A stretch of 56,637 nucleotides of DNA. It comes from a virus (lineage: Duplodnaviria > Caudoviricetes). The stretch is taken from IMG/VR virus record IMGVR_UViG_3300030376_006415, positions 1-56,637 of that record. One strand, given 5' to 3'. Positions 1-56,637 of the stretch are shown in pieces. Positions within the stretch are counted from its first letter, which is position 1, and every line of letters starts with the position of its first letter. A model generated the notes under the pieces. It was not told the DNA's origin. It ran no database searches and was given only the letters and a program-made list of their open reading frames with translations. Position numbers and translations under genes: made by a program.

Positions 1-154
1 TAGATATTAGACAATGGTATCTTAATGAAGAAACAGCTGAATGGAGGGCTGGAAGACAAGGAATTAGAATGACTCCAGCACAATGGTGCTTATTTCAATC
101 TATCTTAAATGATAATAAACTTATACTTTCAATGGATCTACCTGATGCTGAAGT
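1..154. repeat. Terminal direct overlap, copy 1 (circular assembly)
   Basis: 1-154 matches 56484-56637 except G78 vs T56561. Confidence 0.95.
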
Positions 155-251
155 TAATAATCATGTGGGATATTATAATGATGAAGTAAGTGATGCAATT
201 AATCGTGAAGCAACCGCTCAACCAACAATAGTTAAAGTATAAGGAGATAAG

Positions 252-482
252 ATGGCAGACGAAACTCAAAGTAGAAGTAGAACTACTATAAGTGATATTA
301 TATATTTCTACAAGCAGCAACTATCACGCTTTTATAAAATAGGTATTGGTAACAAGACTGAATTTAATACAGTCGTTACTGATAGACTATTAGATGCTAC
401 TCTTAGGAGACTAAAAGAGCTTCAAAGCAAAAGAGATACATTAATACATAATGCAAAGGTGAGTAAAAATGGCGCTAAATGA
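252..482 (+). CDS. Hypothetical protein
   Basis: ORF with AAGGAG RBS. Confidence 0.7.
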   Translation: MADETQSRSRTTISDIIYFYKQQLSRFYKIGIGNKTEFNTVVTDRLLDATLRRLKELQSKRDTLIHNAKVSKNGAK

Positions 483-735
483 TTATCATCATGTAGTATA
501 TATGTCTGTTAAGGATAAAAGTGGTAAGTTGGATGATTTTCCACTAAGACCATTTTTATATGAAGCAGAGGCGCAAGTTTATATTACTGGATATGTGGAT
601 GCTATAGTCAACCATACCAGTGAAGCTGATGAAGCTAAAGTAAGAGGCCAGTTTTCAATTCGAAATGTAGCTGGTGACATTGTTAACAATAATGAGGGTG
701 ATTCCTCAACAAATAAGGAGACAGAAAATGTCTAG
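469..735 (+). CDS. Hypothetical protein
   Basis: ORF overlapping both neighbours. Confidence 0.65.
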   Translation: MALNDYHHVVYMSVKDKSGKLDDFPLRPFLYEAEAQVYITGYVDAIVNHTSEADEAKVRGQFSIRNVAGDIVNNNEGDSSTNKETENV

Positions 736-1111
736 AACGATCAAAGTACTATCAGGTGGTGGATTCGTAACACAAGAAACACGATCTGAAACTATGTGTG
801 AACTGCGTGAAGAAATGGGTATATCATCCAATGCTTCAGCTGCAGTTGGTGGTGTGAATGTAAATAATTCATATCAATTACAAGAAGGGGATATCATTGC
901 ATTTGTAAACAATGATAAAACTGGTGGAACAGAACTAACTGTTGATATCAGCCTTGACAAAGAAGAGTTGTCAGTTCTATATACAGTATTGAATAGCTAT
1001 GTTAAAGAAAACATAGGATCAAATCATACTGGAGTAGAATTTGAAGATGCTCTTTGTACTAAGCTTGAAAATATACTTAGTGTATACAGGCTACAGGAAT
1101 CAATAGTATAA
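728..1111 (+). CDS. Ubiquitin-like (ThiS/MoaD-type beta-grasp) precursor: 67-aa Ubl ending in GG plus a 60-aa C-terminal extension
   Basis: AAGGAG RBS, ATG 728; ends ..YQLQEGDIIAFVNNDKTGG (L.EGD.I.F...GG signature); GG codons at 923-928. Confidence 0.8.
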   Translation: MSRTIKVLSGGGFVTQETRSETMCELREEMGISSNASAAVGGVNVNNSYQLQEGDIIAFVNNDKTGGTELTVDISLDKEELSVLYTVLNSYVKENIGSNHTGVEFEDALCTKLENILSVYRLQESIV

Positions 1112-1162
1112 TTGGTTGCCTCATCCTGAGCATGATATAAAAAGGCTCAAAATTTATATTTA

Positions 1163-1451
1163 ACCATAGCTTCTAAGATATAGCGAGCCAAATCTACTGA
1201 TAGTGTAGAATAGCATAGCTGCCTGATCTTAGACTTGAACATAACAGGTGAGATGCGAACGAACAAAGTTCATGAGGCATACTGTATAATTTGTTGCTAT
1301 GGTATTCTTACCGCACTCTGGCATAAAGCTGGGAATCAACCTTAAGTAACCCTTCTTAAGCTCAGCTCCAGAGTGCATTCCTATTCCCCTACTAGTTAAT
1401 ATCAAGTGATTTTTGCTATCTGTTGACCACGAATTGACAGAGAGTAGGGGA
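1163..1451 (+). ncRNA. Putative structured RNA cluster (three consecutive stem-closed modules)
   Basis: ACCATAGC/GCTATGGT (1163-1303), GCACTCTGG/CCAGAGTGC (1313-1376), TCCCCTACT/AGTAGGGGA (1385-1451), each with inner helices; ORF-free gap. Confidence 0.5.
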
Positions 1452-1479
1452 TTAAATTCAATAAAAACAAGGAGTTGCA

Positions 1480-1701
1480 GTGATATCTAAAATATATGAA
1501 AGCAATCAAATACTATTTAAATCAGGAACTCGTAAAGGTAAAACTAAATATCATATCGCTCTTGCTATACAAAAGAGAAAGATGAAACAGTTCCAGGATA
1601 AAGAATTTATTGTATTTCTTGAAAAGAAAGTCAAGGAATATGATAATAGATGGAAGAAGAAACGAAAGAACCAAAAGAAGAAAAAGAAAGGGAAAAAGTA
1701 A
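1480..1701 (+). CDS. Small Lys-rich basic protein
   Basis: AAGGAG RBS, GTG start, poly-K tail. Confidence 0.6.
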   Translation: MISKIYESNQILFKSGTRKGKTKYHIALAIQKRKMKQFQDKEFIVFLEKKVKEYDNRWKKKRKNQKKKKKGKK

Positions 1702-2040
1702 ATGTATTATAATACTAATGATGAAGAAGGTCAGGACTTAAGGGATTCATGGACTCAAACGGCAAATCAAAATGATTTAATACTACAATTCTTTATAGAT
1801 AATCCTGATCAATTATTTACACCAGATGAAATACATCATATGTGTGAAGTATGTGATAGAGATTGGCCAATAACTAGTATTCGTAGAGCGATATCTACTT
1901 TAACTAAAGCTGGTAACTTAACTAAAACAGATGAGTTACGGGAAGGTAAGTATGGGAAGAAAACACACGCATGGCAATATGCTGCGCAAATACGTAGAGA
2001 TATTAATGACACAGATATTCCAGGAGAAAGGGATTACTGA
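1702..2040 (+). CDS. Winged-helix DNA-binding protein
   Basis: ILQFF..FTPDEIH..ITSIRRAISTLTKAGNL followed by a beta-wing. Confidence 0.65.
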   Translation: MYYNTNDEEGQDLRDSWTQTANQNDLILQFFIDNPDQLFTPDEIHHMCEVCDRDWPITSIRRAISTLTKAGNLTKTDELREGKYGKKTHAWQYAAQIRRDINDTDIPGERDY

Positions 2041-2215
2041 TTTTGAATGGAAAGAATGTCTTGGTTCTAATCAGCTATATTTTAGAATAGGGTATTATGA
2101 TAAATTCTTATTGGATAATGGACTAGAGGATATATTTGAAGAGTTTGAAGATTTTGATCCAGACTGTGGAGCGATATTTTCATATTATTTAAGGGAGACA
2201 AATAAAAATGCATAA
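1931..2215 (+). CDS. Hypothetical protein (start probably downstream, near MTQIF)
   Basis: ORF filling the gap between neighbours. Confidence 0.5.
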   Translation: MSYGKVSMGRKHTHGNMLRKYVEILMTQIFQEKGITDFEWKECLGSNQLYFRIGYYDKFLLDNGLEDIFEEFEDFDPDCGAIFSYYLRETNKNA

Positions 2216-2402
2216 AAATGGACAGTCAGACCCACTAAAGAGTTGTGATTCATGCAGGGCAGTATGGCATAAATCAACAGTTTTAGTTGAGATGTATAAA
2301 AAAGGAGGATATAGTTATTATTATGACTTTCCTCATTATGGATTAGAAAAGAAAGAATGCCCAAATTGTGAGGAGTCAAAGTATGAGTTCAGCAACGCTT
2401 AA
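2208..2402 (+). CDS. Zinc-ribbon protein
   Basis: CDSC...CPNC. Confidence 0.65.
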   Translation: MHKNGQSDPLKSCDSCRAVWHKSTVLVEMYKKGGYSYYYDFPHYGLEKKECPNCEESKYEFSNA

Positions 2403-3705
2403 CGCAACAAACAACTTCCTTAGCGGAATGGATAATATCGATGATATTATAGAAAGAATAGCATTAGGACCACAGGAAGAAGTCTTGAATTTAATACAAA
2501 ATTTAAATTTCAGATGGAATACTGACTTTAGATGTACACCTACATTTAGATGGCAGCCTGGATTCTATAAGAAGTTAACAGAAGAGGCAGGTAAGATATC
2601 CAATGTTAATAGACAGAAGAATAAAGTATCTACATATAGGAATCAAATCAGCAATGCCAGATGGGCTATAGACCAATTCTTAACTAAGGTAGATGAGATA
2701 GATCAAAAGTTATACTTCTTGAGGAATGGCGGAATAGTATTTCAAGACAATACAGATGAAGTCAACCGTGTACTTAATGAGTATAAAGATAATATAGAGT
2801 CTACTATGTCAAGTGCAATGCAGCTATATCCACATATGAATATATCTGTATATCATGGCTTACATGTAAACGGTAGAGTACATAGAGCTCGATCTAGTAC
2901 AAATCATGCAGTTTCATTTCATGTTTATATTGAAGGAGTAAATACTAATATAAATATAGGTGGAGAGACTGTTGAAGTACCAATGGGTGATTTAGATGTA
3001 ATCATTTCTGTAGATCTAGTGAAGAACATTATGAATAGGATTAGAGGCACTCGTAGTATATCAGAAGGACATTCTGGTGGTGGTCATACTAATCCTTGGA
3101 ATGGTGCTATATTTCATCCACAAGAACCTGAAACATTATTTCCATATATATCTCAAGAACAGTGGAATAGAGACCAGCTTGAAGTTACATTTGCTGAAGG
3201 TCAAAATACAGGTTCTAGATTTAGTAATGTATGCTTTGGTAGCTTTGATACAGACATAAGACAAGCTACTTGGCAAGGTGATATATTAGCCTTGTTTACA
3301 TATCTAAATGGTTGGACAAAGAACTTCAATGTTGGAAGTACAGGTCCACTAAATAGCTATACTAAAATGTTTCATGGTATATGGCCTGAGATGCAGACAG
3401 AAGTATGGGAGTCAGCTGGCAATATGACTAATACACATAGAATGACTGATTGTAGGTATGCAAATGTATTAAATCAAGAGCAACCAGATATGGAAACATC
3501 TTATTGCGAAAGATATAATTGCGTTCTTCGCAACAGCTGTCCTTCGTATAGAGATTTATATCTACCTACAGAAGAAATAGATGATGGTGGTGAACTAGCT
3601 GATCAAGATGGTGAAACTCCATTTGGGCCAGAGTTAAATAGGTTAACAGAAGCTGAGATATTAGAAATGTATCAAGGCGTAAATACAGTAGACATAAGGA
3701 GATAA
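2383..3705 (+). CDS. Putative prokaryotic E2-like (UBC-fold) protein with N-terminal helical region and C-terminal Cys cluster
   Basis: GAGGAG then ATG 2383; LFPYIS...SNVCFG resembles the E2 HP.h...G.hCLG motif; lies directly upstream of JAB and ThiF genes. Confidence 0.55.
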   Translation: MSSATLNATNNFLSGMDNIDDIIERIALGPQEEVLNLIQNLNFRWNTDFRCTPTFRWQPGFYKKLTEEAGKISNVNRQKNKVSTYRNQISNARWAIDQFLTKVDEIDQKLYFLRNGGIVFQDNTDEVNRVLNEYKDNIESTMSSAMQLYPHMNISVYHGLHVNGRVHRARSSTNHAVSFHVYIEGVNTNINIGGETVEVPMGDLDVIISVDLVKNIMNRIRGTRSISEGHSGGGHTNPWNGAIFHPQEPETLFPYISQEQWNRDQLEVTFAEGQNTGSRFSNVCFGSFDTDIRQATWQGDILALFTYLNGWTKNFNVGSTGPLNSYTKMFHGIWPEMQTEVWESAGNMTNTHRMTDCRYANVLNQEQPDMETSYCERYNCVLRNSCPSYRDLYLPTEEIDDGGELADQDGETPFGPELNRLTEAEILEMYQGVNTVDIRR

Positions 3706-3706
3706 G

Positions 3707-4642
3707 ATGAATCAAGACTTTTATATAAGTGAGAAAGACTGGAACAAAATCCAGAATTATGCTCAAGCAGCTTATGATGATAGTAAATCTGAGATAGGTG
3801 GTATGTTAGTAGCTATTGAAGATGAGGATGGTGACTGGGAATTAAAAGATCCAGTTATCTTAAAGCAACAAATAAGTGCAGGTAATTGTGTGTTAGATAA
3901 AGATGATCTAGCGCTATATTATACTAAAGTGGGAACTAAACTCAAAAAGAAAAACTTTCGCTTTGTATGGTGGCATAGTCATCACACAATGAAGGCTTTT
4001 TGGTCGGGTACAGACTTAACTGCTATTAAAGAATATTCAGATGGTGACTTTAGCTTTGCTTTAGTTGTAAATCTTGATGAAGAATATAAGTTAAGAGTGT
4101 CTGTATGGAAGCCATTTGAGGTACATGAAGATGTAGATCTTAGCATTATAACTAAGGAAAAGAAAGTTCCTCAAAGAATACAAGATGAGGTTGCTGATAA
4201 ATGTTCTCGTATTATCCCTCAATATACTACCTATAATAAAGGGAAATATACTGCGGGAAAGTCGAGTCAGATGACTCTAATAGATACCAAGGATACCAAA
4301 GTTGGTGGTCCAAAGTATAGCCAAGAGTTATCTGGTGATTCTCCTGATTACATCTATGCTTATAATATGGTAGATGAGATGAATAAAAAATACTGTGATG
4401 GTAGGTTGACATATGAGGGATGGATAACTATGGCTAAAGATATTAACCACTTACTAAAGAGTACTTATAATAGTATTTATAGAATAGAGTTAGTAACAGA
4501 GCCTGTATTAGAATCTCAAGTTATGTTAGCAACACCTCATGAGTATATAGCAATTGACCTTACAGATGAAGCACAAGTTGAAGCTGAATGGGATGATTGG
4601 ATAGACTATAAATCTTATAACGCATCATATGGAGTAGACTAA
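3707..4642 (+). CDS. JAB/MPN+ (JAMM) metalloisopeptidase
   Basis: EIGG and WWHSHHTMKAFWSGTD (E..HxH..S..D). Confidence 0.9.
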   Translation: MNQDFYISEKDWNKIQNYAQAAYDDSKSEIGGMLVAIEDEDGDWELKDPVILKQQISAGNCVLDKDDLALYYTKVGTKLKKKNFRFVWWHSHHTMKAFWSGTDLTAIKEYSDGDFSFALVVNLDEEYKLRVSVWKPFEVHEDVDLSIITKEKKVPQRIQDEVADKCSRIIPQYTTYNKGKYTAGKSSQMTLIDTKDTKVGGPKYSQELSGDSPDYIYAYNMVDEMNKKYCDGRLTYEGWITMAKDINHLLKSTYNSIYRIELVTEPVLESQVMLATPHEYIAIDLTDEAQVEAEWDDWIDYKSYNASYGVD

Positions 4643-5301
4643 TGATAAATACAAGATCATCAGAGTTAGTGAATAACTTAGAAGATTTTACTTTTCACAT
4701 ATTGGGTTGCGGGGCTATAGGTAGCTCTGCAGCCTTACAAATAGCTAGAATGGGCGCTGATCAATTCTGTCTATATGATATGGATAAAGTAGAAGAAGTA
4801 AATATAGGTGTATCTCAATATACCTTTAACGATGTAGACAAACCTAAAGTAGAAGCATTGCATAATCATCTAATAGAATTAGGTGTTTTCAAAGTGAATA
4901 CATACAATGAGAGATTCTCAGAGTTTTATCCACAGGGAGAGAATGACATTGCTATACTTGGGTTTGATTCTATGTCGTCAAGATTACAAGCAGTAGAGGC
5001 ATTGTTTGGTATACCAGGAGTAAAGCCATTATACATAATTGATGGCCGTATGGGAGCTGAACACTATCAACAATATGTGTTTGATAAACCTACTGTAAGT
5101 AAATACAAAAAGACCTGGTATTCAGATGAGAGTGGTAGCCCAGAGCCTTGCAATGCAAAGGCAACAAGTTATTGTTCTAATCTATCAGGTAGTATGATAG
5201 CAAATACGGTAAGGAAACTCGTTACAGGACAACCATTTAACAGGTCATTTTCGTTTAATTTCCCGACAATGTTATTGGAAAAAACAGTCATGGTGTCGTA
5301 A
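4642..5301 (+). CDS. ThiF/MoeB/E1-family adenylyltransferase
   Basis: GCGAIGS, DMDKVEEVN..Q, K, GFDS, IDGR; candidate catalytic Cys in PEPCNAK. Confidence 0.92.
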   Translation: MINTRSSELVNNLEDFTFHILGCGAIGSSAALQIARMGADQFCLYDMDKVEEVNIGVSQYTFNDVDKPKVEALHNHLIELGVFKVNTYNERFSEFYPQGENDIAILGFDSMSSRLQAVEALFGIPGVKPLYIIDGRMGAEHYQQYVFDKPTVSKYKKTWYSDESGSPEPCNAKATSYCSNLSGSMIANTVRKLVTGQPFNRSFSFNFPTMLLEKTVMVS

Positions 5302-5343
5302 ATTACATACGCATTTCGAAACGCAAATCCTTATTTGTAATTA

Positions 5344-5371
5344 AGAGGGGTGGTATATCTGCCCCTTTTTT
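5344..5371 (+). terminator. Intrinsic terminator after the E1 gene
   Basis: GGGGTGG-TATAT-CTGCCCC followed by a T tract. Confidence 0.65.
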
Positions 5372-5393
5372 CACCCCCTAAATAGGAGACTTA

Positions 5394-5882
5394 ATGTCTG
5401 AAAATAAAGGAACCACAACCGTGGAAGATTACATAACGCCAGAAGATCTTGATATAGAGATTATTGAGCAAACAATGTCAGATACTATAGGTAAGTTGGC
5501 AGGAGCTTTAGCTAAAGCCCAATCAGCTATGACTATGATAGAAGGCAAAAGTACTAATCCATTCTTTAATAGTAAATATGCAAGTTTAGCTGCTGTATTA
5601 GAAGTAGCAATGCCTGCATTAAATTCTAATGAGATTGCATTAGTTCAAGGTAATAGATGGGATAACCATGATAATGGTTTTTACATCACAAGCATGTTAA
5701 TGCATTCATCAGGTGAGTGGATTAAGAGTGAAATAAGAATGCCTATAGCAAAGAAAGACGCTCATGGTATTGGAGCTGCTACTACATATGGACGTAGATA
5801 TCTATTGTCATCTATGGTTGGTGTAGCACAAGCAGATGATGATGGTAACGGTGCAATATCAAAAGCACCAAGAAAACAGTAA
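5394..5882 (+). CDS. erf: ERF-family ssDNA annealing protein
   Basis: NPFFNSKYA, GAATTYGRRY, DDDG motifs. Confidence 0.9.
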   Translation: MSENKGTTTVEDYITPEDLDIEIIEQTMSDTIGKLAGALAKAQSAMTMIEGKSTNPFFNSKYASLAAVLEVAMPALNSNEIALVQGNRWDNHDNGFYITSMLMHSSGEWIKSEIRMPIAKKDAHGIGAATTYGRRYLLSSMVGVAQADDDGNGAISKAPRKQ

Positions 5883-5896
5883 AGGAGAGATAGAAA

Positions 5897-6421
5897 ATGG
5901 CAAGAACATTAACACTTCCTAAAAGAGGAACAGGTCAATGGACTGAAGGCTGGCATACACTTGAAATAAGCAATGCTTCATATGGTAACTGGAATGATAC
6001 AAAATATATAGATGTATTATTCAAGGATTATCCTGATAACTTCAATATGCGTATATATGAAAAAATAGGTAAAGATGGTGAAGAATTTGCTATCGGTAAC
6101 TTATTTCGATTTGCAAACGCAGGTATTACTGATGCATTAGAAAGTGCAGAAGGTGAAACTGTTATCAAGATGAATGATGATGCTGAAGAACTAATAGGAA
6201 AAACTATCAATGCGTATTTTTACAAAGATGGTAAGTTCTCAAGAGTTCTAGGTCAAATTGCACCTGTTCCATTTAAGAATGTTGTAGATGAGTTTACTGA
6301 TAAAGATGTTGAATACTTTAAAGGTAAAGCTGAATCATTCTTTAGCAAATGGATAGAGCCAAAGTTAAAAGATGAGCCACATGAAGAGACTACCACAGAA
6401 ACAAGTGATATTCCCTTCTAG
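5897..6421 (+). CDS. Putative single-stranded DNA-binding protein
   Basis: Acidic tail ending DIPF; lies between ERF and primase. Confidence 0.6.
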   Translation: MARTLTLPKRGTGQWTEGWHTLEISNASYGNWNDTKYIDVLFKDYPDNFNMRIYEKIGKDGEEFAIGNLFRFANAGITDALESAEGETVIKMNDDAEELIGKTINAYFYKDGKFSRVLGQIAPVPFKNVVDEFTDKDVEYFKGKAESFFSKWIEPKLKDEPHEETTTETSDIPF

Positions 6422-6443
6422 GCAATAATATAAACCGGTAATA

Positions 6444-6480
6444 AGAGCCCACTGAAATAAAAAGAGTAAGTGGGCTTTTG
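6444..6480 (+). terminator. Possible terminator hairpin
   Basis: GAGCCCACT...AGTGGGCTTTT. Confidence 0.45.
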
Positions 6481-6500
6481 TATTTAAATAAGGAGATTAA

Positions 6501-8285
6501 ATGATAAAGGAATTTGCTTTTGGATTAGCAGAAAGGCATTATTTTCAAGATTCAGGTCAAGTATGCGATTGGATGAATATAGATAAAGATACTTATATGT
6601 CTTTATATGATTTTGATGATGGTATAAAAGACTATTTTGGAAAGAAAAATAGTTTATCTGGGTTTGATGGACTTGTATATATTCCAGATGAATTTATTTT
6701 AGATGTAGATGGTAAAGATAAGAATGATTTAGATAATGCAAGAAAGAAAACTATTGGACTATTATTATTGCTTGACGATCTTGATATACCTTACCGTTTG
6801 TACTTTAGCGGAAACAAAGGATTCCACGTTGGAATACCAGGTACTGCTTTTCGTTGGAAACCCGATAATAATTTGCATCTTAAAGTCAAAGATGCATTAA
6901 ATAGTGCTGGTGTTTTTGAATATGCTGATCCATCAGTAACGGATAAAACAAGATTAATAAGGGTAACCAATACAAAGAACTTAAAAGGTAACCTATGGAA
7001 AAGATTAATACCAAAAGATACATTGAATGAAGAAGATATTAATTCAGCAATAGCGAAATTATGCTGTATGCCTGGAGATGTACCTGATTTTGAGCTTGAA
7101 TGTGAGCCAGTATTTGATGTTCTAGAAAGGAATAAGAGTGAAGAAGTTAAAACTCCTGAATTTATTAGTCAAGGCAGGAATCCTGATCCAGTTAATTACC
7201 CCTGCATATCTAATATGCTTGCTAGTAACGCACAAGGTGAACGTCACGCAACTGCTTTACGTCTCTCTGCTTGGTTTCGTTGGCTCTACCCTGAGTCAGT
7301 TGTTCGTGTTGTCATGGAGCAATGGAGACAGCAAGTAGATGACCCTAAGAGTCCATTTACAGCTAAGGAAATGGAAAGTATAGTAAAAAGTGCATATGAA
7401 TCCCATGGAGGTCAAGGAAATAGATATGGGTGCAAAGATACCATAATGGATAAGCATTGTTCTGAAACTTGTAAATTATATAAGTCTAAGAAAAGTCAAT
7501 CAGTTATGGACTCAAGTGCTATGGAAGAAAGTCTAATAAACTTCTTGAGAAGTGATATAAATCCAATCAATCTTGGAACTATATTCCCAGGAGAAGACTT
7601 CCCTATATATCCAGGAGAGGTTGTTATAATCCAGGCTCCACCTAAATCTATGAAAACAATGTTTCTACAAAATTTAGTAAACGGTTTAAAAAGACCTACA
7701 TACTTTATAGAAATGGAAATGTCACCAAGGCAAATATGGTCTAGGTTTGTTCAAATAGAGATGGGTTGGTCTGAAGATGATCTTAGAGAGCATTATCAGA
7801 AAATGAGAAATGGCATGGATAAGCGCTTTAAGTGGTTAACAGTGGACTATTCATCTCCTTATGCTAATGAGTTAGAGAAAAGAATAGCTATGTTACCAGT
7901 AAAACCTGAAATAGTTGTTGTTGATCATATGGGACTTTTCAAGTCTAAGCAAAGAGATCCTAATATGAAAACAGAAGAAGCATCTCAGGCTATGATGGAA
8001 TTAGCAGTTAAGCATAATATAATAGTATTTTCGGTCTCTGAAATAACCAAAGGTGCATTTCATGAAGGTAATATGAATATAGCATCAGCTAAAGGTTCCT
8101 TTAGGACAGCATATAATACTAATAAATTGCTATCAGTTATACCATCAAAGAGTAAGTCAACAGGTCTAATAGAGCAATTAAGAGTTAGGTGTGAAGCTAA
8201 CAGAGAAAGAGAACATATTGATGTTAGGCTTAATGTAATAAATAATAGAATAGTAAAGGAGAGTTATGAAGAAAGAGATATTTAA
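6501..8285 (+). CDS. AEP primase(-polymerase) fused to a PriL-CTD-like domain and an SF4/RecA-fold helicase
   Basis: LDVD and FSGNKGFH (AEP motifs); PC..H..L..F..GC..C...C; APPKSMKT Walker A variant; VVVDH Walker B. Confidence 0.85.
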   Translation: MIKEFAFGLAERHYFQDSGQVCDWMNIDKDTYMSLYDFDDGIKDYFGKKNSLSGFDGLVYIPDEFILDVDGKDKNDLDNARKKTIGLLLLLDDLDIPYRLYFSGNKGFHVGIPGTAFRWKPDNNLHLKVKDALNSAGVFEYADPSVTDKTRLIRVTNTKNLKGNLWKRLIPKDTLNEEDINSAIAKLCCMPGDVPDFELECEPVFDVLERNKSEEVKTPEFISQGRNPDPVNYPCISNMLASNAQGERHATALRLSAWFRWLYPESVVRVVMEQWRQQVDDPKSPFTAKEMESIVKSAYESHGGQGNRYGCKDTIMDKHCSETCKLYKSKKSQSVMDSSAMEESLINFLRSDINPINLGTIFPGEDFPIYPGEVVIIQAPPKSMKTMFLQNLVNGLKRPTYFIEMEMSPRQIWSRFVQIEMGWSEDDLREHYQKMRNGMDKRFKWLTVDYSSPYANELEKRIAMLPVKPEIVVVDHMGLFKSKQRDPNMKTEEASQAMMELAVKHNIIVFSVSEITKGAFHEGNMNIASAKGSFRTAYNTNKLLSVIPSKSKSTGLIEQLRVRCEANREREHIDVRLNVINNRIVKESYEERDI

Positions 8286-8712
8286 TGAATTATTCTTAGA
8301 TATAATGATGAAAGTAAAGAAAACACGTGATGAAGGACAGAAAGAATATGCGCATACAGAAGAAAATGTATTTGCTAATTTTGAACGTGTTGCCAATAGT
8401 CTAGACATATCTAGGGAGCAGTCATTAATGGTCTATCTTATGAAACATATGGATGGTATTAATGCATGGATTAAAGGTCATAAATCACAAAGAGAAGATG
8501 TCACTGGTAGAATTACAGATGCCATTGTATATTTATGCTTATTGTGGGGTATGTCTACAGAAGAAGCAATATCTGAACTGAACTCGGGAGAGGAAATAGA
8601 TGCATTCTTTGATGAGAAAGGATTTGTTCCGTCATCAACACCTAACGGATCAGTATTCAATCCAGATACAGGAGAAGTATCCTATCAAGCAACAGGAGAT
8701 GAAACAGTATGA
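8266..8712 (+). CDS. DUF1599/MazG-like all-alpha nucleotide-metabolism-associated protein
   Basis: EYA..NVFANFE..LMKH..D.IVYL pattern. Confidence 0.55.
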   Translation: MKKEIFNELFLDIMMKVKKTRDEGQKEYAHTEENVFANFERVANSLDISREQSLMVYLMKHMDGINAWIKGHKSQREDVTGRITDAIVYLCLLWGMSTEEAISELNSGEEIDAFFDEKGFVPSSTPNGSVFNPDTGEVSYQATGDETV

Positions 8713-8936
8713 ACTCAGATGAAAGAAAAAGTGGGAATATGGATAATATAGGAGAAAGATATAAAGATAAACTCACTGAACAAAGAGACTGGATGGATGG
8801 TATAGATTCATTCAGAGATGAAACCAAGGAAAGAATGCTTGATTTACATAGTAGAATGAATGAACTGGAGTTAAGCCTTGAAGAAAGCATACAAGACATT
8901 CGGGACTATCTCGAATCCGCAAAGAAAAAGAGTTAA
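8709..8936 (+). CDS. Coiled-coil hypothetical protein
   Basis: ATGA overlap, heptad-like pattern. Confidence 0.6.
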   Translation: MNSDERKSGNMDNIGERYKDKLTEQRDWMDGIDSFRDETKERMLDLHSRMNELELSLEESIQDIRDYLESAKKKS

Positions 8937-9117
8937 CTTTCACTGTGAAGATTGTGGTGGCGTATGGAAAAAGCCTGTAAACTATTTCCTGCGTCACCCA
9001 CATCGTGCAATTACTGCATTAGTTCCTGAGTATGAAAAGGAAATATGTAAAAGATGTGCAGTTAGAGAGTTTGGAGCTAAAAATAAACGAAGAAAGAGGT
9101 TTTTTAATGAAGAATAA
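8878..9117 (+). CDS. Zinc-finger hypothetical protein
   Basis: CEDC...CKRC. Confidence 0.5.
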   Translation: MKKAYKTFGTISNPQRKRVNFHCEDCGGVWKKPVNYFLRHPHRAITALVPEYEKEICKRCAVREFGAKNKRRKRFFNEE

Positions 9118-9292
9118 AGAGCAAATAGAAAAAGTATTGTTAACTGAAAGAGAGATACTTAATGATAAAGACCATGCTATGACAGAGATAGAATGGGCTA
9201 ATAATGCAGGTTGGATAGAAGCATTAGAATGGGTTTTAGGTAGAACAAAGGTTGGAGAAGATTTCATTTTCATTCCAGAGGAGGAAGTATAA
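9107..9292 (+). CDS. Hypothetical protein
   Basis: GAGG RBS; GWIEALEWVL. Confidence 0.6.
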   Translation: MKNKEQIEKVLLTEREILNDKDHAMTEIEWANNAGWIEALEWVLGRTKVGEDFIFIPEEEV

Positions 9293-9600
9293 TGAATCAA
9301 ATAAGTGAGTGCTGTGACGCTCCTTTGGTTTATCATATCTGGGAAATGGAGAATAAATCAATTGGTTATGAGCCTTGGGATTTCTGTCCAGAATGCTTAG
9401 AGTGTTGCTCTGGTTATGACCCTCAAGATAAAGATAGAATAAAACAATTAACAGAAGGAGCAAACGATGACACAATTAAGCGGGCGAATAAAAGACTTGC
9501 CAAAGACCTTGGTTTTGGACGAAAAGATAATGATGTCGATAGCCAGGATGATAGCATACGTGATGGCTTTCTCTACGGACCACAACAATGCGCCCCCTGA
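9292..9600 (+). CDS. Zinc-ribbon hypothetical protein
   Basis: SECCDAP...CPECLEC. Confidence 0.6.
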   Translation: MNQISECCDAPLVYHIWEMENKSIGYEPWDFCPECLECCSGYDPQDKDRIKQLTEGANDDTIKRANKRLAKDLGFGRKDNDVDSQDDSIRDGFLYGPQQCAP

Positions 9601-9705
9601 AATGAGTAAACAAGCTATCGAGCTGGATGCTCGTATTGTAGATAAATGGTTGTTAGATTCACCAAAAGAGTCTTAAATTAATTATAGAACAAGGAGAGAA
9701 TATCA

Positions 9706-9948
9706 ATGGACTTTGATCCAAAAGCAGAGCGTAACAAGAAACAAATGACAATTCATGGGCCTACTCAAAGGTATTATTATATCAAAATGAAACAGGCCGA
9801 GAGAATATTCAAAGAGATTGTAAAGATAAACCCAGCTAATCCAGACAGAAATAAACTTATGGAAGTATGGGACGAAGCCCAAAACTACTTAACCCCTAAG
9901 AGCTTAGGATTAAAGTATTACAAAGTAGACAAGGGCAATGAAAACTAG
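9706..9948 (+). CDS. Hypothetical protein
   Basis: AAGGAG RBS. Confidence 0.65.
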   Translation: MDFDPKAERNKKQMTIHGPTQRYYYIKMKQAERIFKEIVKINPANPDRNKLMEVWDEAQNYLTPKSLGLKYYKVDKGNEN

Positions 9949-10285
9949 ATCCTCAAAGAATAAAGGAAGAAGACTTCAAAATCTTGTCCGTGATGTTCTT
10001 AGGGATCTTTTTAATTCCTTTCTTGATCCAGAAGATATAAAATCACAGACAATGGGAATGCCGGGGGAAGACATAGTTCTTTCCCCTGCAGCCCAAAAGG
10101 TCATACCTTATAGCTTTGAATGTAAAAATGTAGAAAGATTAGATTTATGGGGATCATTAGAACAAGCTACTAATAACTCACAAGATAGAAAGCCTGTCCT
10201 GATAATCAAAAGAAATAGATCTAAGGTATATGCAATATTAGAACTAGATGATTTTAAGGAATTAATTAAACCAGATGAGCAATAA
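9938..10285 (+). CDS. Hjc-like Holliday junction resolvase (PD-(D/E)xK)
   Basis: KNKGRRLQ, GEDI, FECKN. Confidence 0.8.
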   Translation: MKTRSSKNKGRRLQNLVRDVLRDLFNSFLDPEDIKSQTMGMPGEDIVLSPAAQKVIPYSFECKNVERLDLWGSLEQATNNSQDRKPVLIIKRNRSKVYAILELDDFKELIKPDEQ

Positions 10286-10421
10286 AACAGACTACAATTA
10301 TTTTAAAGAAATGAAAGAAGATTCTTATGCAGATCTAATGAGTGATGTTAGGATGCTAGAAAGATATCTATCTCGAGTAAAACAAAAACTAAACGACTTA
10401 GAAGATAAATTAATCACCTAA
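10275..10421 (+). CDS. Small hypothetical protein (48 aa), last gene of the + arm
   Basis: Manual translation MSNKTDYN...LEDKLIT; overlaps the end of the convergent gene by 12 nt. Confidence 0.5.
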   Translation: MSNKTDYNYFKEMKEDSYADLMSDVRMLERYLSRVKQKLNDLEDKLIT

Positions 10422-13400
10422 CATACTTGGCGGATTATCAGTCCAGCTAGATATTTCCTTACTTAAAAGCCTGAGACTTCTAGAGTATAATCCAAATCCT
10501 TTCATGGCTCTTTCAGTCATGCTATCTGATTCACCAAATAGTAAATCAATAGTTGTATTTAGATACATAGGCATCCACATCCTAAGCCAATTCTGATATA
10601 TCTTATCTTCCTCCTCATCATCATACATACTTGTATTAATCGCTGCCTGTATAACATGCAGTGTTCTTAATATTAAACTCACAGATACTGACTCTAAACC
10701 CCTCCCGAGTCCAGACTGACCATACAACCCCTTTGTAAATACACCGGTCAACCTATTCAATACACCTACAAATGGAATCAAACTACTACCTGCTTGCATA
10801 GCAGATGCTAATACACGAGTATAGAAAAATCTATGCATTTTTAATTCTTGAGACCCCTTTGGATCATCACTAAGTTTCATTGTGTCCCATATAAACTTAC
10901 TTTTTTCAGCAGGAGATAGGTCTTTCATGCTATCTAGCCATCCCAATATCAGTTTACCTTCACGCATAATTTGCATATAACTATAAGGCATAAACTTAAA
11001 GAATGTTTGTCCAGTACCACCTCTTAAAAACTTAGCATAAAACTCAGGAGTCATACCAAACATAGTTTTATTTACCATTATCCTAGCAGACCTTATAGCT
11101 TCAGGATGAAGATATGGAGATTTACCAGACTTAATCCATTCGTCTGGCACTTTACCTAATTTAACAGCTAATATAGCACCTGTAATTGCAGCCAAACCAC
11201 GCATTCTCTCTTCAGTTCCAGAGAAGGCATATGCACCCCTGGTATCTGATGCTCTAATGAGATGATTAATCCATCCACCTTCAAGCCCCCATTTAACCCA
11301 TGTATTAGCTAATGCTCTACTTATTCTTAGTTTAGTATTTTTCTCTAATGCTTTAATATCATTCTTGGATAATGTTCCCTGCCTTAATGAATGAGCAGTT
11401 TCATACATTCCATTCATAACATTTTGCATGTCATTAACTAGGCTTCCCTCATCTAGCCCCAATCTACTTTCCATAGCAACTAGCCATTTCTCATATGATT
11501 TATTGCTCATAACCTTTTGCAAGAATTGCTTTTGAGGTAAGTTGAATAGCAATAAATCCTTAACTGCAAAAAAGCCGCTATTCCATTCTATATCACCACT
11601 AACAGACCCAAGTAATGAATCTGCTATAGATGCCATTAAATCTGATACACCAGACTGTTTAATAATCTCATCTTTAATTTCAGGAGTATTTTGCTCTATC
11701 TCATGAGCTTCTACCTCTGTTGATACAGATGATTCAATCCAAACGCTTACTTGCTGCCAGCTATTACGCTGTGCAGATTGCATACCCAATAAGTTACCAC
11801 TAATAATAGCCCCTGGTATCTTTAATACGGTGTAAATCCATTCAGGCGTAGCATTTAATCCAAGCTTTTTAGCAAAATCACTTACCTCTTTCTCTCCATA
11901 CTCAAAAGATTTAAGGAAAAAAGGAAATGCTGCACGTGCATCTCTTCTTCCAATAGTAGCTTTTAGATGGTCTACTAAATAGTCTTTAACTTTCCCTGGA
12001 ACTATAGCCAATATATCAAGCATTTTTAGTTTAAGCTCACCCTTAGCTGCATTATCAACCATATTATTAACATAGTCAACTAATACCTGAAAATCACCTC
12101 TTCTTCCATCATTTTGAAGCTCTTTGCTGGGAAGGGGAGATATAACACCAGTTCTTTGCTTTGCATGCTTTAATACATCGATAAGCTTCATTGTATTGGC
12201 AATATCATATCCACTTTTTTGTCCAGTTTTAACTAAAATCATCTCACGTATATATTGATACTGTGATAATATATCATTATACTCTTCTTCTTTTGATGTA
12301 ATATCTTCTGGATCAGCTGTATTATCAGAATCGAAATCCTCTAGCTCTTCTGCAGATCTCTGTAAAGCCTCATATATTTTGTTTTCTATACGAAGTAAAT
12401 TTTGGAAATCATCAGCAGAAGATCTTTTATGAGGGAAGTAATTCTCTTTCTCTCCCATATATTGATTATTATGTACTAATTTTTTATCCTTAACATACAT
12501 ATTACTATCTAAATCTATACCTAAAAGGTCATTTAATAAACTTTCCTTGTCATTATTACTAATTATACCTTTAGATACAAGTTCAGACAGTTTATTATTA
12601 ACACCATCTACACTATTGCTTGTTCTTTGTGCGATCTCAACATAGAACTCTTTTAGTATTCTTCTTAAGTCATTCACATAGTCCCATATCTCTCGAGGCA
12701 TTTGCTCTTGAGGTAATGTAGGTAGATTTCTATAGTTGTAATATGCTGAAGTTTTATAAGTAGATTTCCTTCCACCTTTTAATGTAGCAGTACCTGTACG
12801 TGAAGTGTGTGATACAGCCTCATGAAAACCTTCACTCATGAGGGTTGATGAAGTATCATTTGGATCCATATTAGCAATACCCATGCCCCTAGCAGTATTC
12901 TTAAAGTATTCCTTCCAAAACTTCCACCTTTTTGAACTCATAGAAAGAGCTCCACCATCCTTCTTTAAAGGGTATCTTTCTGGTTGATATTCATTTTTCT
13001 CACCTATCCTCTGAGATGGGACCTCAAAAGTCAACCAAATCTCTTGACCGTCATTATTATTTGCATCCTGCTTAATGGATACAACAAAAATAGGCCTATT
13101 AATACCTTCCGGTTCCATCTTCTGGATATGTAAGCCCTCACTAATGCCATGATCTAAATCATCATTAATAGCCTTAATAATTGCATCTTTATTATCCTCG
13201 AACTCCTTAGAGAATACCATTTCACCATTTTCATTTAAGATAAATACAGGAGTAGGCTTAAGCCATCTGGTTCTTTCGTCTAATATATCCGCAACAAGCT
13301 CATTAGTGTTTGCCAAGCTTTGCTCTATAGCATCACGTTCATTAAAGCCTTCACTTACATTATACATCCATGCTTTATGTATGTGTATAAAATGGCTTAG

Positions 13401-14081
13401 ATTGCTTTGTGCGTTCTTTAACCTATCAATATATTTATTCGCTAACTGGTATTTGTTATATAGGTAGTCTTTTGTGGTTGCTATAAACTTAGTGCCTAAC
13501 CCACTCTTATCGTGGTTCATCATCTCTACAATAGGATCACCCATTGTATCAGACACTTGAGACATTTTTCTCTTATTCTCTAGCTTGGATTGCTTCTTGT
13601 ATAGCTTGTTTAACCTTGTGTTAATTGCTCGCAAGGTACTTAAATCTAAATCATGCAATGTTCCAAATGGAGTAAATCTATCCTCCATATAGTCCTTTAG
13701 CGCTTCAATCATTGGACCTGGATCCATTTTCATCAAATCATTTGACTTGTAATTTAAAACAGTCTCTTTAATTGTATTCTTAATAAGATCAATAGTCTTT
13801 AGCTTATCCTCATACTCTAAAACATGCTTATTTAATACTTTAATGTTTTTATCAATCTTCTTATTGGCTTGAATAATACGGGATCGTTCTCTAGGGTTAG
13901 ATTTGTATTTATGCATTTTATCTAAATTTGATTGCCTTGTTTCTCTGGCACTTTTTAACGAACCATATAACCTTGTGTCGTCATTAAAATCATCACCAAG
14001 TACAGAATCAACTATATCATATAACTTCTCTTTATACGCCACAATATCAAACTGCTGTATATTACATGCACTCTTTCCCAT
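10410..14081 (-). CDS. Giant internal virion (ejection) protein 3
   Basis: ~1220-aa helical ORF; likely start MGKSAC via TAATG coupling; last gene of the late arm. Confidence 0.6.
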   Translation of the reverse strand: MGKSACNIQQFDIVAYKEKLYDIVDSVLGDDFNDDTRLYGSLKSARETRQSNLDKMHKYKSNPRERSRIIQANKKIDKNIKVLNKHVLEYEDKLKTIDLIKNTIKETVLNYKSNDLMKMDPGPMIEALKDYMEDRFTPFGTLHDLDLSTLRAINTRLNKLYKKQSKLENKRKMSQVSDTMGDPIVEMMNHDKSGLGTKFIATTKDYLYNKYQLANKYIDRLKNAQSNLSHFIHIHKAWMYNVSEGFNERDAIEQSLANTNELVADILDERTRWLKPTPVFILNENGEMVFSKEFEDNKDAIIKAINDDLDHGISEGLHIQKMEPEGINRPIFVVSIKQDANNNDGQEIWLTFEVPSQRIGEKNEYQPERYPLKKDGGALSMSSKRWKFWKEYFKNTARGMGIANMDPNDTSSTLMSEGFHEAVSHTSRTGTATLKGGRKSTYKTSAYYNYRNLPTLPQEQMPREIWDYVNDLRRILKEFYVEIAQRTSNSVDGVNNKLSELVSKGIISNNDKESLLNDLLGIDLDSNMYVKDKKLVHNNQYMGEKENYFPHKRSSADDFQNLLRIENKIYEALQRSAEELEDFDSDNTADPEDITSKEEEYNDILSQYQYIREMILVKTGQKSGYDIANTMKLIDVLKHAKQRTGVISPLPSKELQNDGRRGDFQVLVDYVNNMVDNAAKGELKLKMLDILAIVPGKVKDYLVDHLKATIGRRDARAAFPFFLKSFEYGEKEVSDFAKKLGLNATPEWIYTVLKIPGAIISGNLLGMQSAQRNSWQQVSVWIESSVSTEVEAHEIEQNTPEIKDEIIKQSGVSDLMASIADSLLGSVSGDIEWNSGFFAVKDLLLFNLPQKQFLQKVMSNKSYEKWLVAMESRLGLDEGSLVNDMQNVMNGMYETAHSLRQGTLSKNDIKALEKNTKLRISRALANTWVKWGLEGGWINHLIRASDTRGAYAFSGTEERMRGLAAITGAILAVKLGKVPDEWIKSGKSPYLHPEAIRSARIMVNKTMFGMTPEFYAKFLRGGTGQTFFKFMPYSYMQIMREGKLILGWLDSMKDLSPAEKSKFIWDTMKLSDDPKGSQELKMHRFFYTRVLASAMQAGSSLIPFVGVLNRLTGVFTKGLYGQSGLGRGLESVSVSLILRTLHVIQAAINTSMYDDEEEDKIYQNWLRMWMPMYLNTTIDLLFGESDSMTERAMKGFGLYSRSLRLLSKEISSWTDNPPSMLGD

Positions 14082-17000
14082 TAACAAAGATCCTTATTTA
14101 TAATGTCGACAGATGAAAAACCTGCCTCTTTTAGTCCCTCAAGGTCAGATATATCTAAATCAGAAGAGAAAAACACTGATTCCCATTTCTTACCCCAATT
14201 CTCCATTGCAATATCACTTAGTATGTCTTGGAAAGGGAGAACATTTGCAATATTTTTCTTCCCTATACCACCTATAATAACACTGGTAATAATAGCTCTC
14301 ATCATTCCAGTCTTATTTTGATCACCAGTTTCATGCTTAGTTTCCAGCTCTAGTAATTTAGTATATTCACGCTCTAATAATGCAAGTAGTTTTGGATCAC
14401 GTTGTATAGTGTTGTTATTGTGATTTTTTTCACCTACAATATTATAAAAGCTGGTCATAAAGCCTCTAGCAAAATTTCTAGCAGCCTCATAATCAGACTT
14501 GCTTATAACCTTTCCATAATTTTCCTTTACCCAATCCTTTAAGAAGTTTCTAGCTTTATAGGATGCAACATCAATCCTGCTTTGATCGTAATCATAAGAG
14601 CTCTCAGGAGGATTTTCTCCAAACTTATCTATCATCATCTGATAGGGTAATACAGCATGTCTCTCTTCATATGTCATGTCATTATCATTAACTTCTACGT
14701 CCATTTTTAATGTAGCGCCTGTACTTACTCTATATTCAGCTGTTTCTAGTGCTGCCTTTTTATCAGATGCGCTAGAAGACAAGAAATCATATATCTTCTT
14801 AATATTATCCATTAAGTCAACCTCAGAAAGAGACTGATATAATGCATTCTTACCTTTACGTATATTAGACATATTAAATATCTTAGTTATAGCTAGTCCT
14901 GTGTCAGGCATATGAGAAGAGCCATTTAAAACTTTATAATGCTTTTCTGTTAATAGATCAGGGTCAGATACATTGAACATCCTTTTCATTAGCCATAAAT
15001 TTCCAGACTCATCTTCCATATTAAATCCCCATGACTTAGTAAGCATATTAAGTTTGGGATGGTCAACTGCAGCATTCAGGATTAAATTTAGCTCATGCTC
15101 TACTGTAGTCTTTAGATAATTTACACCATCTATAGTAGTGATTTCAGCAATACCAGACCAACCTAAATCCCTTAATGTTTTTTCATTAACCCCTGCCTTA
15201 AGTGGAGCATAATCCATTACAACCTTTTGAGTTTTCTTTTTGGGAGTTAGCTCTACTTCATTCACTCTTCCACCTTCAGTCTCAAGGAAAATAGTTATTT
15301 TCTTAATATGATGAGCTATATTATTTGTCAAATTCTTTAAATTAGTCATTCTACCTTGAGCATTATGCCCTGCAATAGTAGTAACCATATCAGACAGCAT
15401 AGACATATTATCGCTTAAGGCAGCAGGTTCAGGAATATCAAATACTCCGAGATCAGCAGATGCCTGCATACTTCTTTGGAATATATTGCTAAATTGAAAC
15501 TTCCATAAGGTATCTATATCATATTTGCTAGGTATTATCATTACACCTGCTTCATCAATATCAAAATCGCCTACGAGTCTTATCCCAACGTCTAAAGGGT
15601 GATGATAAATAGCATTCCCATCATCTCTCTGTGTAAACTCTACTATTCTTCTTGGAGCAATAGAGTCCAACTTCAAAATTGGAGATCTATAAGTTAAAAC
15701 ATGAGTAGGATTCTCCCTAAGCCATTGATTAACAAGGGCCACAGAAGGAACACCTTCTTTCATACCCATTAAATCAACTATATGATTATATATAGCCTTA
15801 TTACCAGATGACAGTATAACTCCTTCAGGCATACCAGCCTCATTATCAATTTCATTATTCTCATTTACTAATTGTATCTTGTCACCAAGGTAAGGCTTTA
15901 AGAAGTAATCAGATCCAGCAGTATCTACAGTATTATTATTTCCATCACCAGAACCCCTATAACTTCTCCCTTGCATTGAGCCCCTAAGGATCTGGTTATT
16001 CAAAAGCATTCTTCTGATTGGGTATAGGCTATCAGGGTGATGTATACCATAGCCTTTTCTGGCTAATAATTTATTTCTAACATTCTCTCTTCCCTGGGAC
16101 TTCTCAGAATACATATAACCAACTATAGATCGCAATAGATCAGGGTCTTCAGCAGCATCTATCCATGAGTTAATATATTTTGAAGATTCATTCTCAATCA
16201 TATCATATATAATATCAGCATACTCTTTTAATGAATCTTTATCCTGCTTATTATAACCCATTAAATGTAATGCATTCAGATATTGTATAGGTCCATATAC
16301 GTCCATATTTGATTGTGTTGAAGGAGCTATAATAACCCTCCTTGCACTCTCTGGTAACTCAAAAGAAGTATTAACTTTATAATCCCCATAGAAAGTTTTT
16401 GCACCATCTGTATCTGTCACCATATCTATAACCTCTCCATTGTTATATATGACAATCTCATCTTTAACTTTCTTTGTAGTAACAATTACATTATCTGGAT
16501 TTCTTCTGGATTTACCTTTTTTAACAATCTCTAGGTTATTATATGCTTCTTGTTCTGAATGCTTAAATTCTACATAACTATTCATATCATCTGAAATATT
16601 CATAAGCACAGTTTTAAGCTCTCTAGGAGCGTGATCGTTACTATACTTCTGTTCAAGACCAAGAGCCATATCTGAGGTATTCTTAAGAAGCCTAGTAGAA
16701 ACCATTGACAGACCATCAAGCAAGTTTGTCTTTCCAGTTAAGCCACGTAAAGTTTTAATATTATCTACCTTTTTACCATCTATATAAAAATCTACCTTGC
16801 TGGGGTCTATAATAATATGCTTAGTAGGGCCTACGCCAACTGGAACATATCCATCCGTTACAGATAACCTCATTCTGTTAAAGGTGTGTAGAGAATTGTA
16901 TTTTAAATACTGGTTGCCTCTTACAGCCTTATACCATTCATGCTTTGCTACTAATGCTATTGCATTTAAATAAGGAGGGTACATCATTTGATTTGTTTTT

Positions 17001-18388
17001 GGATTTCTTGGAACATCTAGTATATTCTTAAGGAAATTATCTATATCCTTATCCTCCATGAATACACCATTTTTCCTTTCCTGTAATAAATATTTCTTGG
17101 TGTTATTAGTGGCTATCGTAGTAATCAGTACATGGAAATTATTGAATGACTGCCTAGCGTCAGGAGTAAGTTTCCCCCGTTTCTTCATCATCATCATTCT
17201 ATCTTTAAGTTTTCTATAGTATATAGATGCATTAAATTTACTGTCTTCAAAATCCTTTATGAATCTTTCAGAGAATTTATTAGGCTGCTTTTTCATAGCT
17301 TCAATCAAACTGCTCTTGCTCAATACAGTATCAACATGCCCTTGTTGTATTTCTACTCCAAGCATATTGCCCTTATCACTTGCAGACATACCTACCAGAG
17401 CGACACCCTCATTAACAAGAAAATCAGTAAATAACTCTAAAAGCTCTAGCATTTTTATATTACCAGCATCCTCCCTTGCCCACCAGCTATTTGTCTTTCT
17501 ATTATGAATAACCTTGAATATCTTGTTTAGACCAAAATAATGCGTTATATCACCTACATTCTTTCCTCTAACTTTTGTTTTAAGATTGTCTATAAAGTTC
17601 TTATTTGCTCTTAATGAGAGTTTATTCTGTGTTAGAAGATTAACTGGATTACCTTCAGAGTCAACTACAGTATGCTCCCTTTTGAAATATTTTGTCCATC
17701 GACCCTTACCAGCACCACCTGCCATATTTTGAAAGTTAGCATAAACCCAAGAAAGTTTATCTTTTAGTGGTAAGGAATTAACCTCCTGATTTACTATCCA
17801 TAGCTTTTTTAATGGAGCTAAGTTATCGCCAAAATCTGCACCTTGATCTAAAGCCCAGTTCGAAAAATCTTCCCATGATAACTCTCTAGCGCTCTGGTAT
17901 ACTTTAGCCATCTTAGACTCATCGATCATTACACCTAAAGCCCCAAACCAAATAGCATTAAATTGGTCTGAGCCTAACCATGAGAATATTCCCTGATCAA
18001 CTTCTTTTTCTGGGTTCCAATTATGGCTTCCTCCGGTCTCATCAGCATCAGTTAAGGTTTCATTATCTACTCTTGCTTTAGCCGTCCTAAAGGGGCTTGA
18101 AAGACTTGATATAGGTATACTAGAAACAATATCACCGACCAATGCAGGATCTTGTGGCACATGAGTTACGACATCGAGTACATCTTCCCCATATATACTT
18201 CTTATTGCTTCTTGTATATCAGCAACCCATTCAGGGTTCTTTCCCTTAACACTATTAATCAAATGGTATAATATAGGATTTCTAGACCCCCCTTTAGGCC
18301 CTTCCTCGGCCTGGCTAACATAATCCTTAACCCAATCCTTAAGCTCTTTAATATCTTGAGCATTAGTTAAATTGCAATTACCACGCAT
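14081..18388 (-). CDS. Virion-packaged two-barrel RNA polymerase (crAss gp66-like, RNAi-polymerase-related)
   Basis: GDFDID (15554-15571), YRSP, LDG..VS, KHS and AAVDHPK motifs in the expected order. Confidence 0.8.
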   Translation of the reverse strand: MRGNCNLTNAQDIKELKDWVKDYVSQAEEGPKGGSRNPILYHLINSVKGKNPEWVADIQEAIRSIYGEDVLDVVTHVPQDPALVGDIVSSIPISSLSSPFRTAKARVDNETLTDADETGGSHNWNPEKEVDQGIFSWLGSDQFNAIWFGALGVMIDESKMAKVYQSARELSWEDFSNWALDQGADFGDNLAPLKKLWIVNQEVNSLPLKDKLSWVYANFQNMAGGAGKGRWTKYFKREHTVVDSEGNPVNLLTQNKLSLRANKNFIDNLKTKVRGKNVGDITHYFGLNKIFKVIHNRKTNSWWAREDAGNIKMLELLELFTDFLVNEGVALVGMSASDKGNMLGVEIQQGHVDTVLSKSSLIEAMKKQPNKFSERFIKDFEDSKFNASIYYRKLKDRMMMMKKRGKLTPDARQSFNNFHVLITTIATNNTKKYLLQERKNGVFMEDKDIDNFLKNILDVPRNPKTNQMMYPPYLNAIALVAKHEWYKAVRGNQYLKYNSLHTFNRMRLSVTDGYVPVGVGPTKHIIIDPSKVDFYIDGKKVDNIKTLRGLTGKTNLLDGLSMVSTRLLKNTSDMALGLEQKYSNDHAPRELKTVLMNISDDMNSYVEFKHSEQEAYNNLEIVKKGKSRRNPDNVIVTTKKVKDEIVIYNNGEVIDMVTDTDGAKTFYGDYKVNTSFELPESARRVIIAPSTQSNMDVYGPIQYLNALHLMGYNKQDKDSLKEYADIIYDMIENESSKYINSWIDAAEDPDLLRSIVGYMYSEKSQGRENVRNKLLARKGYGIHHPDSLYPIRRMLLNNQILRGSMQGRSYRGSGDGNNNTVDTAGSDYFLKPYLGDKIQLVNENNEIDNEAGMPEGVILSSGNKAIYNHIVDLMGMKEGVPSVALVNQWLRENPTHVLTYRSPILKLDSIAPRRIVEFTQRDDGNAIYHHPLDVGIRLVGDFDIDEAGVMIIPSKYDIDTLWKFQFSNIFQRSMQASADLGVFDIPEPAALSDNMSMLSDMVTTIAGHNAQGRMTNLKNLTNNIAHHIKKITIFLETEGGRVNEVELTPKKKTQKVVMDYAPLKAGVNEKTLRDLGWSGIAEITTIDGVNYLKTTVEHELNLILNAAVDHPKLNMLTKSWGFNMEDESGNLWLMKRMFNVSDPDLLTEKHYKVLNGSSHMPDTGLAITKIFNMSNIRKGKNALYQSLSEVDLMDNIKKIYDFLSSSASDKKAALETAEYRVSTGATLKMDVEVNDNDMTYEERHAVLPYQMMIDKFGENPPESSYDYDQSRIDVASYKARNFLKDWVKENYGKVISKSDYEAARNFARGFMTSFYNIVGEKNHNNNTIQRDPKLLALLEREYTKLLELETKHETGDQNKTGMMRAIITSVIIGGIGKKNIANVLPFQDILSDIAMENWGKKWESVFFSSDLDISDLEGLKEAGFSSVDIINKDLC

Positions 18389-21300
18389 TAAATTATATCC
18401 TCTCTACAATTCTTTTTCTTTTCATTTAGCTCATTACTCATATCTTCTGATATTATTTTAGACCCTTCAGAATTATCTGCTAAAGGATCGTCAATCTGAT
18501 TAATAATCTGATCAGCTTCAGTCTTTTCCAAAGATTCACCAGCATCTAATGCATCATTAGATGTATAATCAGTGATGCTCTGTGGTTGAATATCTTCTAG
18601 AACAATTTTCTCAAGGACACTTGCCTCTTGTATAGCAGCGTCTAGAAATTTCTCTCGACCAGAATAAGGTATAAATCTATTATAATCTATTATATCTTTA
18701 TACCTACTATAATTTAATTTTGCTTCAAATGGCTTTTCAAAATGAGATAATTCAACCTCTTGAACTTCGCCCTTAGAATCAATATATTTATGCCTTATAG
18801 TTTTTCTTTCATCTTTGCCATCATATTCCGTGAAGAAATCAACTAATATGCCTTCTTCACCAGTTTTAACTTCTCTCTCATCCTCAATCTTTCCACCTTC
18901 CCCAATATCATATTCTAATTTATATGTACCTACAATATAACCTGTCTCATTAACAATCTCATACGATATAATTTTATTTCCCTGTACATCTGTATCGCCT
19001 TCAATTATTCTTCTTTTTATATTTTTTACTTTAAAGCCTGGTCCTGGGATAATCCATGTATGGGTATTGTCGGATCCCTTATTGCTATCAAAGTCATAAG
19101 CTAACACTGCATTAGGGAAGTTTTCTAACATCCATGCATCACCCTCTTCTATAGTCATTGAGCTAACCATATCTAAATCATGTACTAAGTTCCCTGCTTT
19201 TCTATATACTGTCCCCTGTGTTGCATAAGCTATAGAGCCTGTTAGAAATAACTTAGCATTAGTAATTAGCTTTTCATATACCCACATTGCTGTAGGATTC
19301 TCATTGAAGGCTTTTTGAAAATTGACCCTATCATAGCCTTCTCGCTTTGTAAGGCGAACAAAATCTTTCCCAGCCATAGTGTTAGACACTACATCTTCTA
19401 CTACCTCATTAAGTTTTTTCCAATTAGATTCACCTACCATCTGCTTGACTGTTTTAACCTGGCCCTTAATCCACTTAATTACCTTATTCCATCTAGATTT
19501 ATCTTTATCACCCTTTATACCAAGTGTCTCTATAAATGCTTTCCCAAATTTAGCCTTCAATAACTCATAAAAGATTTTCTTTGCAACCTTCCTCTGACCC
19601 TTAAATCCTCTTTTGTCTTCAGGGAGCTTCTGTAGCTCAGCTTTAAAGTACTCTGTCTCTTTAACTATTTTAAGAACCTTATAAAAATTATCTGAATAAG
19701 CTAGCATTTCACTTAAATAAGCAGCTGTGGATTCAGTAATGCCTTCTAAGCTATTGGGGTCAACAGCAGCCATCTTACCGGGAAGGTTAATAAATGCCTC
19801 TATAGTCTCAGAAGACTTGTTGATTGTTATGCCAAATTGCTTAAAGAACGTCTGTATTGGTTCAAATATCTTTGATTCAACGTCTGTTAATTCATTATCT
19901 GGAATTTCCTCAGAGGGATCAACTAGAGTAGGTTCATTGTATGCATCCATTAGTTGAGCGAGAGTTTGGTCACCACCTTCTTCTTTAGTTGTTAATATCT
20001 CATTAATGTCTGACAACAAATCACCAATTTCTGGGTCTGACTCTAGAATATTCATAAACTTAACTTGACTGCCAACAATTTCCTTTAATCTGCTTCGGAG
20101 GCCTTTTATACGCCCTATGTCATCCTTAGGGCCACCATCTTTAGCGAATTTTTTAATAGCTTTATGTATGTCTCTTACTTCTGAGATTTCACTAGAAAGA
20201 TCATCAGCTTTCTTGTCGGACTTCTTGGTACCTTTGGGCTTATCTTTTATAGATGTTTCCTGCTTTTCGGTTATAATCGGAGTACCAGATGGTGCTTTTG
20301 AGGGCCCTGAAGTACCCTTAACGGACGTAATTATCTGCTGTATAGCCTTAGCCTTATCTTGAGGTTTTCCCGTCTTTAAAAGCGATTCTACGTCTAAACC
20401 TATAGATTTGGCAGCCTTGTTGATCTCAGTATTACTCTTCTTTAATAATGCTTTAGTTATACCTTGTACGCCACCTTTAGATTTGAGTGTATTTTTAACT
20501 GTATTAATAATAGGATTTGCCACAGGGGAAACGTCTTGCTTCTTTGTATTATCCTTGGATTGATTTTTCTTTCTGCCCTGGTAAGCTTGTGCACGGCTTT
20601 GTTGTTGCTCATCTTGATCCATATGCGCTTGAGCTTGTGCAGACTCTTTACGCTGATTTGTATTCAATTGCCTATCAGACTCTCTTAATTTAGACTCTAT
20701 TTTAACCTCAGCTGACTTTAGATCCTTGTTAAGCTGAGCCTCTAATTGGGCCATCTTAGCGTCACTAGCTTTTGCGTCTAACGCTTTAATATTATCTATA
20801 TTGTCTACGATATTTGAAATCTTCTCAATGGTTTTTGGACTAGACACTCCTAATTTCCTAGCTCTCTTTAGGAGATCTTCCTTCATAGATATTTTTATTT
20901 TTCTCCCAATCCATGATTTAACCTCTGTAATCGCATCTGCATCCTCAAGCCCAGCCTCTTTAAATAAATCCTCAATAAGTTTTCCGGAAGGATCTTTTTT
21001 GATATAATGTTTATAGGCTTGAGTTAACATCTCTCCAATATTACCACCTTTGCTCTTTCCATAGGTAAGCAGAATTTTTCCAATTACCCCAAGTTCCCCA
21101 TGCTTTCTTGCATCATATTGCTTATGTAATATCCCTGCAAAGTTTTTACCCTTACCGCCTTCACTCATACTGCCAAAAGCACCTTGCTGCCTTAATAACA
21201 ACTTAAATCCTAATGCGTCATTGTTGATGATGCTTTCTGGTCCTTCATATTCAAAGCTTCCATTGGCACTATTATTTATTAACGCACTAATTGCAGATGC

Positions 21301-22950
21301 CTCTTTTTTACTTCCAACATTAATCACATCACCGTCAGGAGTAACTATAGTATCATTCTTAGGTTTAAAAGCCCTATAGGTTGAGCCTATGCTTGCTGAT
21401 GCTAATTTAGGTCCACCAAAGCCTATGAATGCACTACCAAAAGAGTTCCATGTTTCTGGGTCGTTCCATATATCCTTCCATGTACCTGTTTGGCTTAAAC
21501 CATCCATAATGCTTTTAAGGTATGACTCGCCATCTACCAGACTCTCACTAGTAGCTTCATGTAGTATTTTTTGAGATGCATACTGAAGGGATTCTACAAC
21601 GCCTTCCATCGCTTGCTCCATAATAAATGCAGCACCTTTAGCACCCTTACTTCCGCGTCCAGCAAACTTGCGAACAAAACCTTTAGTAAACTCCCTTAAC
21701 ATAGATTTATCTTTACGCATATAACTTAATACGGAGTTTAACTGTAAGGGTTCTAAAACAGCCCCAGATACAACTGAATATGCAAACATTCCATTCTGTG
21801 CAAGTGAGGCAATATCCTCATAGGAATATCCTTCGCTCATTAAATCGTTTACAATCTCTTTATGATAACTTCCACCTTCCATAGCCATCATCATAGGCAT
21901 GCTAAGATAATTACTAGCTACAAAAGCTGCATCTCCAGCCCAATTAGCACCAGTGCTTATGGCCTGTAAGCTTTTAGCCTTGCTGAGCCCGCTGACCAAT
22001 GAAGTAGTTTTAAGAGCTGCACCACCCAATTTAAAGGCAACCCCTGGTGTCATTGCAGCAGCTAAAGAAGGACCTATTTCAGCAACTGTCTTAAACGTCA
22101 TATTCCAAGGATCATCCCAATAATTTTGCCATGTTAAATTACCATGCTCATCTTCACTCATTAAAGGATTTGCTTGAGCCCAATTAGCATAGGCTCTTAA
22201 GTTGGGATCGTTTCTCATTACTTCTGCGGTCTCAATCTCTACCCTATCCATGAAATCTTGAGTTTGTATCATTGCATCTTGATATGCGCTATACTTATCT
22301 GTTTCGAGTTCAGATACATGCTTTTCAATATTCGCCAACGACTCTTTAGAGATCAGGCTTACATTAGAAGGTATGCCTTCTCTTTCACGAAAGGTTCTTT
22401 TAGCCTCCTCAGTAGGACTATAAATATTTTTTTCTGTATAAAAAGAGGAAGGAGCTTTTCCTTTGTATCCAAACAATTCATGCTTTCTAAAGAAGTTCTC
22501 AATTTTTTCTGCACTAAACATGGGGGTTTCTGCAGTCAAAGTAGGGTCTTCATACCTTAGATGATTCCATTCCATCATCATCTGACTTTCAACTAATTGC
22601 TCTCTTGATCCTTCAAGGCTTTCAAATTGCCATCTTTTAAGTGCTTCATTTGCTGTAAGTAAATATTCTGGAGGACCATGAAGGATAGCCTCTTTCCATT
22701 TATTGACACTCCACCTAACGTCATCCATAAGAGATGGATCATAGTTTTCGTTAGGATCTGGAGCTTTATAATCTGGGGCATAAGGCCAATTAGGGTTATT
22801 GTTAGCGCTTATTAATACTTTTTTTGTTCCATCAGGATCAATAGCATATCTATCTTTTATTATCTCATCATCAGTCCAATACTCATCATATAGACCAGGA
22901 TGTGCATTACGCATAAGATCACCAAATTCTGGATCTGTATATTGATTCAT
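18388..22950 (-). CDS. Giant internal virion protein 1 with a C-terminal Pol-beta-type nucleotidyltransferase domain
   Basis: Gly/Ala hydrophobic segments; LTGSIA..HDLD, VDFF, RYKD. Confidence 0.6.
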   Translation of the reverse strand: MNQYTDPEFGDLMRNAHPGLYDEYWTDDEIIKDRYAIDPDGTKKVLISANNNPNWPYAPDYKAPDPNENYDPSLMDDVRWSVNKWKEAILHGPPEYLLTANEALKRWQFESLEGSREQLVESQMMMEWNHLRYEDPTLTAETPMFSAEKIENFFRKHELFGYKGKAPSSFYTEKNIYSPTEEAKRTFREREGIPSNVSLISKESLANIEKHVSELETDKYSAYQDAMIQTQDFMDRVEIETAEVMRNDPNLRAYANWAQANPLMSEDEHGNLTWQNYWDDPWNMTFKTVAEIGPSLAAAMTPGVAFKLGGAALKTTSLVSGLSKAKSLQAISTGANWAGDAAFVASNYLSMPMMMAMEGGSYHKEIVNDLMSEGYSYEDIASLAQNGMFAYSVVSGAVLEPLQLNSVLSYMRKDKSMLREFTKGFVRKFAGRGSKGAKGAAFIMEQAMEGVVESLQYASQKILHEATSESLVDGESYLKSIMDGLSQTGTWKDIWNDPETWNSFGSAFIGFGGPKLASASIGSTYRAFKPKNDTIVTPDGDVINVGSKKEASAISALINNSANGSFEYEGPESIINNDALGFKLLLRQQGAFGSMSEGGKGKNFAGILHKQYDARKHGELGVIGKILLTYGKSKGGNIGEMLTQAYKHYIKKDPSGKLIEDLFKEAGLEDADAITEVKSWIGRKIKISMKEDLLKRARKLGVSSPKTIEKISNIVDNIDNIKALDAKASDAKMAQLEAQLNKDLKSAEVKIESKLRESDRQLNTNQRKESAQAQAHMDQDEQQQSRAQAYQGRKKNQSKDNTKKQDVSPVANPIINTVKNTLKSKGGVQGITKALLKKSNTEINKAAKSIGLDVESLLKTGKPQDKAKAIQQIITSVKGTSGPSKAPSGTPIITEKQETSIKDKPKGTKKSDKKADDLSSEISEVRDIHKAIKKFAKDGGPKDDIGRIKGLRSRLKEIVGSQVKFMNILESDPEIGDLLSDINEILTTKEEGGDQTLAQLMDAYNEPTLVDPSEEIPDNELTDVESKIFEPIQTFFKQFGITINKSSETIEAFINLPGKMAAVDPNSLEGITESTAAYLSEMLAYSDNFYKVLKIVKETEYFKAELQKLPEDKRGFKGQRKVAKKIFYELLKAKFGKAFIETLGIKGDKDKSRWNKVIKWIKGQVKTVKQMVGESNWKKLNEVVEDVVSNTMAGKDFVRLTKREGYDRVNFQKAFNENPTAMWVYEKLITNAKLFLTGSIAYATQGTVYRKAGNLVHDLDMVSSMTIEEGDAWMLENFPNAVLAYDFDSNKGSDNTHTWIIPGPGFKVKNIKRRIIEGDTDVQGNKIISYEIVNETGYIVGTYKLEYDIGEGGKIEDEREVKTGEEGILVDFFTEYDGKDERKTIRHKYIDSKGEVQEVELSHFEKPFEAKLNYSRYKDIIDYNRFIPYSGREKFLDAAIQEASVLEKIVLEDIQPQSITDYTSNDALDAGESLEKTEADQIINQIDDPLADNSEGSKIISEDMSNELNEKKKNCREDII

Positions 22951-22961
22951 TCCCTACCCTT

Positions 22962-24557
22962 TTATCTTTGAAACATTAAATTGCCACTGCCGTAGATAGG
23001 ACCGTTAGAGGGACCGTATACAAACTCTTCCATATGTGCTTCAGCATCATTCAGGAAGGTATTCGTGCTTAAATAAGTTCCTATAATCCTTGGAATCAAT
23101 TCAGCAGCTGTAATATTAGTTTGTCTCTCAAGCAAAGAGTCTTTAAATATTGCCCAGCCCTCTGTAGTTAATTTCTCCATATCAAAATACTTATGCCCAT
23201 TATTTCCTTCCCTAAAGAAATCCATTACATCTTTATCGGTAATATCTCTAACTGATTTATTTGATGAGCTTGCAAGTATTCTTTTAAACTTACTTGCCTT
23301 TTCGGCTGGAGACATAGCATTCCAATCTGAAATCGTAACATCTGCAACTGTAGTTCCGCTAGAATCTACCCTGGTTATCATTGTCTTTAACGTAGAGTTT
23401 TCTAATATCTTACCAATATTATCATTAACAGTATTTCTTTGATCCCTAATATTTTCTAAGCCTTCAAATTTTTGGTCCGATCTTAAAGGTGTTAAGAAAG
23501 GCAATATTGACACGTCAGGATCTGTAGCGGTTTTCTTAACATATAGGAATTGATTAATCTCATCCAATCTAGTCTCATATGCCTGATTCATTATCGCAAA
23601 TTGTCTAACAGGCTCACTTTTCAGGCCATCCTCATAAGAGTCTTTAGCGCTATCATAATCACCCCATTCAGCATATCTATTAGATGCTGCAAAGTCAGGG
23701 TTACCTGTTTGCAATTTAAAGCTCTCGGTAAGTTGACCATCCTCATCTATCTCACCTTTCTCTAATTGCTCGTCAAACATAGCTAAAGATTGGATTATAT
23801 TCTTAGAAAGATTTTTCTTATTGGTTGCGATATCAGCAGCTACACGATTCTTATAATTTATATCAAGCTCTGCCTTCATAACGAAATCTTCAAACATATC
23901 AAGAGACTTTAATGCTAGAGTCCCTTCATGCTTTAAGAGATGACTCCATGCGTTTTGTAAGTGTACATCCTGAGAGTACCATTCTTGAAAGTCTTCATCA
24001 TCTGGGTGAAAAGGGTCCAATTTAAATGTTGTAGGGTCTTTATCGTAATTCCTTATTCTGCTCTGCACTTCAATTAAATTGAGAATATCTTGATCTTTTT
24101 TAACAAAGTTCTCGTATAATGCATCATCGGTATGCCCTCTTGCCCCAACCATAACCGTATTTAATTCTGATCGTACATCCTCAAGGTCACTAGACTCCCA
24201 TTCCCCACTTTTTAAAAGCTTATCTAATGCTTCTTCAGTTTCTACTCCCTTTGCTTTGAGATTAGTAGTCCACTTCCAATTATTCTCACTATCTACTAAG
24301 TGATCATGAAGATTAATAATGTTAAATCTTTGTTCTTCAGAGAGTCCGTCATCCTGATTTAACTTCTTTAGCATTAATTGGGCTTGACCAAATTCCTCTT
24401 CAGTATTGAATTTACTTGCATTCATAACAACTTCTTGGACGTTAGAATATAACTGTTGAGACTCTCTAGTTTTAGCGTTCTGAACAGACTTCATTAAATC
24501 ATCAAGAGCCGATATAGCTGATCCAAGCCCAGAATCATAATTTTTATTTCTAGCCAT
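22962..24557 (-). CDS. Putative internal virion protein
   Basis: Helical, Cys-free, in the ejection block. Confidence 0.5.
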   Translation of the reverse strand: MARNKNYDSGLGSAISALDDLMKSVQNAKTRESQQLYSNVQEVVMNASKFNTEEEFGQAQLMLKKLNQDDGLSEEQRFNIINLHDHLVDSENNWKWTTNLKAKGVETEEALDKLLKSGEWESSDLEDVRSELNTVMVGARGHTDDALYENFVKKDQDILNLIEVQSRIRNYDKDPTTFKLDPFHPDDEDFQEWYSQDVHLQNAWSHLLKHEGTLALKSLDMFEDFVMKAELDINYKNRVAADIATNKKNLSKNIIQSLAMFDEQLEKGEIDEDGQLTESFKLQTGNPDFAASNRYAEWGDYDSAKDSYEDGLKSEPVRQFAIMNQAYETRLDEINQFLYVKKTATDPDVSILPFLTPLRSDQKFEGLENIRDQRNTVNDNIGKILENSTLKTMITRVDSSGTTVADVTISDWNAMSPAEKASKFKRILASSSNKSVRDITDKDVMDFFREGNNGHKYFDMEKLTTEGWAIFKDSLLERQTNITAAELIPRIIGTYLSTNTFLNDAEAHMEEFVYGPSNGPIYGSGNLMFQR

Positions 24558-25649
24558 TTAAGCCCCCTGTTGTATCATAGTCATAATATCATATTGCTCC
24601 GCTAACCATGAATCATATGCATTGGCGAAGTTCATAACTGAATCTGATTGCGTTTTTAAATACCCTCCACCTAATGAATCTGTCATGGCTTTATGAGTAG
24701 ATACTGCTGGATTAATAAGGTTCATATATTCCGACCCTAATTGTGAAGTATCTCCGGTCCAATTCTCAAGCGCACTATATCCTCCATCATCAAGAGTATC
24801 CCATGCATTAGCCTCTTGAGGAACTCCATACTTTCTATCTAGGCTACCCTCTGCTATTTTATTCTTAGCTGAAGTATAAGCCCTTACCTGATTGGCAGCT
24901 GCTATCTTGGATTCTGTCTCTGCAACAGCCTTTGTTAATGGAGTACTCCTTTGTCCTGGGAATCCATACAACCCCTCATCAGCATATGCTTTATTTATCT
25001 GTAATAGTGCTTCATTTACAGCTCTTTGTTGTGAGAATGTATTTAATTTCTTTTCTGTTTGAGACTGCAACATAAGGTTATCCCTCTCCCTTTGGCTCTT
25101 ACCATCCAGATACTCAAGATTATTAAGTAATCCCTTTCTTAGATGGTTACTTTTCAATTCATGCAGTTGTTGTTGAGTCCCCCACTCACTCCAGTCTTGA
25201 CTAGTTTCAGACTGCCATTCGCTAAACTGAGCGCTTTCTATAAATGGAGTAAATGCTCCTATATTTTCACTTACCCACTGACCTTGATTAAAATTATCTG
25301 ATTCATTATCCGACGGTGTATGCGAAAGGAAAGGGTCTGCTGACCCAAATGCAAATTCTTCAAATCCACCACCTAAAACAGTGTCAGAGTAGGCATTTCC
25401 ACCTGTTCCCATTAGGTTCCAATTTTCCCACATTTGCTCTTCAGTCCACCCTGATTCTCCTAAACCTGCCAGTAGAGCTTGAGTATCTTCTTGATATAAA
25501 GTACCATCTGAATCAGTATAGGTGCCACTGACAATGGGTATGTTTGACCAACTTCCTACATCCCAATCAGTATTTCCCATAGTTTCACTAGCCCAACCAG
25601 CATCCTGGCCAAGAACTTGTTCCCACCAATTTAATTCTTGACTATCCAT
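24558..25649 (-). CDS. Acidic putative internal virion protein
   Basis: W/G/S/D-rich with a helical middle. Confidence 0.45.
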   Translation of the reverse strand: MDSQELNWWEQVLGQDAGWASETMGNTDWDVGSWSNIPIVSGTYTDSDGTLYQEDTQALLAGLGESGWTEEQMWENWNLMGTGGNAYSDTVLGGGFEEFAFGSADPFLSHTPSDNESDNFNQGQWVSENIGAFTPFIESAQFSEWQSETSQDWSEWGTQQQLHELKSNHLRKGLLNNLEYLDGKSQRERDNLMLQSQTEKKLNTFSQQRAVNEALLQINKAYADEGLYGFPGQRSTPLTKAVAETESKIAAANQVRAYTSAKNKIAEGSLDRKYGVPQEANAWDTLDDGGYSALENWTGDTSQLGSEYMNLINPAVSTHKAMTDSLGGGYLKTQSDSVMNFANAYDSWLAEQYDIMTMIQQGA

Positions 25650-25651
25650 TA

Positions 25652-26776
25652 CTATCCTCCTGTACTCGGGTTAAGGGACCATGTAAACTCTTCTTCTTCA
25701 AAACTATCCCAATTAGTGTCAGGATCATCAAGAACATAAGTGCTCCCCTGATATTCCCCTAGAGAAAACTCTAGATCGTTAAACCAATCCTGTGTCATTC
25801 CAAAGGCTGTATCTTCAAAGTCTGAAATAAACGAGTCAATCTGTCCTTGACTGGTAATGCCTGCTGACCCTACAGCAAAATCATAATTATCACTCAATGT
25901 GTTCTGTTGACTCTCATAGCCTGCTAATAAATCTTCTAGCTGAGTCATATAATTTGTTGATGTTGAATATGATTGAGCACCTATACCCATTAATTCATTT
26001 TTTAAATTCTCTGAGGTAAGCTCATAATTCCTTCTCGCTCTTGAATTAGTTGCAAAACCTGTATTGCCAGCTCTTCGGGTTAATTGATTTAAGCCCGGAG
26101 CTCCCGTTCTATGCAAGTTTCGTTTTTCGGTCTCAAAAGAAGCAAGCGCATTAGCTTTATCAGTTAACAATATGTCTTCATTCTCAAGATACATATCATC
26201 TAAATTTTGTGCATCAAATGCAAAGTCAGTATTTATATCCGTCATCTGCTGAATATAATTTTGGTATGTGCTAGAAATTCCAGTAGCAGCCTGAAAAGCA
26301 GCATTAGAATAAGAGTTTGGCTCACCTAGCCCACCAGATCCGCCTGCCCAGGGAGCTGTTGACATATATAAGTCAATCACCGACCCGACCCCCTCTTCAA
26401 ATTGTTGATAGCCTGAAGAATCAAATCCTCCTGTCCCCCATGTCTGTTGCCATTCATTGAATGTCAGTCCAGTTTGGTCAGTATTCTGCAATCCATACTC
26501 AAATAAATCCTCCAGAAAGCTATCACTTTGTTCTGTAACCCCTCCCTCACCTGATGAATACCAAGATCCAGGTGGTTCTGTAGGGTCCCACATATCACCC
26601 CATGAACCTCCAGATATACCGCCTAATAATTGCGATTGAAGCCAATCTACATCAGTGTATAATGCGGAAGAACCTCCAGTGGTAGTATCATCAAAATAGC
26701 CACCTTGAGTAAGGTCAATATTCTCAAGACCTGAAAAGTCTATACTAAAATCAAATGGGTTATTGTATTCGGGCAT
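25652..26776 (-). CDS. Acidic putative internal virion protein
   Basis: Very acidic, G/S-rich. Confidence 0.45.
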   Translation of the reverse strand: MPEYNNPFDFSIDFSGLENIDLTQGGYFDDTTTGGSSALYTDVDWLQSQLLGGISGGSWGDMWDPTEPPGSWYSSGEGGVTEQSDSFLEDLFEYGLQNTDQTGLTFNEWQQTWGTGGFDSSGYQQFEEGVGSVIDLYMSTAPWAGGSGGLGEPNSYSNAAFQAATGISSTYQNYIQQMTDINTDFAFDAQNLDDMYLENEDILLTDKANALASFETEKRNLHRTGAPGLNQLTRRAGNTGFATNSRARRNYELTSENLKNELMGIGAQSYSTSTNYMTQLEDLLAGYESQQNTLSDNYDFAVGSAGITSQGQIDSFISDFEDTAFGMTQDWFNDLEFSLGEYQGSTYVLDDPDTNWDSFEEEEFTWSLNPSTGG

Positions 26777-26785
26777 TCTTTATCC

Positions 26786-27490
26786 TTAAGTAATAGGGTT
26801 GCCTAAATCAACCACAGTAGTGTAATTATCTGGGCTCCCCACAAAGCTTCCAACACCGTATCCTTTAGCCGAACTGGTAATGGTCTGAGTTATAGTATCA
26901 AATATAATTTGCTCATAAGTCCCATAGTCATCAATTTGGTCTTGAAAATCTGTTATCCAACTCTCTGCCTCTCGTGCTTTAGCGTCACCCCTTTCCTCTT
27001 GTACATTCTCCCATGAAGGATCATAAAGCTTTGAAAACTTTCTTTGGTAGTCGCTGATATCAAAGTCAAAGTCTCTCAACTGATTTGCAGCTTTCTGAAT
27101 CTGCGGTTTATATTCATCAGCGATATTTTCTAATTGTTGCTTATCATGATATTCCTCTGCACCTTCTTCTATCTCTTGAAGCCCTGCATATGTTCCAAGC
27201 GCTATAGCTAAGCTAGATCCACCTGTGATAGGGGCCAATATAACCCCGGCACCAATAGCTAAGATTGCCTGGCCTGCTTCCCACCACCAATCCTGCTCAT
27301 TCTTTAAAGCATCTGTTTCAGCATCGTCTTGCTCCTTCTTTAAGTCTGATCCAGCCCGCCACAGTGCAGCGTATTCATCCTCTAATTCATCTTTTGCATC
27401 TTTTAATTCTCTTGTTGCAGCAGCATATTGAGCGCCAATAATCGCTCTTGCTTTTGATTTACCTGATCTGTTACTTTGATAAGTTGCCAT
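26786..27490 (-). CDS. Putative ejection/pilot protein
   Basis: Hydrophobic hairpin AILAIGAGVILAPITGGSSLAIALG flanked by coiled coils. Confidence 0.5.
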   Translation of the reverse strand: MATYQSNRSGKSKARAIIGAQYAAATRELKDAKDELEDEYAALWRAGSDLKKEQDDAETDALKNEQDWWWEAGQAILAIGAGVILAPITGGSSLAIALGTYAGLQEIEEGAEEYHDKQQLENIADEYKPQIQKAANQLRDFDFDISDYQRKFSKLYDPSWENVQEERGDAKAREAESWITDFQDQIDDYGTYEQIIFDTITQTITSSAKGYGVGSFVGSPDNYTTVVDLGNPIT

Positions 27491-27512
27491 TTTTACTCCT
27501 AGAAATCCTTGT

Positions 27513-27542
27513 AATATAATTGTTTATTGACATATTTTCCAA
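27513..27542 (-). promoter_or_regulatory. Candidate sigma70-type promoter for the ejection block
   Basis: TTGGAA-N18-TATATT. Confidence 0.4.
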
Positions 27543-27545
27543 CAC

Positions 27546-29519
27546 TTAACTTGTTACATCCCATTTAAACACTAATGTAGTATTGGTGTCATACGGTTGT
27601 GCTGCAGGAGTCCAAGCAAATGCATATATTCTACCCTTTGCTAGGGGTATAGGAAACTCCCCTGTAGTTGGTGATGTTAAATCAAATTCTGTATAAGTAT
27701 CATCAGCAATACTTAGGCCTGATAGATCTTTTCTAAATACTACTGAGCCTGGGACCTCTGTACCATCTTGAGATTCCACTACAATAAATCTCATAGTTCC
27801 AGATCCAGTGCCTTGAGCTGCTTCACTCCTCCATGCAAATTTTTCTAGTGTGCCACTAAAAGGTGCTATCATAGAAATATATTCATTATTGTTTGAGGTT
27901 GAGGTTCTCTCAATTACATAGCCTGCAATAGGAAGATAAACCTCGGATGTTGAAGAGCTATAGAAATTACAAATCTTAGTTTCATAATGATATTTACCAA
28001 TCCCAACTATATCTGTACCAGTATCATCTGTAAACGCAAGTTCGTTAGGGGTATCATTCTTAACCCAAACTTGGCCATATCCAGCAGTGTCTCCATCTGC
28101 AGCTGCTTGTTCTGTTATATTCACGCTACTGTCAACCTTGAGAAGTCCATCTGGAATAATGGTAATGTCTGCCGATGTCCCCGCCTGATCATTTGTCTCT
28201 ATTGACGTTGCACCATTTGCCCCACATGATATGCTAAACTTATCAACTGTTGAGGCTCCTATATTCTCATATAGAGTAAGATGAGTGGCACTATGATGCC
28301 CTGTCACATTACCTACCATTGTTCCATCTATCGCAAATTGAACCCCATATGTATCATTTCCATCTGCTGCGTCAAGCGACAGTATATTTGGTGAGTCTAC
28401 TGTTAAAGCTCCAGTAGAAGTTATTGTATCTCCTTCTATACTTAAATCTCCTGCAACAGTAGTTATAGAATCAGTACCAGCGCCAATCTTAGCATCAATT
28501 TCATCTTCTGCACTCCCATCTATAAGCATAAGTCCAGTAACCATTTCACCATCATGAGATGCGACGGAAAGCTTTAAGCCTCCACCCTCCTCTGTATTAG
28601 TGTGAGTCTGAACATATCCTTCAATCTTTGCAAATTGTATATTGTCTTGGTTTGCATCATCTCCATAAAAGGAGATAATACCACAAGTGTCATTAGCTGC
28701 ACCAGCAGAGCCTTTATCCCTATTGAATTGAAGCTCTCCAGACCCATCTTTAGACTGTAAGGTCAATTTTTGACCAGACTCTGAAAACTTTGCATAATAA
28801 CCATTAGCTATTGCTCCAGCACCATGAGAAGGTGCAAGTGCTGCTCCATAAACATATAAATCGGTACCTGCTGCCACCTGACCTATACTCCATCCATCAG
28901 TAGGAGATGCTGCCATTAATCCGATATGAGTATCTGAATATGAAGATTGCAATGTCATATTAGTTTTCGCATCAGCATGATTATGAATATTAGTCCCAAG
29001 TATTTGAACGGCTGCCTCATCCGATGTTCTTGATACCTGAAAACTTCCATTCTTTAATGATAGCTGGTTATTTATAGAGCCTAGAGCACTAAAGTATAAT
29101 TCAATATTCCCAGTTCCTGCAAGTTTAGGGTCAGGCAGCATTCTAACAGTTCTTTCATCAGTATCATATACTGTACTTTGACCAAGATGCATATCTTGAA
29201 GTGCTCGTAAGTTGCCAGATATACTAAAATAATCACTTACATTACGACTATCTCTTACTTGTTTAGTTTTATGAGCCTCACTTAATGCAGAGTCTCTGAA
29301 ATTTGTTTCGTAAACAGTTCCTGTCCAGTCTCGAGCAAGTCTTTCTGATATTATATACCATTCCGCACCATACTTCACATATAATTTCATGCCAGCTTTA
29401 TTTACACAAAGCAACATATCCCCATCAGCGCCTTCTCTTTTGTTGGGAGGAGTTCTTACAATTCTAAGCTTATAGGCCTTACTGTGCTCTAATCTTCTTT
29501 CATTTCTTGAAAATGGCAT
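27546..29519 (-). CDS. Tail fibre/spike-like protein
   Basis: Beta-rich, G/S/T/D-rich; located in the tail block. Confidence 0.6.
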   Translation of the reverse strand: MPFSRNERRLEHSKAYKLRIVRTPPNKREGADGDMLLCVNKAGMKLYVKYGAEWYIISERLARDWTGTVYETNFRDSALSEAHKTKQVRDSRNVSDYFSISGNLRALQDMHLGQSTVYDTDERTVRMLPDPKLAGTGNIELYFSALGSINNQLSLKNGSFQVSRTSDEAAVQILGTNIHNHADAKTNMTLQSSYSDTHIGLMAASPTDGWSIGQVAAGTDLYVYGAALAPSHGAGAIANGYYAKFSESGQKLTLQSKDGSGELQFNRDKGSAGAANDTCGIISFYGDDANQDNIQFAKIEGYVQTHTNTEEGGGLKLSVASHDGEMVTGLMLIDGSAEDEIDAKIGAGTDSITTVAGDLSIEGDTITSTGALTVDSPNILSLDAADGNDTYGVQFAIDGTMVGNVTGHHSATHLTLYENIGASTVDKFSISCGANGATSIETNDQAGTSADITIIPDGLLKVDSSVNITEQAAADGDTAGYGQVWVKNDTPNELAFTDDTGTDIVGIGKYHYETKICNFYSSSTSEVYLPIAGYVIERTSTSNNNEYISMIAPFSGTLEKFAWRSEAAQGTGSGTMRFIVVESQDGTEVPGSVVFRKDLSGLSIADDTYTEFDLTSPTTGEFPIPLAKGRIYAFAWTPAAQPYDTNTTLVFKWDVTS

Positions 29520-32500
29520 TATCGATCTAGCTCCCTATAATATATAGTAATATCATTTAACTCAAATCCAACTAGCTCTTTAGTAGAGTTGATTTTAAGG
29601 CGAACAGTCTTGATTCCTTGCTCTCCCTTATAATCTATTTTAACAGGAGCATGAGATGGTTCAAAGAAGAAGTCAACAGTTCTCCATGCTTTAAGATGAT
29701 TACTCTCGCCTACTGTTCCACTGTGATAATTTCCATCAGGCTTTAATAATGTATGGTAATCAGGAGCCCCATTAAAAGCCCCCCACAGATCAAATACGCC
29801 AGAACATTTAAAGGTCAGGCTTACTTTATATAATGCTTTATTAGTATGAGGAGAATCGCCTAAATAATAGTCTGGGGTTTCAATTACCAGATCTGTTGTC
29901 CCAGCTATAGGATTTATACCAGAATCCTCATTGTTAACAAACTCTCTCACATTGAGCTTTTGAGTAACCCATCCATTTACTGCAAGCATTGAAGTGCCGG
30001 AACCAGATCCCTTAAGCCTAATTGGAGAGGTATGTAAATATGCATAAGAACTATTCGCCTCAGTCAAAGAGAAATTATCAAAAGTTGTAGTCATGGCAGC
30101 ACCATCACTAAAATGTATTATAATCTTAGTATGATTAGCGGTATAAGCAAAATAAGCCCTTTCACCTGTAAGCGTTGCATTTGCTGTATATTCCTTATAT
30201 GAGCTTGATTGCAATGAATATGAATCATTACTAAAGCCGACAGACAATGTTCCTGCGGTACGACTTGCAATAGTTACATCATATCTAAGGCAGTATACAT
30301 TCCCAACAACAAGAGGGACACCATCCCAGTTAACCTCATCTAATGTAGCATATTTGACTCCAGAAGGACTTGCGGTAACGGCTGCATTCAATGTGCCTGC
30401 CCCAATACTATAAGTATCTATAGAATTTGAAGGATCATTTACCCATTGCCCTGAACCTGTAAAAAGCCTGTTAATATCAGCATCGATTCTCTCTGCATTC
30501 TCTGCAGCCTCCCCACCGTAAGGGATTAGGGTTAATGAAGAGCCTGTTTCAAATCCAAGAGTATGCTTTAATTGTGTTCCATCAGCCCCTTCAGAAGCAG
30601 AAGTTGCAATGTCAATAGTGGTTGTTTTTGCACCAGCATCATAAGCTATAGTTTTAATTACACATTTATTATAGGTAGTATTATAATTATCTGGAGCTTG
30701 AAACTGTATAATATCCCCAACATTAAGGCCTAGAGCGGGTAAATTCATATCGTTATCAATCCCATGCAATGAAGAGATTAGCTCAATATCTGAATTTGCT
30801 GTTTCTTCTGGGGCAACTATGTAAGCTGAACCTGTACTATCTGCAGTAGAACCACTTACATCAGCCCCTGGATTAGATAGTATTACTTGAGTACCCCCAG
30901 CATTAACTACCATCCTAAAACTTCTAATTGTTAATTTCCCAACAGATAGCCATGGCTGCCCAGCAGCAGAATCAGCTATATCTCCTAAGCTAGTTGCTAA
31001 AGCTTGACCTACCTCAAACCCAGAATCATTGTTGCTTGTAATGTATGTATCTAAGTAATTGAAAGAATCCTGACCATTAATTCCAACAGAATACCTAACA
31101 TTCTCCTCAAATGCATCAGCTATTCCATCAGAATCTGAGTCTCCAAACCCTACACCAGACGAAAACCTATTTGGGTTAATTGAGAATGTACGCCCAACAG
31201 CAGGTATTCCAGCACCCACTGAATCAAAAGACCCGGCAGCAGCACTGCTCGTAAAAGTTATAGTTGCAGTATAATCTGGATAGTATGTTCTAAGATTACT
31301 CCATGCTGCTTGCATTGCAGCTGATTGATATCCTTTTTGTGCCCCTAGCCAAGTCATACAGCTATATGTTTCAGGATCACTATCAGAAACCCATTCTGGA
31401 ATAATAACATTGACTACATTAAACTTAAGGCCGTTTGATAACGCTGTATCTAGTGAGCCAAGCCCAGAACCACTAAAGGTATATATGCCTTCTGAATTAA
31501 AGTGATTAGACCAGTCGCCAGGGATCCAAACAGAAAATATGCCTCCATCAGCCATACTCGTACCCGAGGATGAAGTTGCTTCCCCTTTAAATGCTACAGG
31601 TGGTATAGTAATAGTAGCATTTCTATTTGTAGATTCGCTTACAATTGTAGTCCCACCTGTGGTGTAAAGTTGCCCAAGAGTATTTGGAAAGTCTGTCACT
31701 ATATTGTGATATTTAGAAGTCAAGGAATGCTGCTCGGAAACTGAAGCCTCAATAGAGGTATTGCCAAATTCTGCATGATTCCAATCATACATAGGGACTA
31801 AAATGTCATCTTGGCCTGCTCCTGACCTTTGCACCCTCATATATGGGTGACCGTCAAAAGGACTTTCTCCACTACCCTCAGCGGGCTCACTCGCACCAGT
31901 AAGCCACCCTCTAGGATTTGCTTGATTTGGTTGCAAATTAAAAAAGTGCCATAAAGAATCAGCATCAAAGTCCGTGGAATCATTAGGACCCCATTTTAAA
32001 TTAACATATTCATATGAAAAAGTAGCATTAGTGTTTCTTGCTTTCTCTATAGTGCAGCTTTTTTTAGTTTGAGATATAACGTTTACGCTAGTGCTATTGG
32101 CATTATAATATGCAGGTGTTTGAAAACCAGTACCACTTCTCCATGCTAAATTTTCCCCATTAGCTGTTGCATAGAAATTATTGATATTATTAATATTATG
32201 AGAAGGCTGGATGATATTCATAGTGCCATCACCAAGACTGATATTAAAATCATTAGTTCCTATAAAAGAGGTGATATTGCTATTTAATACATCTAAAAAT
32301 AATGAATCTTGAGTCGCAGCATTATGTTGAAAGGGTGAACATAATGGCAAATATTTAGACTGAATTTTAATATCTTTAATAAATATATTTGAGACATCGG
32401 CATAGTATGTTGTGTAGAATATCAAGCATCCCGTTCCGTTTGGTGTTATATCTACAGTATATTCAGCGTAACTTGTAGTTATCGCAAATGCGTCAGCCGT

Positions 32501-34918
32501 CTGATTGCCAAATTGAATATAGCAATTAGCACTACTTGCTCCTGCTGTAGCTATTCCTGAGGAGCCTTTTGCCGTAAAGGTTATAGTATAAGCAACAGTA
32601 TTTAAAAGGATTTGACTATCCCTATAATAGGATCCTCGTTCTGCTGTTTGAGTGTCTTCTGTACCTAAATAGATCCCAATTTTATCCCCTGCACTGCCTG
32701 AACTTGGAGTTGAAAACCAAACAAAACCTAGACCGCTGCCAGAATTAGAGGCGGTTGGGCTCTTAAATTGACTCCCATTCAAAGGAACGCTATTTGTTGT
32801 ATTGCTTGGATACCAGTTCCCAAAAGGATGCTCAAAATCAGAATTATAAGAATCTTTAATTACATTATTCCCTTTAACATCAAACCATAATTGACAATAA
32901 TTAGTGGATGTTGTAATTTCACCAGATCCAGTACCTGATAAATTTCCAATAAGCCAGCTTGGGTCAGTACCAGGAGAACCATCTTGTATTTGTGATATTG
33001 TAATATTCTCGTTCACTACCTCTTGCTGTGTTGCATACATACAAGTATCATCATAATTGGTTATGATATTTGATTTAGGTAGAGATGTAACCCTATTAGT
33101 GCCTCTTGTCCATGAATTAGTCTGAAAGTCATATACATAAATATTTCCTTCTGCTCCATTAACAGCAGGATCTTCAAATACAATTAATTGCTTCATTTCA
33201 GGTAAATATCCAATCATGCCAGAATTGCCCATAAATACAGCCCAACCCTCGGGCATATCAGGATCCATTCCTTGACCTGATCGTGGTCTATTTGGATCTA
33301 ATAAACCATCAATTAAGTTAGTAATAACACCTTCTTTATTAAGTAAATAGCAACCATTTTTATTAGCCCAAGCAAGACCGTATTCTGTATCGCAATACTG
33401 ATAAGGGTGATCAATACCCATATACCTATGCTCTGCTTCAATAATGTCATCAGGACCTGATACTGTAACTATAAAAATTGACTCTGTCTTAAATTGTACT
33501 AGCCTATCTCCAAATGAGGCCAATGCAACAATATGGTCTCCATCATTCCTCGCAGCATCTAATATACTAAATTCATCAAATATATCATGCTTTCCTACTG
33601 GACTAGAAATCATTCTATCAGCATTTATAGGACCATCTATTATTGCAGGTTGCCTTAATGTGGAAGCTGGAGCAACTGATTGAATTGTATTCCTGTTAAA
33701 TTTACATTGCCAAACATTTCCAATAAAAGCTCTCCTGTTTACAATTACAGCAGTTTTATACCTAGCGGATTCATATTCACTATCTGCAAGCTGTCCTGGA
33801 TTTTCCATGCTATATGTAGCAGTTGGCAGAGCTCGAACTTTCAATGCATTAATATATGCTATACCTGGGCTTAACTTTGTGAAATCTTGCTCTGTTCCTT
33901 CAAGAGTTGTTGCTTTAGCTGTATCTGTATTACCTCTACCCCAAAAACAATTCATTACAAATAATGGTTCAGCATAATCTCCATCAGCATCAGCACACCA
34001 CCATATCTTACACCCGACAATTCTAGGGTCAAAGGTAGAGCTATTGGCTCCTGCTGCAACATCTGTTCCTCCAGTGTGGACTTTCAATGTAAATGTTAAT
34101 GAATGATTGTCATGAACTAAGCTACTAGTATCTAATGCATCTGGAATAACAGTTATAGGTGACTCCTGGTCTTCTACCGCTAATCCAAATCCACTTGCAT
34201 AAGTAAAGCTTATACCAAATTTCAATCCACTATCCCTTTGCCATTGACCATCACCATTTGTATCTACTGTCGCAACCTGAAGTGAAATATTACCAGCTGC
34301 TGTAGGATTCTTGGATGCAGATAAGGTTGAGTTCCACTCTATATTTTGAGCGGTATTAGAAGTGGTTGAGTGTATAGTAGGGGGATAGCAGAACTGATCA
34401 CTCGCTTTCCAGTCAGGAGAAATAACCGCCTCAGTATCAGAATCCAAACCAGAAAACCATGTCCTGCTAATATATCCATATTTCTTTGGGAGATTATTTG
34501 TATTGGTAAAGTTTGAATCGCAAACTCTTAATGCTCCTTCTGTATAGTAAAAATTAGGCTTTACAGAGTTCTTATCAGTACCTAATGTAATTTCAGAAAG
34601 ATTTAACTGAGAGTCATAAATAGCGATCTGATTAAGGTCAGAAATAGCAAGAAGTTTAGTTTCAACATTTGCATTACTCGAGACATTATAGTCTGAATTA
34701 AATGCAAATAGACCATAGCCTGGCTCAAGATTACCATTAAGGACATCACTTAGGGTATTGTGAGTTTTGTCATATCCCATTTGCCTGACTTTTCCTTGGA
34801 TATCACAAACTACATTAGTTGCGTTAGCTAATCCTTCCTCAGGGATATCCCTATTGTCAACAGCACTAATTAAGCCTTTTTCAAACTTATCTTTTATTTT
34901 TCTTTTTATCTTGCCCAC
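29519..34918 (-). CDS. Tail nozzle/stabilisation protein with inserted beta-sandwich domains
   Basis: N-terminal F..GL..D...NV, propeller-like middle, C-terminal ELNDITIYYR, as seen in podovirus nozzle proteins. Confidence 0.6.
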   Translation of the reverse strand: MGKIKRKIKDKFEKGLISAVDNRDIPEEGLANATNVVCDIQGKVRQMGYDKTHNTLSDVLNGNLEPGYGLFAFNSDYNVSSNANVETKLLAISDLNQIAIYDSQLNLSEITLGTDKNSVKPNFYYTEGALRVCDSNFTNTNNLPKKYGYISRTWFSGLDSDTEAVISPDWKASDQFCYPPTIHSTTSNTAQNIEWNSTLSASKNPTAAGNISLQVATVDTNGDGQWQRDSGLKFGISFTYASGFGLAVEDQESPITVIPDALDTSSLVHDNHSLTFTLKVHTGGTDVAAGANSSTFDPRIVGCKIWWCADADGDYAEPLFVMNCFWGRGNTDTAKATTLEGTEQDFTKLSPGIAYINALKVRALPTATYSMENPGQLADSEYESARYKTAVIVNRRAFIGNVWQCKFNRNTIQSVAPASTLRQPAIIDGPINADRMISSPVGKHDIFDEFSILDAARNDGDHIVALASFGDRLVQFKTESIFIVTVSGPDDIIEAEHRYMGIDHPYQYCDTEYGLAWANKNGCYLLNKEGVITNLIDGLLDPNRPRSGQGMDPDMPEGWAVFMGNSGMIGYLPEMKQLIVFEDPAVNGAEGNIYVYDFQTNSWTRGTNRVTSLPKSNIITNYDDTCMYATQQEVVNENITISQIQDGSPGTDPSWLIGNLSGTGSGEITTSTNYCQLWFDVKGNNVIKDSYNSDFEHPFGNWYPSNTTNSVPLNGSQFKSPTASNSGSGLGFVWFSTPSSGSAGDKIGIYLGTEDTQTAERGSYYRDSQILLNTVAYTITFTAKGSSGIATAGASSANCYIQFGNQTADAFAITTSYAEYTVDITPNGTGCLIFYTTYYADVSNIFIKDIKIQSKYLPLCSPFQHNAATQDSLFLDVLNSNITSFIGTNDFNISLGDGTMNIIQPSHNINNINNFYATANGENLAWRSGTGFQTPAYYNANSTSVNVISQTKKSCTIEKARNTNATFSYEYVNLKWGPNDSTDFDADSLWHFFNLQPNQANPRGWLTGASEPAEGSGESPFDGHPYMRVQRSGAGQDDILVPMYDWNHAEFGNTSIEASVSEQHSLTSKYHNIVTDFPNTLGQLYTTGGTTIVSESTNRNATITIPPVAFKGEATSSSGTSMADGGIFSVWIPGDWSNHFNSEGIYTFSGSGLGSLDTALSNGLKFNVVNVIIPEWVSDSDPETYSCMTWLGAQKGYQSAAMQAAWSNLRTYYPDYTATITFTSSAAAGSFDSVGAGIPAVGRTFSINPNRFSSGVGFGDSDSDGIADAFEENVRYSVGINGQDSFNYLDTYITSNNDSGFEVGQALATSLGDIADSAAGQPWLSVGKLTIRSFRMVVNAGGTQVILSNPGADVSGSTADSTGSAYIVAPEETANSDIELISSLHGIDNDMNLPALGLNVGDIIQFQAPDNYNTTYNKCVIKTIAYDAGAKTTTIDIATSASEGADGTQLKHTLGFETGSSLTLIPYGGEAAENAERIDADINRLFTGSGQWVNDPSNSIDTYSIGAGTLNAAVTASPSGVKYATLDEVNWDGVPLVVGNVYCLRYDVTIASRTAGTLSVGFSNDSYSLQSSSYKEYTANATLTGERAYFAYTANHTKIIIHFSDGAAMTTTFDNFSLTEANSSYAYLHTSPIRLKGSGSGTSMLAVNGWVTQKLNVREFVNNEDSGINPIAGTTDLVIETPDYYLGDSPHTNKALYKVSLTFKCSGVFDLWGAFNGAPDYHTLLKPDGNYHSGTVGESNHLKAWRTVDFFFEPSHAPVKIDYKGEQGIKTVRLKINSTKELVGFELNDITIYYRELDR

Positions 34919-35023
34919 GCTGGTGCTTCCCTTTTTTCTTTATATAAGAATATAATTCCTTCCCAAGAGATTCATATCGTTCTTCAATCTCCTTATAGTT
35001 ATTAGGGTCTATATTTTTTTTCA

Positions 35024-35221
35024 TTAGAACTTTTTCATTATAGCTGCTTTAATAACCCCTTCAACTGTATCATATAGAGCATTCATCATCTTTTCTTCAG
35101 TTTCCTCTGATATGAATGGAATATCAATATTTTTATTTAATGCTGTTACAATCTCTTCCTGTAACTCTGCCCCAAATACTTCATTTACTAGATCTTCTTT
35201 TACGCTATCAAACATGCCCAT
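35024..35221 (-). CDS. Hypothetical protein
   Basis: AGGAG RBS. Confidence 0.65.
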   Translation of the reverse strand: MGMFDSVKEDLVNEVFGAELQEEIVTALNKNIDIPFISEETEEKMMNALYDTVEGVIKAAIMKKF

Positions 35222-35222
35222 T

Positions 35223-35483
35223 TTACTTCTCCTTTTTCATTAACTTAACTATTATATCAACTAAAGACGAATACGACTTAGTGATCCCTCTTTGCTCAAC
35301 CTGCATTTTCTTCTGCTGATCGATTAATTTTATTACTATACCTTCTAATCTGCTAAACCTATTCGATATATCCTTAGTTAGATCATCTTGTATATACTTA
35401 TTTTGCTTCCATATGAAGAAGCCAAAAGCACAGGCTACAGCTACAGGTATCCCGAATTTTTCTATTATCTCGAATACATTCAT
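35223..35483 (-). CDS. Holin-like membrane protein (BhlA-like)
   Basis: N-terminal TM (FGIPVAVACAFGFFIW) plus coiled coil. Confidence 0.55.
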   Translation of the reverse strand: MNVFEIIEKFGIPVAVACAFGFFIWKQNKYIQDDLTKDISNRFSRLEGIVIKLIDQQKKMQVEQRGITKSYSSLVDIIVKLMKKEK

Positions 35484-36265
35484 TATTTACCATCCAGTAC
35501 TTCTCCCCATAATGTTGTTTTTCCATTGATAATCTCAACTACTTCGACCTTAAAGTCTCCATCATCAAAGAAATCAATAACTGCAAAAGCGTGATTCCAA
35601 TTAGTCAGCCTACCGCTTAGCCAATCTTCATCTTCTTCTATGTCTTTTAAGCATCCTAAACTCCATGCGCTGATAGTACCTCCAGCATGAGTTTTTGTAT
35701 GCCTCTGTAAGTCATGAGTATGTCCGTACATTATATTCTCACTATAAACATCTAAATGCTTATATGAGTGATATTTAGATACGAACTTACCATGGGTAAA
35801 GTTTAACTTACCTATCTTTAGAGTCTTCTTCCTATTATAAGGATGAAACTCATATCCTCTCTCTTCTAACTTAAGAGCATTCTCAGTCGTATATTGCTCT
35901 AAGTATGGATACCTAAACACAAACTTATCAAGCCATACTTCATGGTTACCTTGAACAAAATGTCTTTCTTTACACTTTGCTTTATCTAAGGATCTATCTA
36001 TTTGATCCATTCCCTTATTAACATCGTTAATATCCTGCTCTAACAATGGTATTAAGTCTTCCATCGGTTTAGCAAATCTACCTTTCCAGTAGTGTGTGCT
36101 AAAATGTTGCCACTCCCCAGTGTCGCCTAAATCAACGTAGATATCAGGCTTAATAATCTCAATAGCTTTGCATACTATCTTGATTGCTCTTTTGTCCTCT
36201 AAAGGGAAGTGCTTGTCTGGGGTTACTATTGCCCGTTTAACGGCACTTTTTTTCCTTCTAGGCAT
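35483..36265 (-). CDS. Calcineurin-like metallophosphoesterase
   Basis: DKH, LGD, GNHE, THG, GHTH. Confidence 0.9.
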   Translation of the reverse strand: MPRRKKSAVKRAIVTPDKHFPLEDKRAIKIVCKAIEIIKPDIYVDLGDTGEWQHFSTHYWKGRFAKPMEDLIPLLEQDINDVNKGMDQIDRSLDKAKCKERHFVQGNHEVWLDKFVFRYPYLEQYTTENALKLEERGYEFHPYNRKKTLKIGKLNFTHGKFVSKYHSYKHLDVYSENIMYGHTHDLQRHTKTHAGGTISAWSLGCLKDIEEDEDWLSGRLTNWNHAFAVIDFFDDGDFKVEVVEIINGKTTLWGEVLDGK

Positions 36266-36273
36266 ATTCTCTC

Positions 36274-36420
36274 CTATTTAGTTATTTCCTTGATTTTAAG
36301 TAGTAAATATACAATATTTATTATAATCAATACAACCCCTAACATCTCTGGTACTATTTCCCATATACTTAATAATAGTGTACCAGTACTGCTGCCAATT
36401 GTTTTTAATGAATCATTCAT
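36274..36420 (-). CDS. Small membrane protein (48 aa, holin-like)
   Basis: Manual translation MNDSLKTIGSSTGTLLLSIWEIVPEMLGVVLIIINIVYLLLKIKEITK; TAATG coupling. Confidence 0.55.
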   Translation of the reverse strand: MNDSLKTIGSSTGTLLLSIWEIVPEMLGVVLIIINIVYLLLKIKEITK

Positions 36421-36668
36421 TATACTTCATCCTCTGTCCACTCGCTAGTTGCAAGAGTTGTTAATATCTCATTATGTGAAAATGATGTTATACCCTCAAA
36501 TCCTTCAGGAGTATCACCATCCCACTTTAAAATCGCTTTTGTACCATCTACAGACTTTCTAAGTGTATTAACACTTGTCTGAATGGCTTTTGTTACTAAA
36601 TCTTCTAATTGCTCATCTGTATAATCAGCAAGGGTTATTATTGCCCATTTTCTACTTGAATAACTCAA
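36420..36668 (-). CDS. Hypothetical virion-associated protein
   Basis: ORF in the tail block. Confidence 0.6.
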   Translation of the reverse strand: MSYSSRKWAIITLADYTDEQLEDLVTKAIQTSVNTLRKSVDGTKAILKWDGDTPEGFEGITSFSHNEILTTLATSEWTEDEV

Positions 36669-37786
36669 GGTGTGTCCTCCTCTATGTCTCCTGATACCAT
36701 ATTAGTCATTAAACCTGCATTGCCTTGAACTTCTTGCAATTTTATATCTGATATTGTAAGTGTTCCTGATGTACCCTGCCACCTAAATCCAAAATCATCT
36801 GTAGTAGCGATTCCATAATGAGTATGAGTACCAACAGAAGTATCTAATATAGTACCTGCATTAAACATATTTACCCCAACCCACTTTAATTGGACACCAT
36901 TAGGGTTACTTCCAATAGTCCACTCAGCCTTATATATTTTCCCTATAGTTACCCCTGAAATATTTTGTGCAAGTAAGTTAGTGTATGAACCTGATGTAAA
37001 TGACCAAGAATTAGTACCTGTATCTGACCATCCTGCTCCTAAGCTAAAGTCATCCTCAGCAACTAAATTGCTTCCCAATGTAGCATTTGTTTGGTCTGCA
37101 ATTAATGGGTACTCATCTAAAGTTCCATCTCCCATTCTCCAATAGCCTTGCAAGTTAGAAGAATTATCATAATCGCCTGAATCAGAACTAAGTGATATAG
37201 GTGTACCACTATTGTAAATAGAAGTTATAGCATCTGCATCTAAGGCAGTATTCCAAATAGCAACCTCATCCATATTGCCATTGAAATAATAGACACCATT
37301 TCCTCTTCTCCCAAGCTCAAGATTTACTGTATCATTGTCAATAGTAGTGACGTTATGGTCACCTGATTCAGCTGATAATTCGCCATTAACATAGATAGCA
37401 GACTTTTCGGTTGAAGTGTTGAAGATAGCTACAATATGATTCCAATTTCCATCACATACATTATGACCTGTACTTTTTACCTGCTTGCCACTACCACTAT
37501 TATAAAATGTGAACCAAGCCTTGCCTGTGGTTTTCTCTGTAGCAAGCCAAAAGTTTCTATTAGTGTTGTCATCTTTAGCTACTAAATATTGAATAGCACT
37601 TGTATCTGAAGATTTCATCCACAAACTTATAGAAATTGCTCCTGTTATTTGGGCGGATGAATCATTTCCACAATACAGATAATCATTAGTACCATCAAAG
37701 TTTAGACTTTTATTATTACTAAATAATGAACGAGGTTTCCTCTTTATGGCTTTTTTACTAATCGTTGTACCGAGACCTAATCTCAT
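36665..37786 (-). CDS. LamG/concanavalin-A-like lectin domain virion protein
   Basis: SLNFDGTNDY, ISLWMK, WNHIV, YVNG, FNGNMDEVAIWN. Confidence 0.85.
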   Translation of the reverse strand: MRLGLGTTISKKAIKRKPRSLFSNNKSLNFDGTNDYLYCGNDSSAQITGAISISLWMKSSDTSAIQYLVAKDDNTNRNFWLATEKTTGKAWFTFYNSGSGKQVKSTGHNVCDGNWNHIVAIFNTSTEKSAIYVNGELSAESGDHNVTTIDNDTVNLELGRRGNGVYYFNGNMDEVAIWNTALDADAITSIYNSGTPISLSSDSGDYDNSSNLQGYWRMGDGTLDEYPLIADQTNATLGSNLVAEDDFSLGAGWSDTGTNSWSFTSGSYTNLLAQNISGVTIGKIYKAEWTIGSNPNGVQLKWVGVNMFNAGTILDTSVGTHTHYGIATTDDFGFRWQGTSGTLTISDIKLQEVQGNAGLMTNMVSGDIEEDTP

Positions 37787-37789
37787 TTC

Positions 37790-38110
37790 TTACTCGTCCC
37801 TATGGTAATCTATATCTATAGCAATACTATTAGAGTCTCTTGTCACTATAGTCAAGATGTTTGAATTGCTTGTAAATATAGCTTTAGAAGAAAGCCCTGA
37901 ATCTGCATTACAAGCATCTTTTACTATATCCATAAATGATGACACAGCCATATTTGATGAGGCATTAAGAGCCTTCTCTGAGCCATCAAGAGTAATATAG
38001 AAATAATCATCGGCTAATACATTACTTATTGAAGTAAAGTCTATAGCAGTGCTATGTGTACCATCCCCAAGAGTTGAGGTATTAATTGATATTTCATTAA
38101 CCTTAATCAT
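37790..38110 (-). CDS. Hypothetical structural protein
   Basis: ATGA coupling. Confidence 0.55.
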   Translation of the reverse strand: MIKVNEISINTSTLGDGTHSTAIDFTSISNVLADDYFYITLDGSEKALNASSNMAVSSFMDIVKDACNADSGLSSKAIFTSNSNILTIVTRDSNSIAIDIDYHRDE

Positions 38111-38883
38111 ACTTCAACCCAAAATAATGTCATTAAATGTTCATCATCAGTATTTTGCATAGATTGTGTACTTGAAGAACACGCATGATAAGCAACAACA
38201 AGTTTTGCTCCAGTATCTTGATCGTCTAAAGTAAATTCTGGACTTCGAGTCCATATAACAGCATTGTTTGACACACTGCTAGTTTCAGAGTATATAAAAT
38301 TTTTGCCGCTAGCTTGAGATAAAACAGCATTATTATTTCCATCTGAAAGACTATTTTCTGAGAATATATTATAATCTGATGCTAAATCAAGACCATCTGC
38401 AGCTCCAGTTTTACTGCTTCCTGTAGAACCAAATCTATTAAATCTTCCTGATGTAGTCGTATTAGCTATATTAGTCCAGCTATAACCTGAAATATCCGAA
38501 ATAGTATCATTCCCTACTGTATTTGCACTAGCATATTGCCATGTATTACCTTCTTCTTCCATTCGAAAGTTCTGATCTAATGTAGTACCATTATTTGAGG
38601 CTATTTGAACCGCACCAATACAAACATCATTATTAAATGTAGGGCTAGCTGTAGCCTCAACTGCAATATATATTCTTCCTCTTCCTGCACTAGAAGGCAT
38701 TGGGGTAACATATACACTGAAATTAGTAGTATCATCTGCATTTACTGTAGTAGTAATTAGACTCATATCGCTCATCCAAAGACCAGCGTTAGTAGTCAGT
38801 TTTGATGTAACAGGGACGGAACGTATTTTCTTTCTCTTTTTAAGAGCCTTTTTACTTAGGTTTGCACCTACACCTAGCCTCAT
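38107..38883 (-). CDS. Beta-rich virion protein
   Basis: Shares the MRLGxG..SKKA N-terminus with the LamG protein. Confidence 0.55.
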   Translation of the reverse strand: MRLGVGANLSKKALKKRKKIRSVPVTSKLTTNAGLWMSDMSLITTTVNADDTTNFSVYVTPMPSSAGRGRIYIAVEATASPTFNNDVCIGAVQIASNNGTTLDQNFRMEEEGNTWQYASANTVGNDTISDISGYSWTNIANTTTSGRFNRFGSTGSSKTGAADGLDLASDYNIFSENSLSDGNNNAVLSQASGKNFIYSETSSVSNNAVIWTRSPEFTLDDQDTGAKLVVAYHACSSSTQSMQNTDDEHLMTLFWVEV

Positions 38884-38886
38884 TGA

Positions 38887-39183
38887 TTATCCTTTATAGC
38901 AAATAGCTACTGGGCTAGTTCCAGCTACCGTAACCTTATCCCATCTTCCAAAAATAGTAACGCCTACATCAATAGAAGTTGCAGCTACATCTGGAAAATT
39001 AGGATCTCCCTTATCTCCTTCTAATGCCACAGTGATATCGGTAGCACCCCCACTTAGTATAGTAACAGCAATATATGTTACTGATGGATCTATAGTTCCA
39101 GTATTTCCTGTAATAACTTTATATCCTGCTTGTCCTAATCCTGCGTTTTGTGCTTCTTGTACTGTATATTTCTGTAATGACAT
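38887..39183 (-). CDS. Small structural protein
   Basis: GGAGG RBS; beta-rich. Confidence 0.6.
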   Translation of the reverse strand: MSLQKYTVQEAQNAGLGQAGYKVITGNTGTIDPSVTYIAVTILSGGATDITVALEGDKGDPNFPDVAATSIDVGVTIFGRWDKVTVAGTSPVAICYKG

Positions 39184-39234
39184 GTTTACCTCCTGCCCTA
39201 AGCAATGTCAATGCGTGAATGGGCTTGTTTGTTG

Positions 39235-39927
39235 TTATCGTATTGCGTTTAGTCCAGGTGAAATATTCCTAGAACCACTAATCTTGCTACTATTATCTTG
39301 CTCTACCATTTTATGAAATTGAGCCATAAAGTAGTCTCTTTGCTTAAAATCTTTTTGGTCCTCTGCCATTCTTGCTTTAACATAATAAACTAATGCTAGT
39401 CCTTGATAGGAATTAACTGGTATAATGCTTTCTTCATCATCTAATGCATCTATATCATAATATGAAACCACATTTGTTTCTGCATACACTCCATCAACTG
39501 CCTTAGCACGTGTTTTAGTTTTAGTTGTAATTGCGGTATAACTACCATGTGAAGAACTGGCCACTTCATGTATACCACTAAACTTCTCAGAGTTACGTAC
39601 AAGAAATTTTTTACCAGCAGTATATGTACTGGTTAAATCACCGTGAGCTGATGCTGTTTGAAATTTCAATACACCATTGTCATCTAATTCTGAATATAAT
39701 GTATGCTTATTTGATGTTATATACTCCCATCCACCTTCATAGGTATACTCAACTTGCAGTCCATTTGTTACTGCTGCTAAGGGGCTTTTCCATACGCCTC
39801 CGCCAACTGGAAGATCCACTGAAGTACCTGCATTATAAAGACCATCTACATTTCCTGTATGATCCTTTTGAACAATAGCAATTTTATTGCCCCTTACGTA
39901 ATAAGCATATTCTTTAGCACTTGCCAT
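39235..39927 (-). CDS. Head-tail adaptor/ring-like protein (C-terminal part)
   Basis: C-terminal LALVYYVKARMAE..F helices. Confidence 0.45.
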   Translation of the reverse strand: MASAKEYAYYVRGNKIAIVQKDHTGNVDGLYNAGTSVDLPVGGGVWKSPLAAVTNGLQVEYTYEGGWEYITSNKHTLYSELDDNGVLKFQTASAHGDLTSTYTAGKKFLVRNSEKFSGIHEVASSSHGSYTAITTKTKTRAKAVDGVYAETNVVSYYDIDALDDEESIIPVNSYQGLALVYYVKARMAEDQKDFKQRDYFMAQFHKMVEQDNSSKISGSRNISPGLNAIR

Positions 39928-40208
39928 TAGTTATTATCCGCATCTGGAACAAGAGGCTTACCTACCATTCTAGGAATGCTTCTATATTCATCTTTAGTGT
40001 TTAAATGGTTCTTGACCCTAACATCTATAATTTTCACCATATCTCTAGGGAGATGATAGTATCTTTGATTTAAGGCTAAATCTATATTCTCTTCATTCAC
40101 ATTAACCTCAGAGATTCTATTTAACTCTTTCAATCCATCTTTTAAATATGCTAATATTAGACCTGTCCTAGTATCTCCAACTCTTTCCATTAATTCCTGA
40201 ACCTTCAT
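39927..40208 (-). CDS. Head-tail adaptor/ring-like protein (N-terminal part)
   Basis: MKVQEL..YLKDGL.EL..YHLPRDMVKI. Confidence 0.45.
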   Translation of the reverse strand: MKVQELMERVGDTRTGLILAYLKDGLKELNRISEVNVNEENIDLALNQRYYHLPRDMVKIIDVRVKNHLNTKDEYRSIPRMVGKPLVPDADNN

Positions 40209-42151
40209 TCAGATCTCCTTTCCTGAGCCTGCTCTCTTTGCTTATCCTGCCTGGACTGCATTTCAGCCTCAGTTCTAAAATAATCATTATATGATCCAGC
40301 TATCCAATCATATCTCTGTATATAGTCTTTCATCCTAGCCTGTATTCTTTGAGTCTTTACTTCAGCAGTAGCTTGATAAGCACTCAAGTATTGCTGTATT
40401 TTAGTCATTTGAGCATTAGCAAGATCTATATCTTCCTGTCTCTGTATCATATCTCCAGCAACCTGAAACCATCTTGTAACATCTAAATTTTGAGAGTCAA
40501 AGTCATAATCAACTGCACTCCAACTATTTACATTAAACTTAGTTAAATCTTGTGTACTTGTTGATTCAGCTTCTGCAAAACTATCATCACCATCATGATC
40601 TATCATAATATTAGGTATAGTATCTACATCTGATACTAATGCTGTAAATGCACTAATTAATACTTGCATAGCTGCATACTTAATAACTAGATGAACCTTA
40701 TCGTCTGGAAAAAACTGTATATCACTATCAGTTCTAACCAAAACTGTTAAATCATTTGCAACAGGGCTATTATTAACATAATATACCTGATATTTATTTC
40801 CAGTAGAATCATCAGTTATCGGGAATATTTTTATATTTCCCATTTCATCAAGTGTATATGCAGGACTATACTTAGATGCATAATATAAACTACTAGCATC
40901 TGTAATCCTTGATTGAAGTCCTATAGGAACAGTTCTGCATTCTCTCCAGTCTCCATTGGTCCCAGACTCTCTTTGAACTGATATTAAATTAGTAGAAGTT
41001 AATTGAGGAGAGAGATTTAATTCTTCTATAGTCACATCATCTATCAAAAATTCATCGCTATCAGATGGACTAGCAATATATATTCTTGCATTTCCATTAT
41101 TAGTAGTAGCTATAATATCAGCTTGATATGTATGAAGATTACCCTCATTATATGCTAATAAACCTGTCCCGCTACCGTTAGTTATATTAGTAGGAATTAC
41201 GGCTGTTCCACCTAGTTCAAATGTAATTGGCCCAGCATCAGCTGCAGCACCGAAACTTCTCATTTTTGCTGTCATTCTATATAAAGATCCAACAGTCCAA
41301 GGAGTACCACCTGTTGGGTATATATTAGTGGCTGGTAATTCTACCCCTTCATAAGTTCCATTTCCTCCAGGATCAACTTTTAAAGAATTACCTGTCCTAT
41401 CAGCATGAGTTGCTGTTATTGGTTTTAAACTAACATTATCTATTAAAACAGTAACATCTGTATTTGTATTAGCTATAATCCCAAGCCTTTCACAATTGGA
41501 ATCATATGTAAATTCTATTTCTTCCCCATAAACCCAGCCACTAGTAACCGCAGTATATCTATTGTAATCTTGAACTGCACCACCATCAGTCATAGTACCA
41601 ATATCAAGCCCTGAACCTGCTCCAGAATAACTAGTAATATTTATATCATATGTTAACCTAAATTGCCCTGAAGATCCATCTAAACCAGAAGCATCTCCTT
41701 CTAGCCATGCTGTCTGTTTATTAGCTCCATCAGCATCTGAATTTAAAGTTAAAACTCCATCAGTTGTTTCATCATAAGAATCCCAAGCATGATATGACCC
41801 AGTACCATTCGTCCAATTGCTCGCTCCTCCAAAGGTTCTGTCATTTGCAGCTGTTATTTTTTCTGTATCAGCAGCATCAGAAGACTCATATACAACCCAA
41901 TTATGAACTTCTTGTGAAAAGTCGCTATTTTGAATATATGTGCCTGCAGCAACCTTCTCTGTCCCAGATATACCAGATTCCCACTTTCTAGTAAAAGCAG
42001 TTCTGTCGCCAGGCCTTAAAGCTAGCCACTTATTAGTAACCTCTAATACTCCATCTACTAAAAACTGATCTAAATCAGTATTTATTGGAGTTGTAGCACC
42101 ACCTAATGTAATACCCGTTAATGCTTTTACTTGTGTTTCGAAATCTGCCAT
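40205..42151 (-). CDS. Tail adaptor-like protein with inserted carbohydrate-binding-like domains
   Basis: Helical ends around NSDF..W..IDNVSL/IDDVTI modules. Confidence 0.5.
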   Translation of the reverse strand: MADFETQVKALTGITLGGATTPINTDLDQFLVDGVLEVTNKWLALRPGDRTAFTRKWESGISGTEKVAAGTYIQNSDFSQEVHNWVVYESSDAADTEKITAANDRTFGGASNWTNGTGSYHAWDSYDETTDGVLTLNSDADGANKQTAWLEGDASGLDGSSGQFRLTYDINITSYSGAGSGLDIGTMTDGGAVQDYNRYTAVTSGWVYGEEIEFTYDSNCERLGIIANTNTDVTVLIDNVSLKPITATHADRTGNSLKVDPGGNGTYEGVELPATNIYPTGGTPWTVGSLYRMTAKMRSFGAAADAGPITFELGGTAVIPTNITNGSGTGLLAYNEGNLHTYQADIIATTNNGNARIYIASPSDSDEFLIDDVTIEELNLSPQLTSTNLISVQRESGTNGDWRECRTVPIGLQSRITDASSLYYASKYSPAYTLDEMGNIKIFPITDDSTGNKYQVYYVNNSPVANDLTVLVRTDSDIQFFPDDKVHLVIKYAAMQVLISAFTALVSDVDTIPNIMIDHDGDDSFAEAESTSTQDLTKFNVNSWSAVDYDFDSQNLDVTRWFQVAGDMIQRQEDIDLANAQMTKIQQYLSAYQATAEVKTQRIQARMKDYIQRYDWIAGSYNDYFRTEAEMQSRQDKQREQAQERRSE

Positions 42152-42162
42152 ACTATTCCTTT

Positions 42163-42216
42163 AATAAAACCTTCCCCCCCTCCTGGGGAGAGAATATCCC
42201 AAGGTGAGAGGGGGTC
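42163..42216 (-). terminator. Terminator after the capsid/decoration genes
   Basis: GC-rich imperfect hairpin followed by TTTTATT on the - strand. Confidence 0.55.
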
Positions 42217-42228
42217 GGTCTATTTGTT

Positions 42229-42627
42229 TTACGCCTCAGCGGCCCATATACCAGTTGAAGCAGTAACATACCAATCAGTACCATCTGAAACTAAGGTAAC
42301 AGCGTCACCTTTAATTGCAGTTCCTTTAGTATTAATTAGGTCTTTATTAGCAACTCCACCTAAGTCAACAACAGAACCAGCAAGGGTAATAGTACCCCAG
42401 ATAGAATCTGTTGCTTGAGGTGAAAGAGTAATAATATTGTTACCATCAGCACCCGTGTTTACAAATGTAAACTTGAGTCCTGCTTCACAAGCTGGCAGAG
42501 TAATTACTAAAGCATCAGTAGCTATAGTAAAAACCTTACCACTATCTCCGGCACTTAAGGTAGAGGAGGCTGTTATTGACTGAACATAATTTTCATTCCA
42601 TCCAGCCTTTGCACCTAACTTAGCCAT
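42229..42627 (-). CDS. Putative capsid decoration protein
   Basis: Directly after the capsid gene; paralogous to 42639-43130 (LSAGDSGK..LPA..GDAVTLVSDGTDWY). Confidence 0.55.
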   Translation of the reverse strand: MAKLGAKAGWNENYVQSITASSTLSAGDSGKVFTIATDALVITLPACEAGLKFTFVNTGADGNNIITLSPQATDSIWGTITLAGSVVDLGGVANKDLINTKGTAIKGDAVTLVSDGTDWYVTASTGIWAAEA

Positions 42628-42638
42628 CAGTTACCTCC

Positions 42639-43130
42639 TTAAGCTCTAGTTGCTGTGCCAGATACGAAGACAGCAGCAGTTGATGCAATATAATTTGCAT
42701 ACCAGTGCGTTCCATCACATATCAAACTAACGCTATCACCAGCTAGTTTAGTGCCATCAAACAGCAAGCTATCATTATCTACATCAGAAAGATGCACAAC
42801 ACCCGCATCATTACCTGCACCTATGATAAACTCAGTAGCAGCATCAGTAAAGATTTCCATGTCTTTTGTAGCTTCACTATTACTGCTAATATCAAGAGTC
42901 ATAGATACTTCAAACCCTTTACTCTTAGCAGCAGAAGGCAGCCTAAATGTAGCAGTAGTAGTGGAAATATCTACAAAGTATTTATTCCCAGCATCTGCTG
43001 CAGTAAGTACAACTGTTTCACCACCAGAGATTGCTGTACCATCAGCTCCAGCCTTAATAGATACTACACTTCCTGTTGAATTATCAACAGCATTGTCGAA
43101 CTTGTTTTGTCCATACATTGGATTAGCCAT
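42639..43130 (-). CDS. Putative capsid decoration protein
   Basis: AGGAGG RBS; LTAADAGN..LPSA..GDSVSLICDGTHWY. Confidence 0.55.
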   Translation of the reverse strand: MANPMYGQNKFDNAVDNSTGSVVSIKAGADGTAISGGETVVLTAADAGNKYFVDISTTTATFRLPSAAKSKGFEVSMTLDISSNSEATKDMEIFTDAATEFIIGAGNDAGVVHLSDVDNDSLLFDGTKLAGDSVSLICDGTHWYANYIASTAAVFVSGTATRA

Positions 43131-43141
43131 AATCAGACCTC

Positions 43142-44710
43142 CTAAGCTGTCCAGATAGCGTGGCATTCAGGCATTGACCATTCCATACCAGCTTCTGTTA
43201 GTATCATATCAACTCGACGGTCAATACCAGAGTTTTCGAGTGTTTGCACACCTACGTAAACTGAAGTATCTCTGTTGATACCGTTGCCCACTAGTGGACG
43301 ATATTTTGCGTAATTCATGTTGATTCCCAACATCTTAACAGGAGTACCATCTAAGTGAATATTACGTGCAACATTCATATCACCATAAGGTGTTGAGAAT
43401 GTAGTAATATCTACACCAAGTACTTTTTTCTTGCCAGACATAGCAAAATCTGCACGCATATTAGCAGAGATTTCAAGATTGTTCTTGAAGTATCCACCTA
43501 ATTTATGCATCCAGTTAAATACTTCTGTATTAACAAAGAAAACAGTTCCAGTACTGTTATTGTAGCGTGGATCAAGGTATGAAGACATATCATCTAAGAA
43601 ATCATCTGCAGTCTTAGTAGCAGTATTCAAAGAGAATTTATTACCGTTATTAGTAATAAAGTCTACAGCACCTTCAGTGTATTGTACACCATCACCATCA
43701 ACATATTGAGATCCAAATAACAAAGATTGCTCAATGTCATATTTGTGCTCAATAAGTTTTTCACGCCAGATACGAGACCATTCGTTTGATTCATACTTTA
43801 GAGAAGTTGCACGAGCAGTGTTAGTCATTGCCATTGCAGTTTTCCAAATTTGAGTCAAACCATAGCCAGTAGCATAAGGTTGGTCTTTCCATGTTTCAGG
43901 ATAACCAGTTCCTTCACCAAAGGCAGTTCCAACAACGAAAGAGCGAGCTCCTTCTAATGTGCCAGAAATGCTTTGATTGTATGCAGTAACTAAAGGCTCA
44001 TCACTAGCCCAGCCAGCAAGATAATTAGAACCGCCACCGGCTTTTACTAATTTAGTAACCTTGCCAACTATGAGTGAGGCCTCTCTGCCGTCTACAGTTG
44101 CATCATCTGCGCTTTCTACTTTAATTACCATGTAATCAGTTACAGAACCACCGCCATCAGTAGATGACATAGGAATCTTAACTAATTGGCCTTCAAAGAA
44201 GAAGCTGGGTCGTGTGCCAGCAGCACCAACCGCGATAGCATTGTTAGCTTGTCCATATACATTTTGGATATTACCTGATGATTCATAATCAGTTCCCATG
44301 TATACTTTGATAGTATCACCAAGCGACATAGCGTCTGGAGCACCACCATCATTAAATGCAACTAAATCAGCATCACCTGCGACACCACCATCATTAGAAG
44401 CACTTGAGTTATCTAACCATCCTGTTACGTATGCGTATCGTTTATGCCATGATCCTCTTTTTTCTGTATACTTAAAAGCGGGATCATCTGTTGGGCTTTT
44501 AGCTACCTTACTTGCGAATCGAAAAAATGGGTCTTGAGAGAGTGACAACTCAGAGACACGGTCACCGAAATTAAACTTTCTACGAAGTTTTCCAGTATCT
44601 AAATCCGGACCGTAACGTTCGTTTGCGTAATTGGTAGTATCTGCGACACCACCTAAACCAACGTCGCTCTGAATGTTCCCTATCGCACCATTACTGAATA
44701 TATCAGCCAT
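43142..44710 (-). CDS. Major capsid protein (HK97 fold)
   Basis: Follows the scaffold; TQIWKT, EHKYDIEQSLLFG, TPYG, TEAG.E patterns. Confidence 0.8.
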   Translation of the reverse strand: MADIFSNGAIGNIQSDVGLGGVADTTNYANERYGPDLDTGKLRRKFNFGDRVSELSLSQDPFFRFASKVAKSPTDDPAFKYTEKRGSWHKRYAYVTGWLDNSSASNDGGVAGDADLVAFNDGGAPDAMSLGDTIKVYMGTDYESSGNIQNVYGQANNAIAVGAAGTRPSFFFEGQLVKIPMSSTDGGGSVTDYMVIKVESADDATVDGREASLIVGKVTKLVKAGGGSNYLAGWASDEPLVTAYNQSISGTLEGARSFVVGTAFGEGTGYPETWKDQPYATGYGLTQIWKTAMAMTNTARATSLKYESNEWSRIWREKLIEHKYDIEQSLLFGSQYVDGDGVQYTEGAVDFITNNGNKFSLNTATKTADDFLDDMSSYLDPRYNNSTGTVFFVNTEVFNWMHKLGGYFKNNLEISANMRADFAMSGKKKVLGVDITTFSTPYGDMNVARNIHLDGTPVKMLGINMNYAKYRPLVGNGINRDTSVYVGVQTLENSGIDRRVDMILTEAGMEWSMPECHAIWTA

Positions 44711-44746
44711 GTTTTATACCTCCTAGGTATTAAGGGTTATCTTTGA

Positions 44747-45595
44747 CTAATTGCCAAAGAGATCATTCATATCCAGCCCTGAGCCCATTACGTCATCAAA
44801 TATTTCATCATCTGCTGACTTTTCAGCTCGGGGGCTATTAACACCGCTTACACTTGTAGGGATATCACGAACATTTTTCATTTGTTCCATCATATCCGTA
44901 CGTACATTCTTGGCCACTTGAGAGTTAGTCTGATCTCTATTCATTGTGTCATAAAGATCATCTAGTGATGGTTTACGATTCTTAAGATTATCCATGAAAT
45001 CAGAAAACTGTTCCTTGGTCAATCCTTTACGCTTAATGAAAGCTGCCATTTCAGCAACTCTTTGTTGCTTATCAGCAGCAATTTGGCGCTTTTTATCTTC
45101 GTTAGCCAATACTGTACCCATCTTTTGCTGTACAGCTCTATCGACATAAGTAGAAAATACTTTTCCAGAATCAGAATTGGGGTTATCCAAAGCTTCTTGC
45201 TGGTCATAGATGAAATCTTCATCTAATCCAAGTTGTTCCTTCACTGTCTTAGCAGGCTCACCACCATTCTCAAAGTAACCACGAACATGGTTTACAAGTC
45301 CACGGTCTTTTTTCATTGCATCTAGAATGGGTACAAACGGTTTGATCTCTTTCATTTCATCCCGCATCCTAACAGCCTCTCTGCTAGAATCCTTATACCT
45401 TTTCTCCCAATCAACTGTCTGAGCTTCGTTAGATTGTTGCAGGTTGTCCATTTCTGGGGCTGCTTCTTGTTGAAGTGTTGCCTCGTTTGTATGATTGTCG
45501 TCAAGAACGATGCCATTGACGTCTTTATCCAGATCGTTAAAGAACGAGTCTACAGAGGCCTTTCCAGGGTTATCTGTGTTATCTGGTGTATTCAT
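44747..45595 (-). CDS. Capsid scaffolding protein
   Basis: Acidic coiled coil, DWEKRYKD, between portal and capsid. Confidence 0.7.
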   Translation of the reverse strand: MNTPDNTDNPGKASVDSFFNDLDKDVNGIVLDDNHTNEATLQQEAAPEMDNLQQSNEAQTVDWEKRYKDSSREAVRMRDEMKEIKPFVPILDAMKKDRGLVNHVRGYFENGGEPAKTVKEQLGLDEDFIYDQQEALDNPNSDSGKVFSTYVDRAVQQKMGTVLANEDKKRQIAADKQQRVAEMAAFIKRKGLTKEQFSDFMDNLKNRKPSLDDLYDTMNRDQTNSQVAKNVRTDMMEQMKNVRDIPTSVSGVNSPRAEKSADDEIFDDVMGSGLDMNDLFGN

Positions 45596-45613
45596 TTCTA
45601 TACTCTCCTATAT

Positions 45614-45643
45614 AATTTATGATTTTTGTGTTGTTTTTTGCAA
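45614..45643 (-). promoter_or_regulatory. Candidate promoter for the scaffold/capsid genes
   Basis: TTGCAA-N18-TAAATT. Confidence 0.45.
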
Positions 45644-47941
45644 GTCTTTTTCTTTTTTGTTTTGCAAATCATTTATTACCTTGTTTAAATTGGTTTTGAA
45701 TTTCTCTTGTTCCGCATCAGAAACAACCTTCTCGGTTGCTCTTAATAACTTGTGTTGAGCTTGAGTTTCAAGTGCTTCTTTCTCAATCCCTACTTGAGCT
45801 TTTTGCTTAGATTTATTAACTTCTATCTCAGCCTTCATAACCTTATCTTTAATACCAGCCTGTACAACCTGCCTTTGTAGCGTCTCAATTGTACCATTGG
45901 CATTCTTTATCTCTTCTTCCATAGATTGCATCTTTCTTTGCATTTGAGCTAACATGCTCTTTCTTTGTACAATCTTCTCTTTATTCTTGATATCAGTCTC
46001 GGCTAATACTGCAACATCATCTACCACGCCTAATTGCATTAACTGCTTTAACTCTTCTAAGTATGCCCATCGATTAACTGGTAATGTTGATCCCTGAACA
46101 ATCCTTATATCAAACTTAGCAGTTGCATAATCGTTCCATTTGCCAACAGCCTCTCCCATATCATTATAGACTGGGATATTAATCTCTACATCCTTTTCAC
46201 CATTGACTTCTTCAGGTTGAACGACTCTAAAGACTTTATGCGCTGTATATACTGATTGAGTAAATTCTTTTACAACTTCACCAACTTGTTTTAATGCTGG
46301 TTCAACCGCATTTTTAAGCCATTGCTTGACTCTTCGAGTACCATACTCATCCATAGCAAGCATACCTCTGTATGTTTCATGCTGAGAGGAAGTATCTCCT
46401 TGCATAGCACCATATATACCAGCTAGATATTCCATATCTTGTTTACCCTCATTAACAATGCCAAAGAAAGCATTAGATAATGGAGCTGGTTGAACAGGCG
46501 TTGGAGGCACTGCTCCAGGTCTAATTGGAAGTAAGGCACCAGGAGAACTTGCATACTGCTCCCAATGATCTGTATCAATAGATCCTTCTTCATGCATCCA
46601 TCTTAATGATGAACCTAATGATGCATTATGAACCATTAACTGATGAGCTTTGTTTAACTCTCTCTGTTTCCCAATTAAAGGAGATACTGCAGAGATAGGA
46701 AATGGTGTACCTGTCCATTTAAAATGTATAGGAACTATAGGGTACTGTGTTATGTTGTGAGGCAATTTACTTGAATATAATGTCTTATCACCAACAACAC
46801 AAGTTAATTTAATTCTGCTTCTATTAAATGGAATCTGATCTACTAACATACTTGCAAATGTAGGATCTTTCATTAAGATTTTCATTTCTGCCTTTGTTAC
46901 GATCTTATTCTCAATTCTAGAGACCTCAGCTTGCAGGTTACTCATATACTCATTCTGAGCTGATGCTAATTGTTGTTGCATCATTTCCACAGCTTTTTGT
47001 TTTTCAAGTTCATATCTTTCTGGAAGCATCTGACCTTGCTGAACTGCAGCTTGCATTTGGGTATCTTGTTCTAAAAGCTGAACCTCTAATTCGGCTTGTA
47101 ATTCTTTCATTTTTACAGCAACTTGCTGTTTTATTTTTTGAATTTCTTCCTGAGATGGAGGAACTTTAAAGAAAATATTTACATAAGGGACCTGAACCTT
47201 TTCATATAGCTCAAAGAGTTCTAATAGTCTATCATCCTCTCCCTTACCAGGATCAACACTTTCTGACCCGCTAATATCTTTGTAAGAAAAATCTTTTTGA
47301 TCTCCACCACGAGACTTCTCACTATATACAAATTCCGTTTCTTGATCGCTATTAGCTGCGTTAATCTTTCTAATATGATCTGGATATAATTGCTTCAAGT
47401 GGCTAGCTGGCAATAATTTTCTTACCATAACAAATGCAGCATCTCTAAATAGTAAATCCCTAGACTTAGGATCCACATAAACATCAAATGGCTCTGGTTG
47501 TTTAATTACAACATCACCCATTCCATTATCAGAATCAGGATCAACGGTAACCATTAGATACCCTATAGACTTAGTAATTGCATCATTAACAGCGTTGCCA
47601 TATATAGTGCTTCCATCAGAAAGATTCCAAACATAATCTGCCATATCTGAAAAAACTGCAGCTACATCTGTATCATCCCCAGTAACACCTATTGCTTGCC
47701 ATCTAGGGCTTTTTGCAGTAGCGTAAAAATTTAACATCTCTACAACAGGCATAATCCTATTGATTGTAAATGTAGGCATTCCCTGCTCTTCAAGGGAAAT
47801 TCTTTCATTGTCAGAAAGCTGATTATCATTTGAAAAATCAAAACCTTTTTGGTTAATGTACTCCCACTGAGTCCTACTTCTAGTATTAACCCTATTAAAG
47901 ATTTTCCTTATTCTTTCGGCCTCTTTATCTATTCTTGGCAT
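45617..47941 (-). CDS. Portal protein (P22-like, long C-terminal coiled coil)
   Basis: TINRI.P.V, VYVDP, YPIVP, Q.ELNK motifs. Confidence 0.85.
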   Translation of the reverse strand: MPRIDKEAERIRKIFNRVNTRSRTQWEYINQKGFDFSNDNQLSDNERISLEEQGMPTFTINRIMPVVEMLNFYATAKSPRWQAIGVTGDDTDVAAVFSDMADYVWNLSDGSTIYGNAVNDAITKSIGYLMVTVDPDSDNGMGDVVIKQPEPFDVYVDPKSRDLLFRDAAFVMVRKLLPASHLKQLYPDHIRKINAANSDQETEFVYSEKSRGGDQKDFSYKDISGSESVDPGKGEDDRLLELFELYEKVQVPYVNIFFKVPPSQEEIQKIKQQVAVKMKELQAELEVQLLEQDTQMQAAVQQGQMLPERYELEKQKAVEMMQQQLASAQNEYMSNLQAEVSRIENKIVTKAEMKILMKDPTFASMLVDQIPFNRSRIKLTCVVGDKTLYSSKLPHNITQYPIVPIHFKWTGTPFPISAVSPLIGKQRELNKAHQLMVHNASLGSSLRWMHEEGSIDTDHWEQYASSPGALLPIRPGAVPPTPVQPAPLSNAFFGIVNEGKQDMEYLAGIYGAMQGDTSSQHETYRGMLAMDEYGTRRVKQWLKNAVEPALKQVGEVVKEFTQSVYTAHKVFRVVQPEEVNGEKDVEINIPVYNDMGEAVGKWNDYATAKFDIRIVQGSTLPVNRWAYLEELKQLMQLGVVDDVAVLAETDIKNKEKIVQRKSMLAQMQRKMQSMEEEIKNANGTIETLQRQVVQAGIKDKVMKAEIEVNKSKQKAQVGIEKEALETQAQHKLLRATEKVVSDAEQEKFKTNLNKVINDLQNKKEKDLQKTTQKS

Positions 47942-48033
47942 TTTCTTCTTCTTTCTTTTTAGCCGCTTCTCTTTCTTTAGCTTCTTTAGAAGTGCTAGGG
48001 TCTAAATCATTTAATCCAAATATACTTGCCATA

Positions 48034-48426
48034 CTATTTCCTTATCTCAAAGTGAGGAAAATCATCAAATTTATTATCCATTACCTGGAAGTCTTGGTCC
48101 CAATCTCCACCCCAGCGAAGGTTAATACCCATCCCACGAGCCACCCCAAGCACAAACCCAGCAAAAAGAGTTTGGCGCTCTCTGTCATCCCAGTCGACGG
48201 GGTAAGGTGTAACATCAACAGCGTTAGAAGGCATAGCATTATGGCGACCATCAGGGAAACGAACTTTGCTCTTCCCTTCGTCAGCCAATTTGTTTTGCCT
48301 TTCTTCACCTCGGTGTCCTTCCAATACTGAGCAATCAACATATTTAATTACTTCATTAAATACATCTTGCAGGTCTTTATTACATGTCGCAAGTCTTTCG
48401 CGACTACTTTTACCAAATTTCGGCAT
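48034..48426 (-). CDS. M15-family peptidase endolysin (L-Ala-D-Glu peptidase type)
   Basis: H.....AVD, RWGGDW, D.PHFE. Confidence 0.88.
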   Translation of the reverse strand: MPKFGKSSRERLATCNKDLQDVFNEVIKYVDCSVLEGHRGEERQNKLADEGKSKVRFPDGRHNAMPSNAVDVTPYPVDWDDRERQTLFAGFVLGVARGMGINLRWGGDWDQDFQVMDNKFDDFPHFEIRK

Positions 48427-48434
48427 ATCTTCTC

Positions 48435-49991
48435 CTAAGCTGTAATCCAATTTCGTGCTTTAGGTTTATGCTTATACCAATCCCCTCGTTTGTTCTTCTT
48501 CATAGACTTGGGTGGATGAGCATATTTACATGCATAAGCTAAAGCGTCTATAGTATCATCATGACCCATTCTTGGGCCAAAAGTAATTATTTCTTGCTGC
48601 AAATCGTACTGATCTTTCTTAAGGTGGACTCCACCAATTGCAAACCTTTGTGCAAGTATTTCTTGAATCCTATCCCTTTTAGACATCCTATTTCCAGGCT
48701 TCTCTGCTGTATATTTAACAGTAAAGTTATTACGTCTCCGCATTTCCGCGTTAATAGCTTGGAAAACCGGTTTTGACATAGTAGTGTCTTCAATACAGAA
48801 TAAACTTGGTTCATATATTTTATTATAGTCGAAGATATAATCGACAATCCCTTTTTTATCTTCACCTGGTATACCAAGTACAGGTAACGAGCGCTTGCGT
48901 AAATAATCAACAACATAGCAATTATTATCGCTATCCACAGCCACAGCCAGTAAAACGCTAAAATCAGAATCCCTACGAGCACTATCTGTAGCAGGATCAA
49001 CACCCACAAATAAATTAACAGGCCTTTCGTCCCCTTCTGCCGTTTTGATATAGCTAACACCCGTGTCTTCATCTTTGTAAAAAGATCCATCCCAATATTT
49101 AATATGATTTCTATTAAAGATAGAATCTTCCTCATTTTGAACCTCCATCATATATTCCTGATAGAACTTTTGAGGTTGACCACTGTCTGAATAAAACTTT
49201 TTCTTTCTCTCCATTTCCTTGTGACCAAACCATCCTGGCCATAAAGGGGTTCCATCTTGCTGTAAAGCCTTGTAAGTTATCACTTTCCAAGAATAATCCT
49301 TGCCTTGTGCTTGAGCCTTGAGATGCCCATTAAGTATATTTGTAGTAAACGCATCGAAGTGCACAGGCGTACCATTAATACGAAGCCTCCCATCGAGAGG
49401 TTCCAAAGCAGGGAAGACCACCGCTGTAACAAGATTTGCGATTTTAGACCTAGACTCAGGCGTAACGGTATTATTTTCGTCCTCAAAATCGTCGAGGATA
49501 ATAAGATCGTATCTTTTATGCAGTTTAGCCCCGCCACGTATACCTGAAAGGTTTGACTTCGAGATAAGTTTGCTGCCATTTTTAAGTTCAATATCATCTT
49601 CTGTCCATTTTCTCCCTTTTAAATCACCGAAATAATAACGTATTTTATCATTATACTCCAAATGATATTTTACATAATCTAAATTTGGCACAGATATCTT
49701 AGAAGACGCAGCAACCCATCCATAAAATAATGGATCTTGTGTAAAAACAAAATCATGCACGATATTGCACTTTGTAAGAACTGTTTTGCCGTGACCACGT
49801 GGTAATATTACTCCTAACTGCCTATGATCTTTATTCATCAAGGCATCTGCTACCTCATAATGGAAGAAAGGAGTTTCACTCCTCATAAAATCATCGGGAA
49901 GAAATAACTTACCAAATGCTATTAAGTCTTTTTCAGCCAAGCGAAGCTGATCTTCCATTTCAGAAACATTATTTAAATTTATATTAGACAT
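48435..49991 (-). CDS. terL: Terminase large subunit
   Basis: PRGHGKT, IILDD, GTP, GVDPA, HDDTID. Confidence 0.93.
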   Translation of the reverse strand: MSNINLNNVSEMEDQLRLAEKDLIAFGKLFLPDDFMRSETPFFHYEVADALMNKDHRQLGVILPRGHGKTVLTKCNIVHDFVFTQDPLFYGWVAASSKISVPNLDYVKYHLEYNDKIRYYFGDLKGRKWTEDDIELKNGSKLISKSNLSGIRGGAKLHKRYDLIILDDFEDENNTVTPESRSKIANLVTAVVFPALEPLDGRLRINGTPVHFDAFTTNILNGHLKAQAQGKDYSWKVITYKALQQDGTPLWPGWFGHKEMERKKKFYSDSGQPQKFYQEYMMEVQNEEDSIFNRNHIKYWDGSFYKDEDTGVSYIKTAEGDERPVNLFVGVDPATDSARRDSDFSVLLAVAVDSDNNCYVVDYLRKRSLPVLGIPGEDKKGIVDYIFDYNKIYEPSLFCIEDTTMSKPVFQAINAEMRRRNNFTVKYTAEKPGNRMSKRDRIQEILAQRFAIGGVHLKKDQYDLQQEIITFGPRMGHDDTIDALAYACKYAHPPKSMKKNKRGDWYKHKPKARNWITA

Positions 49992-50458
49992 TATGGCCTT
50001 TTTAAATATGATTCCCTTTTGCGTTGCGTCTCTGCACCTTCAAGTAACATCTTTCCATTTCTTGCAGAATCCTTCAATGCGCCAGTATTCTGAGCAAATA
50101 AAGTATTCCAAATAGTTGCATTTGGATCATCTGGAACATCTGGCTTATAAGATAATACCAATGCGTTTTTTAAATCAGTCTCTGGCCTATCTATTTTTAA
50201 AAATGCATCATAACTTAAACTGCCAATCTTTGCATTCTTAGTACTTTGCACCTTTTGTCTTTCTAGGAAAAATTTAAATGCATCTAAGTCAGCCTGCCGT
50301 TTTCTTTCACCTGAAAGACGTAGATATGGTATAGGCTCATCAGTTCTGCCTACAGGATCCCAATTTGGCAAATCCTTCTCAATAAACTCATTAATCATGC
50401 TATCCTCTATGCTCTGAGATATAGCTCTTTCTTTCTTAGCATTTTCAATAATACTCAT
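49991..50458 (-). CDS. Hypothetical protein
   Basis: TAATG-coupled ORF. Confidence 0.6.
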   Translation of the reverse strand: MSIIENAKKERAISQSIEDSMINEFIEKDLPNWDPVGRTDEPIPYLRLSGERKRQADLDAFKFFLERQKVQSTKNAKIGSLSYDAFLKIDRPETDLKNALVLSYKPDVPDDPNATIWNTLFAQNTGALKDSARNGKMLLEGAETQRKRESYLKRP

Positions 50459-51195
50459 TAGTCCTCCAATTCGGGCCGTTCTGCCGCCTCTATTTGACCT
50501 GGAGTAAATCCTTGAAATAATGCTCCAGTTACTTGTGTTACCTTGGTACTATTCTTATCCTCAAGGTCCATAATATCAGCCAGTTTAAAAAGGGCTTTAA
50601 GTCTAGTATCATCCTTCTCGGACGAGAGAATCACCTCCTTGATGTTCTTAAGTACAAAAGTTTCATCTAGATTAAGCTCTTCCATAACTGGCTTTAATTC
50701 TTCTTTCATAGCTGTCCTTATTCTCTCTGTTTTAATAAGTTGACCTGCTTTTACCTTAGCATAGCCAGGATTGTTAGTCGGAAATGCTTTTATATATGCA
50801 TCTACAAGAGGAAATCCTTTAGCCAACAATGTAGCAAATACAATCTCATTTTTATTCAAACGCTCTCTATCGAGCAAAATATCATCAGACTTCTTATTGC
50901 CGCCCAATGAATAAATATTAATTCTTCTGGATGTATCCATCTTAGTGGATTCTTTAACAAGAAAGGTCCCAGTGCATGTTCCAATATACTCTACAGCCCT
51001 ATTCTTACCTTTAGGCTTTTGCATTGTACCTCTTCTTAGAACCTGAATAATACATCCATCATCAGCCTTCACCCATTCACCAACCTTGCCTAGCCTCCAG
51101 TCTGACTGAACAATCAAGCCATTAGGCAAGGTATCCTCCTCCTCATAAACTCTATGCTTACATCTATTTACTGTATGGGTCCGCATTATTACCAT
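50458..51195 (-). CDS. Putative terminase small subunit
   Basis: HTH-like F..LLAKG..DAY..AF and RLKALFKL; upstream of TerL. Confidence 0.55.
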   Translation of the reverse strand: MVIMRTHTVNRCKHRVYEEEDTLPNGLIVQSDWRLGKVGEWVKADDGCIIQVLRRGTMQKPKGKNRAVEYIGTCTGTFLVKESTKMDTSRRINIYSLGGNKKSDDILLDRERLNKNEIVFATLLAKGFPLVDAYIKAFPTNNPGYAKVKAGQLIKTERIRTAMKEELKPVMEELNLDETFVLKNIKEVILSSEKDDTRLKALFKLADIMDLEDKNSTKVTQVTGALFQGFTPGQIEAAERPELED

Positions 51196-51305
51196 TTTTC
51201 ACTTTAGGTGCAGACTGATTAAAATAAGTTTGACATGCTATTGCACCTTCTGCACTACTAGCAGACCGTAAGCATGCAGAAAGACTTTCATAACTTAATT
51301 CAGCA

Positions 51306-51506
51306 TTATTTTTTGGATCCTTTGGCATCTTTTGCTCCTTTCTTCTTTGGTTCTTTTTTATTTTGTTCTGATAAAGTTTTCTCAATTCTTAAGATATATT
51401 GATATAATTCACTAAATGCTTCTCTAGATTTAGCTAATTCACCATACACATCTTCTCTTAATTTATCAATCTCTCTACTTAAAGAGTGACCATCTAAACT
51501 TGGCAT
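51306..51506 (-). CDS. Hypothetical protein
   Basis: ORF in the late arm. Confidence 0.55.
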   Translation of the reverse strand: MPSLDGHSLSREIDKLREDVYGELAKSREAFSELYQYILRIEKTLSEQNKKEPKKKGAKDAKGSKK

Positions 51507-51508
51507 AC

Positions 51509-51640
51509 CTATTTCCCCTTTTCTGCTTTAACTTTCGCAACCATCCTCTTTAAGGCTAATCTATAGCCTAATTCGCTTTTGCCTTTATCTTCATTAACCT
51601 TTTTTGTAAGCTTCTTTATTTGGCTTCTCATATCTTTCAT
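51509..51640 (-). CDS. Small basic protein
   Basis: AGGTG RBS, MKDMRSQ start. Confidence 0.5.
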   Translation of the reverse strand: MKDMRSQIKKLTKKVNEDKGKSELGYRLALKRMVAKVKAEKGK

Positions 51641-51641
51641 G

Positions 51642-51824
51642 CTATTCACCTTCTTTGTATTTAGTGGGTTGATAAAAATAATGAACTGTATCGGTTTCCT
51701 CACCTTGCACTTGTGTGCCTTGCGGCATATTTAAATTTTTTGCAGTTTCTTTATTAATAGTATGCTTCTCATCTGCCCGATGAGGTTTACCTGAATATGG
51801 TCATGTATGATAGCCTTTTTTCAT
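51642..51824 (-). CDS. Candidate recoded ORF (60 aa) with in-frame TGA at codon 8, possibly selenocysteine
   Basis: MKKGYHT-TGA-PYSGKPH...KEGE fills the gap exactly; hairpin CTCATC-GGGCA-GATGAG starts 16 nt after the TGA. Confidence 0.45.
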
Positions 51825-52685
51825 CTATTTAGAATTTTGACCTTTTACAACAGCCATTCTGCTTCTATAATATGTTCTTGCAGAATCTGTTAGGTATTCA
51901 CCAGCTAAACTATCTAGTAGGTTAAATGCTGCATTTTTATCTTCAACAAACCTTACTATATTTAAAACGCTTAAATCTTTTGTTGCATTATAAAGAGGTT
52001 TCAATGGCGGGTTATCAATCATCTTATTCCTGTTGACAATATTTAATGCAGCTTCTGATGCAGCATCATCATACCAACCCCCTGTTTCCTTCCCTGTAGG
52101 ATAAGTCAAGCTTTCCTTGGTGTTTAAATTGGCCCTAGCATACCTTCCAGCCACTGGGTTTAATTCATATTCACCTGTATATTCACCTGTACTATCCCTC
52201 TTCTCTTTAGTACCCCAGCCAGTTTTCAGAATATTGTATCTATCTTCAGGATATCTACCTGATTGATCATCTGTAGCAAATTTAGGGGCGATTTTACCAT
52301 CAGCAGGGTCTCCAATCTCTTTTCCTAAAATCTTATCCATAGTAGTTCTATCTTCTACGGCTAAGTCATCAAGATAATGTAATAATTCATGCATTATACT
52401 CTCCCGAACATCTGGATTGTTTATATTAGCATCATCTGCAAGTATTATTTCTTTTGCCTTAGTGTCATATATTGCACGAGCATTAGGATTAGCTCTACGG
52501 ATTTCATAGCTGTCAAAACTTATTTTGGGAGTATTATTCTTATTTTTGAATAGATTCTCAACAAAGTCTGCAACTTCATACTGATTATCACGCATGTTAT
52601 GCATTTTCTCATTCCACATGAACGTGTCTTCACCCCATATATTAATAAGATCTGCTTCAATATTTTGCTGATTAGTTTTACTCAC
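51825..52685 (-). CDS. Zincin-like metallopeptidase domain protein
   Basis: IMHELLHYLD (HExxH). Confidence 0.6.
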   Translation of the reverse strand: MSKTNQQNIEADLINIWGEDTFMWNEKMHNMRDNQYEVADFVENLFKNKNNTPKISFDSYEIRRANPNARAIYDTKAKEIILADDANINNPDVRESIMHELLHYLDDLAVEDRTTMDKILGKEIGDPADGKIAPKFATDDQSGRYPEDRYNILKTGWGTKEKRDSTGEYTGEYELNPVAGRYARANLNTKESLTYPTGKETGGWYDDAASEAALNIVNRNKMIDNPPLKPLYNATKDLSVLNIVRFVEDKNAAFNLLDSLAGEYLTDSARTYYRSRMAVVKGQNSK

Positions 52686-52883
52686 TTATAACAGCTTCCT
52701 TCTTTTCCATTAAATATGCATTAAGGTTAGCTATAGCATCTTCCATGCTATATACCTTATGCGTAAGGTCTTCTACGGCTCTACTTAAAGATACTACTAT
52801 ATTATTTACTTCTACTTGGTCCATTGTTTAAGTCCTCTATTAAGCAATTTTTTTAGCAAACGCTTGTTTGCGTTAAGAAAAAA

Positions 52884-53081
52884 TTATGATTCCCCTATAA
52901 TATAAACATCCTTCAACCACTCGAGTGTTTCCTCATCCCAATGCTCTCCCATATCCATATCACCATAATAAAAGGCTTCACCTTCTTCAGAGACAATCTC
53001 TTCACTCATGTACTCAACCTCCTCATTGTCCTCATCATACGCAATAGTTAGTATATACTTCTTTATTCCACTCATAAACAC
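52884..53081 (-). CDS. Acidic hypothetical protein
   Basis: AGGAGG RBS. Confidence 0.6.
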   Translation of the reverse strand: MFMSGIKKYILTIAYDEDNEEVEYMSEEIVSEEGEAFYYGDMDMGEHWDEETLEWLKDVYIIGES

Positions 53082-53099
53082 CTCCTATTTTGATATACA

Positions 53100-53128
53100 A
53101 GTTTACTAGTTTTTTTATTATTATGCAA
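53100..53128 (-). promoter_or_regulatory. Candidate sigma70-type promoter at the head of the late arm
   Basis: TTGCAT-N17-TAAACT. Confidence 0.5.
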
Positions 53129-53133
53129 TAGTT

Positions 53134-53340
53134 TTATTTAGATGCTAACTCATTGATTTTATTGAGTTTAACATTTTTGTCTACTTCTTCTTTTAAATCG
53201 GATTGTAAATCCAAGGGGAAATGTTCGTGGTCTGTCGCGCAATATTGAGGGCAGGTGTAACCAGGCATTGTGTCCAAATGCTTCATGACCGTAATTAGAC
53301 TCACAGCCACCGAAATTATAATTAAATCCGCCCATGTCAT
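53134..53340 (-). CDS. Small membrane-anchored protein with a CxxxC..H motif
   Basis: N-terminal TM; TCPQYCATDH. Confidence 0.5.
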   Translation of the reverse strand: MTWADLIIISVAVSLITVMKHLDTMPGYTCPQYCATDHEHFPLDLQSDLKEEVDKNVKLNKINELASK

Positions 53341-53515
53341 AAAGGCCCCCTTTTATTGACGGTAATCTAATACCTTTTAGTTGAAAATGAAAGAGGTTTT
53401 GAAAATTAAAGCATTTTAGTGCTTGGCTAAAACTGAAAGCATATCCGGGTATGTGCGAGATTCACCTTTTGAATTTTCGTTACAATTCATTTCAAACTAA
53501 AAGAAAGGAAACGAA

Positions 53516-53791
53516 ATGGCAGACGAACTTACTGGTGTACCAACACTAAAGATTAACTCTGATTACGTGGTTCAATGGAAATTTATTGGAGATGAGGGCG
53601 ATGAAATCACAGCCTATGCTCAAACTACTTGGGTTGATTCATTCCAACTGGGTAATGAAACCATCTTAGTCTTTGAGCGTACTGACAAGACTCGTGAGGA
53701 TGGTTCAACTATCTACTACTACTTTGACAATCAAGACATCAAAGACCAAGTAATGGTTCCGAGTGACATCAAGACCTATCAGGTTGTCTAA
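53516..53791 (+). CDS. Hypothetical protein, first gene of the early arm
   Basis: AAGGA RBS. Confidence 0.7.
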   Translation: MADELTGVPTLKINSDYVVQWKFIGDEGDEITAYAQTTWVDSFQLGNETILVFERTDKTREDGSTIYYYFDNQDIKDQVMVPSDIKTYQVV

Positions 53792-53799
53792 TCAAACCT

Positions 53800-53827
53800 T
53801 TGGGGGGACTCTTCGGAGTTCCTCCAT
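53800..53827 (+). other. C(UUCG)G-capped hairpin
   Basis: TGGGGGGACTC-TTCG-GAGTTCCTCCA. Confidence 0.6.
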
Positions 53828-53891
53828 CACTCACCTATACGTATAAGATATAGATAAACTTATACCAAACTCATAAAGAATAGGAAAACAA

Positions 53892-54176
53892 ATGCAAGTC
53901 TATCAAGTATATGTAACAGAGTTAGATAATCGTCGTTCAGTTCAAGCAACTTACGCTGATTATGATCAAGCTAATCAACACTTCAACTTATTGAATCATC
54001 GTATGGATGATGTAAATGATACTGCTGTTATCACTATTGAAACTATCGATGTATTAGATGATTGTATTATCCCTCATGATTATCCTACATGTGAGTTGTA
54101 CATGTGTCGTGTCTGTGAAGATGAAGAGCATGAGTTACGTGAACAAGAACTTGCAGCAATGGAGGGTGAAATATAA
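53892..54176 (+). CDS. Hypothetical protein
   Basis: ORF with a C-terminal Cys cluster. Confidence 0.6.
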   Translation: MQVYQVYVTELDNRRSVQATYADYDQANQHFNLLNHRMDDVNDTAVITIETIDVLDDCIIPHDYPTCELYMCRVCEDEEHELREQELAAMEGEI

Positions 54177-54334
54177 TGTCTAGAGTATTTGCGTTAGTAT
54201 ATGTAGCAACCATTACCTTACAGTGCTTTATGCACTACAATTTAATGGGATATCACCCGAGTATATTATTCTGGTGGTTATTAAACTTTGGTATCGCATC
54301 CCTTATTTGGGATGGATATAAAGTAAAGAAATGA
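54176..54334 (+). CDS. Small two-TM membrane protein
   Basis: Manual translation MSRVFALVYVATITLQ...; TAATG coupling. Confidence 0.5.
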   Translation: MSRVFALVYVATITLQCFMHYNLMGYHPSILFWWLLNFGIASLIWDGYKVKK

Positions 54335-54433
54335 CTGATGACACCAGGTGTCTTGACCTGGCCACTATAGAGATATCCAACGTGCGGTAGAACAGATGAA
54401 AGGGACGGCCCTGAGTAGTCTGTTCGCAGTCAT
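54331..54433 (+). ncRNA. Putative structured RNA
   Basis: ATGACTG/CAGTCAT closing stem; CCAGGT/ACCTGG; GAACAGA/TCTGTTC; AGGG/CCCT. Confidence 0.45.
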
Positions 54434-54555
54434 AATAATTACCAATAGTATATCATAAGAGTCTTCGGAGCCTGAGAAATGCTTGAAAGAAGTTTGTCAA
54501 GAACTACGATATAGGTCGCACCTATTGAACGCTTGGACACTATTGGTATAATTAT

Positions 54556-54625
54556 AGCGGGGAATGCCGGTTGCAATTTAAGCCTCATAAGCTTGATCTG
54601 GGCAGTTCGACTCTGTCCCCCGCAA
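54556..54625 (+). tRNA. tRNA-Met(CAT), initiator-like, with a shortened D-arm
   Basis: Acceptor GCGGGG/CCCCGC with a 1:72 mismatch; TAAGC-CTCATAA-GCTTG; GGCAG-TTCGACT-CTGTC. Confidence 0.75.
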
Positions 54626-54682
54626 CAACTCCATAAGATAATCGGTGCAAATCCGTGCATAAAGGCAAAATCTTATTGGATA

Positions 54683-54766
54683 TGAAGAGAGTGAACCGAG
54701 GGAATATTAAAAGGCGAGAGTCAGAATGAGGCCCTAAGTTCATGGTCATGCCATAAACTCTCTTCA
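54683..54766 (+). ncRNA. Putative structured RNA
   Basis: 10-bp closing stem TGAAGAGAGT/ACTCTCTTCA. Confidence 0.35.
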
Positions 54767-54949
54767 GCGTATTAAAAGTATATCCCAAGACCAATTTCAG
54801 GGATATCGTGGCACGTCTGACAAAGGTACCGAATAAGTGGTTAGCTCATGAAGCTATAAAACGAAATAGGGGTCGCACCCTTATACCTTAGAATATCTTT
54901 AATACTCCAATGGTCTGAGAGGAGGAGATTAGGACGTGCTATCTATTAT

Positions 54950-55106
54950 TAAGAGAGAGTTATGGCCCTACAAGGTTAATGCTAGCGAAACTACCGACCG
55001 GTAGAAGTAGACTTGGGCATTAACTTTTAGCGGGTAAAACTACATGTTCAAGGTTAATAGCAGTAATCTATCATGATACCCTATAGAACTTGTAATCTCT
55101 CTCTTA
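54950..55106 (+). ncRNA. Putative structured RNA
   Basis: TAAGAGAGAG/CTCTCTCTTA; AAGGTTAATGCT/GGCATTAACTTT with G-U pairs; CTACC/GGTAG. Confidence 0.45.
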
Positions 55107-55231
55107 TACTATTCTAGGATACATATATTAATTGGTGCACTCAATTGATATGTGTGTAAAATCCACGGCAGTGGTCAGGGAGGAGACAACCCTCCCTGCA
55201 GAAATTAAGAGTAATTATTAAAGGAGACAAT

Positions 55232-55441
55232 ATGTCAAAATGTGCAGAATATAACTGTAAGAATGAAGTGACAATAAAGACACAATGTGATAATTGTCTT
55301 AATAAACTTAGACCGACTGAAGATCAAGCTTTAGCTTGTCAAAAACATATTGAAGACTTTGCCAAAATGCAAGATATAAATGTTGATGATATGTCTTCAG
55401 AGCTATTAGATAAACTAGCAAAAGAATTTTATGGAATATAA
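55232..55441 (+). CDS. Zinc-finger hypothetical protein
   Basis: CAEYNC...CDNC; AAGGAG RBS. Confidence 0.65.
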   Translation: MSKCAEYNCKNEVTIKTQCDNCLNKLRPTEDQALACQKHIEDFAKMQDINVDDMSSELLDKLAKEFYGI

Positions 55442-55829
55442 AGAAAGGGTAACCATGAAGATAGTAGTTAATAATACCAGCGAAGATATCAAATATAATG
55501 ATGAAATAGTATTGGATTATATGAGATGTATGGACTGGTTTCAAAGAGCTATGCTTGAAAGTGATTATGAGTTATATGATGACACTATTGATCTAGCTAA
55601 AATTGTTTTTGATGATATAGACATCAATGATAATAACTGGAGAACTTTAGGTAATGGTGTATCACATCTATTAGCTAGGTTAGAATTAACTCATACATTA
55701 AGAGATAATCATCCATTGGTATGGAGACTGCCTGAGTCAGGTATTTATCCTAAATATCATGGAAATATTGCTGAGTTAATGTTAACAATGGGTATGTTTA
55801 ACCAACTTAATGTAAAGGGGATATCATGA
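55431..55829 (+). CDS. Hypothetical protein
   Basis: ORF. Confidence 0.6.
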   Translation: MEYKERVTMKIVVNNTSEDIKYNDEIVLDYMRCMDWFQRAMLESDYELYDDTIDLAKIVFDDIDINDNNWRTLGNGVSHLLARLELTHTLRDNHPLVWRLPESGIYPKYHGNIAELMLTMGMFNQLNVKGIS

Positions 55830-56035
55830 AAAAGTATCTATTATTTGCTTATTATCAATATTATCCAGCTGGAGGTTTGAATGATCTACACAGCGCTTAT
55901 GATAATAAAGATCAGGCAGATGCAGTAGCTGAAGTATTAGCAGAAAGTGGTGAGTATGACTATGTTTATGTTCAATCACTTGATGATATCGAGAATATTA
56001 TTAAAAGCCATTCATGGATAAAGGAAGAAGAATGA
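55826..56035 (+). CDS. Hypothetical phage protein
   Basis: YLLF..YYPAGGL.D pattern. Confidence 0.65.
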   Translation: MKKYLLFAYYQYYPAGGLNDLHSAYDNKDQADAVAEVLAESGEYDYVYVQSLDDIENIIKSHSWIKEEE

Positions 56036-56202
56036 AATATACTAACATTGCTTTATGCCCTAGTTGCGGTAACATAACCGAAAAACGTTGTTGTGATAAA
56101 GATTTAATACTATATGAGTCAAAACATACTGACTTTATCGACTCATTAATACCACTAATCAAGGAGATGAATAGATGTTCAGACCACTCAAAGACTATCT
56201 AG
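56032..56202 (+). CDS. Small zinc-ribbon protein
   Basis: CPSC..CC; ATGA overlap. Confidence 0.5.
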   Translation: MKYTNIALCPSCGNITEKRCCDKDLILYESKHTDFIDSLIPLIKEMNRCSDHSKTI

Positions 56203-56293
56203 AGTTAAGTATATTGTTGGCAACAGCAATATTATTCTGGCTAGGTGTAGTATATTTAATGAAATCAATAATAATATAGTAAGGAGAATTAAA

Positions 56294-56637
56294 GTGAATG
56301 ATAATATCAATATAGAACATGTTAGAGAGATCCCAAGAGAAGAATGGGGACCCTTTGAAGATGATGGAAGTTATTCTGGTACTCGTAATGTTGAACTTAT
56401 TTCAGTATTTGTAAAGAATCATACTAATAGATTTGTTATCAAACAAGGGATAACAGTGAGATCTAAATCAGAGATTCCTTTTATAGATATTAGACAATGG
56501 TATCTTAATGAAGAAACAGCTGAATGGAGGGCTGGAAGACAAGGAATTAGAATGACTCCATCACAATGGTGCTTATTTCAATCTATCTTAAATGATAATA
56601 AACTTATACTTTCAATGGATCTACCTGATGCTGAAGT
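56294..56637 (+). CDS. PC4-like ssDNA-binding protein, 5' part; continues across the circular junction to TAA at 240-242
   Basis: AAGGAG then GTG at 56294; manual translation contains FIDIRQWYLNEETAEWRAGRQGIRMTPSQW, resembling the PC4/YdbC pattern hDIRxW..KGI.L..eQW. Confidence 0.7.
   Translation, partial: MNDNINIEHVREIPREEWGPFEDDGSYSGTRNVELISVFVKNHTNRFVIKQGITVRSKSEIPFIDIRQWYLNEETAEWRAGRQGIRMTPSQWCLFQSILNDNKLILSMDLPDAE
56484..56637. repeat. Terminal direct overlap, copy 2
   Basis: Matches 1-154 with one mismatch; an ORF reads continuously across the junction. Confidence 0.95.

What the first reader, a model, noticed from the sequence alone, without database searches (positions are those of the whole stretch)
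728..5301. Phage-encoded, apparently complete ubiquitin-like conjugation system (Ubl + E2-like + JAB + E1)
Seen: within ~4.6 kb of the early arm are a beta-grasp-like Ubl with GG (728-928), a protein with an E2-like NVCFG Cys (3232-3234), a JAMM protease (HSH at 3974-3982) and a ThiF/E1 (GCGAIG; Cys 5149-5151). The last three abut each other and end at a terminator. Known: this gene set typifies bacterial Ubl operons (Prok-E2/JAB/E1 neighbourhoods, PRTRC cassettes, Bil antiphage systems, CBASS Cap2/Cap3), usually on host chromosomes or plasmids. Inference: a lytic phage carries its own protein-tagging machinery early in infection, to modify host proteins or to counter host Ubl-based defence. 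I saw no sulfur-insertion enzyme, which favours conjugation over a ThiS-type sulfur relay.
Basis: partly seen in the sequence, partly recalled or inferred. Interest (0 to 1): 0.92.

Follow-up and report, generated by a model that had tools for sequence, protein, structure and literature searches.

The report
Phage-run ubiquitin-like tagging cassette
An uncultured marine phage carries genes for a small ubiquitin-like tag, a trimming protease, an activating enzyme and an unknown cysteine protein, which together look like a virus-owned protein-tagging kit whose transfer enzyme would be of a new kind.

Summary
Three of the four parts are solid. The tag is a 67-aa ThiS-family beta-grasp with an invariant C-terminal K-x-G-G, followed by unconserved tails of 1-60 aa. 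The protease has a complete JAMM motif, invariant in 31 of 31 relatives. The E1 is a 219-aa single-domain ThiF enzyme with two invariant cysteines.

The fourth part, the 440-aa "E2-like" protein, is not a recognisable E2. It matches no Pfam E2 family and no solved structure by sequence or by fold. It founds a large virus-only family (411 clusters) with one invariant Cys-x-Gly and a four-Cys cluster.

The four genes co-occur in 25 of 35 related loci. Nine others are cut by contig ends, and one lacks JAB and E1 in the 1.8 kb that follows. In more distant relatives they form one contiguous operon. All four are under purifying selection. crAss-like and Flavobacterium FpV4 phages carry the same architecture, with a different cysteine protein in the second position.

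Best reading (0.5): a phage-run Ubl conjugation pathway with a non-UBC transferase. The main rival is a ThiS-type sulfur relay.

Seven literature searches found no description of such a cassette. This scan has found the same kind of cassette before on other DNA.

The parts
728..1111 (+). Ubl precursor gene. The mature ThiS-family beta-grasp is residues 1-67 (728-928), ending K64-T-G66-G67. A 60-aa unconserved tail follows (929-1108).
   Evidence: The RBS AAGGAG lies 7-8 nt upstream. There are 27 homologues. Conservation stops exactly after GG, and GG is invariant in 23 of 23. Pfam ThiS is hit by 16 of 23 members. The long tail is shared only with L003.
2208..2402 (+). 64-aa CxxC...CxxC zinc-ribbon protein whose end overlaps the start of the 440-aa gene. 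A possible accessory, not a core part.
   Evidence: The sequence is. Homologues were found in 9 of 34 viral loci (L003-L007, L009-L012) and in none of L014-L036.
2383..3705 (+). 440-aa protein 'X' of a new virus-only family. It has an invariant Cys284-x-Gly286, near-invariant P254, W311, P322, N324 and G332, and a four-Cys cluster (C357, C375, C380, C386). It is the proposed non-UBC Ubl transferase or specificity factor.
   Evidence: Conservation. Cys is present in 33 of 35 loci, and the other two are cut before that position. No family or fold match was found.
3707..4642 (+). JAB/JAMM metalloprotease of 311 aa. The catalytic domain is about residues 1-135. The C-terminal half is variable and of unknown function.
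   Evidence: PADLOC JAB scores 4.8e-6. Pfam Prok-JAB scores 2.3e-4, below its cut-off. E29, H90, H92, S100 and D103 are invariant in 31 of 31.
4642..5301 (+). Minimal single-domain E1 (ThiF-family adenylyltransferase) of 219 aa. It carries GCGAIG, D46, D109 and R114, plus the invariant Cys170 and Cys178.
   Evidence: Pfam ThiF scores 1.5e-15 over residues 9-197. The best solved relatives are UBA5, MccB, ThiF, MoeB, Cap2 and BubCD.
5343..5371 (+). Terminator-like hairpin with a U-run, closing the X-JAB-E1 unit.
   Evidence: Sequence and fold. It was not listed by the consensus scan.

Best explanation
This is a phage-encoded ubiquitin-like protein modification pathway, expressed with the replication genes.

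**Shown from sequence**
- A ThiS-family beta-grasp is made as a precursor with an invariant GG and a disposable tail.
- A JAMM protease with all its catalytic residues is present.
- A minimal E1 adenylation domain is present.
- A co-inherited 440-aa protein has a single invariant cysteine.

**Inferred order of events**
1. JAB cuts after Gly67.
2. The E1, probably a homodimer like UBA5, ThiF and BubCD, adenylates the free C-terminus. It probably takes the tag onto Cys170.
3. The tag passes to Cys284 of protein X. X replaces a UBC-type E2 and, through its fast-evolving middle part, chooses the target.
4. X transfers the tag to lysines of host or phage proteins.
5. JAB may also reverse the mark.

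**Inferred purpose:** host take-over, counter-defence, or control of replication proteins.
For: - **GG boundary.** GG is invariant in 23 of 23 Ubls, and conservation ends abruptly after it. The tails are 1-60 aa and unrelated to each other. A protease is therefore needed before activation.
- **Protease.** The JAMM residues are invariant in 31 of 31.
- **E1.** It is a true ThiF-family adenylation domain. Two cysteines are invariant in 24 of 24.
- **Protein X.** It has exactly one invariant cysteine in 60 diverse members and no conserved His or Asp partner. This fits a thioester carrier better than a hydrolase.
- **Gene order.** Ubl-X-JAB-E1 is kept in 25 of 35 loci. In L014-L027, L030, L032 and L042 the Ubl gene sits 1-76 nt in front of X, forming one operon.
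- **Rates of change.** In L009, L010 and L013, X is 26-32% identical to the window's copy, while E1 is 73-76% and the primase-helicase 78-80%. dN/dS is 0.10-0.42 for X and 0.03-0.09 for E1. This is the pattern expected of a partner-recognition component.
- **Same layout elsewhere.** crAss-like and FpV4 phages carry a Ubl-like precursor ending K-S-G-[AG], a roughly 370-444-aa protein with an invariant C-x-G, a JAB and a ThiF.
- **No sulfur enzymes or tRNA.** The scanned ORFs held no rhodanese, desulfurase, PP-loop enzyme, ThiG or MoaE, and no tRNA gene was found.
Against: - X shows no UBC fold and no E2 family signal. Its role as a thioester carrier rests only on one invariant Cys and on gene linkage.
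- That Cys could be structural, or a fifth ligand of the Cys cluster.
- The Ubl's nearest family is ThiS, a sulfur carrier.
- As I recall, and from no call, JAB trimming of GG-plus-tail precursors also occurs in sulfur-carrier systems (CysO/Mec+, QbsE/QbsD).
- Placing Cys170 in the crossover loop is my inference. Alignments to solved E1s stop at about residue 150.
- One locus (L035) has Ubl and X but no JAB or E1 in the 1.8 kb that follows.
- No target is known, and there are no expression or biochemical data.
Confidence: 0.5

Rival explanations
1. A sulfur-carrier relay. JAB exposes the GG and the E1 adenylates it. A host sulfur donor then makes a Ubl thiocarboxylate. Protein X, with its catalytic Cys and a four-Cys metal or Fe-S site, uses it to put sulfur into a nucleotide, DNA, RNA or a small molecule.
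For: - 16 of 23 Ubls hit Pfam ThiS.
- The best NCBIfam hits of the E1 are ThiF models.
- The E1 has a single domain like ThiF and MoeB.
- X has a Cx17Cx4Cx5C cluster that is at least 97% conserved.
- The cassette sits among DNA replication genes in three phage groups.
Against: - No sulfur donor or known acceptor enzyme was found among the ORFs scanned.
- X has no PP-loop or other nucleotide-binding family hit.
- X evolves much faster than the E1 and the Ubl, which is unusual for a biosynthetic enzyme.
- In crAss-like and FpV4 phages the second position is held by an unrelated family.
- The phage has no tRNA genes.
Confidence: 0.17
2. Ubl conjugation in which X is not a transferase. The E1 alone passes the tag on, and X is the main target, a scaffold or an adaptor that is itself tagged. 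This would resemble the CD-NTase in type II CBASS.
For: - X has no E2 features.
- Its size and its position before JAB and E1 recall the CD-NTase-Cap2-Cap3 gene order (recalled, from no call).
- Minimal E1-like enzymes can transfer directly to nucleophiles. In the Bub reconstitution, BubA ended up on a lysine of BubB itself (PMC11601596, section 9).
Against: - The one invariant residue of X that could react is a Cys, not a Lys.
- No column of X with an invariant Lys was found in 60 members.
Confidence: 0.15
3. Interference with host ubiquitin-like immunity. The phage JAB strips host Bil- or CBASS-type conjugates, or the phage Ubl and E1 compete with the host machinery. Under this reading the cassette is an anti-defence device rather than a general modifier.
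For: - The E1's N-terminal half matches PADLOC Cap2 models at 9e-13, and the JAB matches Cap3-type JAB models at 5e-6.
- In a Nitrospirota MAG, a related JAB-E1 pair flanks an ArdA antirestriction gene next to an integrase.
- X and the C-terminal half of JAB evolve fast.
Against: - A deconjugase alone would need neither a Ubl nor an E1.
- The PADLOC matches cover only the generic Rossmann part, residues 10-83.
- No host is known.
Confidence: 0.1
4. Other E1-like chemistry on a peptide C-terminus, of the MccB or PaaA type, making a modified peptide or nucleotide-peptide product.
For: With the single sequence as query, MccB is the best solved match (E 1e-4), and PaaA is also listed.
Against: - The substrate candidate is a folded 67-aa beta-grasp with GG, not a short peptide.
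- The matches cover only the generic N-terminal half.
Confidence: 0.05

Closest known systems
Bil systems (BilA Ubl, BilB E2, BilC JAB, BilD E1), a bacterial anti-phage defence. Definition read in PMC11601596, section 5.
   Same: The part list is a Ubl with a C-terminal Gly, a JAB peptidase, an E1 and a fourth protein in one co-oriented cluster. No E3 is present.
   Different: - This E1 is a 219-aa single adenylation domain, not IAD-AAD-CYS.
- The fourth protein has no UBC fold.
- The cassette is carried by a phage in its replication arm, not by a bacterial defence island.
Bub (6E) pathways: BubAB, BubCD, BubE. Read in PMC11601596, abstract and sections 5, 7 and 9.
   Same: - A minimal homodimer-type E1 resembling UBA5 and ThiF. 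BubCD is among the PDB sequence hits at 4e-4.
- JAB active-site residues at almost the same positions (BubCD E28, H91, H93, D104; here E29, H90, H92, D103).
- The Ubl is made as a precursor that the JAB cuts.
   Different: - The genes here are separate, not fused.
- No DUF6527 hit was found on the four proteins.
- This E1 keeps invariant cysteines where BubCD has none, and the partner has an invariant Cys rather than a Ser/His pair. A thioester route is therefore expected, not an oxyester route.
ThiS-ThiF and MoaD-MoeB sulfur-carrier pairs
   Same: The tag belongs to the ThiS family by Pfam. The E1 is a single ThiF domain.
   Different: - GG is followed by a tail, and a JAB gene is linked.
- No ThiG, ThiH, MoaE or sulfur donor was found.
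- All NCBIfam ThiF and MoeB scores fall far below the family cut-offs.
crAss001 gp79-gp78-gp77-gp76 and FpV4 gp53-gp52-gp51-gp50, annotated as hypothetical, metalloprotease and 'thiamine biosynthesis protein'
   Same: - Same order and similar sizes.
- The E1 is 30% identical, E 2e-23.
- The JAB motif region matches at E 2e-4.
- The upstream protein has an N-terminal domain of about 90 aa ending K-S-G-[AG].
- The cassette sits next to primase and UDG.
   Different: - The 370-444-aa protein there belongs to another family (invariant Y-x-H-S-H ... C-x-G). No homology to X is detectable (hhalign probability 0.1-0.2).
- The likeness between the two Ubls is only suggestive (hhalign probability 12%).
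Type II CBASS Cap2 (E2-E1) and Cap3 (JAB)
   Same: An E1-type adenylation domain plus a JAB. PADLOC Cap2 models are the best defence-library hits.
   Different: CBASS has no free Ubl and has an E2 fused to its E1. Here the match covers only residues 10-83.

Membership tests
JAMM/MPN+ metalloprotease | Motif E ... H-x-H-x7-S-x2-D | tested here: met
   E29, H90, H92, S100 and D103 are present and invariant in 31 of 31 relatives. PADLOC JAB scores 4.8e-6. Pfam Prok-JAB scores 21.4 bits, under its cut-off of 25.
E1 / ThiF adenylyltransferase superfamily | ThiF-type Rossmann adenylation domain with a GxGxxG loop and conserved Asp and Arg | tested here: met
   Pfam ThiF scores 57.5 bits against a cut-off of 28.1, over residues 9-197. 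GCGAIG, D46, D109 and R114 are invariant in 24 of 24.
E1 / ThiF adenylyltransferase superfamily | Catalytic Cys in the crossover loop (needed for a thioester E1) | tested here: inconclusive
   C170 and C178 are invariant. Alignments to solved E1s end near residue 150, so the placement in the loop is inferred from recalled motifs.
ThiS/MoaD/ubiquitin beta-grasp | Beta-grasp domain ending in Gly-Gly | tested here: met
   Pfam ThiS is hit by 16 of 23 members, best E 1.1e-5. The window's own copy scores 0.13, below the cut-off. GG is present in 23 of 23. The AF2 model was too poor (pLDDT 54) to show the fold.
UBC / E2 superfamily (for the 440-aa protein) | UBC fold with the catalytic Cys after an HPN-type loop | tested here: not met
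   - Foldseek against the PDB: 0 of 144 matches at E <= 0.001, and no E2 among the 49 rows listed.
- Pfam on 60 members: no UQ_con or Prok-E2 family at E <= 10.
- Profile against PDB sequences: only coiled-coil noise.
- The (H/F)-P-Y ... C-x-G motif is a loose resemblance only.
- Caveat: the search used the whole-chain model, not isolated domains.
Bil (BilABCD) | [quoted passage not shown] | tested here: not met
   The E1 is 219 aa with one ThiF domain. No E2 was found. The definition is from PMC11601596, section 5.
Bub (6E) | Ubl-E2 or E2-E1 fusion, JAB-E1 fusion, DUF6527 protease; E1 without a Cys | tested here: not met
   There are four separate genes. No DUF6527 hit was found on them. The E1 has invariant Cys residues. 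The rest of the genome was not scanned for DUF6527.
PRTRC cassette | NCBIfam PRTRC_ThiF and PRTRC_A-E models above their cut-offs; a ParB partner | tested here: not met
   PRTRC_ThiF scores 23.6 bits against a cut-off of 144.75. PRTRC_A scores 13.3 against 101.8. There are no hits for X or the Ubl.
ThiS-ThiF / MoaD-MoeB sulfur relay | Linked sulfur donor and acceptor enzymes (ThiG/ThiH, MoaE, rhodanese, desulfurase); thiocarboxylate formation | tested here: not met
   None was found among 44 window ORFs scanned against Pfam and/or PHROGs. Small ORFs were not all scanned. Thiocarboxylate formation cannot be tested with these tools.

The most novel reading that the evidence does not exclude
Protein X founds a virus-specific, non-UBC class of Ubl transferase, acting as E2 and E3 in one. 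Phages of Bacteroidota-type hosts, from abundant marine lineages to crAss-like gut phages, would then run their own ubiquitin-like tagging of host or replisome proteins. In this pathway the E1, Ubl and JAB are ancient and slow-evolving. The transferase slot has been filled more than once by unrelated cysteine proteins.
Probability: 0.33. Interest if true: 0.9.

Novelty: new variant of a known kind. Interest (0 to 1): 0.72.

Why it matters
- **A role reversal.** Ubiquitin-like conjugation in prokaryotes has so far been studied as bacterial anti-phage defence (Bil, Bub, CBASS Cap2/Cap3). Here the virus would be the user.
- **It is widespread.** The E1 has 1346 database relatives at E <= 1e-5, and X has 411 clusters.
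- **Cultured models exist.** The same architecture occurs in crAss001 and FpV4. There the genes are still annotated as 'thiamine biosynthesis' and 'hypothetical', so the question can be tested directly.
- **A possible new transferase.** If X carries a thioester, it is a new solution to the E2 step.

Tried and rejected
**Searches in the phage collection**
- Near-identity DNA search: no match.
- tblastn of X and of JAB: no match.

**Searches to classify X**
- ESM Atlas look-ups, whole protein and residues 225-395: no usable named hit.
- Foldseek against BFVD: only unnamed family members.

**Searches to classify the Ubl**
- Ubl profile against PDB sequences: 0 hits.
- The AF2 model of the Ubl had pLDDT 54, and its Foldseek search gave nothing at E <= 0.001. 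The beta-grasp assignment therefore rests on Pfam ThiS only.

**Links to crAss-like and FpV4 cassettes**
- hhalign of the X family against crAss001 gp78, FpV4 gp52 and their six-member alignment: probability 0.1-0.2. I dropped the idea that they are one family.
- The Ubl HMM against six crAss-like and FpV4 loci: nothing significant, best E 0.24.

**Complex prediction**
- E1 + Ubl(1-67) + X, with X as the partner: verdict 'no answer', score 0.10 against a mark of 0.32, controls not run. This counts neither for nor against binding.

**Other rejected ideas and limits**
- I considered that the 674 GTG start makes a 145-aa Ubl protein. I rejected it because the RBS sits before ATG 728 and homologues start there.
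- I considered X as a papain-like protease. I rejected it because no His or Asp column is conserved in 60 members.
- Supplements of the Bil and Bub papers were not opened. Their operon tables might list phage-borne cases that I could not see.
- Papers: I saw search listings. I read passages of PMC1779556 and reference-list passages only of PMC13139388. For PMC11601596 I read the abstract and sections 5, 7 and 9.

Full report
**What the window is.** The window is a complete 56,637-bp virus record. GC skew divides it into a + strand arm (about 54 kb through the ends to about 10.3 kb) and a long - strand arm. The - strand arm holds the terminase, portal and major head genes and several giant proteins. 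The + strand arm holds an Erf recombinase, a primase-helicase and small ORFs. No close cultured relative exists. The terminase is at most 26% identical to known phages, and the primase-helicase has one weak hit. No tRNA gene was found.

**The observation.**
- The Ubl gene starts at ATG 728, behind AAGGAG.
- Protein X starts at ATG 2383, behind GAGGAG.
- X, JAB and E1 abut each other: stop 3705 and ATG 3707, then a 1-nt overlap at 4642.
- A hairpin plus U-run follows at 5343-5371. The consensus terminator scan missed it.

**The tag.**
- 27 homologues were found. They are 69-93% identical up to D-K-T-G-G and then lose all similarity.
- In a wider set of 23 sequences, including distant phages, K64, G66 and G67 are invariant. 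The tails are 1-60 aa long, mostly 1-3.
- 16 of the 23 hit Pfam ThiS, best E 1.1e-5. Two hit ThiS-like, two TGS and one Ub-Mut7C, which are all beta-grasp families as I recall.
- The 60-aa tail of this window is shared only with L003.
- The AF2 model was poor, with pLDDT 54.

**The protease.** PADLOC JAB models match at 5e-6. The full JAMM motif is present and is invariant in 31 of 31 relatives. The C-terminal 160 aa are variable.

**The E1.**
- Pfam ThiF scores 1.5e-15 over nearly the whole 219 aa.
- Invariant columns include GCGAIG, D46, D109, R114, C170 and C178.
- The best solved relatives are UBA5, MccB, ThiF, TcdA, MoeB, Cap2 and BubCD. The alignments cover only the N-terminal half to two-thirds.
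- All NCBIfam ThiF, MoeB and PRTRC scores are far below their cut-offs.
- There are 1346 relatives at E <= 1e-5. The best 120 are all at least 65% identical and mostly about 219-222 aa long, with a few shorter fragments.

**Protein X.**
- It has no hit in Pfam, PHROGs, PADLOC or NCBIfam.
- A profile search of 1.84 billion representatives found 411 clusters at E <= 0.001.
- In 60 diverse members only G60, C284 and P322 are invariant. G29, P30, Q31, N42, T52, W57, P254, G286, W311, N324, G332 and four cysteines (357, 375, 380, 386) are at least 90% conserved.
- The variable parts are residues 141-240, 261-280 and 400-440.
- An AF2 model (pLDDT 75, pTM 0.64) matched nothing in the PDB at E <= 0.001. 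In BFVD it matched only unnamed viral family members.
- Pfam at E <= 10 on all 60 members gave no E2 family.
- The E2 label is therefore not supported. What stands is a lone invariant Cys-x-Gly at the start of a helix, after a (H/F)-P-Y loop, plus a probable metal site.

**Linkage.**
- I examined 34 viral loci and one contig binned into a MAG, 35 in all. All four genes are present in order in 25 of them.
- Nine of the rest are cut by contig ends inside or beside the cassette.
- One locus (L035) has Ubl and X but no JAB or E1 in the following 1.8 kb.
- In the closer relatives, 1.3-3.2 kb separate Ubl from X. In most of the more distant ones the gap is 1-76 nt, so the four genes form one operon.
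- The zinc-ribbon gene overlapping the start of X is found in 9 of the 34 viral loci only.

**Selection.**
- dN/dS against six relatives is 0.03-0.09 for E1, 0.03-0.18 for Ubl, 0.08-0.21 for JAB and 0.10-0.42 for X.
- In L009, L010 and L013, X is 26-32% identical while E1 is 73-76% and the primase-helicase 78-80%.
- In L003 the block from p76 to E1 is 86-99% identical but the replication genes are only 75-84%. The cassette therefore recombines as a module.

**Wider kin.**
- The E1 finds 76 phage records: 29 Bacteroides crAss-like, 29 Flavobacterium, 12 uncultured and 6 others.
- In crAss001, four further crAss-like phages and FpV4, the order is primase, then a 210-310-aa protein, a 370-444-aa protein, JAB and ThiF (Pfam).
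- The first of these proteins has a conserved N-terminal domain of about 90 aa ending K-S-G-[AG]. hhalign against the marine Ubls is only suggestive, at 12% probability.
- The 370-444-aa proteins form their own family with an invariant Y-x-H-S-H and C-x-G. They are not detectably related to X.
- More distant JAB-E1 pairs occur in MAG contigs. One flanks an ArdA antirestriction gene beside an integrase.

**Interpretation.**
- The E1, the JAB, a GG-ended tag that must be trimmed, and a tightly linked protein with a single invariant cysteine fit a Ubl conjugation pathway best. X would stand in for the E2, and perhaps the E3.
- The fast-evolving middle of X and the slow E1 and Ubl fit a division into constant chemistry and variable targeting.
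- The main rival is a ThiS-type sulfur relay with X as the acceptor enzyme. It is weakened by the absence of sulfur partners among the scanned ORFs, by the evolutionary rate of X, and by the replacement of X with another family in crAss-like and FpV4 phages. It is not excluded.
- Bil membership fails on the E1 architecture and on the missing UBC-type E2. Bub membership fails on the gene fusions and on BubE.
- The closest mechanistic parallel for the E1 and JAB is BubCD. The difference is that cysteines are kept here.

**Literature.** Seven searches found no paper describing a phage-run E1, JAB and Ubl cassette. 'crAss-like' with 'ThiF' returned no paper at all. Iyer et al. 2006 (PMC1779556, passages read) link phages only to the tail-assembly Ubl and JAB without an E1. 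This scan has noted the same kind of cassette on other DNA: look-alikes of this E1 in 22 windows and several followed-up reports.

**Verdict.** This is a new variant of a known kind. Interest 0.72.

Noticed in passing
window 1112-1479: A 368-nt stretch with no ORF lies between the Ubl gene and the next gene, in an otherwise packed arm. Another first-stage note (e1-6337048) reads it as structured RNA modules. I did not test it.
   Followed up: no
window 1480-1701 and 1702-2040: Between the Ubl gene and X lie a 73-aa ORF with a very Lys-rich tail and a 112-aa protein of phrog_9069 (E 1.7e-20, function unknown). The 112-aa protein is kept in closer relatives but evolves fast, with dN/dS of 0.19-0.98 across five relatives (0.45-0.98 in four of them).
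   Followed up: partly
L003 versus window: Mosaic relationship. The block from p76 to E1 is 86-99% identical, but Erf, p174 and the primase-helicase just downstream are only 75-84%. In L008, JAB is 99% identical while the end of X is 82%. The recombination breakpoints therefore lie at or inside the cassette.
   Followed up: partly
L043 4076-9152 (Nitrospirota MAG contig): A distant JAB-E1 pair has an ArdA antirestriction gene (E 3e-34) between the two genes. A 530-aa unknown protein lies upstream and a tyrosine integrase downstream. It looks like an integrative element's establishment module.
   Followed up: partly
L044 2200-11169 (Anaerolineales MAG contig): The locus holds two JAB proteins, a 418-aa unknown protein, an E1 and two AAA ATPases, one fused to Kelch repeats. 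It is a larger E1/JAB system of unknown kind.
   Followed up: no
L035 8936-10756: In this one relative, X is followed by about 1 kb with no + strand ORF and then by small ORFs, instead of JAB and E1.
   Followed up: partly
L001 1241-1918 (crAss001 gp79) and its counterparts in L037-L041: These proteins, annotated as hypothetical, have a conserved N-terminal domain of about 90 aa ending K-S-G-[AG], followed by a variable acidic and Lys-rich extension. They are likely Ubl precursors of the crAss-like and FpV4 cassette.
   Followed up: partly
window 36665-37786 (- strand): A 373-aa protein in the structural arm has a Laminin_G_3 / concanavalin-like lectin domain (E 4.6e-24). It may be a receptor-binding or decoration protein.
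   Followed up: no

Follow-up and report, generated by a model that had tools for sequence, protein, structure and literature searches.

UBA52 and RPS27A are eukaryotic fusions of ubiquitin to a ribosomal protein, and E1 enzymes need a free Gly carboxylate on the ubiquitin-like protein (Ubl) that they activate. The available parts of several published reports describe further precursors in prokaryotes and phages. In Deinococcus (DR0402), the metalloprotease DRJAMM cleaves a MoaD-MoaE fusion, and SAMP1-MoaE is another linear fusion, reportedly cleaved by a JAMM protease, HvJAMM1 (PMC4443979). BilC cuts BilA after a conserved Gly and also cuts a BilA-GFP fusion, and one extra residue on BilA blocks ATP binding by the E1. 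In Caldiarchaeum, CsRpn11 removes the 9 residues that follow the Gly-Gly (GG) of CsUb. Finally, Iyer, Burroughs, and Aravind (2006) predicted that the Ubl of lambda TAPI is released by a JAB protease at its last Gly. By these precedents, Ubl-fusion precursors trimmed by JAB proteases are already known, namely, MoaD-MoaE, BilA, CsUb, and, as a prediction, lambda TAPI.

Here, we analyzed a probable gene of this kind in an uncultured tailed phage from the sea whose 56.6-kb record (the window, i.e., the whole stretch of 56,637 nucleotides) is complete; genes for terminase, portal, head protein, and tail terminator were identified in it, and its setting is marine and seawater metagenomes. As in UBA52 and RPS27A, an N-terminal Ubl runs through GG into an unrelated small protein, called the passenger below (Table 1). 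The gene also resembles MoaD-MoaE, as far as the available text on that fusion goes, in that a prokaryotic ThiS/MoaD-type Ubl is fused at GG to a second protein and is released by a JAMM protease, an enzyme that is presumed here. The ATG at 728 lies 7 nt downstream of an AAGGAG (715 to 720), and the stop is TAA (1109 to 1111). KTGG forms residues 64 to 67 (nt 917 to 928) of the 127-aa protein, and the 60 residues that follow begin with TELTVDISLDKEEL. An earlier note on this DNA had described KTGG as internal, with a further 60 residues in frame, and both the description and its coordinates were correct. The other five frames of the tail region are all stop-rich, and the precursor is the sole Ubl copy in the complete phage genome. 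Upstream, an 88-aa ORF ends 8 nt into the Ubl gene (ATGTCTAG overlap) and is kept in the loci of all relatives; the overlap of its stop with the Ubl start suggests translational coupling. Contigs from RNA libraries (X15) cover positions 600 to 752 only and do not demonstrate transcription of the gene. Promoter and terminator sites were no more numerous in a scan than in shuffled sequences.

Table 1. Coordinates of the features discussed; positions are those of the window unless another locus is named.
Feature	Coordinates	Strand	Description
Upstream ORF	469-735		88 aa
Logan contig X2	610-1169		1 difference from the window
Logan contig X4	680-1163		4 differences from the window
Whole precursor ORF	728-1111	+	127 aa (stop not counted); Ubl and passenger share a frame
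Ubl core	728-928	+	Residues 1-67; ThiS/MoaD-like beta-grasp, KTGG at end
Logan contig X5	902-1111		10 differences from the window
Passenger	929-1108	+	Residues 68-127; small, probably helical module, no own start codon
Non-coding element	1160-1385	+	Directly 3' of the Ubl gene
64-aa ORF	2208-2402	+	Two CxxC pairs, zinc-ribbon-like by eye; overlaps start of p445
p445	2368-3705	+	Conserved 445-aa protein, directly upstream of JAB
JAB/JAMM metalloprotease	3707-4642	+	311 aa; presumed processing enzyme
ThiF-type E1-like adenylating enzyme	4642-5301	+	219 aa; Pfam ThiF, E = 1.5 × 10−15, 57.5 bits
286-aa gene of locus L002	6442-7302 (L002)	+	Replaces the non-coding element after the Ubl-passenger gene
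Stand-alone passenger gene (P0031)	573-779 (L015)		Gene alone on the contig

A fusion of this kind could also arise as an artefact of assembly or sequencing, in which a stop codon after GG had been lost. The exact 127-aa protein was present on 7 contigs from six sources, and one variant of it was present on 11 contigs. Two more DNA variants of the long form were found, in loci L002 and L014. Logan contigs from three runs, belonging to three studies besides the possible source, spanned the GG junction with no indel or stop (Table 1). The earlier note had named a stop right after GG as the sign of an assembly error, and the independent contigs that span the junction carry no such stop. As far as assemblies can show, the artefact reading is refuted, and we give it next to no probability.

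Database searches returned 27 Ubl homologues of 69 to 87 aa, plus two of 67 and 68 aa. All of them align with the window's protein over residues 1 to 67 at about 60 to 90% identity and diverge from the first residue after GG. Among 42 full-length homologues, mean pairwise identity was 0.876 over the last 64 core residues versus 0.134 over the first three tail residues, a drop at GG much too sharp to be due to chance. In the family alignments, G67 never varies and G66 hardly does. Pfam ThiS (PF02597) matched 22 of 23 family members at E ≤ 1 (best, 1.2 × 10−5), and homologue P0029 has a precomputed PF02597 match; the window's Ubl protein scored 13.3 bits, below the curated cutoff of 22.5, and we read it as a divergent ThiS/MoaD relative. 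Against the PDB, the Ubl profile returned ribosomal S4 only (E = 0.09). The exact 127-aa protein is present in the ESM Atlas (model pLDDT, 0.65), where its model has a beta-grasp fold: residues 1 to 67/71 align to viral ThiS-like, SAMP2, and RnfH Ubls (TM by row, 0.62 to 0.89). Since the beta-grasp of the model ends at residue 67 to 71, the tail lies outside it, as far as the Atlas model goes. The core ends in Gly-Gly, internal in the window's protein, and an E1-like enzyme is encoded adjacent to it. Alignments and model together support the view that the first 67 residues would be a complete Ubl and the tail a separate module. The earlier note's reading of the tail as a separate helical protein was supported indirectly by the domain boundary at GG and by the core-only alignment, with "helical" standing as probable.

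The JAMM/MPN+ motif has the form E ... HxH-x7-S-x2-D. In the JAB protein of the window and its relatives, residues E29, H90-x-H92, S100, and D103, which make up this motif, were invariant in 6 of 6 sequences. Prok-JAB was the sole Pfam match of the protein (21.4 bits, below the cutoff of 25), PADLOC JAB models matched it at E = 5 × 10−6, and its best PDB match was the Caldiarchaeum Rpn11-like structure 6fjv (E = 0.003). Every locus with sufficient flanking sequence (5/5) carries JAB, as does each of five more distant records that have the Ubl; JAB and the ThiF-like E1 were both found near the Ubl in 10 of the 10 relatives' records checked. The phage JAB that the earlier note assumed thus has an intact JAMM motif and is conserved with the Ubl and the ThiF-like E1. 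The E1 matched the E1 parts of PADLOC E1-E2 models, and its nearest PDB matches by sequence were MccB and UBA5 (E = 10−4 to 10−3). The glycine-rich loop (G22-x-G24-x-x-G27), D46, R136, C170, and C178 were invariant in 5 of 5 E1 sequences. This E1 is unusually small, consisting of a single ThiF domain, with C170 and C178 within a PEPC...YC stretch. E2 models matched none of the cluster's proteins.

The third conserved protein of the cluster, p445, is syntenic in the 5 loci with enough flank (L002, L004, L006, L007, and L010; 36 to 96% identity). It contains the invariant blocks TPTFRWQP, VCFG, and WTK.F..G.TGPLN and a C-terminal cluster of four invariant Cys. Searches of Pfam, PHROGs, PADLOC, the PDB, and the ESM Atlas gave no convincing family for p445, which could be the missing conjugating enzyme, a partner, or a target. 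The gene order (88-aa ORF, Ubl, variable stretch, phrog_9069 gene, 64-aa Cys-rich ORF, p445, JAB, E1, Erf) is kept in 5 of 5 loci with enough flank, L010 being without a match to the phrog_9069 gene or the 64-aa ORF. Apart from L010, the 64-aa ORF has a match in the relatives' loci that reach its position, and it has none in Pfam. The Ubl module belongs to the early/replication region, with Erf and primase-helicase as neighbors, and is encoded on the other strand from the structural genes.

The non-coding element downstream of the Ubl gene (Table 1) is common to loci L003, L004, L006, L007, and L009 and absent from L002. Folded as a single sequence, it reached −68.1 kcal/mol (z = −4.5), and 0 of 200 shuffles folded as well; RNAalifold on five sequences gave 54 pairs, 13 of them with compensatory changes. 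An Rfam search of window positions 1 to 3000 returned no match at E ≤ 1. From these folding models, the element is a candidate for a new structured phage RNA. The 286-aa gene that takes its place in L002 encodes a spore-photoproduct-lyase-like radical-SAM protein (Pfam SPL; E = 2.4 × 10−23).

Among the proteins listed and the loci, tails after GG ranged from 0 to 32 aa in the relatives, and a 60-aa tail was found in the window's sublineage only. The proteins listed numbered 43 (27 plus 2 search matches and 14 of the 15 members listed of a 97-member cluster, with the window's protein included). Their tails were of 0 aa (2 proteins), 2 aa (7), 3 aa (12), 8 to 9 aa (9), 12 aa (1), 16 to 19 aa (9), 32 aa (1), and 60 aa (2); some mid-length tails may have been shortened by contig ends. 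Across 23 viral loci, lengths were 0 aa (1 locus), 1 aa (2), 2 aa (3), 3 aa (5), 7 aa (1), 10 aa (1), 14 aa (1), 18 aa (5), 21 aa (3), and 60 aa (1, the L002 contig). A check proposed in the earlier note was whether homologous Ubls carry variable passengers or end at GG, and they do both. No fused forms longer than 223 aa were found, which is weak evidence. Post-GG residues look expendable in the relatives. P0027 has the 32-aa tail, and its last 13 residues come from downstream hairpin DNA translated out of frame (10/13 identical to L008); this hairpin is conserved 3' of the Ubl gene in other phages. This origin of the P0027 tail suggests that stop codons drift and that junk is translated after GG, a pattern that would be expected if all post-GG residues get removed. 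Because 41 of the 43 homologues listed have at least 1 residue after GG and would need equal trimming, the "timing switch" that had been suggested for the fusion is not specific to the passenger and found no specific support.

The composition of the tails was also examined, in the proteins of the homologue searches and in loci L028 to L039. In many relatives the first 9 post-GG residues are hydrophobic (mean, 5.1 of 9 versus 3.8 of 9 in random stop-free translations of the window genome; resampling P of about 0.002), with a weak alternating pattern (P of about 0.04). Composition may account for this, or the residues may form a short strand that has a function before cleavage.

A phmmer search with the window's tail alone against 1.84 billion representatives returned exactly two matches, both stand-alone proteins: P0030 (69 aa; E = 7.4 × 10−11; 31/50 identical in ungapped BLASTP) and P0031 (66 aa; E = 3.5 × 10−6; 24/52 identical, likewise ungapped). 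Both have Met first and align in register from the first residues of the tail. Identity between the tail and these free-standing proteins is 46 to 62%, with 19 invariant positions in the four-sequence alignment. The P0031 gene is by itself on a 1,220-nt contig (L015), where the 570 nt preceding it contain no Ubl. The search for the passenger as a stand-alone gene that the earlier note had recommended was thus successful, and the passenger exists independently elsewhere. In L015, the 570 nt upstream of the gene showed no similarity to the window's non-coding element, and an Rfam search gave a chance snoRNA match only (E = 0.5). The passenger had no match in Pfam, noise only in PHROGs (E > 0.03), and nothing in the PDB at E ≤ 10. 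Its profile had no match among genome contigs and, among viral contigs, matched the L002 contig only.

Two other ideas about the 60 residues were tried and rejected. The passenger region has no in-frame ATG or GTG and two in-frame TTG codons, neither with a usable ribosome-site spacer, and an internal start was rejected on these grounds. Inteins carry Cys or Ser as their first residue and His-Asn at their end; inspection by eye showed neither in the tail, and an intein or homing insert was likewise rejected. Comparison with short-tail relatives shows the insertion clearly. The short form P0038 has the window's core except for I57V and ends in GG-IV, the last two residues being those of the window's protein. 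In the DNA alignment, each of the 5 short-tail loci aligned has one clean in-frame gap, which opens after the GG codons and closes just ahead of the final codons of the gene; the downstream DNA of these loci is homologous again. The insert comprises about 58 codons and separates GG from the two final residues and stop (IV-stop) with which the closest short form ends. Compared to the stand-alone proteins, it is missing the start Met and about the last ten residues. Judged from these sequences, the 60-aa tail is a captured gene: in a recent ancestor of the sublineage, codons 2 to about 58 of a free gene of 66 to 69 codons would have been inserted in frame between the Ubl's GG and its two-residue IV-stop tail.

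The stand-alone homologues also bear on a reading in which the tail acts in cis before cleavage, as an aid to folding or solubility, an inhibitor of premature E1 binding, or a docking site for JAB, the free 60-mer being irrelevant. The hydrophobic excess in the first 9 tail residues favors such a role, hinting that the post-GG stretch is not wholly free. However, the homologues without an upstream Ubl, as in L015, indicate that the passenger module works on its own elsewhere, and short-tail and tail-less forms of near-identical Ubls are common. We regard a role confined to the precursor as improbable.

Alternatively, the tail might be an overlong pro-peptide, cut off like the short tails and discarded with no activity of its own. 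The hypervariable tails of the relatives, some of which are read-through of non-coding DNA, are consistent with this alternative, as are the absence of the passenger from the short-tail relatives' records (7/7) and the lack of a known family for it. However, the changes between the window and L002 point the other way. The tail differs by 6 synonymous and 2 nonsynonymous changes, both conservative (dS, 0.165; dN/dS, 0.088; binomial P = 0.0024 for 6/8 synonymous), and the core differs by 9 synonymous changes and 1 nonsynonymous change (dS, 0.217; dN/dS, 0.03), the two dS values being about equal. Six long-form variants were compared (the window, L002, L014, and contigs from three runs), and across them codon changes in the tail number 9 synonymous and 5 nonsynonymous, the latter all conservative (I-V, K-R, S-N, N-T, and Q-K), with 0 stops or frameshifts. 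By these codon comparisons the tail is under purifying selection, a conclusion that rests on few changes (8 versus L002 and 14 distinct codon changes, 5 of them nonsynonymous, over the six variants). Such selection, the intact frame in all six variants, and the invariant positions shared with free-standing proteins make a discarded pro-peptide unlikely.

The window and L002 are 95.6% identical through the tail and 33% identical in the 100 nt past the stop, suggesting that the passenger travels with the Ubl gene. The passenger profile matched the window once and L002's record once, both times at the fusion. In the seven short-tail relatives' records it matched nowhere (0/7; two of the seven are at least 90% complete), and because the passenger is absent from all seven, the Ubl system can do without it. 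In a JAB plus E1 tree of six phages, the two long-tail phages were the nearest rows (path of 0.037; next, 0.12), at a fork without resolved support. The simplest reading is that the passenger was gained once, recently.

Taken as a whole, the evidence makes it reasonably likely that the product of the gene is a pro-Ubl in which a captured small protein, freed by a JAB cut, serves as the pro-piece. The precursor would be translated as one chain, coupled to the upstream 88-aa ORF. The phage JAB would then cut the peptide bond after G67, the same cut that nearly all relatives, with their 1 to 32 post-GG residues, would need. Two products would result: the mature Ubl (7.07 kDa), whose free Gly carboxylate would be open to the ThiF-like E1, and the released passenger (6.78 kDa). 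The passenger would be made via the precursor only, one-to-one with the Ubl, and would thereafter act independently. By analogy with the precursors described above, cleavage after G67 probably frees both the mature Ubl and the passenger. The case for this cut is that the phage has a sole Ubl gene, an E1 and a JAB that are nearly unchanged, and an E1 that needs a free Gly carboxylate. Similarly, selection on the tail together with its free-living relatives suggests that the freed 60-mer is functional.

The alternative to processing is an uncleaved two-domain protein, in which the N-terminal Ubl is never activated, as in eukaryotic non-cleaved UBL-domain proteins. In its favor, the available part of the paper of Iyer et al. 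describes Ubl domains of prokaryotes and phages fused to other domains. However, the gene is the sole Ubl gene in a complete phage that has kept its E1 (99% identical to that of L002) and its JAB (95%), its core is one residue away from short forms ending in GG-IV, and E1 enzymes, according to the available text of the reports, need the free Gly carboxylate. We therefore consider a permanently uncleaved protein to have little chance of being correct.

Under the preferred reading, a pro-Ubl processed by JAB, the likeness to UBA52 and RPS27A extends to expression: the passenger is made via the fusion only, and one cut would give two products in equal amounts, as we infer here. Unlike these eukaryotic fusions, the phage gene belongs to a bacterial virus, carries a Ubl of the ThiS/MoaD kind with a neighboring JAB gene for the presumed protease, and is a recent fusion confined to one sublineage. 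In MoaD-MoaE, MoaE is the Ubl's own enzymatic partner, whereas the phage passenger has no relation to the Ubl's pathway and is missing from sister phages. The gene shares with BilA/BilC and CsUb/CsRpn11, as the available portions of those reports present them, a conserved Gly followed by non-conserved residues and an adjacent JAB. However, the tails of BilA and CsUb are of at most 9 residues in those same portions, and the phage tail has 60 residues with homologues of its own. The module also differs from BilABCD in that no protein matched an E2 (BilB) and in that its E1 has one ThiF domain (219 aa) and is not a multidomain BilD; assignment to BilABCD was rejected because of the absence of an E2 model match and the small single-domain E1.

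A phage precedent is similar in design. Like TAPI of lambda and T1, in the account available to us, the gene joins a phage ThiS/MoaD-like Ubl to a C-terminal globular domain of small size, and JAB is predicted to cut at the last Gly of the Ubl. In that account, TAPI is a tail-module protein with a linker rich in Gly and is accompanied by a JAB joined to NlpC/P60 (TAPK). In contrast, the genes described here neighbor Erf and primase-helicase in the early/replication region and include a ThiF-like E1. Identification with the lambda TAPI/TAPK pair was rejected, given that the genes lie opposite the structural strand and that the 311-aa protein has no NlpC/P60, JAB being its only Pfam match.

The module of Ubl, p445, JAB, and E1 had matches only in contigs from marine and seawater metagenomes, that is, in uncultured phages. 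A collection of cultured phages (50,697 records) gave no match, either in a nucleotide search with window positions 1 to 6500 or in tblastn with Ubl, p445, and JAB, and the Ubl profile, run against 185,579 species with one genome per species, likewise matched nothing. A literature search, spoiled in one part by matches to a common word, found no description of the module. After activation, the Ubl may act in conjugation or in sulfur transfer. On a bolder reading, the post-GG site would be a cargo slot and the captured 60-mer a host-takeover or counter-defense factor gated by Ubl, E1, JAB, and p445, which would form an undescribed phage protein-modification system. If JAB removes whatever follows GG, any in-frame ORF placed there would be expressed at the level of the Ubl and released only once JAB is active. 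We offer this extension tentatively, as a possibility that is rather doubtful at present.

The surrounding module of Ubl, p445, JAB, and E1 is probably a larger unknown than the fusion itself. The 60-residue tail provides a ready size reporter for JAB cleavage and, with it, an easy biochemical entry into the module of Ubl, 445-aa protein, JAB, and small E1. In the fusion, a bacterial virus would have a natural precursor of the ubiquitin-fusion type whose passenger has no part in the Ubl's own pathway, an independent mirror of the eukaryotic ubiquitin-ribosomal protein design.

What the first reader, a model, noticed from the sequence alone, without database searches (positions are those of the whole stretch)
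14064..18408. The only cysteines of three giant ejection proteins sit at adjoining termini: possible head-to-tail covalent chain
Seen: by my reading the ~4180 residues of the three giants contain just four Cys. Protein 1 ends KKNCREDII (18406-18408), the RNAP starts MRGNC (18374-18376) and ends KDLC (14084-14086), and protein 3 starts MGKSAC (14064-14066). The free outer ends have none, and both junctions are TAATG-coupled. Inference: C-to-N disulfides or metal bridges link the proteins in gene order for stoichiometric packaging and ordered ejection, and are released in the reducing cytoplasm.
Basis: partly seen in the sequence, partly recalled or inferred. Interest (0 to 1): 0.75.

Follow-up and report, generated by a model that had tools for sequence, protein, structure and literature searches.

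The report
Terminal cysteines chain giant phage proteins
Three giant proteins of this marine phage, with its particle-borne RNA polymerase in the middle, have no cysteine except one at each end that faces the next protein, a rule kept by distant relatives and crAss-like gut phages, so the proteins are probably tied end to end by disulfide bonds.

Summary
The three minus-strand giants (1520, 1435 and 1223 aa) hold exactly four Cys, at the stated codons, all at the two facing junctions.

It is not chance. In 49 related loci, 49 of 53 distinct adjacent long-ORF pairs have a Cys on both facing ends, 3 on neither, and none has a C-end Cys without a partner. Among 88 RNA-polymerase-domain proteins of at least 1300 aa, 104 of 115 Cys are terminal. 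Where genes are fused, the pair is gone.

Eight GenBank Crassvirales-type phage genomes follow the rule, cultured phi14:2 and crAss001 among them. In crAss001 the first partner lies on the opposite strand, so the constraint acts on the proteins.

P2 is a two-barrel virion RNA polymerase of the crAss type: it has the DxDxD motif and its best fold match is 6VR4.

A direct precedent exists in an unrelated phage. Cryo-EM of cyanopodophage A4 shows a disulfide between Cys1715 of gp27 and Cys5 of gp26 (PMC12002296).

Best reading (about 0.7): head-to-tail disulfides join P1, P2 and P3. The chemistry is untested here.

This scan had already noted the same rule on other DNA, in at least 52 genomes. 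My literature searches found no report of the general rule.

The parts
18388..22950 (-). P1, first giant (1520 aa). Its sole Cys is residue 1515, five residues from the C-end. The C-terminal ~70 residues are acidic and poorly conserved.
18406..18408 (-). Cys codon (TGT) at the C-end of P1
14081..18388 (-). P2, middle giant (1435 aa), a two-barrel virion RNA polymerase of the crAss type. Its only Cys are residue 5 and the last residue.
18374..18376 (-). Cys codon (TGC), residue 5 of P2
15554..15568 (-). Invariant D941-x-D943-x-D945 (VGD[FHY]DIDEAG), the candidate catalytic metal-binding motif of P2. Coordinates were computed from the residue numbers.
   Evidence: invariant columns; the same D[FYH]DxD motif occurs in phi14:2 g066 and crAss001 gp50
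14084..14086 (-). Cys codon (TGT), last residue of P2
10410..14081 (-). P3, last giant (1223 aa from the ATG at 14079-14081). Its sole Cys is residue 6.
14064..14066 (-). Cys codon (TGT), residue 6 of P3
22962..27490 (-). Four Cys-free ORFs (531, 363, 374 and 234 aa) directly upstream of P1. They are probably further internal or ejected virion proteins and are not part of the Cys chain.
   Evidence: the equivalent ORFs in relatives are also Cys-free
18631..19860 (-). Conserved ~400-aa domain inside P1 (residues ~1031-1440), shared at ~40% identity with giants of other phage groups. It is a weak candidate for a Pol-beta-type nucleotidyltransferase.

Best explanation
P1, P2 (the virion RNA polymerase) and P3 are internal virion proteins that are delivered into the host. 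Each junction of the chain carries one Cys on a short tail: 0-7 residues remain after the C-end Cys, and the N-end Cys sits at residue 3-8 (range over the window's own family).

Inside the particle, the C-end Cys of P1 pairs with Cys5 of P2, and the last residue of P2 pairs with Cys6 of P3. These two heterotypic disulfides make one covalent, unbranched P1-P2-P3 thread of about 4180 residues. This is the post-translational equivalent of the single-gene giants seen in relatives.

All other Cys are purged, so no wrong or branching cross-link can form in proteins that must pass a narrow channel.

Shown here:
- the Cys pattern;
- its conservation;
- its strict tie to gene breaks;
- its independence from gene adjacency.

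Shown by others, in an unrelated phage: such a disulfide exists in a virion.

Inferred: that the link here is a disulfide, that it forms after assembly or release, that it fixes 1:1:1 stoichiometry and the order of exit, and that host cytoplasmic reductants cut it.
For: (1) Window: 4 Cys in 4178 residues, all at the two junctions. See the chance figures.

(2) P2 homologues: 11 of 11 proteins at 25-100% identity have exactly two Cys, at residues 3-8 and within the last 0-3 residues. In their alignment, the only invariant residues before position 152 are M1 and C5. The only invariant residue after S1174 is C1435.

(3) Window family: all 14 clusters (below 80% identity in P2) show the pattern of P1 C-end, P2 both ends, P3 N-end. 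One apparent exception (L002 type) was resolved by a GTG start.

(4) Systematic count over 49 loci: 53 distinct adjacent long-ORF pairs, of which 49 have Cys on both facing ends, 3 on neither and 1 on the downstream side only. None has a C-end Cys without a downstream partner.

(5) Fusions lose the pair.
- In G002 the P1-like domain and the RNAP are in one ORF of about 2790 aa. Its only Cys is the last residue, and the next gene has Cys4 only.
- Among 88 RNAP-domain representatives of at least 1300 aa (150 listed of 214 hits; 62 shorter ones dropped), 53 carry an N-terminal extension. Of these, 0 of 53 have an N-end Cys and 52 of 53 have a C-end Cys.
- The 2 representatives with more than 900 aa after the RNAP domain have no Cys in 7305 residues.
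- Overall 104 of 115 Cys in 192,571 residues are terminal.

(6) The outer ends are free. By my tally of the listings, 1 of 17 complete first giants has an N-end Cys, and 0 of 33 complete last giants have a C-end Cys.

(7) Eight GenBank Crassvirales-type genomes (isolates and metagenome assemblies) follow the rule at 12 of 12 junctions. Two of these need a corrected start or gene model. In crAss001, gp47 (C-end Cys) lies on the opposite strand from gp50 (Cys5 and a C-end Cys) and gp49 (Cys5). Translational coupling or junction RNA signals therefore cannot explain the pattern.

(8) The giants evolve fast (P2 25-31% identical) while the neighbouring ThiF-like gene is 62-77% identical in the same loci. 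The Cys nonetheless stay.

(9) Precedent: cryo-EM of cyanopodophage A4 shows a disulfide between Cys1715 of gp27 and Cys5 of gp26 in the pre-ejectosome (PMC12002296, passages read). In the A-4L genome these are the sole Cys of two adjacent genes of 1717 and 1114 aa.

(10) crAss001 virions do contain structural disulfides, between tail hub and ring proteins (PMC10172136, passages).
Against: No chemistry was tested here, and the link could be of another kind.

Assembly takes place in a reducing cytoplasm. None of the 45 window ORFs scanned against Pfam matched a thioredoxin, Erv or Dsb family at E <= 0.01. Gut Crassvirales live in anoxic habitats.

The A4 proteins show no profile homology to P1, P2 or P3, so the precedent is by analogy.

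The window family's profiles also fail to hit the Crassvirales giants. The shared rule may therefore be convergent or very old.

Some terminal Cys have no adjacent-gene partner:
- p-crAssphage gp47;
- crAss002 gp30;
- Cys3 of the first giant of G001.

Of 33 short-type RNAP representatives, 13 lack an N-end Cys, and their context is unknown; some may be truncated gene calls.

In gut phages the purge of internal Cys is looser: IAS gp056 has 10 Cys.
Confidence: 0.7

Rival explanations
1. The facing Cys are joined through a bound metal ion (a thiolate bridge) rather than a disulfide. Such a link could form in the reducing cytoplasm during assembly.
For: It avoids the problem of oxidation in the cytoplasm. 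It fits the same pairing statistics.
Against: Each junction offers only two thiols. No His, Asp or further Cys is conserved next to them in the terminal alignments. Two-giant systems have two Cys in all and single giants have none, so one four-Cys metal or Fe-S node joining all termini is excluded as a general design. The one solved case is a disulfide.
Confidence: 0.08
2. The Cys do form disulfides, but with other partners. P2 could be closed on itself (Cys5 to Cys1435) with P1 tied to P3. Alternatively each terminus could pair with the same terminus of a second copy, giving homodimers.
For: Counting Cys in a three-protein system cannot tell these pairings apart. [quoted passage not shown]
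Against: Two-protein systems have only one C-end Cys and one N-end Cys, on neighbouring proteins. By parsimony, the RNAP C-end pairs with the next protein's N-end everywhere, which leaves P1 C-end with P2 N-end. Homotypic pairing gives no reason why a C-end Cys never occurs without an N-end Cys on the next protein (0 of 53 pairs), nor why the outer ends are free. The A4 bond is heterotypic and head to tail.
Confidence: 0.08
3. The terminal Cys do not link the proteins to each other. They would serve another purpose, for instance attachment to the portal or capsid, a reaction with host periplasmic thiol-disulfide enzymes during entry, or some other modification of the termini.
For: A few terminal Cys lack an adjacent partner. 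Suppression of Cys in ejected proteins has been explained by passage through the periplasm (PMC11445570, passages).
Against: This does not explain why the Cys come in facing pairs, why both vanish together on fusion, or why first N-ends and last C-ends are free.
Confidence: 0.1
4. The pattern is chance, or a by-product of nucleotide signals at overlapping TAATG junctions.
For: Both window junctions are TAATG overlaps.
Against: The probabilities are about 1e-9 for the window alone. The pattern is conserved across 14 clusters and 88 representatives. The Cys offsets vary. The rule holds for crAss001 gp47 and gp50, which lie on opposite strands.
Confidence: 0.01

Closest known systems
Cyanopodophage A4 (Anabaena phage A-4L) ejection proteins gp27 and gp26: disulfide Cys1715-Cys5 in the pre-ejectosome (PNAS 2025, PMC12002296; passages read)
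   Same: Two adjacent giant internal proteins lie at the end of the structural module. The upstream one has its sole Cys two residues from the C-end, and the downstream one has its sole Cys at residue 5. The gene layout is also alike: Erf and a PD-(D/E)XK or Cas4-type nuclease converge on the giant genes.
   Different: There is no detectable sequence homology. A4 has one link, while the window has two in series with an RNA polymerase in the middle. The passages read do not mention an RNA polymerase in A4 (0 occurrences), nor any general rule or link to gene fusion.
Virion RNA polymerase block of Crassvirales: phi14:2 g067/g066/g065 (structure 6VR4) and crAss001 cargo proteins gp47/gp50/gp49
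   Same: There are three giant proteins with a two-barrel RNAP carrying D[FYH]DxD in the middle; they are reported as virion proteins in phi14:2 and crAss001. The best fold match of the P2 core is 6vr4_A. The terminal Cys pattern is identical.
   Different: The window family's profiles do not hit these proteins, and tblastn of P2 finds nothing in 50,697 phage records. The window's genome is about 57 kb, with a P22-type portal and an SU10-type capsid protein. The papers I checked do not mention the Cys. The phi14:2 preprint has 0 occurrences of cysteine or disulfide. The crAss001 atlas reports disulfides only in the tail hub.
Schitoviridae giant virion RNA polymerase (N4 gp50, DEV gp71)
   Same: It is a giant ejected polymerase with conserved suppression of Cys (PMC11445570, passages). 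It has three parts with the polymerase in the middle (recalled for N4). The window's chain would recreate such a single thread.
   Different: It is one gene and one chain, with no Cys at all. Its polymerase is of the single-subunit T7 type (recalled), whereas P2 matches two-barrel enzymes.
T7 internal core proteins gp14, gp15 and gp16
   Same: They are ejected internal proteins encoded at the same place in a podovirus structural module, and they are nearly Cys-free: 1 Cys in 2261 residues.
   Different: They have no facing terminal Cys pairs. The only Cys is residue 2 of gp14.

Membership tests
crAss-type two-barrel virion RNA polymerase (phi14:2 gp66-like) | Catalytic D-x-D-x-D motif (DFDID in gp66) | tested here: met
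   D941, D943 and D945 are invariant within VGD[FHY]DIDEAG in 11 of 11 homologues. phi14:2 g066 has DFDID at residue 1361 and crAss001 gp50 has DFDVD at 1483.
crAss-type two-barrel virion RNA polymerase (phi14:2 gp66-like) | Two-barrel fold like 6VR4, bacterial beta-prime and QDE-1 | tested here: inconclusive
   The model of the core has mean pLDDT 66.8. The top Foldseek PDB hit is 6vr4_A (E 1.2e-5, prob 1.00), followed by beta-prime subunits and QDE-1, but TM-scores are low (0.25 or less).
crAss-type two-barrel virion RNA polymerase (phi14:2 gp66-like) | Sequence homology to Crassvirales polymerases | tested here: not met
   tblastn of P2 against phages found no match. The HMM of the P2 core gave no hit at E <= 1 against crAss001, phi14:2, Fpv1, p-crAssphage or cr50_1 giants.
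crAss-type two-barrel virion RNA polymerase (phi14:2 gp66-like) | Packaged in the virion and flanked by two giant partner proteins | not testable with these tools
   The flanking giants are present. Packaging needs virion proteomics, and the phage is uncultured.
Head-to-tail disulfide-linked ejection proteins (A4 gp27-gp26 type) | The upstream protein's Cys lies within a few residues of the C-end, the downstream protein's Cys near residue 5, with no other Cys | tested here: met
   for the window. for A-4L (gp27: 1717 aa, Cys1715 only; gp26: 1114 aa, Cys5 only).
Head-to-tail disulfide-linked ejection proteins (A4 gp27-gp26 type) | Disulfide present in the virion | not testable with these tools
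   This needs non-reducing gels, mass spectrometry or cryo-EM of particles.
Head-to-tail disulfide-linked ejection proteins (A4 gp27-gp26 type) | Sequence homology to A4 gp27 or gp26 | tested here: not met
   hmmsearch with the profiles of P2, the P2 core, P3 and the P1 domain against A-4L gp25-gp29 gave no hit at E <= 10.
Schitoviridae N4 gp50-type virion RNA polymerase | One polypeptide of about 3500 aa with a single-subunit (T7-like) polymerase domain | tested here: not met
   There are three genes. The fold matches are two-barrel enzymes. The single-subunit nature of N4 gp50 is recalled.

The most novel reading that the evidence does not exclude
Split giant ejection proteins are re-joined after translation into one redox-cleavable protein thread. 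This would hold across crAss-like phages, the window's marine family and at least one unrelated podophage lineage. Terminal disulfides would substitute for gene fusion, so that more than 4000 residues, including the RNA polymerase, leave the capsid as a single unbranched chain in fixed order and 1:1:1 ratio. Reduction in the host cytoplasm would both release the subunits and act as the compartment signal that switches the polymerase on.
Probability: 0.35. Interest if true: 0.9.

Novelty: new variant of a known kind. Interest (0 to 1): 0.8.

Why it matters
Crassvirales include the most abundant viruses of the human gut. How their huge cargo proteins, the RNA polymerase among them, are packed in fixed amounts and delivered in order is an open question (PMC10172136, passages).

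A conserved covalent head-to-tail tether would give a simple physical answer. It would also explain why these proteins appear as one, two or three genes in different phages.

The idea is testable at once. phi14:2 and crAss001 are cultured and already have virion proteomics and structures. A reducing versus non-reducing gel, or cross-link mass spectrometry, would settle it.

The rule is also a practical annotation aid:
- It marks true gene starts (GTG starts, and mis-called starts in crAss002 and IAS virus).
- It identifies chain partners that lie on the other strand.
- It flags ejected proteins in uncultured phages with no detectable homology.

Tried and rejected
Complex prediction on P2 residues 1136-1435 with P3 residues 1-300, each with its own alignment, returned 'no answer' (score 0.03 against a mark of 0.32). 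It is not used for or against binding.

Searches for the three giants that found nothing:
- Pfam and PHROGs.
- tblastn of P2 and of the P1 domain against 50,697 phage records.
- A single-sequence scan of viral contigs.
- Genome contigs.
- A profile search of the PDB by sequence, which gave only one spurious weak hit.

Readings considered and rejected:
- A single four-Cys Zn or Fe-S node joining all termini was rejected, because two-giant systems have two Cys and single giants have none.
- Peptide ligation or an intein-like origin was considered and dropped. The Cys offsets vary, no intein-like domain was found by Pfam, and fused forms show no Cys remnant at the corresponding internal position.
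- The single 4466-aa giant of G004 has one Cys, at 1434. It lies upstream of the P1-like domain and not at a junction.
- I looked for a phage-encoded thiol oxidase or thioredoxin in the window and found none in 45 ORFs.

I tried to find genomic context for short-type RNAP proteins that lack an N-end Cys (alignment A5). The scan returned only fused-type loci, so that prediction stays untested.

Supplements of the papers were not available. The A4 and crAss001 supplements may hold gels or alignments that bear on this.
Full report
**Observation.** The window is a whole virus record of 56,637 bases. Three adjacent minus-strand ORFs encode proteins of 1520 aa (P1, 18388..22950), 1435 aa (P2, 14081..18388) and 1223 aa (P3, ATG at 14079-14081, ending at 10410).

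Translation gives exactly four Cys in 4178 residues:
- P1 residue 1515 (codon 18406-18408);
- P2 residue 5 (18374-18376);
- P2 residue 1435, its last (14084-14086);
- P3 residue 6 (14064-14066).

Both junctions are TAATG overlaps. Thirty-one other ORFs of the window hold 0.8% Cys. The chance of 4 or fewer Cys in the trio at that rate is 2e-10. The chance that four random Cys all lie within 8 residues of the inner termini is 3e-9. The four ORFs upstream of P1 (1502 aa) have no Cys.

**What the genes are.** Pfam and PHROGs do not recognise the giants. P2 and the P1 domain have no tblastn match in 50,697 phage records.

The rest of the window reads as a podovirus-like phage:
- P22-type portal, SU10-type capsid protein and adaptor, and large and small terminase;
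- an Erf recombinase, a DnaB/primase-polymerase protein and a PD-(D/E)XK nuclease;
- a JAB plus ThiF-like gene pair.

The giants lie at the far end of the structural module.

P2 homologues share an invariant VGD[FHY]DIDEAG motif. A model of the P2 core has mean pLDDT 66.8. Its best PDB match is 6vr4_A, the virion RNA polymerase of crAss-like phage phi14:2 (E 1.2e-5). Bacterial beta-prime subunits and QDE-1 follow, but TM-scores are low. P2 is therefore most likely a two-barrel virion RNA polymerase. Sequence profiles of the window family do not reach the Crassvirales enzymes.

**Conservation within the family.** A search of 5.8 billion proteins with P2 gave 11 proteins at 25-100% identity. All 11 have exactly two Cys, at residues 3-8 and within the last 0-3 residues. 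In their alignment the only invariant residues before position 152 are M1 and C5. The only invariant residue after S1174 is C1435.

P1 and P3 homologues keep their single terminal Cys. One P3 relative has an extra Cys at 360.

Scans of viral and metagenome contigs gave 27 loci, all from marine or aquatic metagenomes by their names. These fall into 14 clusters below 80% identity in P2. Every cluster shows the pattern of P1 C-end, P2 both ends and P3 N-end. The only extra Cys is residue 20 of P2 in L024. One apparent exception, P3 of the L002 type, starts at a GTG that overlaps the end of P2 and reads MAC....

In the same loci the ThiF-like gene is 62-77% identical while P2 is 25-31% identical. 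The Cys thus persist against fast divergence.

**Natural experiments: fusions and splits.** A ~400-aa domain of P1 is shared at about 40% identity with giants of other phage groups. I used it as a probe and obtained 15 distinct loci with other architectures:
- L054 has a complete 4685-aa protein whose only Cys is one residue from the end. The next protein, 1581 aa, has its only Cys at residue 3.
- L048 has three proteins in series, with Cys at each of the two junctions.
- In G002 the contig ends overlap by 127 nt. The P1-like domain and an RNAP-like region (profile E 7e-14) sit in one ORF of about 2790 aa whose only Cys is the last residue. The next gene has Cys4 only.

A further scan gave seven loci of this fused type, and all conform. 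One of them has a GTG start.

A script over 49 loci found 53 distinct adjacent long-ORF pairs:
- 49 have a Cys on both facing ends;
- 3 have a Cys on neither end (a Cys-free protein preceding P1);
- 1 has a Cys on the downstream side only (a small Cys-rich ORF after the last giant);
- none has a C-end Cys without a partner.

One pair (L046) was not counted because of a 562-nt gap, yet it also has both Cys.

By my tally of the listings, 1 of 17 complete first giants has an N-end Cys (G001, with no partner found). None of 33 complete last giants has a C-end Cys.

**Breadth.** A profile of the RNAP core was searched against 1.84 billion representative proteins. It gave 214 hits at E <= 1e-3, of which the best 150 were listed. 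I dropped 62 proteins shorter than 1300 aa as likely fragments.

The remaining 88 hold 115 Cys in 192,571 residues. Of these Cys, 104 lie in the first 12 or last 11 residues. By type:
- The 53 proteins with a long N-terminal extension have no N-end Cys (0 of 53) and a C-end Cys in 52 of 53.
- The 33 short-type proteins have a C-end Cys in 32 and an N-end Cys in 20.
- The two proteins with more than 900 residues after the polymerase domain have no Cys in 7305 residues.

The number of Cys pairs therefore tracks the number of breaks in the chain.

**Crassvirales-type genomes in GenBank.** All eight genomes examined follow the rule:
- phi14:2: g067 (1797 aa) has its sole Cys as the last residue. 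The RNAP g066 (2180 aa) has Cys3 and Cys2179 only. g065 (1421 aa) has Cys3 only.
- crAss001: gp47 has its sole Cys two residues from the end. gp50 has Cys5, one internal Cys and a Cys eight residues from the end. gp49 has Cys5 only. gp47 lies on the opposite strand from gp50 and gp49.
- p-crAssphage, crAss002, Flavobacterium phage Fpv1, DAC17, IAS virus and cr50_1 also conform.

That makes 12 of 12 junctions. Two of them require a corrected gene model: crAss002 gp33 would start at Met33, and IAS gp055 and gp056 would be one gene.

The purge of internal Cys is looser in gut phages. T7 gp14-16 are nearly Cys-free but have no facing pairs.

**Published knowledge.**
- Suppression of Cys in the ejection proteins of Schitoviridae is described, and is attributed to passage through the periplasm (PMC11445570, passages).
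- The phi14:2 preprint does not mention cysteine or disulfide.
- The crAss001 atlas reports disulfides only between tail hub and ring proteins.
- Five full-text searches found no report of a terminal-Cys rule.

A look-up of this scan's earlier notes showed that the same rule had already been noted in at least 52 other genomes. It also pointed to PMC12002296. I read the relevant passages. Cryo-EM of cyanopodophage A4 shows the C-terminal helix of gp27 inserted into gp26 and held by a disulfide between Cys1715 and Cys5. A further search confirmed this as the only paper holding both 'pre-ejectosome' and 'disulfide'.

In the A-4L genome, gp27 (1717 aa) and gp26 (1114 aa) are adjacent, and these are their only Cys. 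They show no profile homology to P1, P2 or P3.

**Mechanism.** The best-supported reading is that two heterotypic head-to-tail disulfides join P1, P2 and P3 into one unbranched thread.

The pairing follows from parsimony. In two-protein systems the only possible heterotypic pair is the RNAP protein's C-end with the next protein's N-end. In three-protein systems this leaves the P1 C-end for the P2 N-end.

The short overhangs beyond each Cys keep the joint slim. Among the 88 representatives, 0-6 residues follow the C-end Cys and the N-end Cys sits at residue 3-8.

The lack of other Cys prevents wrong links in proteins that must unfold or thread through the tail.

The following remain inferences:
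- formation after assembly or release;
- a fixed 1:1:1 ratio;
- ordered exit;
- cleavage by cytoplasmic reductants.

Points against are listed under the best explanation. In brief, there is no chemistry here, no oxidase gene was found, gut phages live in anoxic habitats, a few terminal Cys are unpaired, and the precedent rests on analogy.

**Rivals.** I considered four: a metal bridge, other pairings, a non-linking role, and chance. Their weights are 0.08, 0.08, 0.10 and 0.01.

**Verdict.** The window's trio is a new, sequence-divergent three-link case of a kind shown once by structure (A4). The general rule across crAss-like phages appears to be unpublished. It can be tested directly in cultured phages.

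Noticed in passing
window 18631-19860 (-), P1 residues ~1031-1440: This ~400-aa domain is about 40% identical to parts of giants in otherwise unrelated phage contigs, while the rest of P1 is barely conserved. It has a G-S ... D-x-D pattern. A model (pLDDT 70.8) gives only weak fold matches, all to Pol-beta-type nucleotidyltransferases such as TdT, TM1012 and TglT (E >= 0.01). It may be an ejected nucleotidyltransferase.
   Followed up: partly
window 3707-5301 (+): An adjacent Prok-JAB and ThiF (E1-like) gene pair. ThiF is 62-77% identical across relatives whose giants are only 25-31% identical. crAss001 has a ThiF homologue (30% identity, gp76) next to a metalloprotease (gp77).
   Followed up: partly
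window 22962-27490 (-): Four consecutive ORFs (1502 aa) have no Cys at all. The equivalent ORFs upstream of P1 in relatives are also Cys-free. They are probably further internal or ejected proteins.
   Followed up: partly
L002 14538 and L069 3595: The last giant starts at a GTG overlapping the end of the preceding gene. An ATG-only gene call loses the N-terminal Cys and about 40-60 residues.
   Followed up: yes
L058 (crAss002 gp33) and L063 (IAS virus gp055/gp056): The Cys rule suggests that two annotations are off. crAss002 gp33 probably starts at Met33 (MSC...). IAS gp055 and gp056 overlap, contain ambiguous residues, and are probably one RNAP gene.
   Followed up: partly
L057 (p-crAssphage gp47), L058 (crAss002 gp30), G001 first giant: Three terminal Cys have no partner on the adjacent gene. 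Two smaller cargo-like proteins have a sole Cys 1 and 7 residues from the C-end. A 4573-aa giant has Cys3 with no upstream C-end Cys found; that record is 53% complete.
   Followed up: partly
L029 + L037 (record G002): The contig ends overlap by 127 nt with one mismatch, and the ~2790-aa giant ORF runs across the ends. The record is listed as linear but is circularly permuted or terminally redundant.
   Followed up: yes
L031 4790-18190 (record G004): A single 4466-aa ORF has one Cys (residue 1434) and no adjoining giant. It may be a fully fused form, although the RNAP profile did not detect a polymerase domain in it.
   Followed up: partly
window 29519-34918 (-), 36665-37786 (-) and 9292-9600 (+): A 1799-aa ORF with 19 Cys and a 373-aa ORF with a Laminin_G_3 lectin domain are likely external tail fibre or adhesin proteins, in contrast to the Cys-free internal proteins. 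A 102-aa ORF with 7 Cys has no Pfam match.
   Followed up: no

Follow-up and report, generated by a model that had tools for sequence, protein, structure and literature searches.

In an uncultured marine phage, a small open reading frame (ORF) interrupted by an in-frame UGA fills the gap between two genes that lie upstream of those for the terminase. We asked whether this ORF is a gene in which one particular UGA is recoded during translation and, if it is, which residue the ribosome would insert there. The phage is represented by IMGVR_UViG_3300030376_006415, a whole virus record that is 100% complete according to CheckV; the window, by which we mean the whole stretch of DNA that was analysed, is that record at its full length of 56,637 bp. 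Its GC content is around 35%, and a search of the 56,637-bp window found no tRNA genes, tRNA-Sec included. The early block, which runs rightward, carries genes for a JAB-like protein, a ThiF-like protein, an ERF recombinase and a primase-helicase, and a long leftward late block holds the small and large subunits of the terminase. The small ORF belongs to the leftward side, where the features are arranged as follows.

48435-49991, leftward late block: TerL, terminase large subunit, intact under table 11
50458-51195, leftward late block: TerS, terminase small subunit, intact under table 11
51509-51640, minus strand: downstream neighbour, a 43-aa ORF whose ATG (51640-51638) lies 1 nt past the TAG of the small ORF
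51642-51824, minus strand: UGA-containing small ORF of 60 codons, the terminal TAG counted, plus the in-frame UGA at codon 8
51824-51642, minus strand: predicted product of the small ORF, MKKGYHT-U-PYSGKPHRADEKH...KYKEGE
51644-51642, minus strand: terminal TAG of the small ORF, with 52 open codons between the UGA and this TAG
51801-51803, minus strand: in-frame UGA, codon 8, the proposed selenocysteine (Sec) codon; C comes next
51822-51824, minus strand: ATG start of the small ORF, directly 3′ of the TAG of the preceding ORF
51825-52685, minus strand: upstream neighbour, a 286-aa ORF with a HELLH (HExxH-type) motif, whose TAG (51827-51825) abuts the small ORF

A sequence-only reading of this DNA had described the layout as an ATG directly after a TAG, followed by MKKGYHT-UGA and closed by a TAG 1 nt before the next ATG, and this is what we find on the minus strand at these coordinates. 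More small ORFs, and then TerS, come after the 43-aa ORF. The same reading had taken UGA to be an ordinary stop elsewhere in the genome; several long genes of the window do end in TGA (for example, 40205-42151, 38107-38883 and 36665-37786). When the other TGA-split ORFs of the window were considered as further candidates, none proved similar to the ORF at 51824-51642.

The phage has no close cultured relative among those compared (TerL is at most 26% identical), and a blastn search of the region against GenBank phages gave no match. The 286-aa upstream ORF has no Pfam or PHROG match, and peptide-pattern searches for relatives of this neighbour or of the small protein found none. Related loci were reached through the terminase instead: a TerS search retrieved 80 of them, from phages of about 55 kb. 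The stretch itself recurs, whole or in part, in 20 runs from 12 studies; such phages are abundant in seawater.

A conserved UGA in a frame that codes on both sides

The sequence-only reading turned on what relatives of the small ORF carry at codon 8, where a TGA would support it and Trp codons, or a TGA never shared, would not. A tblastn search of the TerS-retrieved loci with the candidate protein revealed a stop at the aligned position in every homologue. We then left the residue free. A relaxed motif search of the TerS loci and the window returned 21 matches, comprising 20 true members, all with TGA (20/20), and one spurious match on the opposite strand. Across the whole of IMG/VR, a DNA pattern in which the codon was written as NNN gave 92 matches; TGA was present in every family member (87/87), and the other five (CGA, TAT, CAC, GGG and CGC) are chance matches in GC-rich unrelated frames. 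As a control, the same NNN pattern was run against 185,579 bacterial and archaeal species genomes, where it returned at least 120 matches with 50 different codons; TGA occurred in three among the matches listed, and those listed are chance matches only. A pattern that demanded TGT, TGC or TGG yielded 55 matches in JGI metagenome contigs and three in IMG/VR, none of them family-like. Among 50,697 GenBank phage records, tblastn with a family member gave three chance matches only, and the module described below is absent from them.

Searched with a profile, a library of 1.84 billion representative proteins returned 23 matches, and the full-length ones carry W at the site; these are products of code-4 gene calls. 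In three of them (P0014, P0019 and P0022) the natural terminal TGA is likewise read as W and translation runs on, and two others (P0006 and P0010) are identical to two of our loci (L095 and L027, respectively), in both of which the DNA has TGA. One protein (P0013) has Cys at the site. It is a single protein from one 1865-nt ENA contig, known here as protein only, and its relatives in IMG/VR all have TGA (14/14). At the DNA level, in viral and JGI metagenome contigs, the site showed neither a Trp nor a Cys codon, and the shared TGA that the sequence-only reading had named as a check is borne out in all three sets of family members. The codon also withstands comparison between assemblies: contigs from three other studies have identical letters at 51801-51803, and within 51400-52100 they differ only at 51813, 51905, 51910 and 51918. 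Because independent assemblies agree on these letters, a sequencing error is excluded; TGT, TGC or TGG, which could have appeared had the TGA been misread, is not what those contigs contain.

We next pooled the family into 112 sequences (110 distinct), drawn from 16 TerS loci, 53 loci of the free-codon scan, 42 loci of a scan with TGA fixed and the hairpin left free, and the window; L329, L337 and L359 were left out as GC-rich chance matches. The base after the internal UGA is C in 112/112. Third codon positions are about twice as variable as positions 1 and 2 on both sides of the UGA (entropy at positions 1/2/3 of 0.69/0.91/1.38 upstream and 0.66/0.62/1.30 downstream). Between the previous stop and the UGA, 82 of the 84 distinct stand-alone ORFs have an in-frame ATG, GTG or TTG, and 50 of the 84 have a Shine–Dalgarno-like tetramer upstream as well; past the UGA, 29 of the 84 have no in-frame ATG, GTG or TTG at all. 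Downstream of the UGA, indels come in multiples of three and replacements are conservative, so that the frame is kept as protein among relatives, a point on which the sequence-only reading could have failed. These comparisons establish that the UGA is conserved and that the frame is coding on both sides of it.

The recoding is also local. TGA serves as terminator at the conserved C-terminus of 20 of the 104 complete family ORFs, and this rules out a reassignment of UGA throughout the genome. On this comparative evidence, local recoding of one specific UGA is required. Other readings of the site were tried and rejected: an ATGA overlap at the UGA is not a conserved feature, as the base before the TGA varies; a prfB-type +1 frameshift or a translational bypass does not fit a conserved downstream frame that continues straight from the UGA in the zero frame; and a start at the GTG codon for Val, which no more than 32 of the 84 ORFs possess, would leave the upstream conservation unexplained.

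A conserved and covarying hairpin downstream of the UGA

The sequence-only reading had pointed to a perfect 6-bp hairpin, CTCATC-GGGCA-GATGAG, with its loop 22 nt after the UGA. We recovered it at 51784-51768; its first loop base is separated from the UGA by 22 nt.

51768-51784, minus strand: SECIS-like hairpin; 5′ arm 51784-51779 CUCAUC, loop 51778-51774 GGGCA, 3′ arm 51773-51768 GAUGAG

Taken alone, this hairpin is unremarkable (-9.8 kcal/mol, z = -1.65, with 13 of 200 shuffles folding as well); it stands far above chance because it is conserved across relatives. When positions 13-42, counted from the U of the UGA, were folded, a loop over G28 formed in 109 of the 110 distinct sequences, a figure not corrected for the part of the stem that the collecting patterns fix, for which the synonymous-recoding control below does allow. 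The loop sits 22-24 nt past the UGA across the family and is most often GGU (36), GUU (23) or AGUU or AGUUG (33), with others making up the rest. Synonymous sites are under constraint: the mean minimum free energy (MFE) is -7.0 kcal/mol, versus -3.8 for 200 synonymous recodings of each sequence with phage codon usage, and 51% of the sequences lie at or below the 5th percentile of their own recodings. In a control window further downstream the mean MFE is -3.3. The codons of the P-V-G tripeptide use 4 of 64 possible combinations, CCA-GTT-GGG (32), CCG-GTG-GGT (21), CCC-GTT-GGG (7) and CCA-GTT-GGA (4), which amount to two linked states, each of them stem-forming.

A single hairpin register for all 112 sequences was tried and rejected, as 60% of cells pair and RNAalifold gave no consensus; the stem register varies by subfamily. 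We therefore examined the 41 sequences that share the register of the window, a subset chosen by loop base and not by stem base. Here, a 7-bp stem is paired in 93.4% of cells, versus 36-54% in slid registers. Double changes occur at 4 of the 7 pairs (17 cells), and the covariation score was reached by none of 500 shuffles. The compensatory stem pairs include CUCAUCC/GGAUGAG, CUCAUUC/GAAUGAG, UUCAUCG/CGAUGAA and CUCACCC/GGGUGAG, and in another register CAUCCA/UGGAUG alternates with CACCCA/UGGGUG. A hairpin conserved among homologues, which the sequence-only reading had named as a check on itself, is thus present and carries compensatory changes. An Rfam search of the region gave chance-level matches only.

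How far does this hairpin resemble a bacterial SECIS element? The legend to Fig. 2 of a 2026 review (PMC13188914) gives the bSECIS constraints as a loop of 3-9 nt with a G in its first two positions, a stem of at least 4 bp, a location 16-37 nt past the UGA and an MFE of -7.5 kcal/mol or lower; we applied them through our own implementation and not through bSECISearch. The window hairpin lies within all four (GGGCA loop, 6 bp, 22 nt and -8.6 kcal/mol in a 55-nt fold). So do 54 of the 110 distinct family sequences, versus 183 of 2688 random TGAs (6.8%) and 119 of 1306 TGAC sites (9.1%) from the same loci. The remaining 56 of the 110 fall outside the strict constraints, with a weaker hairpin at the same place, in most cases one whose top stem has just 3 bp (CCC/GGG) and borders on internal loops. 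Like bacterial in-ORF SECIS elements, the phage hairpin lies just 3′ of the UGA inside the coding region; its loop is small and opens with G followed by G or U, and its spacing of 22-24 nt is within the published 16-37 nt. Unlike them, about half of the phage family has just the 3-bp top stem.

A portable module around the UGA

The most conserved part of the protein surrounds the UGA. An alignment of 77 stand-alone ORFs defines a core of 16 codons, for which the positions in the window are as follows.

51762-51809, minus strand: core module H-x-U-P-x-x-G-x-x-H-x-x-x-x-x-H, codons 6-21, from the 77-ORF alignment
51809-51807, minus strand: H6, invariant
51800-51798, minus strand: P9, invariant
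51791-51789, minus strand: G12, at least 90% conserved
51782-51780, minus strand: H15, invariant
51764-51762, minus strand: H21, invariant

In these 77 ORFs, which are 23-61% identical to the window protein, H6, the UGA residue, P9, H15 and H21 are invariant, and conservation reaches 90% or more at G12, P16, V17 and a C-terminal Gly. Most stand-alone ORFs (40-70 codons) end in KYKEGK, the UGA falls anywhere from codon 4 to codon 25, and the cysteine count in 98 small ORFs is 0. The small protein matches no Pfam or PHROG family. An AF2 model built from the alignment is a small beta fold (pLDDT 81, pTM 0.50) with strands at about residues 5-7 and 14-16, for which a Foldseek search against the PDB returned nothing below E = 1.

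In the wider family the core reads H-x-U-P-x-x-G-x-x-H-P-V-x-x-x-H and is found in three settings. Besides the stand-alone form, the module starts proteins of 512-754 aa (L103, L148, L303 and their relatives), and it ends proteins of about 200-250 aa (L088, L127, L154, L161 and L382). In this C-terminal form only 13-14 codons follow the UGA, just enough for the hairpin and the last histidine. The fused partners have no Pfam family, and their PHROG matches are to families of unknown function only, apart from a weak tape-measure similarity for L148. Some of the module carriers are pieces of much larger phages, as in records that measure 68.8 and 83.8 kb and are 36% and 48% complete, respectively. 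A blastn search with one fused-form locus recovered a widespread domain that is common to phages of unrelated hosts, and it gave no indication of the host.

The arrangement of conserved residues suggests that the module may be a His3-Sec metal-binding knuckle, with H6, U8, H15 and H21 as candidate ligands. A mini-domain of the zinc-ribbon or zinc-knuckle kind would set four such ligands in two short knuckles on a beta-hairpin; the four invariant candidates and the two modelled strands are what bears on this in the phage module. The sequence-only reading had proposed that the motif suits a Cys-like residue; here the support is indirect, in the form of the three invariant histidines around the UGA and the one database protein with Cys.

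The inserted residue and possible hosts

The sequence-only reading had left two ways for the UGA to be recoded, insertion of selenocysteine or a readthrough switch, and recoding as such is supported by the conserved TGA, the protein conservation downstream and the covarying hairpin. Between the two, we consider it probable that the UGA of the small ORF is read as selenocysteine through host SelB. We favour selenocysteine because the codon is always UGA, because it is placed among three invariant histidines, where the protein is most conserved, because a hairpin conserved in structure follows at a SECIS-like distance with G and then G or U in its loop, and because elsewhere the same genes use UGA as a normal terminator.

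We propose the following model. The gap would hold a real gene of the late operon, with the UGA at codon 8 recoded during translation. A ribosome starting at the ATG at 51824 would meet the UGA after seven codons. The hairpin, which begins about 19 nt downstream and presents a G-containing apical loop at 22-24 nt, would serve as a bacterial-type SECIS and recruit host SelB·GTP·Sec-tRNA(Sec), and selenocysteine would be inserted in competition with RF2, which the invariant C at the next position would put at a disadvantage. The product would be a Cys-free protein of 40-70 residues whose 16-residue module is built from H6, U8, H15 and H21 along with P9 and G12; the second half of this module would be encoded by the hairpin itself. 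In this model, selenocysteine as the inserted residue, SelB as the reader of the hairpin and metal binding by the module are inferred.

Compared with bacterial selenoprotein genes (prototype E. coli fdhF, and the model of Zhang and Gladyshev as it appears in the available part of PMC13188914), the phage gene is alike in that its UGA is conserved among homologues. It differs in being phage-borne and not cellular, in a UGA very near the start (codon 4-25), in a functional module of about 16 residues that overlaps its own SECIS, and in having neither Cys homologues at the DNA level nor a Cys partner in the protein. [quoted passage not shown] The absence of such homologues is atypical for selenoproteins and counts against the selenocysteine reading; the Cys of P0013, seen in one contig and at the protein level, would count for it.

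The main alternative is programmed readthrough of the UGA without selenium, in which a near-cognate tRNA (Trp, Cys or Arg) would decode the stop in a small share of ribosomes, perhaps with help from the hairpin, and the UGA would serve as a translational attenuator or a ratio switch for late proteins. We regard this as unlikely, and several observations would sit well with it. The model case is phage Qβ, in which a leaky UGA extends the coat protein to give A1; Trp is inserted, no downstream hairpin is needed, and it is the unextended protein that is the major functional one. A classical UGA-readthrough extension of this kind, on a protein of 200-250 aa, is what the C-terminal form of the phage module resembles. 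By contrast, most members of the phage family would have a very short peptide as their unextended product: termination in the stand-alone and N-terminal forms would give 3-25 residues, and the UGA would then do no more than lower expression, as a weak ribosome-binding site could. UGA-C is the weakest termination context in E. coli, and the C found after the UGA in all 112 sequences, a leaky context, would therefore favour plain readthrough too. Likewise, the lack of any sense-codon form at the DNA level fits selection for the stop itself, whereas the most conserved residues flank the UGA (H-x-UGA-P), which suggests that the inserted residue is part of a functional site. About half of the hairpins are weak, as a readthrough without selenium would allow; against it, the hairpin is found at SECIS-like spacing with a loop G and constraint at synonymous sites, and we know of no hairpin-dependent readthrough signal in bacteria besides SECIS.

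It is very improbable that the site holds no recoded gene. On this view the TGA would mark a decayed pseudogene or a mistake in sequencing, or else a leader ORF of seven codons would precede a conserved DNA or non-coding RNA element close to the packaging genes. Regulatory elements or pac sites can occur just upstream of terS, and the unremarkable fold of the window hairpin on its own would agree with this, but the same TGA recurs in independent assemblies and across over 110 distinct sequences, codon periodicity, three-multiple indels and conservative replacements continue downstream of it, AF2 gives a confident small fold (pLDDT 81), and the module is found at other genomic positions and also joined in frame with large ORFs. 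That UGA is reassigned throughout the genome (code 4 or 25, or a suppressor carried by the phage), which would make the codon ordinary sense, is also very improbable: public gene calls do give W at the site in several family members, but the same calls run through terminal TGAs (P0014, P0019 and P0022), TGA ends 20 of 104 family ORFs and also conserved long genes in the window, translation with table 11 leaves TerS and TerL intact, and the window contains no tRNA gene.

If selenocysteine is inserted, the host would have to supply the machinery. A search of five other module-bearing viral records found no tRNA-Sec, and no WhiB gene was found in the phage. According to the part of a recent preprint available to us, selABCD is universal in Actinomarina and absent from Pelagibacter (10.64898/2026.04.03.716425). 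In five Acidimicrobiia genomes of about 1.1 Mb and 31-34% GC, we found a selD gene with an in-frame TGA (at about codon 12-22) and a GUU- or GUA-loop hairpin about 33 nt downstream; a Sec-containing selD means that abundant low-GC bacteria of the surface ocean can decode selenocysteine. The phage ORF is like these Acidimicrobiia (Actinomarina-like) selD genes in its marine origin, in a GC content close to theirs (35% for the phage), in a UGA near the N-terminus and in a short hairpin. It is unlike them in spacing, with their loop about 33 nt past the UGA and that of the phage at 22-24 nt, and no sequence link joins the two. A search of 401 Acidimicrobiia genomes for a copy of the module gave seven chance matches only. 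Low-GC marine Acidimicrobiia are thus a plausible host group, as a candidate only.

Virus-encoded selenoproteins are familiar from eukaryotic viruses, as in the glutathione peroxidase homologues of poxviruses (described in the available parts of PMC6769590 and PMC1802603). Like them, the phage protein would be encoded by a virus and reliant on the Sec machinery of its host. The poxvirus proteins are enzymes acquired from the host, for which Cys homologues exist and whose SECIS elements are eukaryotic; by contrast, for the phage family no cellular homologue was found, and the hairpin lies within the ORF, as bacterial ones do. In the literature searched, outside which lie most subscription journals and supplements, we found no report of a bacteriophage selenoprotein, and the term 'viral selenoprotein' led to work on eukaryotic viruses only. 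The words phage, virus and viral are absent from the 2026 review of prokaryotic selenoproteomes (PMC13188914). The GOS survey, as far as its available text describes, was searched by Cys/Sec pairs, and a phage family without Cys relatives could not be found by searches of that kind. Gene callers, for their part, miss such genes or mistranslate them via code 4.

A fuller picture, to which we give an even chance, is that marine phages carry a portable 16-residue 'selenocysteine knuckle' with its own SECIS, which would stand alone as a mini-protein or be attached at either end of larger proteins, possibly those of the virion, and which would form a Sec-only family, the first of bacteriophage selenoproteins, tying the output of late proteins to host selenium metabolism and to the specificity of SelB. 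If the UGA is instead read through without selenium, a hairpin-associated UGA switch in bacteria would be unusual too. If the inserted residue is selenocysteine, these phage selenoproteins would be a widespread family. A very small, self-contained Sec-plus-SECIS cassette would then exist naturally, of interest to selenoprotein engineers, and the SECIS type could serve as a marker of phage host range; abundant seawater phages would then depend on the selenium of their hosts and on host SelB.

Gene calls and fused forms of the UGA module

Public metagenome gene calls of family members, the phage sequences that carry the UGA module, used translation table 4 and rendered the internal TGA as tryptophan (W); in three of these calls, the terminal TGA was read through as well. 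The table 4 calls are a systematic mis-annotation of UGA-module genes.

Table 4 gene calls of family members (proteins from the profile search)
P0002–P0012, P0014, P0019–P0022, P0024

In other marine phages, the module is fused in frame either to the N terminus of proteins of 512–754 amino acids or to the C terminus of proteins of ~200–250 amino acids. Some of the records that encode fused forms cover just part of a phage genome whose full size is well above 55 kb.

Fused-form loci
L103: 4736–6997
L148: 3496–5031
L303: 1031–3157
L127: 1338–1949
Without coordinates: L088, L154, L161, L382

A pattern scan of cellular genome contigs returned, among the matches listed, a single module-like cellular match, in a Bacteroidetes MAG with a GC content of 0.50 (L178: 4722–4769). 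It reads HL-TGA-PYGGPVHPVGGKH, with a stop a few codons later, and its resemblance to the module is probably due to chance.

Separately, a 104,488-bp IMG/VR contig carries the terminase small subunit gene twice (L011 and L020), with ~57 kb between the copies. The arrangement suggests a concatemer or two related genomes assembled together.

Other genes of the window

51825–52685, minus strand: 286-aa ORF with a HELLH (HExxH-type) motif, immediately 5' of the UGA gene
3707–5301, plus strand: JAB-like and ThiF/E1-like genes, side by side in the early block

The 286-aa ORF had no family match in Pfam or PHROG; it might encode a metallopeptidase-like protein beside a putative metal-binding mini-protein. 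In the early block, the JAB-like, deubiquitinase-type protein gave a weak match, under the Pfam cut-off, and together with its ThiF/E1-like neighbour it forms a predicted ubiquitin-like conjugation or deconjugation pair. Such pairs are of a kind discussed in phage–defence interplay.

selD in the candidate host group

Five Acidimicrobiia genomes examined (~1.1 Mb, 31–34% GC) encode selD with one in-frame TGA, in the context SHG[SA]G-U-ACKLS, followed ~33 nt 3' of the TGA by a hairpin with a GUU or GUA loop.

Acidimicrobiia selD loci
L471–L475, in genomes G027, G021, G015, G042 and G037

These TGA-containing genes are in agreement with a 2026 preprint on Actinomarina (10.64898/2026.04.03.716425).
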